This document shows, one piece after another, positions 1 to 29,357 of a stretch of DNA of 29,357 nt (position 1 is the stretch's first letter; every line of letters starts with the position of its first letter). Location of the stretch: contig NZ_JADJNN010000008.1 of NCBI RefSeq assembly GCF_016714285.1, positions 388,669 through 418,025 of the forward strand. The letters run 5' to 3'. The translations under genes and the position numbers were made by a program. This stretch comes from Nannocystis sp. Its GTDB lineage: Bacteria; Myxococcota_A; Polyangia; Nannocystales; Nannocystaceae. Under the pieces are notes generated by a model, which was not told where the DNA came from, did not search any database, and saw only the letters and a list, made by a program, of their open reading frames with translations.

Positions 1-1321
1 AGACCTGCGTCCCCGGCTCCGGCTCGCCCGTCGACGTGGGCATCGACGTGGGCGCGGCCGGATGTGCGCGTCCGACAGTCCCGGCCGCGAGCGCCTCCAC
101 GACGCCGAGCACGTCGCCCCCGGCCAGCAGCGCACCGACCATCCGCCGCACCACGTTGCTCAGCTGACGCACGTTACCTGGCCACGCGTAGCGCAGCAGC
201 CGGGTCATCACCGCCGTCGGCAGCTCCCGCGAGCAGTCGCGTGTCATCGCCTCGAACAGCTCGGACTGGCCGGCGCGGCGCAGCTCGTGCTCGAGGAAGT
301 GCACGAGCAGGCGCGGCACGTCGTCGAGTCGGTCTCGCAGCGGTGGCACCACCAGCTCGTGCCCGGCGAGGCGGTGCAGCAACGACGGTCGGAACGCGCC
401 AGATTCGATCGCTGCGTCGAGGTTCGCGTCGGTCGCCGCGATCACCCGCACGTCCACGCGCCGCGCCGGCGCCCCGCCGATCGGCTGGACCTCGCCGCTC
501 TCGAGCACCCGCAGCAGCATCGCCTGCACCTCGATCGACGCCTCCCCGATCTCGTCGAGGAAGAGCGTCCCGCCGTCCGCCTCGCGGAAGTAGCCCGGCC
601 TCGACTGCAGCGCCCCCGTGAACGAACCCCGGACATGACCAAACAGCTCGGCGATCGCGGTGCCGGGGTTCAGGGCCGCCAGGTTGATCGCCACGTAGCT
701 CCTGGCGGCGCGAGGCGACGCCGCGTGCAGCGCCCGTGCGACCAATTCCTTGCCTGCCCCCGAGGGCCCGCGGATGAGCACCGGCACGGGCAGTCCGGCC
801 GCCTGTGTGATCTCGCGGCGCACCTGCTGGATCCCCGCGCTCTCGCCGACCAGGCCGTACTTCGGCGCCGGCTCTTCGCCCCCGACAACGGCGTGCAATA
901 GCAACACCACCCGCCCGCCGAGCTCGAGCACGACGCCGCGAGCGAGCCGCTCGGCGGTCACGGTCAACGGTCCTGTCAGCTGCATGGCGTCCACGGTCAC
1001 CCCAGAGCCCGCGCCCATCGGGTCGATCACCACATCGCCCGCCTCGCTGGCCCGCAACATCAGGGGTGAGCGGCTGATGTACGGGTCGAGGAGCGGCCCG
1101 GTCACCCGCCCATCTGTGGTCCGCAGCTCCGGCGTGCGCCGCGAGAGCTCCACGCCCCCTGCGAGCCCCACGAGCTCGACCCGCTCGCCGATCCGCCGCA
1201 GCGACGGGTGTCCTGCCAGCGTCAGCAGCACGCGCCGTCGTGGTGCCGCGCGATGAGTCGCCCCGTTCGGCACCCGCGTCGTCTCGTCCAGCGGCCCCAC
1301 CAATCCAACCATCGCCGACAT
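1..1321 (-). CDS. Sigma-54-dependent transcriptional activator (bacterial enhancer-binding protein) with an N-terminal FHA-like domain. Partial: the C-terminus, including the HTH, runs off the window start.
   Basis: My own minus-strand translation, in the frame with ATG at 1321-1319. This frame is missing from the ORF track because it has no stop inside the window. It reads [10 protein letters not shown]..., then a Walker [20 protein letters not shown] (plus ~745-800), then [13 protein letters not shown] and [11 protein letters not shown] (plus ~565-660), which are the hallmark GAFTGA and Walker B motifs of sigma-54 AAA+ activators. The first ~170 aa read like an FHA domain ([12 protein letters not shown]...[18 protein letters not shown]). 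The frame stays open to position 2. Confidence 0.85.
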
Positions 1322-1758
1322 CGAGTATCGGCCCAAGCAAGCGCTTGAACCAGGGACCAAGCTCGCACGCTCGTCGCCACCCGCTCGCAGGCGCAGGCGC
1401 TCACGTCGGCCGGGCCGAGCGCGCGCGAGGTACCTCAAGCGCGCGCTCGAGAGCCTGCGCGCCTCGCTCGGGGCTGAGGAGACGATGAGCGAGCAGCCGA
1501 CGGCGAGCCGTGAATCGGAGACCGGAGGTCAGGACGGACGCGCCAGCGCTCGTGCGACGCGTACACAAGGCCGCCGCGCTCGCTGGCATGGGCGGACGAT
1601 CAGGTTGTGGGTCGCCTCGAGCTCGCCGTGGCCCTCGACACGCGGGCATGCGATCAGTCCTCTCCGTCGTTGTCGTCGGCGGCGGCGGCGGGATCGTCGG
1701 TGGCGCGAGGCCGTCGTGGTTGCATCGGCCCCGCGGGTGAGGCGGGGCCGGGATCGGG

Positions 1759-4371
1759 TCACTTCGGGACGACGCAGACCAGCAGGGGCTCGGTCTCGTT
1801 GTTGCTCTCCTTGCATTCGTTGAGGCCGCCCATGCCCTTGCCGTCGTCGTCGACGACCGCGTGGATGGTGACGGACTCGGTGACGTTCGGGACGCTGAGC
1901 GTGACCTGCTCGGCGGCGCCGGCCGCCAGCGGGCCCTTGGTGAACGCGGTGCCCAGGTAGCCCTTGTTCTGCTCGTAGAAGGACACGGGCACGCCCGGCC
2001 CGACGCCGAGGCAGCCGAGATTGGCGACCCACACGCTCATCGCAAGGTCGGGGCATTTGACGTAGTCGACGTCGAGGTCGTAGACCTGCAAGTCGGGGGC
2101 GCAGAAGGCCTTGGCGCCCTGGGCGTTGCGGCGGTAGCTGTTGTATGGATTCATCGCCGGCGTGGCCCAGCTCGGCGGCTCGGCGAGCGGGATCTCGCCG
2201 ACAAGGCCCACATTCGTGATGTGGTACGTATGTTGGTTCCACACGGGCCGGGTGGAGACCCAATTATCGAGTGAGTCGCCCCAGACCTCCAGGCCGCTGT
2301 CGAGCACGCCAGAGCCGCCGTCGTTGTTGGTCGGGAAGATGATCTCGGCCTTGAAATCGCCGTCGACGTCGGCGATGACTGGGTATTCGGTGCGGGTGCG
2401 CGAGCCGTTCTTGTCGCGGAACAGCACCTCGGCGTCGGTCATGTTGCCGTCGCACGCGGGGCCCTTGGGGTTCTTGAGGCAGTCGGGCTCGACGCCGGGG
2501 TAGATGCGCAGATAGACCTCATCGTTGTAGACGACCTCGTTACGGCCGTCGCCGTCGAAGTCGAAGACGGAGCTGCCCGTGACCTGGGAGGAGGTGTCAT
2601 CGGTCGGGGCGCTCCACAGCTTGGTGAAGGTCGCCGCGCCGTCGTACTTGTAGACGATGTACTGGCTCGATCCGGCCGCCGCGACCTCGGGCTTACCGTC
2701 GCCGTCGAAGTCGGCGATGTTGGGCGGGCCGCCGGAGCCGCCGTTGGGGATCGGCGCCTCGGCCAGCTTGGCGCCGGTCAGGGGGTTTAGGGCGTAGATC
2801 TTGGCGCTGCCGACGATGATCACCTCCGGCTTCTTGTCGCCGTTGAAGTCGGCGACCCCGCAGAAGCCGTCGACCACCGCGCTGTTCCACAGCTGCTTGA
2901 CGGTGAAGGTGTTGAGCGCGACCTTGCCCGAGAAGCCGAACGCGGTCTTACCGGCGATGAGCTCCTGGTAGCCGTCGCCGTCGAGGTCAGCGACGCAGCT
3001 GATCGGGCCCTGACCGTTCTTGCCCTCGCCCTGTGTGCCCTCGAACAGCTTCTTGCCCTTCGAGTTGAAGATCGCGTCGGCGTAGATGACCTCGGCGTCG
3101 CCGTCGTTGTCGAGGTTGGCGATCGCCACGGCGCTGCTGACGTTGGCGGCCGTGAACACGTCGGACTTCCACAGCGGCGCACCGGTGCTGCTAAACGCCA
3201 GGATGTTCTTGCCTTCACCTGGGACCAGGATCTCGGGCTTACCGTCGTAGTCGAGGTCGCCGACCGCCGGGCTGGCGGTGCTGTTGGTGTCGTAGTTGGT
3301 GTCGGTGTTGGTGAAGATCTTGGCGCCGTTGTCGCCGCGGATGATGCGGAGCACCCCGTTGGTGTCGGGCTGGCCGGCGGTGTAGCTGTTGAAGATGATC
3401 TCCGGGACGCAGTCCTGATCGAGGTCCACCACCGCGGCCGTCGATGACGATTGGTTGAACGTTGGTCGGTCGTTGACGCCGATGTCGAGGTGCGGCCAGC
3501 CCGGCGTACACACCTTCTTGACGCAGGACTCGGCGGTCTGGCACTGGCTGTCCATTGTGCAAGCCACGACCTTGCGCTTGCCCCACGTGAATGTGGGGAC
3601 CGGCTTGAAGGTCTGGGCCGGCGGCTTGTAGATGCAGTTGAGGTCGGCCTTCGACGGCAGGCAGAGCTTGAGCTCGGAGTCGCAGACATTGCCGATACCG
3701 CAGTCATTGGCGACCTTGGTCGCGCATTGCTGGGTGTCGCAGGCGTCGCCCGGCACCACGCATTCGCCGAGGTAACAGATCTCCTGACCGTTGCAGCAGT
3801 CCTGCTGCTGGCCGCAGGGTGGGGGACCGCCGCAGTCCTTTTGACATTGCGCCTCGATGCAGAGCTGGTCCGGGGCGCAGCACTCGTCGTTGCATTGCTT
3901 GTCGGGCGCACAACCCTGGCCGCCTGTGCTCCCCGAGGTGTCGGAGACCACGCCGCCGCTGCTGCCGGTCGACACCATCGTGTCGCTCTGGGCCCCGCCG
4001 GTGCTGCTGTTGGTGTCGCTGACGTTGCTCGTGCCGGGGTCGGTGTCGGGCAGCGTGGTGGCGGAGTCGGTGGTCGGGCCGCTGGTCGGTCCGGCCGAGG
4101 TCGGCCCCGTCGTGGGCTCGCTCATCGAGCCCTGGGAGGCCGAGCCCGTGCCCGTGGCTGAGTCGCTGACCGTCCCGCTCGCCTCTGTGGGTCCGGGGCC
4201 GGTCGGCGATGTGCCGCTGCTGCCCGCGCTGGTCCCGTCGGTGAGGCCACCGGTCATCCCGAAGGTGTCCGTCGTGCCCGTGGCGTCACCGCACGCGGTG
4301 AGCTGCGCGACTGTCAGGCCGAGCGAGACACGCACGACCACCCCATTCCATCCACCCCATGTCAGTACCAT
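1759..4371 (-). CDS. Large FG-GAP/VCBS-repeat (integrin-alpha-like beta-propeller) lipoprotein. It has an N-terminal Thr/Ser/Gly-rich tether, a Cys-rich module, and a conserved C-terminal WNQHTYHxTNV...EPPSW segment. The start is ambiguous: the ORF is open up to 4545.
   Basis: 928-aa ORF in the track. It contains repeated D-x-D/N-G-D-G-x-x-E calcium-binding FG-GAP blades: DLDYDGKPEILV, NLDNDGDAEVIY, DLDGDGYQELIAG, DFNGDKKPEVIIV, DFDGDGKPEVAAA, DFDGDGRNEVVY, DVDGDFKAEIIF. Two lipobox candidates are present, LTAC (start ATG 4371) and IAAAC (a GTG start further upstream). The low-complexity linker is TGTTDTFGMTGG...SSTGGAQSD. A Cys-rich insert reads CAPDKQCNDECCAPDQLC...C. GC3 is strongly biased. 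Confidence 0.85.
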   Translation of the reverse strand: MVLTWGGWNGVVVRVSLGLTVAQLTACGDATGTTDTFGMTGGLTDGTSAGSSGTSPTGPGPTEASGTVSDSATGTGSASQGSMSEPTTGPTSAGPTSGPTTDSATTLPDTDPGTSNVSDTNSSTGGAQSDTMVSTGSSGGVVSDTSGSTGGQGCAPDKQCNDECCAPDQLCIEAQCQKDCGGPPPCGQQQDCCNGQEICYLGECVVPGDACDTQQCATKVANDCGIGNVCDSELKLCLPSKADLNCIYKPPAQTFKPVPTFTWGKRKVVACTMDSQCQTAESCVKKVCTPGWPHLDIGVNDRPTFNQSSSTAAVVDLDQDCVPEIIFNSYTAGQPDTNGVLRIIRGDNGAKIFTNTDTNYDTNSTASPAVGDLDYDGKPEILVPGEGKNILAFSSTGAPLWKSDVFTAANVSSAVAIANLDNDGDAEVIYADAIFNSKGKKLFEGTQGEGKNGQGPISCVADLDGDGYQELIAGKTAFGFSGKVALNTFTVKQLWNSAVVDGFCGVADFNGDKKPEVIIVGSAKIYALNPLTGAKLAEAPIPNGGSGGPPNIADFDGDGKPEVAAAGSSQYIVYKYDGAATFTKLWSAPTDDTSSQVTGSSVFDFDGDGRNEVVYNDEVYLRIYPGVEPDCLKNPKGPACDGNMTDAEVLFRDKNGSRTRTEYPVIADVDGDFKAEIIFPTNNDGGSGVLDSGLEVWGDSLDNWVSTRPVWNQHTYHITNVGLVGEIPLAEPPSWATPAMNPYNSYRRNAQGAKAFCAPDLQVYDLDVDYVKCPDLAMSVWVANLGCLGVGPGVPVSFYEQNKGYLGTAFTKGPLAAGAAEQVTLSVPNVTESVTIHAVVDDDGKGMGGLNECKESNNETEPLLVCVVPK

Positions 4372-4606
4372 CGGGCGAGCCTGACACGCGGCCGCGATCC
4401 ACACAAGCGTGCTGGTCTGGCCGACGCTGCATGTGACAGCGAGCGGTCGTGGCCGTCGCCGGCGTTCGTGCAGGCGCACGAATGAGCGCTCCGCGGCACG
4501 GGCACAGACACCTGCGGCTGCGGCCGCGGCTGCGGCTGCGGGCATCCGGGCCCTGATCTGTGGTTGCGGTCGCTTGACGAGCCCGCGACGACGAGGCTTG
4601 CGCGCC

Positions 4607-4619
4607 TATCACGGTGATA
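4607..4619. promoter_or_regulatory. Perfect 13-bp palindrome TATCAC-G-GTGATA, 14 nt upstream of the SPFH gene's Shine-Dalgarno. It is a candidate operator, possibly for the Arc-like RHH protein encoded downstream in the same putative operon.
   Basis: Direct reading of cgcctATCACGGTGATatcatcc. The 6-bp arms with a 1-nt centre sit in a promoter-proximal position. Confidence 0.35.
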
Positions 4620-4632
4620 TCATCCTGCCATC

Positions 4633-4638
4633 AGGAGG
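4633..4638 (+). promoter_or_regulatory. Shine-Dalgarno sequence AGGAGG, 5 nt upstream of the SPFH gene ATG (4644).
   Basis: Sequence caGGAGGttttcATG. It is a perfect SD match with canonical spacing. Confidence 0.6.
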
Positions 4639-4643
4639 TTTTC

Positions 4644-5540
4644 ATGGCATCGATCCGCGAACATCGGGGCTTCACCCTCAACGGCTTCCTCGCGCTGGCG
4701 CTGTTCTTCGGGCTCGTCGCCTACGCCGGCAGCGTGGTCTACGAGGTCAGCACGGCCGCCGCGCTGCATGGCAACCCGCGCCCGCAGGACTTCATCCCGC
4801 TGTGGCAGGTCGGCGCCATCGGCCTGCTGCTGCTGATCTGCCTCGGCGGCTTCTTCGTCGTCCAGCCCAACGAGGCCCGCGTGCTGGTGTTCTTCGGCCG
4901 CTACGCCGGCAGCGTCGCCGACGCGGGCTTCTTCTTCGCCAACCCGCTGGCCGGGCGGCACACCATCAGCCTGCGGGTGCACAACTTCAACAGCGAGAAG
5001 CTCAAGGTCAACGACGCCCGCGGCAACCCGATCGAGATCGCCGCGGTGATCGTCTGGCGCGTCACGGATACCGCCCGGGCGCTGCTCGACGTCGAGAACT
5101 ACAAGGGCTTCGTCGCGGTGCAGTGCGAGACGGCGATCCGCGCGGTCGCGACTCGCTTCCCTTATGACAGCCACGACGGCGAGGATTCGCTGCGCAGCAA
5201 CCCCGACGAGGTGAGCGCCGCGCTCAAGACCGAGGTGCAGGCCCGCCTCGACGTCGCCGGCCTCGAGATCATCGAGGCCCGGCTGTCGCACCTCGCCTAC
5301 GCCGCCGAGATCGCCCAGACCATGCTGCGCCGCCAGCAGGCCGAGGCGATCGTCGCGGCTCGCCGGCAGATCGTCGAGGGCGCGGTCGGCATGGTGGAGA
5401 TGGCGCTGCGCCGCCTGCAGGAGACGGGCGTCGTTCAGCTCGACGAGGAGCGCAAGGCCGGGATGGTCAACAACCTCCTGGTCGCGCTGGTCGCCGACCG
5501 CGAGGCCCAGCCGGTGATCAACACCGGAACCCTCTACTGA
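4644..5540 (+). CDS. SPFH / band-7 (stomatin/prohibitin/flotillin-like) membrane protein.
   Basis: The ORF track gives 4614..5540; I prefer ATG 4644 because of the perfect RBS. There is an N-terminal TM helix ([19 protein letters not shown]), a second hydrophobic segment, then an SPFH core ([14 protein letters not shown]...[35 protein letters not shown]...[25 protein letters not shown]) and a coiled-coil-like C-terminus. Confidence 0.85.
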
Positions 5541-5553
5541 CGCCGGTGCCGTC

Positions 5554-5748
5554 ATGAGCGACAAGAAGCGCTTCCTCCTGCGCCTCGAGCCGGATCTCTA
5601 CGCCGCGCTCGAGCGCTGGGCCGCCGACGAGCTGCGCAGCGTCAACGGTCAGATCGAGTTCATCCTCAAGGAGGCGGCGCGCGGCAGCGGACGGCTGCGC
5701 GCGCCGGGTGAGGGCAAGGCCTCGCGGGGCCCGCCGCGGCCCCGTTGA
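5554..5748 (+). CDS. Small Arc/MetJ-type ribbon-helix-helix DNA-binding protein.
   Basis: 64 aa. It starts 14 nt after the SPFH stop, which suggests an operon. [37 protein letters not shown] matches the Arc repressor pattern (F-x-L-R...RSVN-x-x-I) of a beta-strand followed by two helices. The basic, Gly/Pro-rich tail is low complexity. Confidence 0.6.
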
Positions 5749-5862
5749 TCCGCACGGCCGCGGTCATGGCCGCCCCCAGGGCCACCGGCCTCGTTGCCCA
5801 CCCGCCTCGTTGCCCTCGGCCGCGGAGGATCACCGTGGTAAGCCGCGCGCGGATCCAGCATC

Positions 5863-7857
5863 ATGCGGCGGTCCATGCGACGTCCTGCACCCCGTAAGGC
5901 CGCGAGGCTCCGCCGCGCGGCGCTCCGTGCAACCGCCACCTTCGGCCTCGGCCTGAGCCTCCTGGCCTTCGGGACAGCCGAGGCCGCGCCCGCAGCTGGG
6001 CCCGCGTCGGCACCCGTGTCGGCACCCGTGTCGGGCTCTGGCGTCGCGCCGCCTTCTGCGGCCACGCCTGGCGCCGCGACGCTGTGGACGCCTGGCATCC
6101 GCGACGCCGCCCACCCGGGCCGCTTCGTCCGCGAGTTCGCCCGGCGCAAGGCCCTGCTGCGCGCCCCCGGTCCCGAGGCGGTGCTGGCACTGCTCGGCGC
6201 GATGGTCGAGCTGCAGGGCGAGATCCCCGGCCTCGAGATGGCGGCCTTCCTCGACGGCGCCCGCAAGCACCGCGAGCCGCTGGTCGCCAGCCACGCCGGC
6301 TACCTGCGCGCGCAGCTCGAGGAGGCCCGCGGCGATCAGGCGCGGGCCACCGCGATGTACCGCGCCGAGGGCTTCGTGCTCGACTGGCAGATCGTCGGCC
6401 CCTTCGAGAACACCGGGCGAGCCGGTCACGCAGCCGTCTACGCCCCCGAGACCGATCCCTTCTCCGCCGGTCAGAGCTTCGTCGGCAAGCTGCCCGGCGA
6501 GCCGCTGGTGTGGCGCCGCTTCGTCCACGAGCAGGCCCCGCGCGGCGCCTTCATCAACCTCGCCGACCTGCTCGACCCGCCCGAGCAGGCCGTCGGCTAC
6601 GCGACCGTGTGGGTCAAGGTCGATCGGCCTGGTCGCGCCGCGCTGCACCTCGGCACCAGCGGCGCCTACAAGGTCTGGCACGACGGCGTCCTGGTCGGCA
6701 GCGACGACACCTACCGTACGCCGACGCCGCTGCAGGCCAGCCACGCGCTCGAGCTGCGCGCGGGCTGGAACCGCATCCTCATCAAGCTGGCCACCGACGA
6801 CGGCATGTGGGGCTTCTACGCCCGGCTCAGCGCCCCCGACGGCCGCCCGCTCGCCGGTCTGGTGAGCACCCTCGAGCCGCAGTCGACGCCCGTGTCGCCT
6901 GGCGCGAAGGACAGGTCCGTTAGCACAGGTCCGAAGGGACAGGTCGCAAAGGCCAGCCCCGGCGCGGGCGGCGTCGCCAGCAGCCCGGTCGGCGTCGGCC
7001 GCCCCGGTGCGGGCGGCGTCGCCAGCAGCCCGGTCGGCGTCGGCCGCCCCGGCGTGCGCAGCCTGCGGGCCGCGCTCGAGGCGAAGGGGCAGGGGCCGCG
7101 CGCGCGCCCGGCCGACCGCCTCGCGCTGGTCGAGTTCTACCGCTGGACCTTGCCGTTTGCCCGCGAGGACCGCAGCGCCGTCGACCGCGCCCGCGAGGCC
7201 GACAGCGCGCTGGGCACCGCTCGCAGCGCGTACCTGCTGGCGACCCTCGACCCCGACCAGAACAACAGCCGCGTCGCCCTGCAGCGCGCCGTCGAACGCG
7301 CCCGCGCTGAAGGGTCCGGCTCCCGGGAGGGCGGCGCCCCGCTGCTGGCCACGCTCCTGGTCGAGCTCTCGCTGCGCGACCGTTACCTCGGCCTCGAGTC
7401 GCGGGCGCGGGCGCTGCTCGACGAGGCCTTCCGCACCGCGCCCGACGACGTCATCGTCGAGCTCGCGCTGGCCGAGCGACTCTCGGAGGACGGCTTCCCG
7501 CTGGCCGCGCTGGCCTGGGTCGGCGACATGCAGCGGCGCTACCCGGACTCGGCGATCCTGGCCCGTCAGCAGGCCGAGCGGCGCATGAACCTCGGCCGCA
7601 CCGAGGAGGCGCTGCAGATCCTCGGCACCCTGCAGGGCGCCCAGCCGACCGACCTCGGCGTCGCCGCGGAGATGCAGGACGGCCTGCTCCGGCTCGGCCG
7701 CGCCGACGAGGCGGTGGCGATCGCCCGCGAGCGCGTGCGTCTGGTCCCCGGCCTGCCCGAGAGCCACCGCGCCCTGGCCCGCTTCGAGGAGGCCCGCGGC
7801 GACCTCGCGGCCGCCCGCGCGGCGATGCAGCGGGCCGCCGATCTGGCCCCCGCATGA
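5863..7857 (+). CDS. N-terminal part (signal peptide, beta-sandwich-like domain, TPR repeats) of a large TPR-DUF3857-transglutaminase-like protein. The frame is interrupted at a C5 homopolymer at 7847-7851. It probably continues into 7853..9859.
   Basis: There is a signal peptide (MRRSMRRPAPRKAARLRRAALRATATFGLGLSLLAFGTAEA|AP) and a C-terminal half rich in TPR-like helices (LDEAFRTAPDDVIVELALAERL..., EALQILGTLQGAQPTDL...). The protein is collinear with the N-terminal 680 aa of the downstream paralog at 9867..13718. Confidence 0.8.
   Translation: MRRSMRRPAPRKAARLRRAALRATATFGLGLSLLAFGTAEAAPAAGPASAPVSAPVSGSGVAPPSAATPGAATLWTPGIRDAAHPGRFVREFARRKALLRAPGPEAVLALLGAMVELQGEIPGLEMAAFLDGARKHREPLVASHAGYLRAQLEEARGDQARATAMYRAEGFVLDWQIVGPFENTGRAGHAAVYAPETDPFSAGQSFVGKLPGEPLVWRRFVHEQAPRGAFINLADLLDPPEQAVGYATVWVKVDRPGRAALHLGTSGAYKVWHDGVLVGSDDTYRTPTPLQASHALELRAGWNRILIKLATDDGMWGFYARLSAPDGRPLAGLVSTLEPQSTPVSPGAKDRSVSTGPKGQVAKASPGAGGVASSPVGVGRPGAGGVASSPVGVGRPGVRSLRAALEAKGQGPRARPADRLALVEFYRWTLPFAREDRSAVDRAREADSALGTARSAYLLATLDPDQNNSRVALQRAVERARAEGSGSREGGAPLLATLLVELSLRDRYLGLESRARALLDEAFRTAPDDVIVELALAERLSEDGFPLAALAWVGDMQRRYPDSAILARQQAERRMNLGRTEEALQILGTLQGAQPTDLGVAAEMQDGLLRLGRADEAVAIARERVRLVPGLPESHRALARFEEARGDLAAARAAMQRAADLAPA
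6961..7050 (+). repeat. Two tandem copies of a 45-bp in-frame unit (ggYgcgggcggcgtcgccagcagcccggtcggcgtcggccgcccc) with one mismatch. It encodes GAGGVASSPVGVGRP twice.
   Basis: Direct reading: 6961-7005 versus 7006-7050 differ only at the third base (c/t). Confidence 0.9.
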
Positions 7858-7927
7858 CGCCGACATCCACGCCCAGATCGGCCGCCTCGCCGCGCGCGCG
7901 GGCGACGTCTCGGCCGCGATCCAGAGC

Positions 7928-9859
7928 GTGCGCCGCTCGCTCGAGCTGCGCCCGCAGCAGCCCGACCTCCGCGACTTCCTGGCGACCCTCGACCAGGGCG
8001 CCCGCGACGACCTGCTCGCCCGCTACCCCGTCGACCTCGAGGAGCTCGCGGCGATCGCGACGCCGGCGGCGTGGAAGGGCAAGGACGCCGGCATCCTGCT
8101 CGCGCGCACGGCCGTGCGCGTGCTCCCCAACGGCCTCAGCGAGCGCCTCGATCACCGCGTCATCCGCGTGCTCGACGACCGCGGCATCCGCTCGCAGGCG
8201 ATGCAGGGCGTCGTCTTCGACCCGGCCGAGGCCTACGTCGAGGTCCGCCGCGCCCGCGTGCGCCGGGCCGAGGGCGGGGTCGAGGAGATCGGCGACGCCA
8301 GCGTCGTCGCCCTCACCGACGCCGGTTACCGCATGTTCTACGACCAGCGCCAGCAGCGGGTCACCTTCAACGGCCTGCGCGTGGGTGACACCCTCGAGGT
8401 CGCGTTTGTCCGCCGGGACACCGCGGCGCGCAACAAGTTCGACGACTACTTCGGCGAGATCGCGGCCCTCGAGGACGTGCTGCCGCAGCGCCGCCGCGAG
8501 TACATCCTCGAGGCGCCGGCGGGGCGCAAGCTGTTCTTCAACCAGCCGGTCGAGGCCAGCCCCGGCAAGGAGCCCGGCACGACGCTCTACAAGCTGGTGG
8601 TCGGCGAGCGCAAGGGCATCCGCCCCGAGGGCAACATGCCGGGGTGGACCGAGATCGCGAAGTACCTCCACGTCAGCACCTTCGCCGACTGGGACGCCGT
8701 CGGTCGCTGGTACTGGAGCCTCGTCAAGGAGCAGCTGGTCGTCGACGCCAAGATCCGCGCCGCCGTCAACGAGGTCCTGCTCGGCCTGCCCGAGGGCGCC
8801 GACGAGCGAGCCAAGGTGCGCGCGCTCTACAAGCACGTGATCACCAGCACCCGCTACGTCGGCCTCGAGTTCGGCATCCACGGCTTCAAGCCCTACCGCA
8901 CCACCGACGTCTACGACCGCCGCTTCGGCGACTGCAAGGACAAGGCGAGCCTGCTCAAGGTGATGCTCGCCGAGGCCGGCATCGCGTCGAACCTCGTGCT
9001 GGTGCGCACCCGCGATCAGGGCACGATCGGCGCCACGCCGGCCTCGCTGTCCGCGTTCAACCACGCCATCACCTACGTCCCGAGCCTCGATCTCTACCTC
9101 GACGGCACCGCCGAGTTCTCCGGCCCGGAGGAGCTGCCGACCGGCGATCAGGGCGCGACCGTGTTGATCGTCCGCGACGGCGCCGGCGCCGAGCTGCGCA
9201 CGATCCCGACCAGCAAGCCCGGTGACAACGCCCAGACGATCCGCCAGACCATCGCCCTCGCGGCCGACGGCAGCGCCCGCGTGCAGCACGAGCTCACCGT
9301 CACCGGCGCCGGCGCGGCCGGCTGGCGCAGCATCTTGCAGAGCGCCGACAACCGCAAGGAGCGGCTCACCCACGCCTGGGGCGGCCAGTTCCCGGGCGTG
9401 GTCGTCGCCGACATCGAGGCGCCGACGCTCGGCGACGTGCTGCTGCCGGTCAAGCTGCGCAGCAGCTGGCAGGTGCCGAGCTGGGCCCAGACCCAGGGCG
9501 ACGGCCTGCGCTTCCCGGCGCTCGGCTACCGCACCGGCCTCACGCGCCAGCTCGCCGGTCAGGCCAAGCGCGAGCACGACCTCGTGATGGCCGCGCCGTC
9601 GATCGAGGACAGCCAGCTCGCGTACCAGCTGCCCCGGGGCTGGAAGATCGTCCAGGCCCCCGCCGACAAGCAGATCGACACGCCGCTGGCGAGCTTTCGC
9701 CTGCGCGTCGAGCAGAAGGGCGACACGGCCCAGGTCAGCACCCACATCGAGTACCGCAAGTCCCGCTTCACGCCCGCCGAGTACCGGGCCCTGCGCGACT
9801 TCCTCAGCCAGGTCGACGGCAGCCTCGATCAGGTGTTCGAGATCCGTCCGGAGCGCTAG
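7928..9859 (+). CDS. C-terminal part of the same protein: a DUF3857-like domain plus a transglutaminase-like cysteine-protease core with an intact Cys-His-Asp triad. The reading frame is open upstream to ~7850 and overlaps the end of the previous ORF in the +1 frame.
   Basis: FGDCKDKASLLKVMLAEAGI (Cys codon 8932-8934), SAFNHAITYVP (His) and LYLDGTAEF (Asp) form a transglutaminase-like core. Upstream of the annotated start, the same frame reads HDADIHAQIGRLAARAGDVSAAIQSVRRSLELRPQQPDL. That is a TPR helix pair continuing the TPR array of the preceding ORF. Confidence 0.8.
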   Translation: MRRSLELRPQQPDLRDFLATLDQGARDDLLARYPVDLEELAAIATPAAWKGKDAGILLARTAVRVLPNGLSERLDHRVIRVLDDRGIRSQAMQGVVFDPAEAYVEVRRARVRRAEGGVEEIGDASVVALTDAGYRMFYDQRQQRVTFNGLRVGDTLEVAFVRRDTAARNKFDDYFGEIAALEDVLPQRRREYILEAPAGRKLFFNQPVEASPGKEPGTTLYKLVVGERKGIRPEGNMPGWTEIAKYLHVSTFADWDAVGRWYWSLVKEQLVVDAKIRAAVNEVLLGLPEGADERAKVRALYKHVITSTRYVGLEFGIHGFKPYRTTDVYDRRFGDCKDKASLLKVMLAEAGIASNLVLVRTRDQGTIGATPASLSAFNHAITYVPSLDLYLDGTAEFSGPEELPTGDQGATVLIVRDGAGAELRTIPTSKPGDNAQTIRQTIALAADGSARVQHELTVTGAGAAGWRSILQSADNRKERLTHAWGGQFPGVVVADIEAPTLGDVLLPVKLRSSWQVPSWAQTQGDGLRFPALGYRTGLTRQLAGQAKREHDLVMAAPSIEDSQLAYQLPRGWKIVQAPADKQIDTPLASFRLRVEQKGDTAQVSTHIEYRKSRFTPAEYRALRDFLSQVDGSLDQVFEIRPER

Positions 9860-9866
9860 GCAACCC

Positions 9867-12800
9867 ATGTCATTCCCGTCCGCACCTGTCCTTCGGGCCA
9901 TGTTGTCCTTCGCCGCGATCGCGGCCCCGATCTCGCTGCCGGCGTGCAAGCACAAGGCCGAGACCACGCAGGCGCCGTTCACCGCCGACGCCGCCCGCCA
10001 GCGCGCCGCGGAGCTCGAGCGTCAGCTCGTCAAGCAGCCGCAGGACGACGTCGCCGCGCTCGAGCTGGCCAACCTGCAGTGGTTGCACCTGCGGGCCACC
10101 GCGAAGGCGCTCCCCACCTTCGATCGCCTGGCCGCGCGGGGCAACCCCTACGCCCAGGTCGCGCGCATGATCATCGCCGACGCGCGCCTCGACCTCGTCA
10201 CCGTGCGCAGCATGGCCCACGCGCTGATCAAGGGCGCCGCCGCGGCGCCGGGCCTCGCCCCTGCCGATGTCGCCGAGCGGGCCGCGCTGGCCGAGCTCGG
10301 CGCCCGCTACATCGGCGAGAACCACGGCGAGCTGCCCGACGACGACCTCGACTTCACGCGCTTCTTCGCGGAGGTGGAGCGCCTGCCGCTCCCGGTCGCC
10401 GTCACCCAGCCGCTGCTGAGCCAGCGCGCCAGCATCGCTCGCCGCCTCGATCAGCCCTACCTGGCCTACTACGAGGCTCAGGGCTGCGTGCGCGCCTGGC
10501 AGGTCGGCAAGGTCGAGGGCCACCTCGAGGCCTTCGAGCTGCGCCGCGCCGCGGCCGACCCCGCCGCGTTCGAGCTCGACCCGCAGGCCGTGCTCACGCC
10601 GCTGTCCTGCGTCGTCCGCACCTGGAACCCGACCCCGCGCGCCGGCATGCGGCGCATGCGAAGCTACCTCGACGTCCCTGGCGAGCAGCTCACCCTCAAC
10701 ATCAGCAGTCAGGAGGCGGTCCGCGTCTACCTCGACGGCGCGCCGATCCACCGCAGCGACCGCAGCGACCGCTGGCCCCGCGGCGACAACACCCTCGAGC
10801 TCAAACTACAGCCTGGCATCCACCGCCTCGACGTCCACACCGCCGTGCCGCGCGAGAAGGTCTGGGTCCTGGTCCGCGCCACCGACCACCGCGGTCAGGC
10901 CGTGCCGGCCAGCGTCGAGGCGAAGGGCCCGCTGGCCCCGGCCTTCACAGGTCAGCCCGTGCGCCCGCGTTCGCCGTTCTTCCCATATGCACAGGGCCCG
11001 ATCGCCGGCCCGAGTTACGCGCCGCTGCGCATGCTGCTGGCCGCCTCCGACGCGATGGCCGACGCCAACAGCGACGACGCCGAGGGCTTCATCAAGGCGC
11101 TGCGCCACGCGGGCCCGAACTTCGCCGAGGGCGAGCTGCTGGTCGCGGCCTTCGAGACCGGCGACCCCACGCGTGACCGCAGCACCTCGACGGCGCGCCA
11201 GCGGGCGGCGATCGAGCGGGCCCTGGCGATCGACCCGGGCCTCGCCCGCGCGAGGATCCGCCTGCTCGAGATGGGCCTCGAGCGCGGCGAGACCAGCGAG
11301 GTCCTCGACGCCGTCACCGCGCTCGGCGACAAGGCCCTGCGCAACGTCCCGGGCGAGCTGCTGCGCTACCAGGCCTACCTCGCCCGCGGCAACGAGTTCC
11401 AGTCCGACGCGGCCCTGGCCCGCGCCGCCGCGATCCACCCGGAGCACTGCGCGGTGCTCAAGGCCCAGCGCGTGGTGGCCCAGCGCCGCGGCGACGTCGC
11501 GGCCGAGGACGCGCTCTCCGCGAAGGTCGAGACCTGCCCCGGCACCACCGGCACGCGCGCCCGCCTGGCCGCCCGCCGCGGTCGCCGCGACGAGGCCCGC
11601 GCGCTCTACAAGAAGCTGCTCGAGCGCACCCCCGACGACGTCGACGTGATGGCCGAGCTCGCCGAGCTGGCGATCAGCGAGGACAAGCTCGACGAGGCCC
11701 TCGGCTACCGGCGCAAGATCCTCGGCCTGAACCCCTACGCGACCAGCATGCACGTCGCCATCGCCGACCTCCAGGCGCGCATGGGCGACCCCGCGGCCGC
11801 GCGCGCCAGCGTCGGCGAGGCGCTGGTCCGGGTCCCGCAGAGCATGGCGATGTGGCAGGTCGCGCAGAACATCGGCATCCCGGACGACCTCGAGGCGCTG
11901 CGCGTCGACGGCCTGCCGATCGTCGCGGCCTACCGCGCCGGCAAGCACGACCACGCCGGCGTCGGCGAGGTGCTGGTGCTCGACCGCAGCGTCACCCGCG
12001 TGTACCCCGACGGCAGCCAGCGCCACATCATCCACACGATCACCGAGCTGCGCTCCAAGGAGGCGATCGACCGCTACGGGGAGATCGAGCCGCGCGAGGG
12101 GACCCGCACGCTCACGCTGCACAGCATCAAGGCCGACGGCCGCGTGTTCGAGCCGGAGTCGATCCCCGAGAAGGACGGCCTCAGCCTGCGCGGCCTGCAG
12201 ATCGGCGACTTCGTCGAGTACGAATTCATGTTCGAGCGCGAGGAGCTCGGCCTGCTCCCGGGCTACGTCGACCTCTCGACCTTCCGCTTCCAGTCGCCCG
12301 AGACCCCGTTCCACATCTCGGAGATGATCGTCGCCTACCCGAGCGACATGCCGCTCAAGGCCGAGCTCCGGGCCGGCGCGCCGCAGGCCGTGGTCACCCG
12401 TCTCGCTGCGGTCGCTGGCCTCGCTGCGGGCGCTGGCCAGGGCGAGCTCACCGTGCAGCACTGGCGCGTCGACCGTTCGCCGCGCCTCGGCGTCGAGCCG
12501 CAGATGCGCAACAGCCTGTTCGAGGTCCCGAACGTGCGCGTGTACAGCGACGTCGACACCGCCGCGTGGCTGTCGGCGCTGGGCCTGCGCATCTACACCG
12601 GCCAGCGCAGCAACCTCGAGCTGCGCCAGCTGACCCGCAAGCTGATCGCCGGCAAGACCTCGCCGCGCGCCCGCCTGGAGGCGCTGCACCGCTGGGTCGT
12701 CGAGAACGTCGAGGAGGTCGGCGAGCTCACCGTGCCGGCCACGCTCACGCTCTCGGCGCGCAAGGGCAGCGGCATGATCCTGCTCAAGACCATGCTGCGC

Positions 12801-13718
12801 GAGGCCGGCCTGCGCGCGGAGCTGTGGATCGCCCGCGACAACTTCGGCGCCGACATCAAGCCCGGCGGCAACCCGCTGTTCGAGTCCTACGATTCGCCCT
12901 ACCTGGCCGTTTGGACAGGTGAGGGCGAGACCCCGACGATGGTCATCACCGGCTCCAAGGTGCTGCCGCTCGGCTACCTCGTGCCCGGCCTCTCGGGCGC
13001 GGCCGGCTTTCGCATCCCGCTCAGTGAGAGCGACACGGCGCCCGGCGCCGTTCGCTTCCCGGTCCGGCCGGCCGCGCTCGCCGACCGCCGCAGCTACCGC
13101 GTCCGCCTCGAGCTCGGCCGCGACGGCAGCGGCCGCGTCGAGGGCAGCATCGAGCTGCAGGGCATGGAGGCCGCGGCCTGGCGCGACGTGCTGCGAAACC
13201 TCGACCGCGACCGCATCAACGACGGCTTCGAGCGGGCCGAGCTGTCGGTGCTGTTCCCCGGCGCCACGGTCGAGCTCGCGGACCTGCAGATCGAGCAGGA
13301 GAAGCAGCTGGACGCCCCGCTGCGCCTGATCTTCCAGGGCGGCATCCGCGGCGCCGTGGTGGCCCAGGGCGGCGAGCTGCTGATGCGCGCCGCGACCGTG
13401 CCGCTCAACGTCGGCCTCGGCTACACGGCGCTGCCCGAGCGCAAGACCGGCTACGCGATCCCCTACGCGCCGTTGCTCGATGCCGAGGTGACGATCCAGA
13501 TCGCCGGGGCCAAGTTCACCGGCACGCCCAGCGCCGAGACGATCGACACGCCGCAGGGCAGCTACCACCGCAGCGTCGAGGTCGGCGCGGAGGGCCTGAC
13601 CGTGCGCACGCGTGCGACTCTCGGCACCGGCGTGTTCGGCCCCGAGGTCTACCCCGCGCTCGCCAGCCTGACCCGCCGGGTCAAGGCCGCCGAGGACCAG
13701 GTCATCCGCGCCCGCTGA
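9867..13718 (+). CDS. Large (1283 aa) putative lipoprotein with the same architecture: TPR, DUF3857-like, then a transglutaminase-like fold whose catalytic residues are degenerate (predicted pseudo-enzyme).
   Basis: N-terminal signal with lipobox (MLSFAAIAAPISLPAC). TPR-like helices span ~aa 400-680 (ALYKKLLERTPDDVDVMAELAELAI..., EALGYRRKILGLNPYATSMHVAIADL...). A DUF3857-like segment follows (VLVLDRSVTRVYPDGSQRHIIHTITELRSKEA). The transglutaminase core aligns to the upstream paralog, but the Cys position reads SARKGSGMILLKTMLREAGL (no Cys) and the His and Asp positions are also replaced. It starts 7 nt after the previous stop. Confidence 0.85.
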   Translation: MSFPSAPVLRAMLSFAAIAAPISLPACKHKAETTQAPFTADAARQRAAELERQLVKQPQDDVAALELANLQWLHLRATAKALPTFDRLAARGNPYAQVARMIIADARLDLVTVRSMAHALIKGAAAAPGLAPADVAERAALAELGARYIGENHGELPDDDLDFTRFFAEVERLPLPVAVTQPLLSQRASIARRLDQPYLAYYEAQGCVRAWQVGKVEGHLEAFELRRAAADPAAFELDPQAVLTPLSCVVRTWNPTPRAGMRRMRSYLDVPGEQLTLNISSQEAVRVYLDGAPIHRSDRSDRWPRGDNTLELKLQPGIHRLDVHTAVPREKVWVLVRATDHRGQAVPASVEAKGPLAPAFTGQPVRPRSPFFPYAQGPIAGPSYAPLRMLLAASDAMADANSDDAEGFIKALRHAGPNFAEGELLVAAFETGDPTRDRSTSTARQRAAIERALAIDPGLARARIRLLEMGLERGETSEVLDAVTALGDKALRNVPGELLRYQAYLARGNEFQSDAALARAAAIHPEHCAVLKAQRVVAQRRGDVAAEDALSAKVETCPGTTGTRARLAARRGRRDEARALYKKLLERTPDDVDVMAELAELAISEDKLDEALGYRRKILGLNPYATSMHVAIADLQARMGDPAAARASVGEALVRVPQSMAMWQVAQNIGIPDDLEALRVDGLPIVAAYRAGKHDHAGVGEVLVLDRSVTRVYPDGSQRHIIHTITELRSKEAIDRYGEIEPREGTRTLTLHSIKADGRVFEPESIPEKDGLSLRGLQIGDFVEYEFMFEREELGLLPGYVDLSTFRFQSPETPFHISEMIVAYPSDMPLKAELRAGAPQAVVTRLAAVAGLAAGAGQGELTVQHWRVDRSPRLGVEPQMRNSLFEVPNVRVYSDVDTAAWLSALGLRIYTGQRSNLELRQLTRKLIAGKTSPRARLEALHRWVVENVEEVGELTVPATLTLSARKGSGMILLKTMLREAGLRAELWIARDNFGADIKPGGNPLFESYDSPYLAVWTGEGETPTMVITGSKVLPLGYLVPGLSGAAGFRIPLSESDTAPGAVRFPVRPAALADRRSYRVRLELGRDGSGRVEGSIELQGMEAAAWRDVLRNLDRDRINDGFERAELSVLFPGATVELADLQIEQEKQLDAPLRLIFQGGIRGAVVAQGGELLMRAATVPLNVGLGYTALPERKTGYAIPYAPLLDAEVTIQIAGAKFTGTPSAETIDTPQGSYHRSVEVGAEGLTVRTRATLGTGVFGPEVYPALASLTRRVKAAEDQVIRAR

Positions 13719-13757
13719 GGCGTTGCCGCAGTCGCGCGGACGGGCGACGATGCCCCG

Positions 13758-15032
13758 ATGTCTCCCCGCGTCCCCCTGGTCCTCCTCCTCGCCCACGCGG
13801 GCGCCTGCGGATCGTCGTCGGAAGCCTCGACCACCGGCGACGTGAGCAGCAGCAGCGGCGAGAGCAGCAGCGGCGAGCCCGTCACACCGACCACCGGCGA
13901 GGCCGCGACCGGCAGCGACGACAGCACGAGCAGCGCAGGCAGCGACGCGAGCAGCAGCGGCTCACTCGCCACCAGTGACACCGGCGACACCGGCGAGACC
14001 AGCGACACCGGTGATCCGGGCATCGTCTACCCCGAGCCCGACTGGCAGCCCGGCGATCCGATGGCGCACGGCTTCGACCCCGCGGGCCTCGCCGGCATGG
14101 CCGCGCTCGCCGAGTCGAGCGACTCGAACTGCCTGGTCGTCACCCAGGGCGGCGCCTTGATCGGCGAGTGGTACTGGAACGGCTTCGACGCGGCCAAGAA
14201 GCAGGACAACGTCTACTCGGTCACCAAGTCGGTCACCAGCGCTCTCGTCGGCATCGCCGCCGAAGAGGGCCTGCTCGACATCGAGGCTCCGGTCGGCTTC
14301 ACCGAGTGGGCCGGCAGCGACAGCGAGGCGGTGACGATCCGCAACCTCATCAGCAACAACTCGGGGCGCGAGTGGAGCTTCAACAGCGACTACATCGCCA
14401 TGGGCGTCGCCCCCGACCAGACCCAGTTCGCCCTCGACCTCGGCCAGGACAAGCCGGTGGGCACCTTCTGGGAGTACAACAACGCCGCGATCCAGACCCT
14501 GGAGCGCGCGCTCAAGACGGCCACCGCCGGGCCGCTCGGGGACTACGCCCAGAGTCGACTGTTCGACGCGATCCACATGAGCGCCGACATGGGCAAGGAC
14601 GGCGAGGGCAACGCGCTGACCTACCAGGGCGTCTCGGCGTCGTGCCGCGATCTGGCGCGCTTCGGCTACCTCTACCTGCGCGGCGGCACCTGGGCCGATG
14701 ACGTCCAGGTCGTCCCCGCCGCGTGGGTCAGCGCCACGATCACGCCGAGCACCGCCTTCAACAGCGCCTACGGGTACATGTGGTGGCTCAATCGCCCGGG
14801 CCACTGGATCTTGCCCTCGGTGCCGCTGCGCACCGAGGGCGACGGCAAGCTGATCCCCGCGGCGCCCGACGAGGTGTTCGCGGCGATCGGCGCCTTCGGT
14901 CAGTTCGTGGTCGTCGATCCCACCACCGATTCGGTGTGGGTGCGACTCGGGCCGATCGACCTCGGCGACGCGTCGGGCTTCGGCAAGCTCAATGCGCTGT
15001 GGGACGCCTTCGAGGCGGCGCAAATTCCGTAG
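13758..15032 (+). CDS. Beta-lactamase-family serine hydrolase (PBP/esterase-like) lipoprotein with a Ser/Thr/Asp-rich tether.
   Basis: Signal plus lipobox (MSPRVPLVLLLAHAGAC|GSS). Low-complexity linker ~aa 20-95. S-x-x-K motif YSVTKSVTSALVG and Y-x-N motif WEYNNAA. The C-terminal GAFGQFVVVDP segment is typical of class C / EstB-like hydrolases. Confidence 0.8.
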   Translation: MSPRVPLVLLLAHAGACGSSSEASTTGDVSSSSGESSSGEPVTPTTGEAATGSDDSTSSAGSDASSSGSLATSDTGDTGETSDTGDPGIVYPEPDWQPGDPMAHGFDPAGLAGMAALAESSDSNCLVVTQGGALIGEWYWNGFDAAKKQDNVYSVTKSVTSALVGIAAEEGLLDIEAPVGFTEWAGSDSEAVTIRNLISNNSGREWSFNSDYIAMGVAPDQTQFALDLGQDKPVGTFWEYNNAAIQTLERALKTATAGPLGDYAQSRLFDAIHMSADMGKDGEGNALTYQGVSASCRDLARFGYLYLRGGTWADDVQVVPAAWVSATITPSTAFNSAYGYMWWLNRPGHWILPSVPLRTEGDGKLIPAAPDEVFAAIGAFGQFVVVDPTTDSVWVRLGPIDLGDASGFGKLNALWDAFEAAQIP

Positions 15033-15059
15033 ACGTCGTAGAAGCCGTGGCCGCAGGGC

Positions 15060-15692
15060 TCAGCCAGCGAGCGCCTGGCCGGCCCGCGCCAGCGCCGACA
15101 CGCAGGCCAGCGCCGCGTCGAGCTGGGCGTCGCTCGGCAGCGCGGCGCACGGCCAGATGAGCAGGACGATGCCGTTTTGGTGCAGCAGGTAGGGCCGCGG
15201 CAGCTGCATCAGCGCCTTGCGCACGGCCTCGTCGCACAGCTGCGGCGCCCGGGCGCGGTGGTTGCTCCACAGCTGCAGGCCGGGCTCGCTGTCGACGCGC
15301 TGGCCGGGGTGGCGGGCCGTCTGGGCGACCGGCGAGCTGTGGGCGAACAGCTCGCAGACGAGCCATGGGCTGCGCGGCAGGCGGGTCTCGAGGAACACCC
15401 CGATCTCGCCGTGGGCGACCGCGCCCTGGCTGAGGTGGAAGCTGGCGCCCGCGACGGCGCCGATCACCGCGAAGCCGCCGCTGCGCTCGACCAGGTGCCA
15501 GCCGCGGCGCTTGGCGAGCGCGGCCCAGTGGGCCCGGTCGCGGGCCAGGCTGCGGCGGTGGCGGATCCACAGGTTGGCCAGGGCGAGCCCCGCCGCGGCC
15601 GCGAACGCGGCGCCGAGCAGCAGCCCGCGCAGCGAGGGCGGGCGCTCGAGGAGGGCGTGCAGGGCCGGGTGCGCGTGGCGGGAGGCGAGCAC
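15060..15692 (-). CDS. Hypothetical small membrane protein with one predicted TM helix. GTG start.
   Basis: 210 aa with a varied, non-shadow composition (W, F, H, Y, I, N, K present). TM segment LLLGAAFAAAAGLALANLWI. GC3 is strongly biased in this frame, whereas the overlapping plus-strand ORF 15177..15803 has the composition of an antisense shadow. Confidence 0.5.
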   Translation of the reverse strand: MLASRHAHPALHALLERPPSLRGLLLGAAFAAAAGLALANLWIRHRRSLARDRAHWAALAKRRGWHLVERSGGFAVIGAVAGASFHLSQGAVAHGEIGVFLETRLPRSPWLVCELFAHSSPVAQTARHPGQRVDSEPGLQLWSNHRARAPQLCDEAVRKALMQLPRPYLLHQNGIVLLIWPCAALPSDAQLDAALACVSALARAGQALAG

Positions 15693-15746
15693 GACCGCAG
15701 GCTAGCACGCCGCGGTGGTCCGCCCCAGATCCCGCGATCACGGCTC

Positions 15747-15792
15747 ACCTGTCCCTGGAGACAGGCACCAATCGCCTGTCCCTGGGGACAGG
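15747..15792. repeat. Two copies of an 18-bp palindrome, CCTGTCCCTGGAGACAGG and CCTGTCCCTGGGGACAGG (8-bp arms CCTGTCCC/GGGACAGG), separated by 9 bp (CACCAATCG). They lie in the intergenic space between the DUF1552-like gene's stop and the downstream minus-strand gene's start.
   Basis: Direct reading. The second copy is a perfect inverted repeat with a 2-nt centre; the first has one arm mismatch. Loops this short make a transcription-factor operator more likely than a terminator hairpin. Confidence 0.6.
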
Positions 15793-15799
15793 TGCGGGC

Positions 15800-17173
15800 C
15801 TAGACCTTGAGGCCCGCGAGCGGTCCGGTGCTGTCGTCGCCGAAGCTCGGCGTCGGCACCTCGAAGGCCTCGGCGATCGAGATGAAGAGGTTGGCGAGCG
15901 GGGTCTTGTCCGGGACCTTGAGGTGGCGGCCCGGCGTGATCGCGCCGCCGAGCTTGCCGGCGACCAGCACGGGCAGGTCATCGTGGTTGTGGGCGTTGCC
16001 GTCCGCGATCTCCGAGCTCAGATAGACCACGGTGTTGTCGAGCAGGGTGCCGTCGCCGTCGGGGCTGTCCTTGAGCTTCTGCAGCAGTTTGGCGAACTGC
16101 GCGACCTCCCAGGTGTCGATGATCTCGAGCTTGGCGAAGTTCTCGGGCAGGTCCTGGTGGTGGCTGATCTCGTGGTGGGCCCCCGGGGCGCCGATGAACG
16201 CGTGGTCGCGGCCGCTGCCGGCGTTCTCGAGCATGAAGGAGATGACGCGGGTCTGGTCGCACTGCAGCGACAGCACCATCAGCTCGGTCATGAGGTCGAC
16301 GTGGGTCGCGTGGTCCTGGTAGGCGCCGGAGAACATCGCCGGCAGCTCGCAGACGGCCTCGGTCTTCTCGTTGCTGACCCGCTTCTCGAGGTCGCGCAGG
16401 CCGGTGAGGTACTGCTCTAACTTGTCGCGGTCGGTCTTGCCGAGCTTCTTCTGCAGATCGAGCACCTGGTCGTTGGCGTAGTCGATGACGCTGAGGCGGT
16501 TGGCGTGGCGGATCGCCAGCTGCTCGGCGGTCGCGTCGGGGTCGAAGCCGGAGAACAGCAGGTCGAAGATCACCTGCGGGTCGGACAGCTTGGGCAGCGG
16601 CGTCTTCGGGTCGGCCCACGAGATGTTGCTGGTGTAGGCGCACGAGTAGCCGCTGTCGCAGTTGCCCATGGTGCCGCCGCTGGCGGTGCCGAACTGCAGC
16701 GAGCGGTGCGGCGTCGCGTCGCCGATCTGGTTGGCGATCAGCTGGTCGATCGAGATGTTGTTGACGAAGTCGACCTCGGACTTGAGCACGTGCGTGCAGG
16801 TGAGGAAGGCCGAGGTGCCGCCGGCGTGGTCGCCGGGGCCCTCCGGCTTGGCCGGCAGGTTGGCCAGGCCGCTCAGGACCAGCACGTCGCCCTTGAGGTC
16901 GACCATCGCGTTGGCGTCGACCAGCGGCGCCAGGATCTTGGTGAGCGCGTAGTCGGGGCCCTCGCTGGCCGGGGTCCACGAGGGCATGTGGATGCCGCAG
17001 GGCAGGTAATAGAACAGGGCGCGCAGCGGCGAGGGCATCGGCGCTGCGCTGGCGCGTCCTCCGACTTTGGGCGCGAGCGCCTCGAGCCAGGGCAGGGCGA
17101 TCAGGGCGCCGGCGCCTCCGAGCATGGCCCGGCGAGACAGAGTGCGGCGAGGAGGGGTGGAGCTGCGCGTCAT
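15800..17173 (-). CDS. Tat-signal protein of the DUF1552 family (it may instead be the related DUF1501 family). This is the usual partner of PSD/PSCyt3 multi-domain proteins.
   Basis: The ORF track extends it to 17701 through an Arg/Pro-rich shadow. I place the start at ATG 17173-17171, where MTRSSTPPRRTLSRRAMLGGAGALIALPWLEALA is a twin-arginine signal with the typical ALPxLE motif. AGGAGA is 8 nt upstream. It contains an HHEISHH histidine cluster. It sits 32 nt downstream of the PSD/PSCyt3 gene on the same strand. Confidence 0.8.
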   Translation of the reverse strand: MTRSSTPPRRTLSRRAMLGGAGALIALPWLEALAPKVGGRASAAPMPSPLRALFYYLPCGIHMPSWTPASEGPDYALTKILAPLVDANAMVDLKGDVLVLSGLANLPAKPEGPGDHAGGTSAFLTCTHVLKSEVDFVNNISIDQLIANQIGDATPHRSLQFGTASGGTMGNCDSGYSCAYTSNISWADPKTPLPKLSDPQVIFDLLFSGFDPDATAEQLAIRHANRLSVIDYANDQVLDLQKKLGKTDRDKLEQYLTGLRDLEKRVSNEKTEAVCELPAMFSGAYQDHATHVDLMTELMVLSLQCDQTRVISFMLENAGSGRDHAFIGAPGAHHEISHHQDLPENFAKLEIIDTWEVAQFAKLLQKLKDSPDGDGTLLDNTVVYLSSEIADGNAHNHDDLPVLVAGKLGGAITPGRHLKVPDKTPLANLFISIAEAFEVPTPSFGDDSTGPLAGLKV

Positions 17174-17205
17174 GGTGGTGGTTCTCCTGGGCTCGCGGGC
17201 GCGGT

Positions 17206-19374
17206 TCACATCGAGGGGTCGCCGCGGCGCTGGCGGAAGGCGTCGGAGGTGACGAGGCTGACGACGAGGTCGGCGAAGCGGTACTCGCCGGTCTCGAAGC
17301 CCGCGACGACCTCGTCGAGGTAGGGGATGTCGGCCAGCGCGGTCGCCCGGCCGAGCGCGTAGATGAAGGTCTTGCGGGCGACGCAGCGGGTGAAGTCGGG
17401 CTCGCTGCTGATCAGCGTCTGCATCTCGAGGCCGTCGACGAAGGGCTTGCCGTCCGGGAGGGTGCCGCTCGGGTCGATCGTCAGCCCCTTCTCGTCGGCT
17501 CGCCAGGCGCCGAGCGGGTCGTAGTGCTCGAGGCCGAAGCCGAGCGGGTCCATGGCGACGTGGCAGCCGGCGCACTTGGGGTCGGCGCGGTGGGCCTCGA
17601 GGATCTCGCGCTGCGTCTTGCCCTCCACCGGGTCGAGCTTGGTGTCGACGCCGGGCGGCGGCGGCGGCGGGACCTGACACAGCAGGTTCTCCAGCACCCA
17701 CTTGCCGCGCTTGACCGGCGAGGTGTGATCGGCGTGCGAGAGCACGGTCATCAGGCCGGCCTTGTTGAGGATGCCCTGGAACGGCAGCTCACCGAGATCG
17801 GCCTCGACGAAGTCGGGCCCGAACGCGCCCTGCAGGCCGTAGTGGGCCGCCAGGCGCTGGTCGACGAAGGTCTTCTTGCTGGTCAGGAGCTCGAGCATGC
17901 TGCGCTCACCGGCGAAGAAGCTGGCCGCGAACAGCCGCATCTCGGTGCGCATCGAGGCCTTCATGCCGTCGTCCCACTGCGGGTAGAGCAGGACGTCCTT
18001 GAAGGCGAGGTTGACGTTGCGGATCAGCCACCACTGGCCGGCGAAGTTGTCGATGAGGGCGACGGCCCGCGGGTCCTCGAGCATGCGCCGGGCCTGCAGC
18101 TCGACCTGCTTCGGGTCCTGCAAGTTGCCCTGGTCGGCGGCCAGCAGCAGCTCGTCGTCGGGCATGCTGCTCCACAGGAAGTAGGACAGGCGCGAGGCGA
18201 GCTCGTGGTCGGCGAGCGGGTGCGGCGTGAGGTCGGTCGGGGTCGGGTCGAGCTCGACGCGGAACACGAAGTGCGGCGAGACGAGCACCGCCTGGAGGGC
18301 GACGCGCAGGCCGGCCTCGAAGTCCTGACCGGCGGCCTTGGCCTCGCTGATGAACTGGTAGAGGCGCTCGACCTCGGCGTCGCTGATCGGGCGGCGCCAG
18401 GCCCGACGGGCGAAGGCGCGGAGGATCTCGCGGCCGCAGCTGTCCTCGCCGTCGACCACGGGGTCGCAGATCATGATGCGCTTGCGCTGCTCGTTCTCCC
18501 CCATCACCAGGTCCTGCGGGCCCTCGACGCTGAACCAGTCGACCAGCAGGTTGCGGTCGGCCATCAGCATCTCGTCGTAGTAGTCGTTGGTGAACTCGAC
18601 CGCGAACTTGTGCAGGCCGGCGGTGGCCTCGATCTCGACCTCGTAGATCGCGGCGGCGTTCTCGACCGCGTCGGTGTCGACCATGAAGACCGGCACCTGG
18701 TCGACGGTGAGGTTGACGTGGGGGAGGTCGGGTCCGGCCTGCTGACCCCAGACGCGGGCGCGAAACAGGTACTTGCCGGCGTAGGGCAGCTCGATGGTCT
18801 GGTACACCTCGCCGTTGGAGTAGAGGTTCCAGGCGTCGCCCGACTGCTGACCGACCGAGGCGAGGGCGGTCTCCGCCTCGATCTGGAACTTGGTCGGGTC
18901 GGTGATCGGGATCGCCATCGCCTCGGCGATGAGGCCGTCGGCGGCGCGCTCATACAGCTCGGCCTGCAGCGGCGAGGTGCTGAGCACGTCGGCGATGTTG
19001 TCGAAGCCGAGGCCGAAGTCGTCGGCAGGGAACGCGTCGGCCGGGGTCTGGCTGGTGCCGAGCAGGTCGCGGACGGTGTTGTTGTACTCGTTGCGGTTGA
19101 GGCGGTGGATCGTGACGCGGCCGGGGTCGTCGGCCTCGCCGCCGCTCTCGGCGGTGTCGGTGGCCGTGGTGTCGTCGCCGACCGAGGTGGTCGGCGGCGT
19201 GTCTGTCGCGGAGCCGGGCTCGGTGGCGGCGCCGGTCGCCTCGCTCGCGCTGCCCTGACTCGAGTCGCCGCAGCCGCTCACGGCGACGAACAGCGCGAGG
19301 CCCCACGTCGCGCCGCCGAGCGCGGCGAGGTCCGATCGACAGAGGATGTTGCGGTGGTGCAGGGAAGCCATCAC
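17206..19374 (-). CDS. Multi-domain DUF1587/DUF1595/DUF1592/DUF1588(PSCyt3)/DUF1585 lipoprotein (Planctomycete-type PSD/PSCyt family) with a CxxCH heme-binding-like motif.
   Basis: Lipoprotein signal (LALFVAVSGC). DUF1587-like RLNRNEYNNTVRDLLG. DUF1595/1592-like LASRLSYFLWSSMPDDELL. PSCyt3-like KCAGCHVAMDPLGFGLEHYDPLGAWR. The poly-Pro stretch CQVPPPPPPGVD is typical of the family. Confidence 0.85.
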   Translation of the reverse strand: MMASLHHRNILCRSDLAALGGATWGLALFVAVSGCGDSSQGSASEATGAATEPGSATDTPPTTSVGDDTTATDTAESGGEADDPGRVTIHRLNRNEYNNTVRDLLGTSQTPADAFPADDFGLGFDNIADVLSTSPLQAELYERAADGLIAEAMAIPITDPTKFQIEAETALASVGQQSGDAWNLYSNGEVYQTIELPYAGKYLFRARVWGQQAGPDLPHVNLTVDQVPVFMVDTDAVENAAAIYEVEIEATAGLHKFAVEFTNDYYDEMLMADRNLLVDWFSVEGPQDLVMGENEQRKRIMICDPVVDGEDSCGREILRAFARRAWRRPISDAEVERLYQFISEAKAAGQDFEAGLRVALQAVLVSPHFVFRVELDPTPTDLTPHPLADHELASRLSYFLWSSMPDDELLLAADQGNLQDPKQVELQARRMLEDPRAVALIDNFAGQWWLIRNVNLAFKDVLLYPQWDDGMKASMRTEMRLFAASFFAGERSMLELLTSKKTFVDQRLAAHYGLQGAFGPDFVEADLGELPFQGILNKAGLMTVLSHADHTSPVKRGKWVLENLLCQVPPPPPPGVDTKLDPVEGKTQREILEAHRADPKCAGCHVAMDPLGFGLEHYDPLGAWRADEKGLTIDPSGTLPDGKPFVDGLEMQTLISSEPDFTRCVARKTFIYALGRATALADIPYLDEVVAGFETGEYRFADLVVSLVTSDAFRQRRGDPSM

Positions 19375-19521
19375 GCACGGTTATCGAGGCCGCCTCCGGG
19401 GCTGTCAACGGTCGCCCCGGGCCCCCAGAGCGTCGTTTCGCGCGGGTTTTGCGGGCCTTGAGGGCGCGGGCGCGGTCGCCTTGTGGCGGTGTTTTGAGCC
19501 ATGCCTGCGGCCACGCGGGCC

Positions 19522-19550
19522 TTGAGCGGTGAGCAGGCGGCGCGTAGTCT
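19522..19550 (+). promoter_or_regulatory. Candidate sigma-70-like promoter TTGAGC-17 nt-TAGTCT immediately upstream of the 19560 ATG. The leader would be near-leaderless or very short.
   Basis: Read directly: cTTGAGCggtgagcaggcggcgcgTAGTCTgaaggccgcATG. GGGCCTTGAG also occurs at 19457-19466 in the same divergent intergenic region. Confidence 0.25.
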
Positions 19551-19559
19551 GAAGGCCGC

Positions 19560-20645
19560 ATGCGTGGGGTCCTTGGTCTGGTAGCCGGGCTGGTTGCGAT
19601 CGCGGGGGCCGCTGGCTGCCTCGTCGTGAAGATCGACACCAGCGACTCGCTGACCGACCTGTCGCTCAGCGACACGCTGACCGACAGCTTCACCCTGACC
19701 TCGAGCCCGACCGACACCCTGCCGACCGGCGATCCGACCGGCGATCCGACCAGCGTGACGGACACGGACACGGACACGGACACCACGCCGGGGGTGTGCG
19801 GCGACGGGCAGGTCGGGGTCGGTGAGGCCTGCGACGACGGTGACGCGGACAACAGCGACGAGTGCCTGGCGAGCTGCGAAGTCGCGAGCTGCGGCGACGG
19901 CTTCGTGCACGCGGGCGTCGAGGCCTGCGACGACGGCAACCAGAACGGCGGCGACGGCTGCGAGCCCGACTGCACCCTCGGCGAGTGTGGCGACGGCGTG
20001 GTCCAGGGCGGCGAGCAGTGCGACGACGGCAACGGCGACAACGCCGACGATTGCCTGGCCACCTGTCTGAACGCGAGCTGCGGCGACGGCTTCGTGCGCG
20101 CCGGCGTCGAGGCCTGCGACGACGGCAACGCCAGCGACACCGACGCGTGCGTGCAGGGCTGCGTGGCGGCGAGCTGCGGCGACGGCTTCGTGCAGGCCGG
20201 CACGGAGCAGTGCGACGACGGCAACCAGACGCCGGGCGACGGCTGCGACAACTGCATCAGCGACGCCCTGCCGCCGGAGTGTCAGGGCATCGCGGTGCTG
20301 CAGGAGGCCTCGCGCAACGTCAGCGCCGGCACGGACGAGGTCGAGTGCGATCTCGAGCTCCCCGTCGAGGGCCAGTGGTCGCGCTTCTCGGGCCCCGCGG
20401 GCACGACCATGCCGACGGTCGCGCCGCCGGAGTTCGCCTGCGGGACGCACGCCCCGGGCTGGCTCAATGGTGCGATCCCCGTGCTGGCCGACGGCATCGT
20501 CGCGCGAGACGTGTGTTTCCACTGGGAGGGCAACACCTGCAACTGGAAGGTCCCGATCTCGGTGCGCAACTGCGGGCCCTTCGTGATGTTCAAGCTGATG
20601 CCAGTGCCGACCTGCGCCCTGCGCTACTGCGGCAGCGAAGGTTGA
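19560..20645 (+). CDS. Lipoprotein with five Myxococcus cysteine-rich repeats (TIGR02232-type C-G-D-G...E-x-C-D-D-G-N...D-x-C) and a C-terminal Cys/Trp-containing domain of unknown function.
   Basis: Signal plus lipobox ([20 protein letters not shown]). D/T/S-rich linker (TDTDTDTDT). Repeats [27 protein letters not shown] / [28 protein letters not shown] / [27 protein letters not shown] / [28 protein letters not shown] / [27 protein letters not shown]. The repeats are also visible as ~57-nt near-identical DNA blocks, for example 19882-19938 versus 20075-20131. Confidence 0.85.
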
Positions 20646-20672
20646 CCGCGCCGGGCGAGTGCGCGGATAACG

Positions 20673-21800
20673 GTGAGGATGTCCGCCGCGCCGCGTCCCT
20701 GGTCCCTCGCGCTGTCCTTCCTCGTGATCGGGGCCTGCGGGCGCGGGGAGCTCGCGGTGACCGAGAGCGGATCGAGCAGCGGCGGCAGCACCGACGACGT
20801 GACGACGACGGGCGCGCCCACGACCATGCCGCCGACCACCACGGTCACGCCGACCACGTCGCTGACCAGCGGGGACCCGACCAGCGAGAGCGACACCAGC
20901 ACCAGCAGCAGCAGCGGCGATACCAGCACTGGCACTACGGGCACGGTCGAGACCGGCGGCAGCAGCAGCGGCGGCGCGAGCAGCAGCGGATCGAGCGGAG
21001 GCGACACTGGCGGCAACAGCTGCTGCGTCGCCAGCGACGCGCCCGGCTGCGACGACGTGAAGGCCGAGGCATGCGTGTGCGCGGCGGCGCCGGAGTGCTG
21101 CGCCGACGCTTGGAGCCTGGGCTGCGTGGCCAAGGTCGACCTGCTCGGCTGCGGCGACTGCGGCGGGCCGCCGCCGAAGGGCGAGTGCTGCGAGGTCGGC
21201 GTGGTGCCCGGCTGCAGCGATCCCGCGATCGAGGTCTGTGTGTGCGAGCAGATGCCGGAGTGCTGCTCGGACGTCTGGACGGCCGAGTGCGCGGCGGGGA
21301 TCGAGGGCCTGATGTGCGGCAGCTGTGGTCCGGGCCCCGAGGCGTGCTGCGAGGTGCAGCAGACCCCGGGCTGCCCGAGCCCGCAGATCGAGGACTGCGT
21401 GTGTGTGGTCGACGCGTTCTGCTGCGAGTCGGCGTGGGACGATATCTGCGTCGGTGAGGTCGACAGCCTCGGCTGCGCGATGTGCCCGGTGCCGGTCGGG
21501 CCCTGCTGTGAGGGCAGCGGCGGGCTCGGCTGCGAGGACCCGGGCATCACCGCCTGCGTGTGCGCGGCGATGCCGAGCTGCTGCGACAGCGAGTGGACGG
21601 CCGAGTGCGCGGCGATGGTCGAGCCGCTCGGCTGCGCGATGTGCCCGAGCAACTGCTGCGTGGCGCACGGGGACCCCGGCTGCGAGGAGCCAGCCGTGAA
21701 CGACTGCGTGTGCGCCCAGGACAGCTTCTGCTGCACGGACTTCTGGGACGATATCTGCGTCTCGGAGGTCGAGGGGCTGGGCTGCGGCAGCTGTGCGTGA
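20673..21800 (+). CDS. Lipoprotein carrying five tandem copies of an apparently unnamed ~48-aa repeat with 10 cysteines each: CC-x6-GC-x7-CVC-x5-CC-x3-W-x3-C-x7-GC-x2-C.
   Basis: Signal plus lipobox (LALSFLVIGAC). Long S/T/G tether. Repeats begin CCVASDAPGCDD..., CCEVGVVPGCSD..., CCEVQQTPGCPS..., CCEGSGGLGCED..., CCVAHGDPGCEE..., each with conserved CVC, a PECC/FCC pair, W and LGC-x-x-C. GTG 20673 and ATG 20679 are alternative starts. Confidence 0.75.
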   Translation: MRMSAAPRPWSLALSFLVIGACGRGELAVTESGSSSGGSTDDVTTTGAPTTMPPTTTVTPTTSLTSGDPTSESDTSTSSSSGDTSTGTTGTVETGGSSSGGASSSGSSGGDTGGNSCCVASDAPGCDDVKAEACVCAAAPECCADAWSLGCVAKVDLLGCGDCGGPPPKGECCEVGVVPGCSDPAIEVCVCEQMPECCSDVWTAECAAGIEGLMCGSCGPGPEACCEVQQTPGCPSPQIEDCVCVVDAFCCESAWDDICVGEVDSLGCAMCPVPVGPCCEGSGGLGCEDPGITACVCAAMPSCCDSEWTAECAAMVEPLGCAMCPSNCCVAHGDPGCEEPAVNDCVCAQDSFCCTDFWDDICVSEVEGLGCGSCA

Positions 21801-21801
21801 C

Positions 21802-23103
21802 TCACTCGACGGTGGCGATCAGCTCCTTGAACTTCGGCGCGTGGGTCATCTCTTGCAGCTGCACGGCGGGCCGCGGCATCGCCTCGCCGCCGCGCAGCTT
21901 GCCGAGGTGGTCGCTCCAGCGGGTGTCTGACGGGTAGATGACGACGCTCGGCAGGGTCTTGCTGTGGAAGGCCCGCTGCATGGCGAGCTTGCCGTCGTCG
22001 GCGCTGGTGACGTCGATCTTGATCAGCTCGAAGCGGGCATTGAGGAGCGGCTCGACGCTGGGGTCGTGGAAGGTGAGCTTGTCCATCTCGAGGCAGGGGG
22101 CGCACCAGGTCGCGCCGAAGTCGATCACGACCGGGAGGTGGCGCTCCTCGGCGGAGCGCAGCGCGGCCTCGAGGCCGGCGCTGTCCTCGACCGTCCGCCA
22201 GGCGCCGCTCGGGACGTAGATCATGTTGTTGATCGCTATCTGGGCGCCCAGCACGGTGAGCGCGACGGCGACGCCCTTGCCGAGCTTCTCGCCGAGGCCG
22301 CCGTAGAAGCTGCGGTGGATCGCGCCGCCGAGCAGGCCGGCGAGGGCGAGCGCGACGCCGAGGTAGAGGCCCCAGGTCGGGTCGGTCATGAAGCGGCGCA
22401 GCGCCGGCGACAGCGGGGCGACGAACCACAGGGCCATGACCACGAGGGCGATGCCGAAGAAGCTCTTGACGTACTCCATCCAGCGGCCGGGGCGAAACAG
22501 GCTGGCCCCGAGCGCGACGGCGAAGAACAGGCTGCCCATGCCGAGCGCGTAGGTGAAGAGGAGCGAGCCGCCGTGGAACACGCCGCCGCCGTCGGCCGAG
22601 GACGCGGCGATGTACGCGAGCAGCGAGAGCAGCACCGGGCCGGTGCAGGGCGCCGAGATGAAGCCGCTGACGAGGCCCATGCCGAAGGCGCCGAGCGGAC
22701 CGGCGCCGCCGACCGAGTTGAGCCGCGTCTGCAGGGAGCTCGGCAGCTGGAGGTCGAAGGCGCCGAACATGCTGGCCGCGAGGGCGAGCAGGAGGCCGAC
22801 GATCGGCAGCACCACGACGGGCTCGCCGAGCCAGGCCCCGAACTGGCCGCCGGTCAACGCGACGACGATGCCGAGGGTCGTGTAGAGCGAGGCCATGCCG
22901 AGCACGTAGGCGCTGGCGAGGAACAGCGCGCGCCCGCGTGACACGCCCTGGGCCCCGAACACGGCGACGGTGATCGGGATCAGCGGGTACACGCAGGGGG
23001 TGAGGTCGACCAGGACGCCCTGACCGAAGGCCCAGGCGTAGGTGCCGAGAGTGGCCGCCTGGAGGCCGTCGGGCGCGAGGAGGGAGGCGAGGAGTGTCGT
23101 CAT
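21802..23103 (-). CDS. DsbD/CcdA-type thiol:disulfide electron transporter fused to a C-terminal thioredoxin domain (WCAPC). It lacks the N-terminal DsbD-alpha domain.
   Basis: Polytopic membrane core with the two conserved CcdA/DsbD cysteines (DLTPCVYPLIP and FISAPCTGPVLL). C-terminal periplasmic thioredoxin fold VIDFGATWCAPCLEMDK. Its stop (21802-21804) lies 1 nt from the convergent stop of the Cys-repeat lipoprotein gene. Confidence 0.85.
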   Translation of the reverse strand: MTTLLASLLAPDGLQAATLGTYAWAFGQGVLVDLTPCVYPLIPITVAVFGAQGVSRGRALFLASAYVLGMASLYTTLGIVVALTGGQFGAWLGEPVVVLPIVGLLLALAASMFGAFDLQLPSSLQTRLNSVGGAGPLGAFGMGLVSGFISAPCTGPVLLSLLAYIAASSADGGGVFHGGSLLFTYALGMGSLFFAVALGASLFRPGRWMEYVKSFFGIALVVMALWFVAPLSPALRRFMTDPTWGLYLGVALALAGLLGGAIHRSFYGGLGEKLGKGVAVALTVLGAQIAINNMIYVPSGAWRTVEDSAGLEAALRSAEERHLPVVIDFGATWCAPCLEMDKLTFHDPSVEPLLNARFELIKIDVTSADDGKLAMQRAFHSKTLPSVVIYPSDTRWSDHLGKLRGGEAMPRPAVQLQEMTHAPKFKELIATVE

Positions 23104-23220
23104 GGCCAGCGCCTAACCATACGCCGTCGGCCCGGAGTCTGACCCGCCGTGTTGCGGGTGGCGATCGGAGTTAGGCCACGCGCGGGCCCGGGAATACGGA
23201 ATTTGGCCAGGCGGGGGTCG

Positions 23221-24948
23221 TCACCCGGGGATCGGCGGCTCGCACAGCCCGCCCGACTCGATCTGGGCGTTGGTGCGGAAGGTGTTGAGCGCCTTCCACG
23301 AGGGCGGCTCGAACTGCGGGATGGTGCCGTCCTCGCGGACGTTGGTCACGTGATAGGTGTGTTGATTCCAGATCCGACGCGCCTGGATCCACCGGTCACC
23401 CTTGTCGCGGATGACCTGCACGGTCGGCGAGCTCATGCCGCCGTATAGGTTGGAGACGACGACGATCTCGGCGGAGCCGTCGTTGTCGACGTCGGCGACG
23501 ATCGGGTACTCGGTGCCGGTGGCGCTGCTGCGCGGGGTCTTCAGCAGCGGCGTGCCGGCGCCGTCGAAGACGAACATGAATTGCTCGTCGGCGTACATCG
23601 CCTCGGCGATGCCGTCGCCGAGGAAGTCGAAGGCCGTACCGGCGGCGATGCCCGACTGATCCGAGACGGTGGCCTTCCAGATGATCGTGGCATCGGCGCG
23701 GTAGCTGGCGTAGTTGTTGCCCGAGCTGACGGCGTAGTCGCTGATGTCGTCGCCGTTGAAGTCCTGGATGGTGGCGGGGCGGTACCAGACGAGGCCGTTC
23801 GGCGGGTCGCCGGTCGGCCGCTTGTCCTGATACTTGATCGCGCCGGTGTGATCGAGCAGCGAGATGCCGTTGACGTTGGTGAGCAGCACCTCGGGCTCGG
23901 GGTCGCCGTCGAGGTTGGCGACCTGCGGGAAGCCGGGGAGCAGGTTGGTGTTGTAGTAGATGGTGCCGTCGTGGTGCACGGCGGCGTGGCCGATGACGAC
24001 CTCGAGGTCGCCGTCGCCGTCGAGGTCGGCGGCCGCGGTGGCCGAGTAGTTGGGCGCGGCGGCGGCGGCGGTCCACAGCAGGGCGCCGTTGTGATCGAAG
24101 AGCTGGTTGCCGCCGAAGATCTCGATGTCGCCGTCGTTGTCGAGGTCGGCGAGGCCGAGCGCGGCGATGTAGGAGTTGGCCCACGGGGCCTGGCTCTGCC
24201 ACTTCTGGGTGCCGTCGTGCTCCCACGCGATCAGGCGGCCGTCGGAGCCGGCGCTGACGATCTCGGCGATGCCGTCGCCGTCGATGTCGCCGAGGGCCGG
24301 TGTGACGGTGGAGTCGACCGGCGCGGCGAGCTGGAAGTGGGCGGTGCCGGTGGCGCCGTCGAGCACGTAGATGTGGCCGGGGCCGCCGATCCCGGTGGCG
24401 GCGACGACGACGATGTCGGGGATGTCGCAGAGGTCGATCGCGCCGTCGGCGTTGTCGTCCGTGAGGTTGGCGACCAGCGGCGTGACCACCGAATAGATCT
24501 CGCCGTTGGCGCCCGGCCAGCTCCATTGCACTTCGGGCTCGAAGCTGTCGGCGGGGGCCTCGTCGTCGCACTCGCCGATCGCGTTCATGTCGTCCTGCAC
24601 CTTGCACAGGTCGACGGGCGGGCCGGTGGTGCTGCTGGTGCTGGGGTCGCCGGTGCTGTCGGGCGTACCCGTGGTGCTGGTGCTGCCCGGATCGCCGGTG
24701 GTGCCGGTGAGGGTGAGTGCGCCGCTGCTCGCGTCGCCGCCGCTGCTGTGTGACTCGCTCACGCCGCTGTCGGTGGTGGCGCCGGTGGTGATGCTCGTGG
24801 TCGGGAGCGGGTCGCTGGTGCTCACGCTGACGCCCGTCGGCGTGGTCGGGCCAGGGCCGTTGCTGGTGCCGCTGTCATCGCGGCCGCCGTCGTCGCCGCA
24901 GGCGAGGCCGAGGGTGAGCGCGCCGAGGGCGAGACGGAGGGGCTGCAT
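23221..24948 (-). CDS. FG-GAP/VCBS-repeat beta-propeller lipoprotein, a paralog of the 1759..4371 gene.
   Basis: Lipobox LGLACGDDGG. T/S/G-rich tether. FG-GAP blades (DIDGDGIAEIVS, DLDNDGDIEIFG, DLDGDGDLEVVI, DFNGDDISDYAV, DFLGDGIAEAMY, DVDNDGSAEIVV). Shared C-terminal motif RIWNQHTYHVTNV...FEPPSWKALN, compared with RPVWNQHTYHITNV...AEPPSWATPA in the first paralog. Confidence 0.85.
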   Translation of the reverse strand: MQPLRLALGALTLGLACGDDGGRDDSGTSNGPGPTTPTGVSVSTSDPLPTTSITTGATTDSGVSESHSSGGDASSGALTLTGTTGDPGSTSTTGTPDSTGDPSTSSTTGPPVDLCKVQDDMNAIGECDDEAPADSFEPEVQWSWPGANGEIYSVVTPLVANLTDDNADGAIDLCDIPDIVVVAATGIGGPGHIYVLDGATGTAHFQLAAPVDSTVTPALGDIDGDGIAEIVSAGSDGRLIAWEHDGTQKWQSQAPWANSYIAALGLADLDNDGDIEIFGGNQLFDHNGALLWTAAAAAPNYSATAAADLDGDGDLEVVIGHAAVHHDGTIYYNTNLLPGFPQVANLDGDPEPEVLLTNVNGISLLDHTGAIKYQDKRPTGDPPNGLVWYRPATIQDFNGDDISDYAVSSGNNYASYRADATIIWKATVSDQSGIAAGTAFDFLGDGIAEAMYADEQFMFVFDGAGTPLLKTPRSSATGTEYPIVADVDNDGSAEIVVVSNLYGGMSSPTVQVIRDKGDRWIQARRIWNQHTYHVTNVREDGTIPQFEPPSWKALNTFRTNAQIESGGLCEPPIPG

Positions 24949-25011
24949 CGGCGCACGGTCCCACGCGGGTCAAGCAGCGGTCAAGCAGCGGGGGAAGGCA
25001 CGCGCCCGCGC

Positions 25012-26991
25012 TCACAGGTCCCTGCAGGGCGGCTCGCGGCCGAGGCTCACGGCCTGGAGGTTCAGCTCGGCCGCGGTGGCGGGCGAAAGCGCGGCGCAGC
25101 AGGCGTACTCGCTGTTGTCGTTGATCAGCGAGATCAGGAGATCCTCGGGCAAGCCGAAGCAGCACGCCGGCGTGGTGGCGCCGCCGTCGGAGGTCGCGCT
25201 GCACCGGGGGAGCGCGACGCAGGTGCCGTCGTCTGGCTCGTAGCACGAGATGCGCACGCCGGGGGTGCCATCGGTGTAGTCGAGCACGACCTCGGAGTCG
25301 GAGAACAGCGCGGTGCCGATCAGACCGTCGGGCTGGAGGGCCTCGGGGTTGGTGTCGCGCCGCATCGCCGTGACCATCGGGTGATCGGCGGGGATGATGA
25401 CGGTGGTGATCCAGCGCTCGGGGTTCGGCCCGGGGCTGCCGCTCGAGTTGTCGATCACGAAGGCCTCGCCGAGCACGGCGGCCGTATCGAGGGCCGCGTC
25501 GGCGCAGCTGTTGCCGCTGCCGAGGCGCGGGCTGTTGCCCGCGGCGGCGCTGTCACACTGGGCCTTGAGCGCCTTCTGGCGCCGCTCGAGCCGCTGGCAC
25601 GCGGATGGGCCGCTCGAGCTGGCGAGGCCCGGCACGAGGCCGACGCTGCGGACGCGCACCTGCAGGAGCGGCTGCTCCTTGCTGCCAGCGGGGGGCCAGC
25701 CGGGCAGCTCGAGCGCGCCGATCGTGCCGTCGATGCAGGCGGGTGCGCCGAGGTGGCTGCTGCCGATGTCGCCGCCGTCGCCCGCGCAGGGCGGGAGCTT
25801 GAGCTCGTTGAGCAGGCGACGGGCGCTGTCCTCGAAGAGCACGAGGCCGGCGATGCCGGTGGCGACGACGAGGCTGGCCTCGCGGCCGCGGTCGAGGTCG
25901 GTGGTGTCGAGCGGGGCCGGGGTGACGACGCAGCCGCGGTCTTCCTCGGCGCGCGTACCCGACGCGCCGGTGGCGGAGTGATAGCTGCCCGCGGCGCTCG
26001 CGGGTCCAGCGGCGAGGCGACAGCGGCCGCGATCCGGGACCCACTCGACGGTCGCGGGCGGCGGGGCGACGCAGGCGTCGAGGACCATGCGGCTCGGTCG
26101 CAATGCGCTGGCGACTCGCTCGCGATCGAAGGTGCTGAGGTAGTCGCAGCTCTGGCCGCCGGCGAGGCACACGTCGGTGATGTCCTTGCCGAGCAGGAGT
26201 CCGGGGAACTGCAGCGGGATCGCGGCGCGACCCTGGTCGGCGAGCACGGCCTCGGAGCCGGGAAACTCGCGGTAGAAGGTGACCTCGAAGCGAGTGCCGT
26301 CTGGCTCGCGGTGGTGGGCGAAGCGGACCGCGAATTCGCGGAGCAGGTTGCCGCCGATGACGCCGCCGACGTAGGCCGGTGCGCCCGCGGTGCCAGTGCG
26401 CCAGCTGAATGGTTGGGCGAGCGTCGACGGGTCGCGCGGCAGGCGGACGACCGGGGTGTTGCTGAAGCGGAAGCGGCTGAGCGAGTCGCCGAGGACGGTC
26501 GCCTCGGCCTGCGGATCGAGGATCTGCGCCGCTGAGCGCAGCTCGAAGCAGGTGCGCTCGGGGACGGCGACGGTGGTGTCGTCGGCCAGCATGGTGATCG
26601 CGGTGGCGCTGTCGATCAGCACCGGCATGCATGCACCCGGGTCGCAGGTGTCAGGCGGGCCGAGGCAGACCTCGCTGCAGCCGCCCTGGGTGCCGGGGCA
26701 GGGCTCCGGGAGGTAGGCGAGGCGCGGCAGGGGCGAGGCGTCGCCGGAGCCGAGAGCGACCGGGCGTCCGAACTCACCCTCGGCCTCGACCGAGTCGAAG
26801 TTGCAGGCCAGCGTGAGGGCCGTCGTGAGGCCGATCGTGAGGCCATTCGTGAGGCCATTCGTGAGGGCCAGCGCGAGCGGTGCGCAGTGGAGCCCGGAAA
26901 TTGCCGCGAGACGCGGGCGAGGCGCCTGTGGGCCTCGCGTCGCGTCTCGTGGTCTCTCTGCGCTGGTTGCCACCCTGCCGGGTTCTAGCAC
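25012..26991 (-). CDS. Hypothetical secreted lipoprotein with many cysteines (CPGTQGGCSEVC..., ...CCFGLPEDL...YACCAAL). No domain recognised. Start uncertain.
   Basis: 659-aa ORF with a GTG start at 26991, only 13 nt after the MlaC-like stop. The lipobox LTLAC is preceded by a long hydrophobic stretch encoded by a 12-nt tandem repeat. The true start may be internal (GTG or CTG candidates). GC3 is biased. The antisense ORFs over it look like shadows. Confidence 0.6.
   Translation of the reverse strand: MLEPGRVATSAERPRDATRGPQAPRPRLAAISGLHCAPLALALTNGLTNGLTIGLTTALTLACNFDSVEAEGEFGRPVALGSGDASPLPRLAYLPEPCPGTQGGCSEVCLGPPDTCDPGACMPVLIDSATAITMLADDTTVAVPERTCFELRSAAQILDPQAEATVLGDSLSRFRFSNTPVVRLPRDPSTLAQPFSWRTGTAGAPAYVGGVIGGNLLREFAVRFAHHREPDGTRFEVTFYREFPGSEAVLADQGRAAIPLQFPGLLLGKDITDVCLAGGQSCDYLSTFDRERVASALRPSRMVLDACVAPPPATVEWVPDRGRCRLAAGPASAAGSYHSATGASGTRAEEDRGCVVTPAPLDTTDLDRGREASLVVATGIAGLVLFEDSARRLLNELKLPPCAGDGGDIGSSHLGAPACIDGTIGALELPGWPPAGSKEQPLLQVRVRSVGLVPGLASSSGPSACQRLERRQKALKAQCDSAAAGNSPRLGSGNSCADAALDTAAVLGEAFVIDNSSGSPGPNPERWITTVIIPADHPMVTAMRRDTNPEALQPDGLIGTALFSDSEVVLDYTDGTPGVRISCYEPDDGTCVALPRCSATSDGGATTPACCFGLPEDLLISLINDNSEYACCAALSPATAAELNLQAVSLGREPPCRDL
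26812..26871. repeat. Five tandem copies of a 12-nt unit (CGTGAGGSCNNT) lying inside the signal-peptide h-region of the 25012..26991 gene. They encode LTNG-LTNG-LTIG-LTTA-LT.
   Basis: Direct reading: cgtgagggccgt cgtgaggccgat cgtgaggccatt cgtgaggccatt cgtgagggccag. Confidence 0.8.
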
Positions 26992-27004
26992 AGCTGGCAG
27001 CCGG

Positions 27005-27628
27005 CTACTTGGCGGCCGCGTTGGAGGCCAGCTCGGTCAGCTTGGCCTCGAGGCGGGCGATCAGCTCGTTGATGCCCTTGTCCTTGAGGATCTTGTTGAA
27101 CTCGAACTTGTAGTTCTTCGCCAGGCTGATGCCGTCGGTGATGATGTCCTCGGTGAGCCAGACGCCGTTGACTTGGTGCATCACGTAGACGACTTCGACG
27201 ACCTCGGGCTTGCCGTCGCGGCTGAGCGAGACGTTGGTGATGACGTGGGTGCCGCGGGGCTTCGTCTCCTCGCCGACGTAGGCCAATTCGTACTTCTTGT
27301 CGGTCCGGATGCGCTTGAGGTAGTTCTCGCGGATGAGGCGGGTCAGCAGCGCCTCGAACTCGGCGCAGCGCGGCTCGCACTTGGCGGCGTAGCGGGCGGG
27401 GCCGCCGAGCGAGGTCTCGGCGAGCGCCTTGTAGTCGAGCAGCGCGTCGACTTCCTTCTGCAGCGTGGCGATATCGGCACGCTTCTTCACCAGCTCGACG
27501 ACCTTCCCGTGGCGGGCCTTGAAGGTGTCCATCGCGCCCTCGGCGGCGGCGGCGGGGCGGGCCAGGCCCAGCAGGCACACAGAGGAGAGGGCGAGCCCGG
27601 TGATGAAGTTTCGTGCGGAATTCAGCAT
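27005..27628 (-). CDS. MlaC/Ttg2D-family periplasmic lipid-binding protein (auxiliary component of ABC-type phospholipid transport).
   Basis: Signal peptide (MLNSARNFITGLALSSVCLLGLARPAAA|AEG). The C-terminal HQVNGVWLTEDIITDGISLAKNYKFEFNKILKDKGINELIARL matches the conserved W-x-x-D-x-I-x-E/D-G-x-S...KGI block of E. coli MlaC. RBS AAGAGG is 6 nt upstream of the ATG. Confidence 0.75.
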   Translation of the reverse strand: MLNSARNFITGLALSSVCLLGLARPAAAAEGAMDTFKARHGKVVELVKKRADIATLQKEVDALLDYKALAETSLGGPARYAAKCEPRCAEFEALLTRLIRENYLKRIRTDKKYELAYVGEETKPRGTHVITNVSLSRDGKPEVVEVVYVMHQVNGVWLTEDIITDGISLAKNYKFEFNKILKDKGINELIARLEAKLTELASNAAAK

Positions 27629-27675
27629 TGGTGCCTCTTTGAGTGGCGCTCAGACGCCTTGCGTTACAGTGCGAT

Positions 27676-29357
27676 TCACGGAGTGGGTGGTGTCGCGCCT
27701 GCGGGGTCCTGAAGCGACACTCCCACGGTACGCGAGAGCGAGGCCAGCGCGACGTTCTGGGCATGGATGGACTCGAAGTGCTTGAAGCGCCACTCGGCCC
27801 AGCGGGTGAGCGCCCTCTCGAGGTCGGTGAAGTTGCCGCCACCGACGGTCTGCTTGAGCTGTTGGTCGATGACCAGCTGTTTGGCCTTGCGGATGGCGCT
27901 GGCAGTGAGCTTGACCGCTTGTTCGGCTTCGAGCAGGTCGCGGTAGGCCTTCTCGACCTCGAGGGCGAGCAGCAGGTTCGCTGCCTCACGCTGGGCCTCG
28001 GCCTCGCGGCGCTCGGCGCGGGCCTTCTTCAGGTTGAAGGCCTGGTTGTGGAAGTCGAGGGTCCAGTTGAGGGCGAGGGCGAGGACCAGGCGGCTGTAGT
28101 TGAAGCGGTCCTGATAATACAGGGCGCGCATGTCGCGGTCGGCCTTGTTCGAGAAGGCGATCTGCACCGAGGCGACGACGCCGAGGTCGGGGAGGAACAT
28201 CGAGCGGGCGAACTTCTCGCCGGCCTTGCGGAGATCGACCAGACCGGCGGCCATCTTGGCCTCGGGGCGGGCCTTGAGACCGAGATCACGGTAATGGTCG
28301 ACCGGTTTGAGGCCGCCCGCGACGCGGTCCGTGAGCAGGTCGCGCTCGCTGACATCGAAGCCGGGCGGGGCGGCCTCGCCGGCGATCGTCCACAGGGTCG
28401 CGAGGGCGACGGCCTCGATCTTGCGGGCCGCGTTCATGCGCTCCTGCAGGGTGAGCTCGCCGAGCTCGACGCGGATGAGGTCGGCGGGGTCGCGGTCGGG
28501 GTTGGCCTCGTCGGGGTCGGCGTCGTCGCCCTCGCCGAGCTCCTTCGCGATCTGCCGCTTTGCGTCCTGCAGGACCGACCAGGCCTCGTGCAGGATGCCG
28601 ATGCTGCCGCGCGCGAGCAGGAGGGCGGTGTGGGCCTGATAGACGCGGAGGATGGTCTCCTGGCGGGCGCGCTCCTTGGCGAGCTGGGCCAGGGCGACGC
28701 CGGCGCGGGCCATGGCCTTGCCGTTCTTGATCTTGCCGAAGGTGTAGAGGGGGACGACGAAGTCGGCGTTGAAGCGGACGGTGACGCCGGCGCCGGCGAG
28801 CTGCTTGAAGTAGCCGCCGACGGTGTCGATGTCGACGCCGCCGGGCGGGCGGCAGAACTGGAAGTCGATCGGCGTCGTTGTGCCGAGCGCGTCGCTGGCC
28901 GGGAGGGTGAGGTCGTCGCAGCGGGTCTGGAAGCCAGGCGCGAGCGCGGTGGTGGTCTTGATCACCGGGACCCAGGCGAAGCGGGCCTTGAGCAGGACGG
29001 CCTCGAGCTGCTCGACCTGGGCGTCGGCGGCGCGGATCAGCGGGTTCTGCAGGCCGAACTCGACGATCTGGGCCCGGCTGAGCTGAGGGACGCCGTCGGG
29101 GCGCGGACCGTAGGCGTCCATGCGGCGGGCGGGCGGGAGCTCGAAGAGGTCGGCCGGGGCCTGGGCGCCCGCGCTGCTGCGGGTGCTGAGGACCGGGGTC
29201 GCGGCGGTGGTGGCGGGCTTGCTGTCCTTGGGGACAGGTGTCGCGGTGGTGGGGTTGCTGTCCTTGGGGACAGGTGTCGCGGTGGTGGGGTTGCTGTCCT
29301 TGGGGACAGGTGTCGCGGCGGGGTTGCTGTCCTTGGGGACAGGTGTTGCGGCGGTTT
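27676..29357 (-). CDS. TolC-like outer-membrane factor (OEP family) with an N-terminal repetitive Pro/Thr-rich linker. Partial: the N-terminus runs off the window end.
   Basis: The ORF track starts it at Met 29121, but that Met is not followed by a signal peptide. My translation of the same frame is open to 29355 and reads TAATPVPKDSNPAATPVPKDSNPTTATPVPKDSNPTTATPVPKDSKPATTAATPVLSTRSSAGAQAPADLFELPPARRMDAYG..., so the real start is beyond the window. The body has the paired coiled-coil and beta-barrel repeats of OMF proteins (for example QERMNAARKIEAVALATLW, NWTLDFHNQAFNLKKARAERREAEAQ). Confidence 0.85.
   Translation of the reverse strand, partial: TAATPVPKDSNPAATPVPKDSNPTTATPVPKDSNPTTATPVPKDSKPATTAATPVLSTRSSAGAQAPADLFELPPARRMDAYGPRPDGVPQLSRAQIVEFGLQNPLIRAADAQVEQLEAVLLKARFAWVPVIKTTTALAPGFQTRCDDLTLPASDALGTTTPIDFQFCRPPGGVDIDTVGGYFKQLAGAGVTVRFNADFVVPLYTFGKIKNGKAMARAGVALAQLAKERARQETILRVYQAHTALLLARGSIGILHEAWSVLQDAKRQIAKELGEGDDADPDEANPDRDPADLIRVELGELTLQERMNAARKIEAVALATLWTIAGEAAPPGFDVSERDLLTDRVAGGLKPVDHYRDLGLKARPEAKMAAGLVDLRKAGEKFARSMFLPDLGVVASVQIAFSNKADRDMRALYYQDRFNYSRLVLALALNWTLDFHNQAFNLKKARAERREAEAQREAANLLLALEVEKAYRDLLEAEQAVKLTASAIRKAKQLVIDQQLKQTVGGGNFTDLERALTRWAEWRFKHFESIHAQNVALASLSRTVGVSLQDPAGATPPTP
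29221..29357. repeat. At least four tandem copies of a 33-36-bp unit (gctgtccttggggacaggtgtcgcggtggtggggtt) extending to the window edge. Each copy contains the palindrome CTGTCC-TTGG-GGACAG. It encodes the TPVPKDSNPTTA repeats of the OMF N-terminal linker.
   Basis: Direct reading: copies at 29221-29256, 29257-29292, 29293-29325 (3-nt deletion) and 29326-29357+ (truncated by the window). Confidence 0.9.

Follow-up and report, generated by a model that had tools for sequence, protein, structure and literature searches.

One extra C in a Nannocystis assembly splits a conserved TPR-DUF3857-transglutaminase gene, probably through a homopolymer consensus error

Homopolymer slippage is the commonest natural source of frameshifts, and the recent slippage pseudogenes of bacteria combine an additional base in a mononucleotide run and a premature stop with an otherwise intact remaining gene. 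Homopolymer errors of Nanopore R9.4.1 sequencing are more often deletions than insertions. A consensus built from R9.4.1 reads keeps homopolymer indels, and frameshifted gene calls result (Sereika et al. 2022, PMC9262707). The split gene described here, found in a 29,357-nucleotide stretch of a Nannocystis metagenome-assembled genome (MAG; the whole stretch is called the window), is an event of an already known and ordinary kind. Like R9.4.1 homopolymer errors (PMC9262707, PMC8012365), it consists of a one-base change in homopolymer length, it produces two adjacent same-strand open reading frames (ORFs) that jointly match one full-length protein, and it leaves no trace in other assemblies. The MAG itself probably stems from R9.4.1 reads assembled with CANU and polished with medaka and low-coverage Illumina-Racon. 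Unlike the more typical error, which removes a base from a longer run, the change adds one to a short run (C4 to C5), and the assembly was probably short-read polished. With recent slippage pseudogenes it shares the added base, the premature stop and the intact remainder, and it differs from them in that selection is not relaxed, no further lesion is present and a 99.5 %-identical genome lacks the lesion.

The gene product resembles the DUF3857/transglutaminase-like/DUF3858 putative proteases (PF12969, PF01841 and PF12970; PDB 3KD4, 'putative protease'), with the three domains in canonical order and a Cys-His-Asp triad. Unlike those proteins, the Myxococcota version adds an N-terminal extension of about 700 residues, comprising a signal peptide, an N-terminal domain and a TPR array, and is paired with a triad-less lipoprotein paralog. 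We know of no biochemically characterised member of this family; a literature search on DUF3857 returned incidental mentions only, and one on the assembly accessions returned nothing relevant.

The features of the locus are as follows, with positions counted in the window and 'repaired' denoting the protein obtained when one C of the run is deleted.
5863..7857, + strand: upstream fragment, frame 1; signal-peptide-like N-terminus, N-terminal domain, linker and TPR repeats, ending ...DLAPA-TGA
7756..7885, + strand: TPR unit cut by the frameshift (Pfam TPR_14, residues 632-674 of the repaired protein)
7847..7851, + strand: C5 run with the extra base; C4 in relatives, codons GCC CCG, Ala-Pro
7855..7857, + strand: premature TGA in frame 1, ending ORF 5863..7857
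7853..9859, + strand: downstream fragment, frame 2; remaining TPR array, DUF3857, transglutaminase-like core and DUF3858, stop codon 9857-9859
7928..7930, + strand: GTG, public start of the downstream protein and first start codon in frame 2
8126-8578, + strand: DUF3857, in the downstream fragment
8801-9046, + strand: transglutaminase-like core, in the downstream fragment
8933-8935, 9062-9064 and 9101-9103, + strand: triad codons Cys, His and Asp, in the downstream fragment
9563-9811, + strand: DUF3858, in the downstream fragment
9867..13718, + strand: distant paralog, 1,283 aa, with a lipobox-type N-terminus and without the catalytic Cys, His and Asp

By inspection of the sequence, the forward strand reads GATCTGGCCCCCGCATGACGC from 7840 to 7860, with the C5 homopolymer at 7847-7851. 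Frame 1 reads GAT CTG GCC CCC GCA TGA (D L A P A stop) at this site. A sequence-only reading of the window had located both the run and the TGA that closes ORF 5863..7857, and both are confirmed. It placed the TGA three codons after the run; the position holds, but the spacing does not, as only GCA lies between the run-ending CCC and the TGA, a trivial point of wording. Two changes together create the stop: the frameshift itself and, at 7855, a synonymous C-to-T polymorphism that gives CAT in the window where a sister MAG has CAC. With C at 7855, frame 1 would extend to 8386. Frame 2 (+1) is free of stops from 7589 to 9859 and contains no ATG, GTG or TTG between 7853 and GTG 7928. Deleting one C yields a 1,331-aa ORF with no internal stops that reads ...DLAP-HDADIHAQIGRLAARAGDVSAAIQSVRRSLELRPQQPDL..., an exact match to the uninterrupted passage into ORF 7928..9859 described earlier. 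The repaired protein has the junction …AADLAP-HDADIHAQ…, while the truncated product terminates in AADLAPA. For a +1 read-through product, the junction peptide would be AADLAPHDADIHAQIGR.

Up to 7851, frame 1 has a third-position G+C (GC3) of 0.98; over 7853-7927, where no start codon has yet appeared, frame 2 has 0.96. The coding signal thus changes frame right at the C run, with 25 codons still to pass before any start codon. The window has 72 % G+C and contains 32 runs of at least five bases (17 C5, 14 G5 and one G6) and 183 exact C4 or G4 runs. The C5 run as such is ordinary for this DNA, and what goes beyond chance is the frame switch.

The two fragments are publicly annotated as separate proteins. 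The upstream fragment (GC3 0.93) is MBK7826803.1 / RefSeq WP_293272451.1, a 613-aa 'tetratricopeptide repeat protein' beginning at GTG 6016; an N-terminal motif conserved in orthologs, LLAFGTAEAAPA, backs ATG 5863 as the start. The downstream fragment is MBK7826804.1 / RefSeq WP_293272452.1, a 643-aa 'DUF3857 domain-containing protein'. The 25 codons upstream of its GTG carry a coding signature and homology to orthologs, and no Shine-Dalgarno-like, promoter-like or terminator-like site was found around GTG 7928.

The repaired 1,331-aa protein is predicted to be secreted and comprises a signal peptide, an N-terminal domain, a TPR array, DUF3857, Transglut_core and DUF3858. DUF3857, at residues 755-905, scores 71.2 bits (E=1.4e-19, cutoff 24.6) and DUF3858 is matched at E=1.9e-8 (34.9 bits, cutoff 27), while the transglutaminase-like core is borderline at 23.2 bits against a cutoff of 23. 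The structure 3kd4_A also matches the repaired protein (E=5.3e-7). Triad residues C1024, H1067 and D1080 show no variation across 67 of 67 family members, and the window protein has them too. The TPR_14 match at residues 632-674 crosses the junction (E=1e-9); ORF 5863..7857 alone gives only a weaker TPR_14 match, at residues 608-640. ORF 5863..7857 and ORF 7928..9859 are thus halves of one conserved gene, not two genes, as the repaired domain series and the full-length orthologs agree and as had been proposed from the sequence.

Homology to those orthologs passes straight through the site. Full-length matches to the repaired protein number 58, with lengths of 1,169-1,357 aa and identities of 47-88 %, and no gap falls at the junction (residues 658-669) in any of 67 aligned proteins. 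A genome collection was scanned with a junction-spanning peptide; the matches listed are all at or below 65 % identity, leaving out the closest genomes, and among them a single-frame match (HSP) crosses the site in 75 of 78 Myxococcota loci. An ortholog split in the same way, as expected of two independent genes, was found neither in the 75 loci among the matches listed nor in the 67 aligned proteins. At the nucleotide level, three orthologs (L001, L002 and L083), with about 91 % identity over the C-terminal 2.8 kb, have four C (CTGGCCCCGCA) within a single gene, and a metagenome DNA pattern search that permitted four or five C returned one contig, with four. No independent 5-C sequence was found in any relative, the sister MAG or the metagenome match.

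The paralog at 9867..13718 adjoins the split gene and is syntenic with it in all close relatives. At 27 % identity it is distant from the repaired protein; the matches link residues 615-775 of the repaired protein with 575-734 of the paralog in the TPR region, across the junction, and 1030-1328 with 972-1283 at the C-terminus. The suggestion that the product of about 1,330 aa is collinear with its 1,283-aa neighbour is therefore borne out for these two regions. Elsewhere in the window, the DUF1592/DUF1552 neighbours form a normal gene pair. To judge how good the assembly is, Pfam architectures were compared for 17 ORFs in the window; all are intact, and no other frameshift was found among them.

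The sister MAG GCA_016717175.1 (JADKFZ010000004.1) is 99.45-99.56 % identical in nucleotide sequence over the whole window. It reads CTGGCCCCGCA, with four C, and carries one unsplit gene, MBK9754424.1, of 1,276 aa. The prediction of four C in orthologs is thus upheld in L001, L002, L083 and this close relative. The extra C is the sole isolated 1-bp indel between the two MAGs in 29 kb; the remaining 31 homopolymers of at least five bases agree, except for indels within a terminal 36-nt tandem repeat. Downstream of the shift, codon differences from the sister comprise 19 synonymous and 5 non-synonymous changes (binomial p=1.5e-7 against neutrality), and polarised changes place only one private non-synonymous change on the window lineage. 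Against the 91 % orthologs, dN/dS is 0.26, with controls at 0.20. By these three measures (dN/dS, synonymous to non-synonymous counts and polarised changes) no relaxed selection was found downstream of the shift, nor were additional stops or indels found in the 4-kb gene. The downstream half shows no pseudogene decay, and the lesion, exact in site and size, is unique to this assembly.

An error or a very recent mutation is the most likely cause, because every relative, including the 99.5 % sister, has four C and an intact gene. We consider that the extra C is probably a residual homopolymer insertion error in a long-read consensus. The sequencing error raised in the earlier reading is thus favoured, the lesion lying in a homopolymer and being confined to one assembly. 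The accession of the sister, JADKFZ, falls within the sequential series JADIXX...JADK, which points to the activated-sludge project of Singleton et al. 2021 (PMC8012365). In that project, R9.4.1 reads were assembled with CANU and then passed through Racon, medaka in two rounds and a single Racon round using Illumina reads; its Nannocystaceae MAGs have 9-12x Illumina and 13-17x Nanopore coverage (PMC8012365). We infer the Nanopore platform of the window MAG from the sister MAG and from the protein-accession context (MBK78268xx), and therefore we infer error rather than mutation as well. In such a sequence of events, the true gene would have a C4 run (GCC CCG, Ala-Pro) and encode intact an exported protein of about 1,331 aa, and the Nanopore-based, lightly Illumina-polished MAG consensus would have gained one C in that run.

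The extra C could instead be a real, very recent change, strain-specific or segregating, in which C4-to-C5 replication slippage created a nascent pseudogene in an activated-sludge Nannocystis. We regard such a mutation, the second cause put forward earlier, as possible but doubtful, and rank it below sequencing error. It would truncate the protein after about the sixth TPR, parting the catalytic half from the signal peptide. The presumed Illumina polishing and the absence of any other 1-base indel in 29 kb relative to the sister imply a low residual error rate, so that a real mutation is possible; the extra base survives in an apparently hybrid-polished assembly that matches the sister's length everywhere but in repeats. 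The base also sits 4 nt from SNP T7855, a private synonymous change, just where a SNP-dense block (7855-9700) begins; this placement could reflect a true haplotype of the strain or a junction left by recombination. A distant paralog next door also counts on this side, though it lacks the catalytic triad. Against a real frameshift stand the unrelaxed selection, the lack of a second lesion in 4 kb and a gene that is intact in 75 loci among the matches listed, in 67 proteins and in the 99.5 % sister. By our own estimate, residual long-read indels would moreover outnumber disabling mutations several-fold in a given 29 kb at 0.5 % divergence.

That the C run is a contingency tract, toggling a surface or secreted protein between four C (ON) and five C (OFF) by slipped-strand mispairing, is highly unlikely. 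Tract lengths of 4 and 5 do occur in two assemblies of the same species, and an exported product, as predicted here, would belong to the class usually affected. Known contingency tracts usually have 7 or more bases, and this one has only 4-5. Such runs are also common, none other of the 32 runs of at least five bases or of the 183 C4 or G4 runs in the window varies, and every other relative examined has four C, as ordinary conserved Ala-Pro codons in a TPR helix-turn, with no other length seen. For these reasons the slippage-prone, phase-variable site offered as a third cause finds little place here.

Should the 5-C allele be real, tRNA-Pro might still slip spontaneously by +1 at CCC-C, ahead of the rare GCA and the nearby stop, and yield some full-length protein, a prospect to which we give very little weight. 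In the P site, tRNA-Pro is prone to +1 shifts where CCC is followed by C. Least credible is a functional split, either by programmed +1 frameshifting at CCC-C or as two separate cooperating polypeptides. The site resembles prfB-type frameshifting in requiring a +1 shift and in having a 0-frame stop shortly after a slippery-looking codon, and the next 0-frame codon, GCA, is rare (genome GC3=0.97), with the stop one codon later. Unlike prfB-type sites, it is conserved in no ortholog, nor in the sister MAG, it has no Shine-Dalgarno-like (GGAGG-like) stimulator upstream, and a sense codon separates the slippery codon from the stop, which thus lies outside the A site. Folding of the 100 nt downstream is poorer than that of shuffled sequence (z=+1.69), and no Rfam match was obtained. 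Programmed frameshifting was rejected because it is unconserved, lacks the stimulator and an adjacent stop, and has downstream RNA that folds worse than shuffles. Independent translation of the second ORF was rejected because 25 codons pass without a start codon and no Shine-Dalgarno or promoter-like site is present; it also has no signal peptide, and the split cuts through a TPR unit.

If the frameshift were real, it would represent an ordinary nascent pseudogene, with no new mechanism; if the 5-C allele were read by slippage, it would strongly lower the output of a secreted TPR-transglutaminase-like enzyme without being a null allele. With a consensus error, the favoured explanation, the organism's gene would be intact and both deposited proteins would be annotation artefacts. 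MBK7826803.1 and MBK7826804.1 are pieces of one protein, and we advise merging them or marking them as frameshifted, because a large protein collection even uses the 613-aa fragment to represent a cluster. The locus would also be a clean case of how one homopolymer indel in a polished long-read MAG spawns spurious gene families.

At the junction, window positions 7840–7860 read GATCTGGCCCCCGCATGACGC, with five C at 7847–7851. The codons of the upstream ORF (ORF1, 5863..7857, frame 1) are here GAT CTG GCC CCC GCA TGA, and the +1 frame, which holds the downstream ORF (ORF2, 7928..9859, frame 2), is free of stops from 7589 to 9859, its earliest ATG, GTG or TTG after the junction being GTG 7928. 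Removal of one C yields an uninterrupted ORF of 1,331 aa and precisely the junction peptide given in the sequence-only reading, which had claimed a C5 run with frame continuity across it. Such a run is unremarkable here, because the window is 72% G+C and contains 32 runs of at least five and 183 exact C4/G4 runs. The frame switch at the run is a non-random feature; G+C at third positions reaches 0.98 in frame 1 as far as 7851 and 0.96 in the 25 frame 2 codons at 7853–7927, all of them ahead of any possible start, and falls to 0.54 in frame 1 past the stop. The TGA is created by T7855, a synonymous SNP private to the window, 4 nt from the indel; with C at this position, frame 1 is open to 8386. 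T7855 also yields GCATGA, in which the stop overlaps an ATG (7854–7857). This ATG opens a third frame with a spurious ORF, 7854..8840, and cannot serve translational coupling because it is in the wrong frame for the real downstream coding sequence.

The two ORFs are one gene, not two. By Pfam, the repaired protein comprises TPR repeats, including a TPR_14 match at residues 632–674 (E=1e-9) that straddles the junction at 663/664, and DUF3857 (E=1.4e-19), a transglutaminase-like core and DUF3858. By itself, ORF1 gives just a weaker TPR match and ORF2 retains the three C-terminal domains. A search of 5.8 billion proteins found 58 full-length relatives (1,169–1,357 aa, 47–88% identity), all single polypeptides; taxon-labelled members belong to Nannocystis, Nannocystaceae or other Myxococcota. 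Across an alignment of 67 relatives, none has a gap at residues 658–669, and both the junction motif A-x-x-L-A-P-[QH]-D-A-[DE]-L-H and the catalytic residues Cys1024, His1067 and Asp1080, all downstream of the shift, are conserved. With tblastn, 75 of the 78 Myxococcota loci among the matches listed read through the site in one frame without a stop. The junction-spanning TPR_14 match, unsplit relatives and single-frame loci together support the earlier proposal of one split gene. The closest orthologs are 25–60 residues shorter overall. A 45-nt tandem duplication at 6951–7054 (2.3 copies, 94% match), encoding GAGGVASSPVGVGRP twice, lies in the upstream fragment, within its low-complexity linker, and is shared by the sister MAG.

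Four C had been predicted in orthologs should the fifth be an error, and four were found in the three nearest orthologous DNAs, which read CTGGCCCCGCA[C/G]GAC (~91% identity over the C-terminal 2.8 kb), and in the sister MAG GCA_016717175.1 (contig JADKFZ010000004.1). The latter is 99.45–99.56% identical across the whole 29.3-kb window and carries one 1,276-aa gene, MBK9754424.1. Between window and sister MAG, no isolated 1-base indel other than the extra C occurs in 29 kb.

Differences from the sister MAG, and a minus-strand gene pair of the window
17056–17066: 12-nt replaced or inserted patch relative to the sister MAG, in the 5′-terminal codons of the DUF1552 (HXXSHH) gene
24992–24997: ~62-nt intergenic length difference from the sister MAG, upstream of the FG-GAP gene
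29209–29355, right-hand end: 36-nt tandem repeat, ~4 copies, at the 5′ end of the minus-strand outer-membrane efflux (OEP) gene; register and copy structure differ from the sister MAG
15800–19374, minus strand: planctomycete-type DUF1592/DUF1588/DUF1595/DUF1587/DUF1585 protein with a CBM60 insert, then a DUF1552 (HXXSHH) protein

A frameshift at 15800–19374 was considered and rejected, as DUF1592-type and DUF1552 genes form a normal two-gene pair. SNPs between the window and the sister MAG (loci L084/L087) number 25 in 7855–9700 versus 1 in 5059–7854, the dense block starting 4 nt past the C run. Further tight clusters occur at 13036–13082, 16406–16420, 17542–17614 and 20008–20066. This patchiness suggests recombination mosaics or strain-consensus switching.

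Downstream of the shift, 24 codons differ between window and sister MAG, 19 of them synonymously (p=1.5e-7, where neutrality predicts ~27% synonymous). When these differences were polarised using three outgroups, the window lineage showed seven synonymous and three non-synonymous derived changes; two of the latter states are common to one outgroup (the ortholog L001), which leaves Gly923 as the sole private non-synonymous change. The dN/dS of the downstream half against the 91% orthologs is 0.26, compared with 0.20 in ortholog–ortholog controls, and this small excess is equal in the upstream half. No additional stops or indels occur in the ~2 kb past the shift. The lesion must therefore be extremely young, if it is biological at all.

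The sister accession JADKFZ falls within a sequential series (JADIXX, JADJ.., running on past JADJZ) that belongs to the 1,083 MAGs from activated sludge in Singleton et al. 2021 (PMC8012365). Locus L069 (JADJAE, isolate AalW_18-Q3-R10-53_BATAC.29, with 'tig...' contig names) is in the same accession series. We infer that the window's MAG comes from this project too, given its block of protein accessions, its organism label and its near-identical sister. The study describes a build from Nanopore R9.4.1 reads by CANU, Racon, two rounds of medaka and one of Illumina Racon, with only 9–12x Illumina and 13–17x Nanopore coverage for the Nannocystaceae MAGs JADJEE and JADJRA (PMC8012365). Given this pipeline and coverage, one would expect a residual consensus indel roughly once in tens of kilobases; by estimate rather than computation, genuine disabling mutations in any given 29 kb should be several-fold less frequent at 0.5% divergence. 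Both the observation and the interpretation of the sequence-only reading, one gene split by a homopolymer frameshift, are supported, and such splits by a 1-base indel in long-read MAGs are already well known and ordinary.

A real and very recent frameshift is less likely than a consensus error but has points in its favour: the window assembly otherwise matches the sister MAG in length, and the indel lies 4 nt from T7855 at the left edge of the SNP-dense block, a pattern that could mark a distinct haplotype or recombination boundary. A real frameshift would mean loss of function: ORF1 would retain a signal-peptide-like N-terminus and most TPRs, and the catalytic half would be left without an export signal, Shine–Dalgarno sequence or promoter, and would have its first start codon only after 25 codons. 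Phase variation is improbable: the tract is short, similar runs occur throughout and do not otherwise vary, and four C are seen in all other relatives. Programmed +1 frameshifting was rejected, as the shift lacks conservation, neither a Shine–Dalgarno-like stimulator nor an Rfam match was found, the slippery codon does not directly abut the stop, and the RNA downstream folds less stably than its shuffled controls (z=+1.69).

The finding's use is the correction of two database entries, since the public annotation treats the halves as separate proteins, MBK7826803.1 (613 aa, GTG 6016..7857) and MBK7826804.1 (643 aa, 7928..9859). At 5863–6030, ~51–55 N-terminal residues are lost through the public starts, GTG 6016 here and, in the sister, the position equivalent to GTG 6028. 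The lost stretch includes a signal-peptide-like segment; orthologs conserve its core (LLAFGTAEAAPA), and the true start is more likely ATG 5863 or 5875. Three JGI proteins from one 10,356-bp metagenome contig (P0102, P0104 and P0106; 839, 90 and 272 aa) share the full-length protein's 90% cluster and may be another copy of the gene that frameshifts have broken up, in this case in a different assembly.

By its domains, the repaired protein is classed in an uncharacterised DUF3857/transglutaminase-like/DUF3858 'putative protease' family, with 3KD4 as the nearest solved structure; in Myxococcota, the protein has an additional TPR extension at its N-terminus. The proposed collinearity with the downstream paralog (9867..13718, plus strand, 1,283 aa) was confirmed, also across the junction region, at a distant 27% identity. 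Gene and paralog are syntenic in all close relatives. The paralog has a lipoprotein-type N-terminus (…ISLPAC…) and no DUF3857 or transglutaminase Pfam match, and in a BLASTP alignment it carries Lys, Ser and a gap opposite the family-invariant Cys1024, His1067 and Asp1080. The paralog is thus probably an inactive partner without catalysis of its own, conserved beside the active gene in every close relative.

What the first reader, a model, noticed from the sequence alone, without database searches (positions are those of the whole stretch)
5863..13718. Tandem paralog pair: catalytically intact versus degenerate (pseudo-enzyme) transglutaminase-like cores on TPR scaffolds.
Both large proteins share the same order of regions: secretion signal, beta-sandwich-like region, TPR array, DUF3857-like region, transglutaminase-like fold, C-terminal domain. 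The upstream copy keeps the Cys-His-Asp triad (GDCKDKA / NHAITYV / YLDGT). The downstream copy has lost all three (SARKGSG / ESYDSPY / VWTGEG). Active and pseudo-protease pairs arranged in tandem often act as enzyme and regulator, or enzyme and substrate-adaptor. Here the active copy is also the one carrying the frame disruption.
Basis: partly seen in the sequence, partly recalled or inferred. Interest (0 to 1): 0.6.

Follow-up and report, generated by a model that had tools for sequence, protein, structure and literature searches.

The report
Enzyme plus dead-paralog gene pair
Two adjacent, very large secreted proteins of a Nannocystis (myxobacterium) genome are ancient duplicates: one keeps a transglutaminase-like Cys-His-Asp active site. 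The other is a lipid-anchored copy that lost that site long ago yet is still conserved, and the pair is kept together in many myxobacteria, so it is a real but uncharacterised enzyme/pseudo-enzyme couple.

Summary
Gene A (5863-9859) and gene B (9867-13718) are full-length colinear paralogs (profile-profile probability 100%, E 7e-68).

- **Shared fold.** Both C-terminal halves model confidently (pLDDT about 90). Both best match the same solved structure, 3kd4, the DUF3857 / transglutaminase-like / DUF3858 'putative protease'.
- **Active site.** A keeps Cys-His-Asp, invariant in 67 of 67 database relatives and 64 of 64 genome-locus relatives. B lacks all three, and so does every B relative examined (about 230). 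The Cys sits in a shared 3-residue deletion, and the core has no conserved substitute nucleophile.
- **B is not decaying.** Its dN/dS is like A's. Only its transglutaminase core has relaxed (mean identity 0.30 against 0.58 in A), while the DUF3857 domain is as conserved as in A.
- **Conserved pairing.** A followed by B on the same strand occurs in 42 of 60 myxobacterial loci. The pair is absent in the named Myxococcus, Corallococcus, Pyxidicoccus and Archangium genomes sampled. Flanking genes are not conserved.
- **New here.** B is a predicted lipoprotein, whereas A has a plain signal peptide.
- **Frame disruption.** It is one extra C in a C-run at 7847-7851. A 99.5%-identical sister genome and all orthologs have an intact gene, so it is a very recent lesion or an assembly error, not part of the system.

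The enzyme/regulator reading is plausible but untested.

The parts
5863..7857 (+). Gene A, 5' part, up to the premature TGA created by the frameshift. Contains the signal peptide, N-terminal helical region, beta-sandwich-like region, Pro/Gly linker and most of the TPR array.
   Evidence: ORF list and translation; TPR_14 hit; full-length single-ORF orthologs of 1220-1357 aa.
5863..5985 (+). Gene A signal peptide (…LLAFGTAEA|AP), Sec type with no lipobox.
   Evidence: Read from the translation. 62 of 65 A-family N-termini lack a lipobox.
6355..6867 (+). Gene A beta-sandwich-like region (WQIVGPFEN … WGFYARLS). Fold not verified.
   Evidence: Aligned with the equivalent B region by hhalign. Only weak hits: RhaB_D2 E 0.011 and residues 135-189 of a beta-galactosidase chain, E 0.14.
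7847..7851 (+). Run of five C that carries one extra base, the +1 frame disruption of gene A.
   Evidence: Deleting one C gives one 1331-aa ORF. The closest ortholog L082 and the 99.5%-identical sister genome L085 have four C. It is the only 1-nt indel in 21 kb against L085.
7850..9859 (+). Gene A, 3' part in the shifted frame. Contains the last TPRs, DUF3857, the transglutaminase-like core, DUF3858 and the stop codon.
   Evidence: Translation; Pfam; AlphaFold model pLDDT 91.2; best structural match 3kd4, E 3.4e-36, TM 0.80.
7060..7963 (+). Gene A TPR array. It spans the frameshift site.
   Evidence: TPR_14/TPR_19 hits. A-family profile positions about 408-647 match TPR proteins in the PDB.
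8126..8581 (+). Gene A DUF3857 beta-sandwich domain.
   Evidence: PF12969 E 4.6e-20; strands E54-E225 of the model.
8645..9202 (+). Gene A transglutaminase-like core. Catalytic Cys is at 8933-8935, His at 9062-9064 and Asp at 9101-9103.
   Evidence: PF01841 24.6 bits against a cut-off of 23. Cys, His and Asp are invariant in 67/67 and 64/64 A-family members. Coordinates.
9230..9850 (+). Gene A DUF3858 C-terminal domain.
   Evidence: PF12970 E 6.8e-9; phmmer hit to 3kd4 residues 368-492.
9867..13718 (+). Gene B, 1283 aa, a full-length paralog of A without the catalytic triad. It starts 7 nt after the stop codon of A.
   Evidence: Orthologs at 41-97% identity. dN/dS 0.32 against L082 and 0.17 against L001.
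9936..9947 (+). Gene B lipobox L-P-A-C. The lipidated Cys is predicted at 9945-9947 and is followed by Lys at +2.
   Evidence: The Cys is near-invariant in the family. The lipobox regex hits 30 of 40 Nannocystaceae B proteins, 28 of them with K/R at +2; the misses carry GC or GAC followed by K or R and escape the pattern. It also hits 77 of 99 distant full-length B-like representatives.
10449..10961 (+). Gene B beta-sandwich-like region, with two family-conserved Cys (10485-10487 and 10608-10610).
   Evidence: hhalign alignment with the A region; conserved Cys columns; coordinates.
11019..11846 (+). Gene B TPR array, with two further family-conserved Cys at 11448-11450 and 11535-11537.
   Evidence: TPR_19, TPR_16 and TPR_14 hits; PDB TPR hits.
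11967..12479 (+). Gene B DUF3857-like beta-sandwich, the best-conserved part of B.
   Evidence: Sub-threshold PF12969 hit, E 0.017; model strands E61-E231. Most columns conserved at 85% or more lie here. Mean identity 0.41 against 0.40 in A.
12513..13055 (+). Gene B degenerate transglutaminase-like core. The 3-residue deletion that removes the Cys lies within SARKG|SG (12753-12773). Ser replaces His at 12894-12896 and Ile replaces Asp at 12948-12950.
13086..13712 (+). Gene B DUF3858-like C-terminal domain.
   Evidence: Sub-threshold PF12970 hit, E 0.071. BLASTP 27% identity to the A C-terminus, E 2e-10. Model.

Best explanation
**Shown**
- The window comes from a Nannocystis sp. metagenome-assembled genome.
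- Genes A and B form a two-gene unit, separated by 7 nt on the same strand, that arose from one ancient tandem duplication.
- A is a secreted protein of about 1330 aa. Its order of regions is signal peptide, helical and beta-sandwich-like region, TPR array, then a BDI_1141-type module (DUF3857 beta-sandwich, transglutaminase-like Cys-His-Asp core, DUF3858).
- B has the same architecture and the same predicted fold, but it has lost the catalytic Cys through a 3-residue deletion shared by the whole B family. His and Asp are replaced, and no substitute nucleophile is conserved in the core.
- B is kept under purifying selection. Only the former catalytic domain has relaxed.
- B carries a lipoprotein signal. 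A carries a plain signal peptide.

**Inferred**
- A is the catalytic subunit: a cysteine peptidase, amidase or transamidase acting in the cell envelope or outside the cell, on an unknown substrate recruited through the TPR and beta-sandwich regions.
- B is a non-catalytic, membrane-tethered partner. It may bind A through the homologous TPR and DUF modules, as paralogous heterodimers do, or it may bind the same substrate. Either way it would localise, stabilise or gate A's activity.
- In the Nannocystis clade the +2 Lys suggests inner-membrane retention of B.

**The frameshift**
- The frameshift in A is not part of the mechanism. It is a single-base homopolymer insertion specific to this assembly.
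For: **Homology and shared architecture**
-.

**Domain families and fold**
- Pfam hits.
- Structure models with pLDDT 91.2 and 89.9.
- Both models best match 3kd4.

**Triad**
- Invariant in A (67/67 and 64/64) and absent in B (43/43 and 43/43), with a shared deletion.
- All 148 further B-like cluster representatives lack a GDCK-type motif.
- No conserved nucleophile in the B core.

**Single origin and co-inheritance**
- Clean A|B split in a neighbour-joining tree.
- A and B distances across 37 loci correlate at r = 0.96.

**Selection**
- dN/dS against L082 is 0.32 for A and 0.32 for B.
- Mean identity of the transglutaminase core is 0.58 in A against 0.30 in B. DUF3857 is 0.40 against 0.41.

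**Conserved adjacency**
- 42 of 60 loci have B directly after A.
- The flanking genes vary.

**Lipobox in B, not in A**
-.
- +2 Lys is linked with inner-membrane lipoproteins in M. xanthus (PMC3222651).

**Precedents for the inferred mechanism**
- The paralogous active/inactive Csd1-Csd2 heterodimer (PMC5053510).
- The periplasmic transglutaminase-like protease LapG, controlled by recruitment to the transmembrane receptor LapD (PMC4359373, abstract).
Against: - There is no direct evidence of an A-B interaction, of any activity of A, or of a substrate.
- Named Myxococcus, Corallococcus, Pyxidicoccus and Archangium genomes, and several other MAGs, carry A without an adjacent B (18 of 60 loci). 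A can therefore work alone, or B lies elsewhere in those genomes; this was not testable here.
- Those solo A proteins are not obviously lipoproteins, which gives no support to a simple 'B is the anchor' model.
- The +2 residue of the B lipobox varies outside the Nannocystis clade, so the membrane of residence is uncertain.
- Adjacency and correlated divergence are also what a tandem duplicate under vertical inheritance would show without any physical partnership.
Confidence: 0.55

Rival explanations
1. Independent neofunctionalised paralog. B is a lipoprotein that uses the retained TPR, DUF3857 and DUF3858 surfaces as a binding or scaffold protein in its own right, as protein 4.2 and Rad4/XPC do among eukaryotic transglutaminase-fold proteins. 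It has no direct physical or regulatory link to A, and the adjacency is only a relic of tandem duplication and shared transcription.
For: - B is conserved and under purifying selection, and its non-catalytic domains are as conserved as A's.
- A occurs without an adjacent B in 18 of 60 loci.
Against: - The A-then-B order, same strand and short spacer persist across lineages whose A proteins are only 35-40% identical to the window's, while all flanking genes change.
- That persistence is more than relic adjacency usually gives.
- The 7-nt spacer suggests co-translation.
Confidence: 0.27
2. The frameshift is real, so in this strain the active enzyme is a pseudogene or is made as two fragments. 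The pseudo-enzyme B would then be the only intact member.
For: - The sequence as given has the extra C.
- It is the only 1-nt indel in 21 kb against the sister genome, so the assembly is not riddled with homopolymer errors.
Against: - The sister genome at 99.5% identity and all orthologs are intact.
- The site is a homopolymer in a metagenome-assembled genome.
- No second lesion occurs in the 2 kb downstream.
- 20 of 25 codon differences from the sister genome are synonymous in the repaired frame.
- Even if real, the lesion is very recent and says nothing about how the pair works.
Confidence: 0.3
3. B is still an enzyme that uses a different nucleophile or active site.
For: The fold is retained, and several acidic residues are moderately conserved in the core.
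Against: - In 85 B sequences no Cys, Ser, Thr or His column in the core reaches 70% conservation.
- The only columns conserved at 85% or more are W, V, A, G, G, R, P, G and Y.
- The core is the least constrained domain of B relative to A.
- There is no Pfam Transglut_core hit.
Confidence: 0.03
4. The frame change is a programmed +1 ribosomal frameshift. A tRNA-Pro would slip from CCC to CCG two codons before the TGA.
For: Slipping +1 at CCC-G would give exactly the ortholog-like protein (read from the sequence).
Against: - No ortholog has the site; all are single ORFs, including the 99.5%-identical sister genome.
- The stop codon is not adjacent to the slip codon.
Confidence: 0.02

Closest known systems
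BDI_1141 of Parabacteroides distasonis (PDB 3kd4, 'putative protease'), the structural archetype of Pfam DUF3857 / Transglut_core / DUF3858
   Same: - It has the same three-domain C-terminal module.
- A also matches it by sequence.
   Different: - It is only 505 aa, without the roughly 650-aa N-terminal helical, beta-sandwich-like and TPR extension.
- The file held here gives it only the depositors' name 'putative protease' and no function.
- No paired inactive paralog is recorded for it in anything read here.
- Whether 3kd4 itself has the triad was not checked.
LapG / LapD: a bacterial transglutaminase-like cysteine proteinase held in check by a transmembrane receptor (PMC4359373, PMC3032545)
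   Same: - Its activity is controlled by recruitment to a membrane protein, which is the logic proposed here for lipoprotein B and soluble A.
   Different: - LapG is small (181 residues in chain 4fgo_A).
- Its controller LapD is a c-di-GMP receptor (abstract of PMC4359373). By my own knowledge it is unrelated to LapG in sequence rather than a dead paralog.
- No adhesin substrate or c-di-GMP component is seen next to A and B.
Csd1-Csd2 of Helicobacter pylori (PMC5053510): an M23/LytM peptidase and an inactive paralog
   Same: An active enzyme and a paralog with incomplete catalytic residues have similar monomer structures and form a heterodimer through their helical domains (abstract read). This is the best precedent for how an A-B pair could work.
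   Different: - The fold and chemistry differ (zinc metallopeptidase acting on peptidoglycan).
- The proteins are small.
- No lipoprotein-versus-soluble split is reported in the abstract read.
- That csd1 and csd2 are adjacent genes is my recollection, not checked here.
Eukaryotic transglutaminase-fold pseudo-enzymes: erythrocyte protein 4.2 and Rad4/XPC
   Different: They are eukaryotic and cytoplasmic or nuclear. They are not encoded next to their active relatives and do not share A's and B's other domains.

Membership tests
Transglutaminase-like superfamily (Pfam PF01841): gene A | Sequence match to the Transglut_core model above the curated cut-off | tested here: met
   24.6 bits against a cut-off of 23, E 3.3e-5. 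Many orthologs carry a precomputed PF01841 hit.
Transglutaminase-like superfamily (Pfam PF01841): gene A | Cys-His-Asp catalytic triad in the canonical order | tested here: met
   Cys (GDCKDK), His (NHA) and Asp (LDGT) are invariant in 67/67 database homologs and 64/64 genome loci.
Transglutaminase-like superfamily (Pfam PF01841): gene A | Peptidase or transamidase activity | not testable with these tools
   No characterised member of this subfamily was found.
Transglutaminase-like superfamily: gene B | Sequence match to Transglut_core | tested here: not met
   No PF01841 hit even at E up to 5. None of the B orthologs carries a precomputed PF01841 hit.
Transglutaminase-like superfamily: gene B | Cys-His-Asp triad | tested here: not met
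   The Cys column is a 3-residue deletion in 43/43 and 43/43 B proteins. His and Asp are replaced by varied, mostly non-catalytic residues. All 148 further B-like representatives lack a GDCK-type motif.
Transglutaminase-like superfamily: gene B | Transglutaminase / papain-like fold of the central domain | tested here: met
   [not shown]
DUF3857 / DUF3858 (BDI_1141-type module) | Both flanking domains present around the core, by sequence | tested here: met
   A: PF12969 E 4.6e-20 and PF12970 E 6.8e-9.
DUF3857 / DUF3858 (BDI_1141-type module) | The same for gene B | tested here: inconclusive
   By sequence only sub-threshold hits (E 0.017 and 0.071), although some orthologs pass PF12969. By structure there is a clear whole-module match to 3kd4.
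Pseudo-enzyme (catalytically dead paralog kept by selection) | Homologous to an active enzyme family and lacking its catalytic residues | tested here: met
Pseudo-enzyme (catalytically dead paralog kept by selection) | Maintained by purifying selection, not a decaying gene | tested here: met
   - Intact ORF in every B ortholog retrieved.
- In 41 of the 42 paired genome loci B is an unbroken ORF as far as the DNA held; the L013 copy is split into two ORFs.
- dN/dS 0.32 and 0.17.
- At least 150 clusters at 50% identity.
- Domain-specific relaxation limited to the core.
Pseudo-enzyme (catalytically dead paralog kept by selection) | Experimentally inactive | not testable with these tools
   Needs an assay of purified B.
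Bacterial lipoprotein: gene B | Signal peptide ending in a lipobox with an invariant Cys | tested here: met
   …SLPAC|K in the window. The Cys is near-invariant. The motif is found in most B proteins and in 3 of 65 A proteins. Lipidation itself was not tested.
TPR proteins: both genes | TPR repeats recognised by curated models | tested here: met
   - TPR_14 is above its cut-off in both A and B.
- TPR_19 is above its cut-off in B only.
- Both have PDB TPR matches.

The most novel reading that the evidence does not exclude
A and B form an obligate heteromeric envelope machine. The lipid-anchored dead paralog B would capture or gate the soluble transglutaminase-like enzyme A. That would be a LapG/LapD-like proteolytic or cross-linking switch built from a duplicated enzyme, and it would be conserved across much of the Polyangia and Nannocystales lineages of Myxococcota. 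Its substrate would be a so far unknown envelope or matrix component.
Probability: 0.2. Interest if true: 0.6.

Novelty: new variant of a known kind. Interest (0 to 1): 0.4.

Why it matters
**Annotation.** The DUF3857 / transglutaminase-like / DUF3858 proteins have one solved structure (3kd4), and no characterised member turned up in the searches made here. This work shows that in myxobacteria the family has a large sister family. That sister family spans at least 150 clusters at 50% identity and is currently named only 'TPR repeat protein' or 'hypothetical protein'. It is a catalytically dead, lipoprotein version of the enzyme, usually encoded right after it.

**Experimental handle.** The result re-annotates several hundred proteins and suggests direct tests: co-purify A and B, delete B, or mutate the A cysteine. 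These would probe a family whose function is unknown, in organisms known for elaborate envelope and matrix biology.

**Limits.** It does not overturn any concept, because enzyme/pseudo-enzyme pairs are well known. The frameshift that made the locus look odd is not biologically informative.

Tried and rejected
1. **Programmed frameshift.** Rejected because the site is absent from all orthologs and from the sister genome.
2. **Larger operon with the upstream SPFH/Band-7 gene and the downstream beta-lactamase-family gene.** Rejected as a conserved unit.
   - L082 has a P450 gene between Band-7 and A, and a kinase gene after B.
   - Nannocystis ILAH1 has an acyl/acetyl-CoA synthetase-type gene upstream and a Lon protease gene downstream.
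   - Only a few of the 80 genome loci carry SPFH or beta-lactamase relatives nearby.
3. **'B is the membrane anchor, so solo A proteins should be lipoproteins themselves.'** Checked in 17 solo loci and not borne out.
4. **Source and exact match.** B, the A fragment and the SPFH protein are not in the protein collection as exact sequences. Only the beta-lactamase-family protein is (MBK7826806.1, Nannocystis sp.). A direct look-up of that gene failed, while its cluster mate led to the sister genome.
5. **Promoter and terminator scan of 4300-15300.** Nothing usable was found: 0 promoter-like sites, and terminator-like sites at the chance level.
6. **NCBIfam.** No model exists for either protein; only far-sub-threshold TPR equivalogs appear.
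7. **Literature.** 'DUF3857' occurs in two unrelated proteomics papers, and nothing turned up on a myxobacterial transglutaminase-like pair.
8. **Fold of the N-terminal beta-sandwich-like region.** It could not be settled.
9. **Geometry of the triad.** Model coordinates are not exposed, so the spatial arrangement in the A model and a direct A/B superposition could not be measured.

Full report
**1. What is in the sequence**

The window is about 72% G+C. On the + strand, ORF 5863-7857 (664 aa) stops at a TGA, and the reading frame continues one base later up to 9859.

The junction reads GAT CTG GCC CCC GCA TGA. Removing one C from the run at 7847-7851 gives a single ORF of 1331 aa. Gene B follows 7 nt after A's stop codon (9867-13718, 1283 aa).

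**2. Gene A is normally one gene**

A search of 5.8 billion proteins with the repaired A returned about 58 full-length orthologs of 1220-1357 aa at 47-88% identity. They come from Nannocystis, Paraliomyxa, Nannocystaceae and other Myxococcota, and more distant relatives go down to 27%.

The closest ortholog DNA (L082) and every other ortholog lack the extra base.

The beta-lactamase-family protein downstream of B is identical to MBK7826806.1 of a Nannocystis sp. MAG. Its cluster mate led to a sister MAG contig, L085 (JADKFZ010000004.1):
- It has the same gene order as the window.
- It is 99.5% identical over 21.2 kb.
- Gene A is called there as one intact gene of 1276 aa.

Against that sister, the extra C is the only single-base indel in 21 kb. 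A differs from it at 25 codons, of which 20 are synonymous in the repaired frame. The half downstream of the frameshift has therefore been read in the ortholog frame until very recently.

The frame disruption is either an assembly or consensus error at a homopolymer, or a very recent strain-specific lesion. I cannot tell which without the reads. Either way it is not a property of the gene pair. A programmed +1 frameshift is formally possible at CCC-G but is not conserved anywhere, so I reject it.

**3. A and B are full-length paralogs with the same architecture**

| Comparison | Result |
|---|---|
| BLASTP, C-terminal 330 residues | 27% identity, E 2e-10 |
| BLASTP, TPR/DUF3857 junction | E 4e-6, colinear |
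| Family profile against family profile | probability 100%, E 6.7e-68, 1082 columns (A about 60-1210 on B about 142-1275) |

Pfam finds DUF3857 (4.6e-20), Transglut_core (24.6 bits, cut-off 23) and DUF3858 (6.8e-9) in A. In B it finds only TPR above threshold, plus sub-threshold DUF3857 and DUF3858 hits at the expected positions.

AlphaFold models of the two C-terminal halves are confident (pLDDT 91.2 and 89.9) and have matching secondary-structure order. Both have the same best hit among solved structures, 3kd4 (BDI_1141, 'putative protease'):

| Query | Method | Score |
|---|---|---|
| A | Foldseek | E 3.4e-36, TM 0.80 |
| B | Foldseek | E 1.9e-26, TM 0.67 |

The N-terminal 'beta-sandwich-like' region is shared by the two families. 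Its fold was not verified, because only insignificant sequence hints exist.

**4. Intact against degenerate active site**

Two alignments gave the same picture.

| Alignment | A proteins | B proteins | Catalytic columns in A | Cys column in B |
|---|---|---|---|---|
| Database homologs | 67 | 43 | Cys, His, Asp invariant | gap in all 43 (G-DCK-D becomes G---S/N/H) |
| Genome loci | 64 | 43 | Cys, His, Asp invariant | gap in all 43 |

In the database alignment His is replaced by Ser, Ala, Val, Thr and others, and Asp mostly by hydrophobic residues.

In 85 B sequences the former catalytic domain has no Cys, Ser, Thr or His column above 70% conservation.

The residue aligned with the catalytic Asp is the Ile in TMVITGS, not a residue of VWTGEG.

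**5. B is a maintained pseudo-enzyme, not a decaying gene**

- B orthologs are intact at 41-97% identity.
- An exhaustive HMMER search of 1.84 billion cluster representatives with the B core found 1105 proteins at E ≤ 1e-3 and 238 at E ≤ 1e-30.
- All 148 new proteins among the best 150 score better with the B profile than with the A profile, and none has a GDCK-type motif.
- dN/dS is similar for the two genes: 0.315 for A and 0.324 for B against L082. Against L001 it is 0.17 for B and 0.14 for the tail of A. These are Nei-Gojobori values and are crude at this codon bias.

Over 37 loci that carry both genes, the relaxation is domain-specific:

| Domain | Mean pairwise identity in A | Mean pairwise identity in B |
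|---|---|---|
| Transglutaminase core | 0.58 | 0.30 |
| DUF3857 | 0.40 | 0.41 |
| DUF3858 | 0.33 | 0.27 |

B has lost constraint exactly where catalysis used to be and has kept it on the flanking domains.

**6. One old duplication, co-inherited**

- A neighbour-joining tree of the cores separates all A from all B by one branch.
- The Cys-removing deletion is shared by all B proteins.
- A-A and B-B distances across loci correlate at r = 0.96. This is expected for co-inherited neighbours and is not proof of interaction.

**7. Conservation of the pairing**

A scan of one genome per species returned 80 loci around A homologs.
- Of the 60 loci with at least 3.5 kb of DNA downstream, 42 have a B-type gene next to A on the same strand.
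- These include all 14 Nannocystaceae-type loci and many Polyangia, Sandaracinus and Haliangiales-type MAGs whose A is only 35-40% identical to the window's.
- The 18 loci without B include all the named Myxococcus, Corallococcus, Pyxidicoccus and Archangium genomes sampled, plus several MAGs labelled Myxococcaceae or Myxococcales. In the four loci inspected, the genes downstream of A lie mostly on the other strand.

Flanking genes are not conserved. The conserved unit is just A followed by B.

**8.

B begins with a signal peptide that ends in a lipobox (…SLPAC|KHK). The Cys is near-invariant in the family.
- In the Nannocystis clade the next residue is almost always Lys or Arg.
- 77 of 99 distant full-length B-like representatives also have a lipobox, but with varied +2 residues.
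- A proteins have ordinary signal peptides, and 62 of 65 have no lipobox.

In M. xanthus a +2 Lys is associated with inner-membrane lipoproteins (PMC3222651). For B in this clade this is only a hint.

B also has four further family-conserved cysteines, at 10485, 10608, 11448 and 11535, which fits an extracytoplasmic protein.

**9. Mechanism**

Shown: an enzyme-like secreted protein and a catalytically dead, lipid-anchored paralog of the same fold, co-located and probably co-transcribed, both under selection.

Inferred: A is the catalytic component (peptidase, amidase or transamidase; substrate unknown). B is a non-catalytic partner that tethers, stabilises or gates A, or presents substrate to it.

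Two precedents support the logic:
- The Csd1-Csd2 heterodimer of an active and an inactive paralog (PMC5053510).
- The control of the periplasmic transglutaminase-like protease LapG by recruitment to the transmembrane receptor LapD (PMC4359373, abstract).

The main rival is that B has an independent binding role and that the adjacency is inherited. The solo A genes in Myxococcaceae, and the fact that these solo A proteins are not lipoproteins, keep that rival alive.

**10. Comparison with what is known, and novelty**

A is a member of the DUF3857 / transglutaminase-like / DUF3858 family typified by 3kd4, extended by a large N-terminal TPR-containing region. B fails the sequence and triad tests for the transglutaminase-like family but keeps its fold. 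It is best described as a pseudo-enzyme paralog.

Neither NCBIfam nor the literature held here describes the pair. Sources name B only 'tetratricopeptide repeat protein' or 'hypothetical protein'.

Enzyme/pseudo-enzyme pairs and transglutaminase-fold pseudo-enzymes are established concepts. This is therefore a new variant of a known kind: of moderate interest, a sound re-annotation and a usable experimental lead, but not a surprise in principle.

Noticed in passing
window 5555-5746 (+): A small 63-aa ORF ([19 protein letters not shown]…) lies between the SPFH/Band-7 gene (4614-5540) and gene A. It has weak ribbon-helix-helix hits (RHH_5 E 2.3e-5, just below the cut-off; Arc, HicB and ParD-like hits are weaker). 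A 63-64 aa gene follows Band_7 in L082 and L085 too. It may be a small DNA-binding regulator coupled to the SPFH gene.
   Followed up: partly
window 6951-7054, 6001-6034 and 12402-12438: There are in-frame tandem repeats inside the genes.
- A 45-nt unit repeated 2.3 times duplicates GAGGVASSPVGVGRP in A's Pro/Gly linker.
- A 12-nt unit lies just after A's signal peptide.
- An 18-nt unit repeated 2.1 times in B (LAAVAG/LAAGAG) falls where the 97%-identical ortholog P0074 is 7 residues shorter.

These are length-variable linkers.
   Followed up: partly
window 7855-8761, compared with L085: Differences from the 99.5%-identical sister genome are patchy. Only one SNP lies between 4245 and 7855, and then 16 lie between 7855 and 8761. 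The frameshift sits exactly at the leading edge of this SNP-rich tract, and 24 of A's 25 codon differences lie downstream of it. This could be a recombination tract or a switch between strain haplotypes in the MAG consensus, which would favour an assembly artefact for the indel.
   Followed up: partly
window 10485-10487, 10608-10610, 11448-11450, 11535-11537: Four cysteines are conserved across the B family but not in A: QGC and LSC in the beta-sandwich-like region, and HC and TC in the TPR region. They probably form two disulfides, which fits an extracytoplasmic location.
   Followed up: no
window 15800-19374 (-), and 17057-17067: A DUF1552 (HXXSHH) gene and a DUF1592/1588/1595/1587/1585 gene with a CBM60-like insert form a pair that is conserved downstream of the A-B unit in L001, L082 and L085. 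The window has 12 fewer bases (a multiple of three) than L085, spread over a gap-rich stretch near 17057-17067, in the N-terminal part of the DUF1552 gene.
   Followed up: no
loci L024, L028, L035, L040, L043, L045, L046, L080 and others: The named Myxococcus, Corallococcus, Pyxidicoccus and Archangium genomes sampled have the A-type gene without an adjacent B. In the four loci inspected, the downstream genes lie mostly on the opposite strand. L028 is labelled 'Comamonas sp. KCTC 72670', yet its A protein has the same N-terminus as the Myxococcus sp. Y35 one, so the record may be mislabelled or contaminated.
   Followed up: partly
window 19560-21800 (+), 23221-24948 (-) and 1759-4545 (-): The neighbourhood is rich in secreted repeat proteins. 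These are two FG-GAP/VCBS-type proteins, a DUF4215 plus uromodulin-like D8C protein followed by a 375-aa protein with no Pfam hit, and a DsbD-thioredoxin gene. The whole region looks devoted to envelope or extracellular proteins.
   Followed up: no

Follow-up and report, generated by a model that had tools for sequence, protein, structure and literature searches.

Cysteine-rich repeat lipoproteins are commonplace in the Myxococcota. The TIGR02232/DUF4215 repeats are acidic, cysteine-rich tandem repeats of tethered lipoproteins from this group, with a motif of CGDG-x7-C-DDGN-x5-C-x3-C that spans about 31 aa and contains four cysteines. Flexible Ser/Thr-rich stalks combined with small, disulfide-stabilized extracellular repeats are also seen in the EGF, granulin and Dickkopf beads and in mucin-like adhesives; the EGF, granulin and Dickkopf modules are mainly β-hairpin folds. 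The metallothioneins, which are rich in cysteines arranged in CC, CxC and CxxC motifs, lack a core of aromatic or hydrophobic residues and adopt regular secondary structure only when metal is bound. In the diatom trail adhesive proteins, Pro/Thr/Ser-rich regions alternate with Cys-rich regions, and DUF4215 repeats have also been noted (bioRxiv 10.1101/2023.03.06.531300).

The lipoprotein studied here is encoded in a window of 29,357 nucleotides from Nannocystis sp. and shares features with each of these systems. Like the TIGR02232/DUF4215 proteins, it is a tethered lipoprotein with acidic, cysteine-rich tandem repeats, but the repeat motif is a different one. It has the stalk and the small extracellular repeats of the EGF, granulin and Dickkopf beads, but no sequence or profile match to them, and the predicted fold of its repeats consists of three helices; the resemblance to the eukaryotic disulfide beads is one of analogy rather than homology. 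It also has the high cysteine content and the cysteine motifs of the metallothioneins, from which it differs in an invariant tryptophan, a hydrophobic core, a confident helical model and a conserved cysteine parity. We conclude with high confidence that the open reading frame is a real gene of Nannocystis, that its product is a lipid-anchored protein of the envelope or surface, that five mini-domains of 47 aa, each with three short helices and most likely five intramodule disulfides, are its only folded part, and that these are members of a very large family of extracellular modules in bacteria, which has neither a name nor a solved structure. The coordinates of the gene, its parts and its neighbors are collected in Table 1.

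Table 1. Features of the lipoprotein gene and its two neighbors, as positions in the window.
Feature	Position (nt)	Strand	Basis
Upstream lipoprotein: five Cys-rich repeats (DUF4215/TIGR02232), then a D8C domain of the uromodulin type at the C-terminus	19560..20645	+	HMM matches
Whole gene including stop codon	20673..21800	+	ORF list, GC3, identical database protein, dN/dS
Type II (lipoprotein) signal peptide, lipobox L-V-I-G-A-C	20673..20738	+	read from sequence
Ser/Thr/Gly-rich low-complexity tether, 94 aa, predicted disordered	20739..21020	+	composition, AlphaFold2 pLDDT
Unit 1, aa 117-163, 47 aa, 10 Cys	21021..21161	+	profile score 44.8 bits
Unit 2, aa 172-218, nearest to unit 4 (55% identity)	21186..21326	+	profile score 44.7 bits
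Unit 3, aa 225-271, nearest to unit 5 (55% identity)	21345..21485	+	profile score 53.9 bits
Unit 4, aa 278-324	21504..21644	+	profile score 49.0 bits
Unit 5, aa 328-374, nearest to the family consensus, modelled singly	21654..21794	+	profile score 56.9 bits
DsbD-like protein: DsbD_TM and C-terminal thioredoxin-like domain, no alpha domain	21802..23103	-	PRK00293 positions 171-548, 247.6 bits vs cut-off 330

The gene encodes 375 aa when read from the GTG codon at position 20673, and an ATG codon at position 20679 gives the 373-aa protein called by NCBI (P0001, Nannocystis sp. GCA_016717175.1), a database protein that is 100% identical to the target. The GC3 value of 0.94, as is characteristic of coding DNA in this genome of 72% GC, is found across the region in this frame only. 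The dN/dS ratio between the target and its 76% identical ortholog in locus L008 was 0.24, indicating purifying selection; the ratios against more distant orthologs were 0.6-0.95, with synonymous-site estimates that are unreliable at a GC3 of 0.94. The neighboring genes in L008 are 86-97% identical, and the target thus diverges faster than its surroundings. The N-terminus, ...SLALSFLVIGAC followed by GRGE, matches the lipobox pattern [LVI][ASTVIG][GAS]C after a hydrophobic segment, and this pattern match predicts that Cys22 (positions 20736-20738) is the lipidated residue. Most of the full-length homologs likewise have a lipobox-like motif and then a tether, which is 55-97 aa long and has the same composition as that of the target (24 Thr, 24 Ser and 19 Gly). 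The first-pass annotation had described a lipoprotein with five copies of a 10-cysteine repeat on a Ser/Thr/Gly tether of ~100 aa, and this layout was confirmed, with a tether of 94 aa. Ser/Thr/Gly tethers are common among the lipoproteins of the window, and the tether is therefore not peculiar to this gene. A scan for promoters and terminators in the GC-rich region around the gene gave nothing useful.

All five units share the same cysteine spacing, CC-x7-C-x7-C-x-C-x5-CC-x3-W-x3-C-x8-C-x2-C, with the cysteines at unit positions 1, 2, 10, 18, 20, 26, 27, 35, 44 and 47 and the tryptophan at position 31, and this spacing is also present in 103 units of other proteins. The regular spacing had been recognized in the first-pass annotation, the formula of which needs a correction in the last spacer (C-x6-LG-C rather than x7-LG), and the ~48 aa given there for the repeat corresponds to a core unit of 47 aa that recurs with a period of 48-55 aa. 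The linkers are 3-8 residues long and mostly rich in Pro and Gly. The proportion of cysteines had been overestimated at more than 20%; it is 13.6% of the protein (51/375) and 19.3% of the repeat region (50/259), and it reaches 21% (10/47) only inside the unit. The 259 residues of the repeat region include 44 Asp and Glu versus 3 Lys and Arg, and there is a single histidine. The five units score 45-57 bits over positions 1-47 of the unit profile (alignment A1), in which they are themselves included, and a six-frame scan of the window with this profile revealed no further copy.

The pairwise identity among the five units is 42-55% in gapless alignments. Tandem Repeats Finder detected no repeat at the unit period in the DNA, and its only matches were short repeats of low complexity within the tether; the duplication of the units is therefore old. 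Among 114 distinct units with the canonical spacing from the homologs, Trp31 and Val19 are invariant, and the ten cysteines, Pro8-Gly9, Gly43, Gly45, Asp12, Asp23, Asp32 and the hydrophobic character of positions 15, 25, 36, 39 and 42 are conserved, with Phe or Tyr at position 25. The conserved residues thus all look structural in character, and the surface positions are variable, with no conserved patch identified among them. All 50 repeat cysteines are retained in the orthologs, and when the units are compared with those of the ortholog P0002, the identity is 82-91% on the diagonal and 40-57% off the diagonal. This positional orthology suggests that the five positions have been maintained individually rather than homogenized.

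No named family gave a confident match to the units. The target had no match at E<=1 in NCBIfam or in a Pfam-A set of 24,736 models, which is older than the release that holds PF26780, and even at E<=10 no Pfam-A family, including EGF, granulin and Dickkopf, was retrieved for the repeat region and five of the homologs. In the same HMM runs, the upstream gene scored 104.5 and 87.1 bits with the TIGR02232/DUF4215 models, the cut-offs of which (TIGR02232 and PF13948) are 20.8 and 27 bits. That the units of the target belong to this family was also rejected by hhalign, which gave a probability of 0.2% in a comparison with the repeats of the upstream gene. The best metallothionein match (PF07846, Metallothio_Cad) was obtained for one isolated unit, which scored 13 bits at E 0.16 where the cut-off is 27, and the whole protein gave no match. 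Among the catalogued families, PF26780 (DUF8252) of a newer Pfam release is alone in touching these proteins, with a precomputed match to the target that is flagged as "faint". Precomputed matches to PF26780 are present on 39 of the 47 homologs; they are "faint" on the lipoproteins, where no single match reaches E 0.001, and no better than "weak" on P0048 and P0059, two multi-unit proteins with 25-33 units. The family is itself uncharacterized and at best a distant or low-information relative of the 10-cysteine unit. Matches at the "faint" to "weak" level fall short of the confident profile match that, according to the first-pass annotation, would have refuted the finding. A search of the literature library returned no paper on PF26780/DUF8252, nor on Nannocystis in connection with a cysteine-rich lipoprotein. 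The absence of a confident match to a named repeat family, which had been claimed from the first inspection of the DNA, is thus upheld for the libraries covered, and the structure-based search proposed at that stage agrees, since the sequence and fold searches of the PDB found no similar chain.

In the AlphaFold2 model of unit 5 (pLDDT 96, pTM 0.74), helices are predicted at unit positions 13-22, 25-28 and 33-41, and the conserved Asp12, Asp23 and Asp32 each immediately precede the start of a helix or lie no more than two residues from it, so that a role in helix capping is suggested. In the full-length model (pTM 0.40), the block-mean pLDDT is 41-52 for residues 1-110 and mostly 80-97 for the modules, with dips at the linkers. 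A low-confidence N-terminal part followed by confident modules and linker dips corresponds to beads on a string. Across the wider family, the number of cysteines is even in 794 of 856 unit periods (93%), and the full-length lipoprotein homologs contain 31, 41, 51 or 61 cysteines, corresponding to ten per unit plus the lipobox cysteine (10n+1). This parity argues for disulfides rather than metal thiolates, and together with the model it suggests that the unit probably is a compact, disulfide-locked fold. Compactness had been anticipated in the first-pass annotation, together with a disulfide-knotted arrangement; the model has three short helices and gives no indication of a knot. In variant units, Cys18 has moved to position 15, or a CC pair at positions 15-16 accompanies the loss of Cys2 and Cys18, and Cys44 and Cys47 are gained or lost jointly. 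These patterns are suggestive, but ambiguous, with respect to which cysteines may be paired.

The homolog search identified 47 proteins with the same units and architecture, and the profile search with the unit, a check already put forward for myxobacterial proteomes in the first-pass annotation, identified 2,755 representatives of clusters at 50% identity (E<=1e-3). The module can therefore be called undescribed with regard to its function and structure, but it is by no means rare, since public databases already contain a large family of it under the label of hypothetical proteins. Its members are found mainly in the Myxococcota, the Planctomycetota and the Flavobacteriales, and thus in at least the Myxococcota, Planctomycetota and Bacteroidota. 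The lipoproteins contain 3-9 units and other proteins up to 33, and a recent tandem duplication of units was observed in N. exedens. The ortholog of N. exedens DSM 71 (NZ_NETK01000001.1, about 8,367,006-8,368,766) has 586 aa and nine units. Among the domain partners are Trypsin, Astacin, Reprolysin, X25, CBM96, GBD_T9SS, GEVED with Por_Secre_tail, FG-GAP, Sortilin, Laminin_G_3, Dockerin and Dicty_CTDC, and in at least one T9SS protein, P0130, the units follow an N-terminal domain and precede the GEVED/T9SS sorting domains at the C-terminus. The module is thus extracellular and promiscuous in its partners. Some members also carry MopE copper-binding or cupredoxin domains. A RiPP or other peptide precursor was also considered, but is ruled out by the lipobox and by the embedding of the module in large enzymes. 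The module is uncharacterized but of a familiar kind, and the finding bears on no long-standing open question. The module is abundant in the secreted proteins of at least three phylum-level groups, yet has no name, solved structure or literature, and once it is defined, secreted proteins now called "hypothetical" could be annotated by the thousand. Its definition would also add a very small (47 aa) helical scaffold, probably with five disulfides, to the stable protein frameworks.

The gene for the lipoprotein with the D8C domain is located 27 nt upstream of the target in the same orientation, and the adjacency is retained in five other loci (L008, L009, L010, L002 and L006). The short gap and the conserved gene order suggest that it is a likely operon partner of the target. 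The DsbD-like gene on the other side is convergent with the target, with the stop codons 1 nt apart, and is adjacent to it in L008, L009 and L010 only, which represent the most closely related Nannocystis genomes. This arrangement has been lost in L002, in L006, in N. exedens DSM 71 (L011) and next to all more distant homologs, and the D8C gene is thus the more stable neighbor. The first-pass annotation was correct in placing a DsbD-type gene next to the target, but the link that it implied is weak. The DsbD-like protein is probably not a dedicated partner of the target, the association being limited to one lineage, and an operon that includes both genes is ruled out by their convergent orientation and the lineage-limited synteny.

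The most likely reading, which we hold tentatively and would put at slightly below even chances, is that the protein is a string of disulfide-locked acidic beads, tethered to the surface or envelope, that serves as a binding or adhesion module. According to the lipobox rule, the precursor would be exported by Sec, lipidated at the lipobox cysteine and probably sorted to the outer membrane. The tether would then act as a flexible stalk of up to roughly 30 nm at full extension, and the oxidizing machinery of the periplasm would close 25 disulfides to give five very stable, strongly acidic beads on short linkers. The bead array may mediate binding, adhesion or contact with a matrix, with its specificity in the variable surface. 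Such a role is suggested by the architectural usage of the module, which in other bacteria apparently is an accessory of proteases that are secreted, of carbohydrate-binding modules, of FG-GAP proteins and of T9SS cargo. The protein probably works together with the co-oriented upstream lipoprotein that contains DUF4215 repeats and a D8C domain.

Instead of a binder, the array of acidic beads could just as well be a spacer without activity or a coat of negative charge. Ligand-free disulfide beads would in that case form a protease-resistant stalk or a brush for charge shielding, hydration and cation buffering, and in the multidomain proteins the module would space the catalytic domains from their anchors. 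The structural character of the conserved residues, the variable surface, the extreme charge and the elastic copy number, from the 3-9 units of the lipoproteins to the duplication in N. exedens, are all in line with this explanation, as is the intermediate position of the units in P0130. However, from the positional orthology of the five units it would seem that every position is maintained individually, and since the modules are the sole folded domain of the lipoproteins, a pure spacer would have nothing to space; taken as a whole, an inert role seems rather unlikely to us. That the gene has no function at all, as a chance ORF or a decaying repeat, might be suspected because GC-rich DNA contains many long spurious ORFs, several of which overlap the region in other frames. 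The frame-specific GC3 signal, the homologs with the same architecture, the retention of every repeat cysteine in positionally orthologous units and the low dN/dS ratio against the closest ortholog are contrary to this suspicion, which is effectively refuted by the conservation.

Two further explanations assign a chemical activity to the cysteines. The CC, CxC and CxxC motifs could bind copper, zinc or cadmium as thiolate clusters, so that the protein would be a metallothionein-like sink, with its cysteines kept reduced in the periplasm by the DsbD-like neighbor. The very weak metallothionein match, the copper-related domains in some family members and the adjacency of the reductant importer in four Nannocystis genomes would fit such a sink. 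Thiolate clusters, however, impose no parity on the cysteine counts, only one histidine is available, and the invariant Trp and Val, the conserved Phe/Tyr, the hydrophobic core and the confident helical model are unlike the metallothioneins. Moreover, extracellular proteins that are secreted by the T9SS or fused to proteases contain the module, which is an oxidizing setting, and the DsbD gene is missing beside orthologs at 49-52% identity, which makes metal storage improbable. The other explanation, which we consider more doubtful still, is that the 50 repeat cysteines cycle between thiols and disulfides as a redox sink or sensor of the envelope that is fed by the DsbD-like protein, or, in a weaker version, that the folding of the target strictly needs an isomerase pathway driven by DsbD. 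As many as 25 disulfides may plausibly require isomerization, and the adjacency in L008, L009 and L010 has persisted while the identity of the target fell to 55%. The convergent orientation, on the other hand, means that no shared transcript is possible, and the distant homologs have no DsbD gene beside them. The synteny block also contains the unrelated MlaC and OEP genes, as expected from shared ancestry alone.

A bolder version of the binding model, to which we give little credence, is that the 47-aa unit represents a new disulfide-rich three-helix fold and a general bacterial extracellular module, the prokaryotic counterpart of the EGF-like beads, with a defined class of ligand, such as a polysaccharide, a mineral or cation surface, or a partner like the D8C protein. 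The two lipoproteins would then form a surface system in Nannocystis, and in a more radical form of the proposal the 50 cysteines would be redox- or metal-active and serviced by the DsbD-like protein. The gene neighborhood of the target is not conserved beyond Nannocystis, and the genomic context is therefore of little help in assigning a function. Within this genus, the conserved pairing with a bacterial lipoprotein of the uromodulin-type D8C class hints at an uncharacterized myxobacterial surface system.

With high confidence, the target gene encodes a lipid-anchored protein of the envelope or cell surface, in which a flexible stalk carries five strongly acidic beads, each of three helices and probably locked by disulfides. 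The predicted signal peptide, as read from the translation, ends in the lipobox L-V-I-G-A-C, and the tether comprises 94 residues, including 24 Thr, 24 Ser, and 19 Gly. This tether had been noted in the first-pass annotation, but it is not distinctive of the target: a lipobox with a low-complexity tether rich in Ser, Thr, Gly, Asp, and Pro opens four neighboring lipoprotein genes, the target included (the others are at 17206..19374 (-), 19560..20645 (+), and 23221..24948 (-)), and the design is frequent among the lipoproteins of the window.

Ten cysteines (unit positions 1, 2, 10, 18, 20, 26, 27, 35, 44, and 47) and Trp31 are present in all five units. A six-frame scan of the window with the unit profile recovered each of the five (45-57 bits) and no sixth copy. 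The regularly spaced five-copy repeat described earlier thus stands, but its cysteine content was overstated at more than 20% (cysteine accounts for 13.6% of all residues and for 19.3% within the repeat region), and the last spacer reads C-x6-LG-C rather than x7. The units share 42-55% pairwise identity, and no DNA-level tandem repeat was found in the target at the unit period, so the duplication is old. Against the ortholog P0002, units at the same position are 82-91% identical and those at different positions 40-57%; the five units have remained positionally orthologous across orthologs. The ortholog in Nannocystis exedens DSM 71, a type strain that is in culture and can be used experimentally, contains nine units, of which units 7 and 8 are almost identical, pointing to a recent tandem duplication.

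Coordinates of the target, its neighbors in the window, and related genes in other loci
Feature	Coordinates	Strand	Remarks
Sigma-54 activator, cut by window edge	2..1528	-	
DUF3857/transglutaminase-like/DUF3858 protein	7928..9859	+	
HXXSHH (DUF1552) and PSD/PSCyt pair	15800..19374	-	Planctomycete-type
Upstream lipoprotein (D8C) gene	19560..20645	+	five DUF4215/TIGR02232 repeats; C-terminal uromodulin-type D8C (PF23283, E 4.3e-15)
Target ORF	20673..21800	+	375 aa from GTG start
Five target units	aa 117-163, 172-218, 225-271, 278-324, 328-374; nt 21021-21794	+	Cys spacing
DsbD-like gene	21802..23103	-	TM and C-terminal thioredoxin (WCAPC) domains
MlaC and outer-membrane efflux (OEP) pair	27005..29121	-	
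N. exedens DSM 71 ortholog	L011 5515..7275; NZ_NETK01000001.1 about 8,367,006-8,368,766		
Giant protein P0048	L032 4001..11080		
Giant protein P0059	L030 991..6471		
Distant homolog	L004 8845..9231		
Distant homolog	L007 7133..7495		

Neither the local Pfam-A, with its 24,736 models, nor NCBIfam gave a match for the protein, the repeat region, or five homologs, and a single unit matched only metallothionein in Pfam, at a meaningless 13 bits. The TIGR02232/DUF4215 repeats of the upstream gene are unrelated to the unit (profile-profile probability 0.2%). Precomputed matches to PF26780 (DUF8252), a model outside that local set, are graded "faint" in the target family and merely "weak" even in proteins with 25 or 33 units, and a literature search found no paper mentioning that model. 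The absence of a confident match to a named family, as reported initially, is thereby confirmed; a distant relationship to this uncharacterised DUF is conceivable, and the DUF may loosely cover the module. Although uncharacterised and with no solved relative, the module is of a well-known kind, the Cys-rich repeats of extracellular proteins.

The target repeat region matches 47 proteins at E<=1e-3, most of which share a lipobox, a 55-97-residue tether rich in Ser, Thr, Gly, Pro, and Asp, and then 3-7 units. The profile search proposed for myxobacteria was run with 108 units, the target's own included, against 1.84 billion representative proteins. It identified 2,755 proteins at E<=1e-3 (1,201 at E<=1e-10), with lengths of up to 3,635 residues and up to 33 units, and the named or typed matches extend beyond Myxococcota (Deltaproteobacteria/Myxococcota, Planctomycetota/Phycisphaerae, Flavobacteriales, and Acidobacteriota). 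The partner domains are varied and without exception extracellular; they include Trypsin, Astacin, Reprolysin, pullulanase X25, CBM96, and galactose-binding-like domains, GEVED with a T9SS tail, FG-GAP, Sortilin/BNR, Laminin_G_3, CHRD, LTD, cupredoxin, MopE, dockerin, and Dicty_CTDC. Variant units have eight cysteines or shifted ones (Cys18 at position 15; CC at positions 15-16), patterns that are ambiguous as to disulfide pairing. The giant proteins P0048, which also contains Dicty_CTDC repeats, and P0059 carry 25-33 copies, and several giants, including P0059, have the eight-Cys variant C-x8-C-x4-CC-x3-C-x5-CC-x3-WD-x2-C. Databases already contain the module in abundance, under the label of hypothetical proteins; it is worthwhile for structural and annotation work, and should hold no surprise for a myxobacteria specialist.

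An AlphaFold2 model of one unit, computed with the 108-unit alignment (pLDDT 96, pTM 0.74), places helices at positions 13-22, 25-28, and 33-41. Each predicted helix begins immediately after, or no more than two residues from, one of the conserved Asp12, Asp23, and Asp32, suggesting that these residues cap the helices. Conservation otherwise falls on the ten cysteines, on hydrophobic positions 15, 19, 25, 31, 36, 39, and 42, and on Pro/Gly turns, and all of it therefore appears structural. In the full-length model (pTM 0.40), block-mean pLDDT is 41-52 over the first ~110 residues and mostly 80-97 over the five modules, with dips at the linkers: a string of beads whose mutual arrangement is not fixed.

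That the target is not a gene is barely credible. It is annotated at NCBI (hypothetical protein of 373 residues, ATG at 20679; GCA_016717175.1, contig JADKFZ010000004.1) and its third-position GC of 0.94 is the coding signature of a 72% GC genome; dN/dS against the closest ortholog is 0.24. A metallothionein-like sink, the reading to which the 13-bit match would correspond, is improbable. Five intramodule disulfides per unit are favored over metal-thiolate clusters by the even cysteine number (8, 10, 12, 14, or 16) in 794 of 856 unit periods (93%) of the wider family, the homolog totals of 31, 41, 51, or 61 (ten per unit plus the lipobox cysteine), the invariance of one Trp and one Val, the confidently predicted helical core, and the occurrence of the module in proteins that are T9SS-secreted or fused to proteases. 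The compact disulfide-based module first proposed gains support from this parity and the helical model.

A redox client dependent on DsbD is more doubtful still. The DsbD-type neighbor does exist, and its place beside the target is preserved in three metagenome-assembled genomes of Nannocystis (L008, L009, and L010; target identity 76%, 65%, and 55%), but the link implied initially is weak: the genes are convergent, with stop codons 1 nt apart, and DsbD is absent beside the orthologs in L002 and L006 (52%) and in N. exedens DSM 71 (49%), and beside all more distant homologs. The protein aligns to PRK00293 positions 171-548, below that model's cut-off, and thus lacks the alpha domain. An inert spacer or polyanionic coat is a possible, if unlikely, reading of an array with 44 Asp and Glu against 3 Lys and Arg in the repeat region and a calculated pI of ~4 for the mature protein. 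The preferred reading, of moderate confidence, is a binding or adhesion module with its specificity in the variable surface; it rests on the module's apparent accessory use in numerous secreted enzymes and in proteins resembling adhesins. Diatom adhesive proteins of mucin-like design, in which Pro/Thr/Ser-rich regions alternate with Cys-rich ones and DUF4215 repeats can occur (bioRxiv 10.1101/2023.03.06.531300), may be likened to the target by analogy only.

The D8C gene lies 27 nt upstream on the same strand, and this adjacency is retained in five other loci, which makes a two-gene unit likely. As these include loci without DsbD, a functional partnership is more plausible with the D8C gene than with DsbD. 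The D8C domain is otherwise familiar chiefly from uromodulin-type proteins of animals. Between the window and L008, the target is 76% identical and DsbD, the PSD protein, HXXSHH, and OEP 86-97%, so the target diverges faster than its neighbors. The sigma-54 activator, the DUF3857 protein, and the MlaC/OEP pair have no evident link to the target. The PSD/PSCyt protein contains DUF1592/1588/1595/1587/1585 with a CBM60-like insert; in the Nannocystis loci, the synteny of the target block extends to the HXXSHH-PSD pair, and the N. exedens ortholog has a paralogous pair beside it. In both L004 and L007, the distant homologs (~40% identity) are directly followed by a convergent TerB-domain gene.

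Follow-up and report, generated by a model that had tools for sequence, protein, structure and literature searches.

The locus described here raises the question of whether a tightly packed run of five minus-strand genes forms one dedicated system, and which of its members belong together. The window (the whole stretch of 29,357 nucleotides that was analyzed) carries genes for a TolC-family outer-membrane factor (OMF), an MlaC-superfamily protein, a disulfide-rich pepsin-fold lipoprotein, an FG-GAP beta-propeller lipoprotein and a DsbD-type reductase, separated by gaps of 47, 13, 63 and 117 nt. The coordinates bear out the run and the tight spacing given in the preliminary description, and all five open reading frames showed a strong coding signature, with GC3 of 0.91-0.98 and GC2 lowest. 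The domains named there were likewise recovered by Pfam (OEP, MlaC, FG-GAP_3/FG-GAP, and DsbD_TM with Thioredoxin_7), and the coordinates also confirm the 1-nt spacing between the DsbD stop (tca, 21802-21804) and the stop of a convergent gene (tga, 21798-21800). The same description had interpreted the run as a dedicated surface-display and disulfide-isomerisation module. We found that the five genes do not make up a single dedicated system: a core pair is joined by genes added in particular lineages and by one recent insertion.

Gene order was compared among 58 Nannocystales loci, with the informative loci serving as denominators, and with loci of a sister family. The MlaC-superfamily gene (27005..27628, minus strand) was directly upstream of the pepsin-fold lipoprotein gene (25012..26991, minus strand) in 51 of 53 Nannocystales loci, and directly upstream of a pepsin-fold gene in 57/57 sister-family loci, which amounts to 108 of 110 informative loci across Polyangia. 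Two loci (L052 and L053) possessed the lipoprotein and DsbD genes without the MlaC gene. The conserved unit is a two-gene one in the class Polyangia, namely an MlaC-superfamily carrier followed by a disulfide-rich pepsin-fold lipoprotein, and the lipoprotein is its hub. No description of such a pairing was found in the literature. Around the pair, the OMF gene was upstream of the MlaC gene in 36/50 Nannocystales loci and the DsbD-thioredoxin gene directly downstream of the lipoprotein gene in 37/52, so that in most Nannocystales species the OMF, MlaC, lipoprotein and DsbD genes ran in one direction without interruption. These four genes of the run passed this comparison of gene order, and the FG-GAP gene failed it.

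Such an arrangement could reflect inherited gene order with no joint function, whereby the OMF would serve a distant efflux pump, the MlaC protein would be a housekeeping Mla carrier, the lipoprotein would act independently, and DsbD would be a general reductant conduit, for example in cytochrome c maturation. General regional synteny is high across the order, with PdxJ and RarA likewise conserved nearby, and these unrelated housekeeping genes, along with aroA and tyrA, are syntenic over long distances. The loss of OMF and DsbD adjacency in several clades and the lack of inner-membrane partner genes nearby also fit this explanation. However, the adjacency of the pair is kept at only about 25-30% protein identity between the two families, and the outer flanks are fully different, being YgfZ/OMF...DsbD in Nannocystales and PrkA...k1/pilin-like/aroA in the sister family. 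This is not expected of unrelated neighbours, and the overlap of stop and start within the pair in one locus (L142) also argues against mere inheritance, which we regard as rather unlikely.

We then characterized the two members of the pair. The MlaC-superfamily protein has 207 aa and a predicted Sec signal peptide (AAA|AEG), and its membership in the MlaC/Ttg2D superfamily (PF05494) was indicated by a Pfam score of 76.7 bits against a gathering threshold of 26 (E 2.4e-21; HMM positions 26-165 of 166). The best NCBIfam model was HpnM (TIGR03481), at 53.1 bits and short of its curated cut-off of 160.1, while MlaC proper (NF011697/PRK15117) scored 22.3 bits against an equivalog cut-off of 195. 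For 22/22 tested proteins from Nannocystales and 5/5 from the sister family, HpnM ranked above MlaC, and all 22 Nannocystales proteins were below the MlaC equivalog cut-off. Because both scores are far under their cut-offs, the lean towards HpnM is weak evidence. No mlaFEDB or mlaA/VacJ-type gene was encountered in the window, the Pfam-annotated flanks or the annotated conserved clusters within +/-10 kb, and no MlaFEDB, RND/HpnN or ABC inner-membrane transporter was found in the window or in the gene clusters conserved within +/-10 kb.

The pepsin-fold lipoprotein comprises 659 aa from a GTG start at 26991 or 653 aa from a GTG at 26973, an ambiguity that sets its gap to the MlaC gene at 13 or 31 nt. 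It contains 26 Cys, of which about 22 are invariant in the family alignment. The lipobox Cys (C63) follows a hydrophobic stretch and is present in at least 90% of 29 aligned sequences; the lipobox reads L-[AVT]-[AG]-C in most of the alignment and TLAC in the window. With a signal peptide and a lipobox Cys, the protein is predicted to be a bacterial lipoprotein. The long flexible tethers ascribed to all the cargo-like lipoproteins of this region, rich in Ser/Thr/Gly/Pro, were seen in the FG-GAP lipoprotein and both convergent neighbours; this protein has none, as its fold begins about 7 residues past the lipobox Cys.

A bilobal pepsin (A1) fold was recognized in this lipoprotein, which also has large insertions and, at its C-terminus, a helical extension rich in Cys. 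The protein had no Pfam match, including the Asp and TAXi models, no hit at E<=10 in a PDB profile search, and no signal when aligned to pepsin with hhalign. Its N-lobe carries D127-S-A, with D127 invariant (family alignment A1), and the C-lobe catalytic position is occupied by Ala (A377-T-G), as placed by motif and predicted strand-loop-strand-helix register and not by residue-level superposition. The C-lobe motif was A[TS][GS] in 90/95 family proteins and Asp was found in 0/95, so that the two Asp of pepsin family A1, in one D-T/S-G motif per lobe, do not occur together here. Given the loss of the C-lobe Asp, the Nannocystales protein is most likely a binding protein or pseudo-protease, and not an active peptidase. 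In the sister family the C-lobe DTG was present in 12/48 proteins, and since a quarter of these proteins retain DTG/DTG, the pair may originally have contained an active protease.

Suitable comparators are the non-catalytic pepsin-fold proteins TAXI (a wheat xylanase inhibitor), soybean basic 7S globulin and cockroach Bla g 2, as well as the bacterial pepsin homologs of B. fragilis (9iy9) and M. tuberculosis (the C-terminal domain of PE_PGRS Rv0977). The hhalign and PDB profile searches detected no sequence similarity to any of them; unlike these proteins, the lipoprotein is predicted to be lipid-anchored and possesses about 22 conserved Cys, insertions and genomic coupling to an MlaC-like gene. 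A fold shared with peptidases and with protein binders that derive from them, among these TAXI and basic 7S globulin, would also suit a role in binding or processing peptides or (lipo)proteins; the DTG/DTG members would be proteases, and the window's protein would be a receptor or inhibitor descended from one. The MlaC-like protein would then be an accessory, for example a shield for lipid anchors, rather than a bulk-lipid shuttle. The invariant N-lobe Asp and the C-lobe DTG kept in part of the sister family are in line with this role, but the absence of the C-lobe Asp from 95/95 family proteins is not, and a purely proteolytic system offers no evident reason for strict pairing with a lipid carrier. 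We consider this explanation unlikely.

The 5' end of the OMF gene (27676..29357, minus strand) lies beyond the window, and its product has 618 aa in the contig of L059 (99.6% identical). Pfam OEP matched in two stretches (92.6 bits, 3.5e-26), giving the two OEP repeats of the family, and the protein was below the cut-offs of TIGR01844 (52 vs 225) and TIGR01845. No membrane-fusion protein or inner-membrane pump gene was found next to it in the window or the annotated flanks, and a divergent YgfZ/GCV_T-like gene was noted upstream of it in 33/33 loci. Tandem Repeats Finder (TRF) located a 36-nt tandem repeat of 4.2 copies (29209..29355, no strand assigned), whose translation is a Pro-rich TPVPKDSNPxTA linker at the N-terminus. 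The L059 alignment breaks and self-overlaps inside this repeat, consistent with copy-number variation. In Nannocystaceae-type genomes the OMF belongs to the cassette as an accessory.

The reductase gene (21802..23103, minus strand) matched DsbD_TM at 160.7 bits (4.2e-47) and Thioredoxin_7 at 53.8 bits (2.1e-14). Similar to DsbD, CcdA and ScsB, its product combines a DsbD_TM domain, which contains two Cys, with a thioredoxin domain at the C-terminus that bears a CxxC motif (WCAPC). Unlike E. coli DsbD, it starts in the TM (beta) domain and continues into the thioredoxin (gamma) domain, lacking the N-terminal alpha (Ig-like) domain of the alpha-beta-gamma architecture; the match to NF001419 accordingly spans HMM positions 171-548 of 574 (247.6 bits vs a cut-off of 330). 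The gene adjoins its own glutaredoxin-like gene across Polyangia (29/33), and the product of the latter, a putative lipoprotein, may be its periplasmic partner. In sister lineages a distance of 4-6 kb separated DsbD from the MlaC/pepsin-like pair, with aroA and tyrA in between where the locus was mapped, and in L018 it was displaced from the lipoprotein gene yet still beside the glutaredoxin-like gene.

The FG-GAP gene (23221..24948, minus strand) encodes 575 aa with a long Ser/Thr/Gly/Pro tether, and FG-GAP_3 (74.4 bits in four stretches, 1.1e-20) and FG-GAP (35.4 bits) matched as the multiple above-threshold repeats of a propeller. The protein is 32% identical to another FG-GAP protein of the window (1759-4605). 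It was found between the lipoprotein and DsbD genes in 1/52 loci, that of L059, the window's own species, and this restriction points to a recent insertion. The gene sits right after the lipoprotein stop and leaves intact the ancestral spacer upstream of DsbD (23104..23220, minus strand), which is homologous to the lipoprotein-DsbD spacer of relatives without the gene (alignment A2, with L005 and L001). This spacer contains a conserved GGCGTATGGTTAGG element just 5' of the DsbD start codon, and judging from the alignment it may hold DsbD's own promoter or leader. The FG-GAP gene is a lineage-specific paralog insertion, outside the conserved module.

The convergent neighbours are also outside it. 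The nearer gene (20673..21800, plus strand) encodes the lipoprotein described as having about 50 cysteines; parsing of its translation gave five 47-aa repeats with 10 Cys each and a total of 51 Cys, and it had no Pfam match. The gene ahead of it (19560..20645, plus strand) is, as described, a myxobacterial Cys-repeat lipoprotein gene, with Cys-rich acidic repeats (DUF4215/myxo_disulf_rpt, TIGR02232) and a C-terminal D8C_UMOD domain. Both share one distribution and adjoin the run only in the close relatives L059, L005, L001 and L056. Together with the FG-GAP gene, they are recent and unrelated neighbours.

These distributions bear directly on the proposal that the five genes display and isomerise the Cys-rich and propeller lipoproteins in or next to the run. 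The genes are indeed co-directional and tightly spaced, four of the products concerned are lipoproteins, of which the pepsin-fold protein and the two convergent ones are Cys-rich, and DsbD follows the pepsin-fold gene in 37/52 loci. However, the propeller is a paralog insertion, the convergent genes adjoin the run only in close relatives, and DsbD is conserved with its glutaredoxin-like neighbour, remaining with it when displaced and standing apart from the pair, across aroA/tyrA, in mapped sister lineages. Export of lipoproteins is also not a known activity of TolC-family OMFs. A dedicated display system is largely refuted by synteny and is very improbable.

Our leading reading, held tentatively and at somewhat less than an even chance, is that the MlaC-like protein shuttles lipid and has the pepsin-fold lipoprotein as its partner at the outer membrane. 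The MlaC-like protein would ferry a hydrophobic lipid across the periplasm and dock on the membrane-anchored lipoprotein, whose former substrate cleft would be the hand-off or receptor site. By analogy, the lipoprotein would play the role of MlaA for MlaC, or of HpnS (as proposed) for HpnM, and the TolC-family OMF added upstream in Nannocystaceae-type genomes may be the outer-membrane barrel partner, as OmpC/F is for MlaA. DsbD (beta and gamma) would plausibly give reducing power to isomerise the approximately 11 disulfides of the lipoprotein, and would not be dedicated to it. We infer that the pair interacts physically, that the lipoprotein resides at the outer membrane and that the OMF has a role; any cargo is likewise inferred, with phospholipid as the default alternative.

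Two known architectures offer a comparison with this proposed shuttle. In the Mla pathway, MlaC acts with MlaA and OmpC/F (bioRxiv 10.1101/2025.07.29.667474), and the locus similarly encodes a secreted MlaC-family protein beside a lipoprotein and, in Nannocystaceae, an adjacent outer-membrane barrel-family gene, thus sharing a shuttle/lipoprotein/barrel logic. It differs in that the lipoprotein is a soluble pepsin fold and not MlaA/VacJ, the barrel belongs to the TolC family of OMFs rather than to the porins, genes for that pathway's inner-membrane complex MlaFEDB are not nearby, and the MlaC equivalog cut-off is missed (22 vs 195 bits). The MlaC-like HpnM, the MlaA-like HpnS and the RND protein HpnN form a proposed hopanoid route encoded beside hpn genes (bioRxiv 10.1101/2025.07.29.667474), a system that is so far a prediction. 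Like that set, the locus has an MlaC-superfamily protein scoring best against HpnM and a lipoprotein partner, often beside HpnC/HpnD/HpnE; unlike it, the score is 53 bits vs a cut-off of 160, shc and hpnN are not nearby, the partner has a pepsin fold instead of resembling MlaA, and the host order makes sterols.

An intriguing question is whether the cargo could be a sterol. Among bacteria, Nannocystales are known for the most eukaryote-like synthesis of sterols. Nannocystis, Enhygromyxa and Plesiocystis produce sterols (PMC4919349). HpnE was within 10 kb in 19/30 OMF-containing loci and HpnC/HpnD/HpnE were upstream in 19/30; in L059 the genes immediately upstream of the OMF are MVD, MVK-HMGR, HpnC, HpnD, HpnE and a minus-strand YgfZ. 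Because the cassette often abuts these mevalonate and squalene genes in a sterol-producing order, squalene-derived lipids such as sterols are candidate cargo, and the cassette might be the periplasmic and outer-membrane arm of their trafficking. The lean of the carrier to HpnM and the precedent of an MlaC-like HpnM beside hpn genes (bioRxiv 10.1101/2025.07.29.667474) are consistent with this. However, Nannocystis sensu stricto, sister-family loci and the sterol-producing Enhygromyxa/Plesiocystis clade (0/11) had no squalene genes near the pair, so the adjacency may be historical. The divergently transcribed YgfZ-like gene also stands between the two blocks, the annotated flanks contained no SHC or RND gene, and no OSC, SMO or RND gene was near the cassette. 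Such a sterol arm is improbable on this balance, and it is likewise doubtful that the squalene-derived lipids (sterols) of sterol-producing Nannocystales reach the outer membrane by a hitherto unknown path via an HpnM-like MlaC shuttle, a pepsin-fold pseudo-protease lipoprotein and a TolC-family barrel.

The BstABC sterol transporters of Methylococcus capsulatus comprise an RND/MMPL protein, a PhnD-like binding protein and a TPR T-component (PMC10942540). Like them, the locus would be a candidate path through the envelope for a polycyclic triterpenoid, in a Gram-negative bacterium that makes sterols, and lies near isoprenoid/sterol genes; unlike them, its families are MlaC-like, pepsin-fold lipoprotein and OMF, which have nothing in common with those of BstABC, and sterol is for it a candidate ligand. 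If the sterol route were true, an aspartic-peptidase cleft would have been reused as a lipid receptor, and this would be a second bacterial sterol-trafficking system, unrelated to BstABC.

Delivery of lipids to the Gram-negative outer membrane, especially of sterols and hopanoids, is understood only in part. MlaC-type carriers have MlaA as their known partner in that membrane, and HpnS is predicted to be its counterpart for HpnM. The strict pairing across Polyangia points to a different outer-membrane partner of an MlaC-type carrier, and the pair may deliver lipids to that membrane by a new route; if the lipid role is true, it would be a new use of the aspartic-peptidase fold. This analysis also characterizes, at family level, more than 100 proteins now annotated as hypothetical. 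Given sterol synthesis in Nannocystales and the frequent proximity of the cassette to mevalonate/squalene genes, the pair is a testable candidate for myxobacterial sterol/lipid trafficking.

The five minus-strand genes form a closely spaced run, whose anatomy we regard as established with high confidence. Given the high GC content of the window (~72%), real genes were told apart from shadow ORFs by codon-position GC, and all five ORFs showed a GC3 of 0.91-0.98 with GC2 lowest. Searches of Pfam and NCBIfam identified the outer-membrane channel gene, truncated by the window end, as OEP, TolC-family (OMF), and found a MlaC domain in the MlaC-like protein, an FG-GAP propeller in g4 and DsbD_TM plus thioredoxin domains in g5; g3, a lipoprotein of 659 aa with 26 Cys, had no family match. 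The intergenic gaps were 47, 13, 63 and 117 nt, and 1 nt separates the g5 stop from that of the convergent gene p2. The genes, spacing and domains in the preliminary description were thereby borne out, except that the 13-nt gap between MlaC and g3 could be 31 nt, as the g3 start is ambiguous; the long flexible tether ascribed to all of the cargo-like lipoproteins is not present in g3. In DNA of 72% GC, a sigma-70 scan gave no promoter-like site and an intrinsic-terminator scan gave no minus-strand terminator-like site, so the operon boundaries were taken from the spacing.

Homologs of g3 were found nowhere outside Nannocystaceae and related MAGs, where they are annotated as hypothetical throughout. 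A genome scan gave 55 g3 loci, and all those carrying genus- or family-level names were Nannocystales; loci from gene look-up brought the set to 58, which were scored by tblastn allowing for the available flank. MlaC was directly upstream of g3 in 51/53 informative loci and an OMF gene was upstream in 36/50, with a polytopic membrane protein of unknown family replacing the OMF in 11 loci of the Enhygromyxa, Plesiocystis and Pseudenhygromyxa type. DsbD-Trx directly followed g3 in 37/52 informative loci, and a YgfZ-like gene was divergent from the OMF in all 33 that were informative. An FG-GAP gene between g3 and DsbD occurred once in 52 loci, in L059, a contig of the window's species. The synteny expected of a five-gene system was thus found for OMF, MlaC, g3 and DsbD, and not for g4. 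It was noted that the replacement protein (~375 aa; no Pfam family) sits in the OMF position upstream of MlaC at L003 7912-9039 and ~1 kb upstream of g3 in L025, L032, L037, L044, L048, L050, L051 and L054, preceded in many of the Enhygromyxa, Plesiocystis and Pseudenhygromyxa loci by a Cys/His-rich zinc-finger-like membrane protein. The replacement protein could serve the MlaC/g3 module as an alternative membrane partner.

Searched with a profile, 1.84 billion representatives yielded 38 full g3-family members and a tail of ~400-500-aa proteins with the lobe cores in common. The members of this sister tail that were inspected are lipoproteins, and the sources are uncultured Polyangia MAGs. Two sister proteins looked up for their gene context were on short contigs of 2-2.5 kb. 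Sister loci were collected with family alignment A5, the broader A4 being too diverse for a collection scan, and 80 were found in metagenomes. A MlaC-like gene was immediately upstream of the pepsin-like gene in all 57 sister loci with enough flank, and in L142 the MlaC-like stop overlaps the pepsin-like start. The sister flanks differ wholly from those of Nannocystales: a divergent PrkA gene lies upstream, and downstream come the gene for a 275-aa protein, a pilin-like gene and aroA. Both families combined, the pair is kept in 108/110 informative loci; the two exceptions, L052 and L053, have no MlaC within 10 kb. The MlaC-like and pepsin-fold lipoprotein genes are therefore a conserved module, which is the strongest result of this analysis.

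The ~275-aa protein, which has no Pfam family, follows the pepsin-like gene at L143 11281-12108, L142 11662-12450 and other sister loci; in L143 the two genes overlap by 4 nt. Prepilin-type (N_methyl) and DUF6184 proteins are often next. All three are possible further components of the sister version of the module.

We found no sequence signal linking g3 to pepsins: a profile search of the g3 family against the PDB gave no match at E<=10, hhalign against human pepsin gave no signal, and Pfam gave no pepsin match. The relationship is therefore one of predicted structure only. Two psi-loop motifs were recognisable in the predicted strand-loop-strand register, an N-lobe LID127-S-A/G-T with an invariant Asp and a C-lobe VVA377-T-G followed by a strand and helix (compare pepsin VDTGTS). 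Among 95 full-length g3-family members, the C-lobe position held Asp in none and A[TS][GS] in 90. Because this Asp is absent, g3 is most likely a pseudo-protease whose cleft is retained for binding. In the sister family the same lobe carried DTG in 12/48 and ATG in 26/48, a mixture that supports homology of the C-lobe position across families and a progressive loss of catalysis. One sister protein with DTG in both lobes gave a confident fold (pLDDT 86) that matched the same pepsin-family structures. As a separate observation, a 12-nt tandem repeat (window 26805-26869) within the g3 signal peptide encodes a reiterated "NGLT" hydrophobic segment (LTNGLTNGLTIGLT) preceding the lipobox; in relatives the h-region is shorter and ordinary. 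P0255 was considered as a natural MlaC-g3 fusion and rejected, being an out-of-frame read-through that reflects an assembly artefact.

The propeller and Cys-rich genes had been proposed as cargo of the system, and their distribution indicates instead that they are incidental. Over ~450 aa, g4 is 32% identical to its paralog, a 948-aa FG-GAP lipoprotein at window 1759-4605 (minus strand), showing that such lipoproteins are multi-copy in this genome. The spacer between g4 and g5 can be aligned with the one separating g3 from g5 in relatives without g4, from which it follows that g4 was inserted immediately after the g3 stop. The plus-strand genes p1 and p2 are adjacent in the closest relatives only. 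The p2 product (20673-21800) is a 51-Cys lipoprotein with five 47-aa repeats of 10 Cys each, in the pattern CC-x-GC-x-CxC-x-CC-x-W-x-C-x-CxxC, C-terminal to a long Ser/Thr/Gly tether. No Pfam family covers it, apart from a faint DUF8252 match in L059, and it was seen in close relatives only. The p1 product (19560-20645) combines DUF4215/TIGR02232 myxobacterial Cys-rich acidic repeats with a C-terminal, uromodulin-like D8C_UMOD domain, whose name comes from an animal protein.

Of 13 sister-lineage loci with enough flank, 9 have a DsbD(beta+gamma) ortholog (43-46% identity) at a distance of 4-6 kb downstream; in the mapped loci it is found beyond aroA and tyrA, and in L142 it adjoins a glutaredoxin (Grx)-like gene. 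In Nannocystales, 29 of the 33 loci with DsbD also have a Grx-like gene beside it, in most cases 1.4-3.7 kb downstream of g3, and in L018 the Grx-like gene stays with a DsbD displaced from g3. In the window's lineage the Grx-like gene is not beside DsbD, and the Cys-rich genes are there instead. The Grx association and the distant sister position argue that DsbD is general and not a dedicated partner of g3. DsbD resembles a periplasmic reductant module of general function, part of an ancestral syntenic region and moved beside g3 in Nannocystales, and g3, with ~11 disulfides, is a plausible client. A surface-display and disulfide-isomerisation function for the run is not supported. The Grx-domain protein (L002 15338-16024; L142 18214-18978), a candidate partner for the alpha-less DsbD in periplasmic redox chemistry, carries a CGVC motif; the signal peptide of the representative inspected includes a lipobox-like Cys. 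The spacer before DsbD (window 23104-23220, L005 7160-7296, L001 11780-11894) contains a conserved GGCGTATGGTTAGG ~10 nt before the ATG and an upstream block TTATTCCCGG...CGTGGCCTAACTCC conserved in the same three loci. A promoter or leader role is possible for these elements, in which case DsbD would be expressed independently.

The window MlaC protein had no match by exact look-up, and L059, a Nannocystis sp. MAG contig 99.6% identical to the window, was recovered through the near-identical protein P0102. This contig reveals the DNA past the window end, with an OMF of 618 aa and, upstream, a divergent YgfZ/GCV_T-like gene. Beyond these are HpnE, HpnD, HpnC, an MVK-HMG-CoA-reductase fusion, mevalonate-diphosphate decarboxylase and a GHMP kinase, a mevalonate and squalene-synthesis block. 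The OMF N-terminus has a Pro-rich linker, TPVPKDSNPxTA, encoded by a 36-nt tandem repeat (window 29209-29355; L059 8250-8430) in which the alignment of the two sequences is interrupted and self-overlapping, consistent with varying copy number; the annotated N-terminus in L059 is apparently out of frame. Elsewhere in the window, a sigma-54 activator gene (1-1528, minus strand) and a run of large genes of the TPR and transglutaminase-like (DUF3857/DUF3858) types with a beta-lactamase-family gene after it (5842-13718, plus strand) appear unrelated to the MlaC/g3 finding. A "planctomycete-specific domain" type pair at 15800-19374 (minus strand) comprises a PSD2-5/PSCyt3 (DUF1585/1587/1588/1592/1595) protein with an embedded CBM60, then an HXXSHH (DUF1552) protein; L001 and L059 have this pair too, and L005 and L056 have the PSD protein.

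We propose, tentatively and at slightly less than even likelihood, that the MlaC-like protein would carry a hydrophobic lipid through the periplasm, with the lipid-anchored pepsin-fold protein as its membrane-side docking and hand-off partner and, in Nannocystaceae, the TolC-family OMF as the barrel component. The MlaC-MlaA-OmpC/F system is an analogue for these shuttle, lipoprotein and barrel roles, and the recently proposed HpnM-HpnS-HpnN hopanoid route (bioRxiv 10.1101/2025.07.29.667474) is a second. All tested MlaC partners scored higher with HpnM than with canonical MlaC, both far under the cut-offs, and they make up a separate branch of the MlaC superfamily. One candidate for the cargo is squalene-derived lipids, because HpnE lay no more than 10 kb away in 19 of the 30 loci with an OMF and these organisms produce sterols (PMC4919349). 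The link is weak, since neither Nannocystis sensu stricto nor the Enhygromyxa clade (0/11) nor the sister loci had the squalene genes adjacent, and unrelated housekeeping genes show equal synteny in the region. BstABC, the only sterol transporters characterised in bacteria, belong to protein families unrelated to those here (PMC10942540). No inner-membrane component was found near the MlaC/g3 pair, and no inner-membrane transporter in the rest of the window.

We found nothing relevant in the literature searched on a pepsin-like lipoprotein linked to MlaC or on the B. fragilis 9iy9 protein. The pairing of a MlaC-like protein with a pepsin-fold pseudo-protease, undescribed there, would represent a novel partner for Mla/HpnM-type shuttling, and in this lineage the OMF and DsbD are add-ons to the pair and the FG-GAP gene is a recent insertion.
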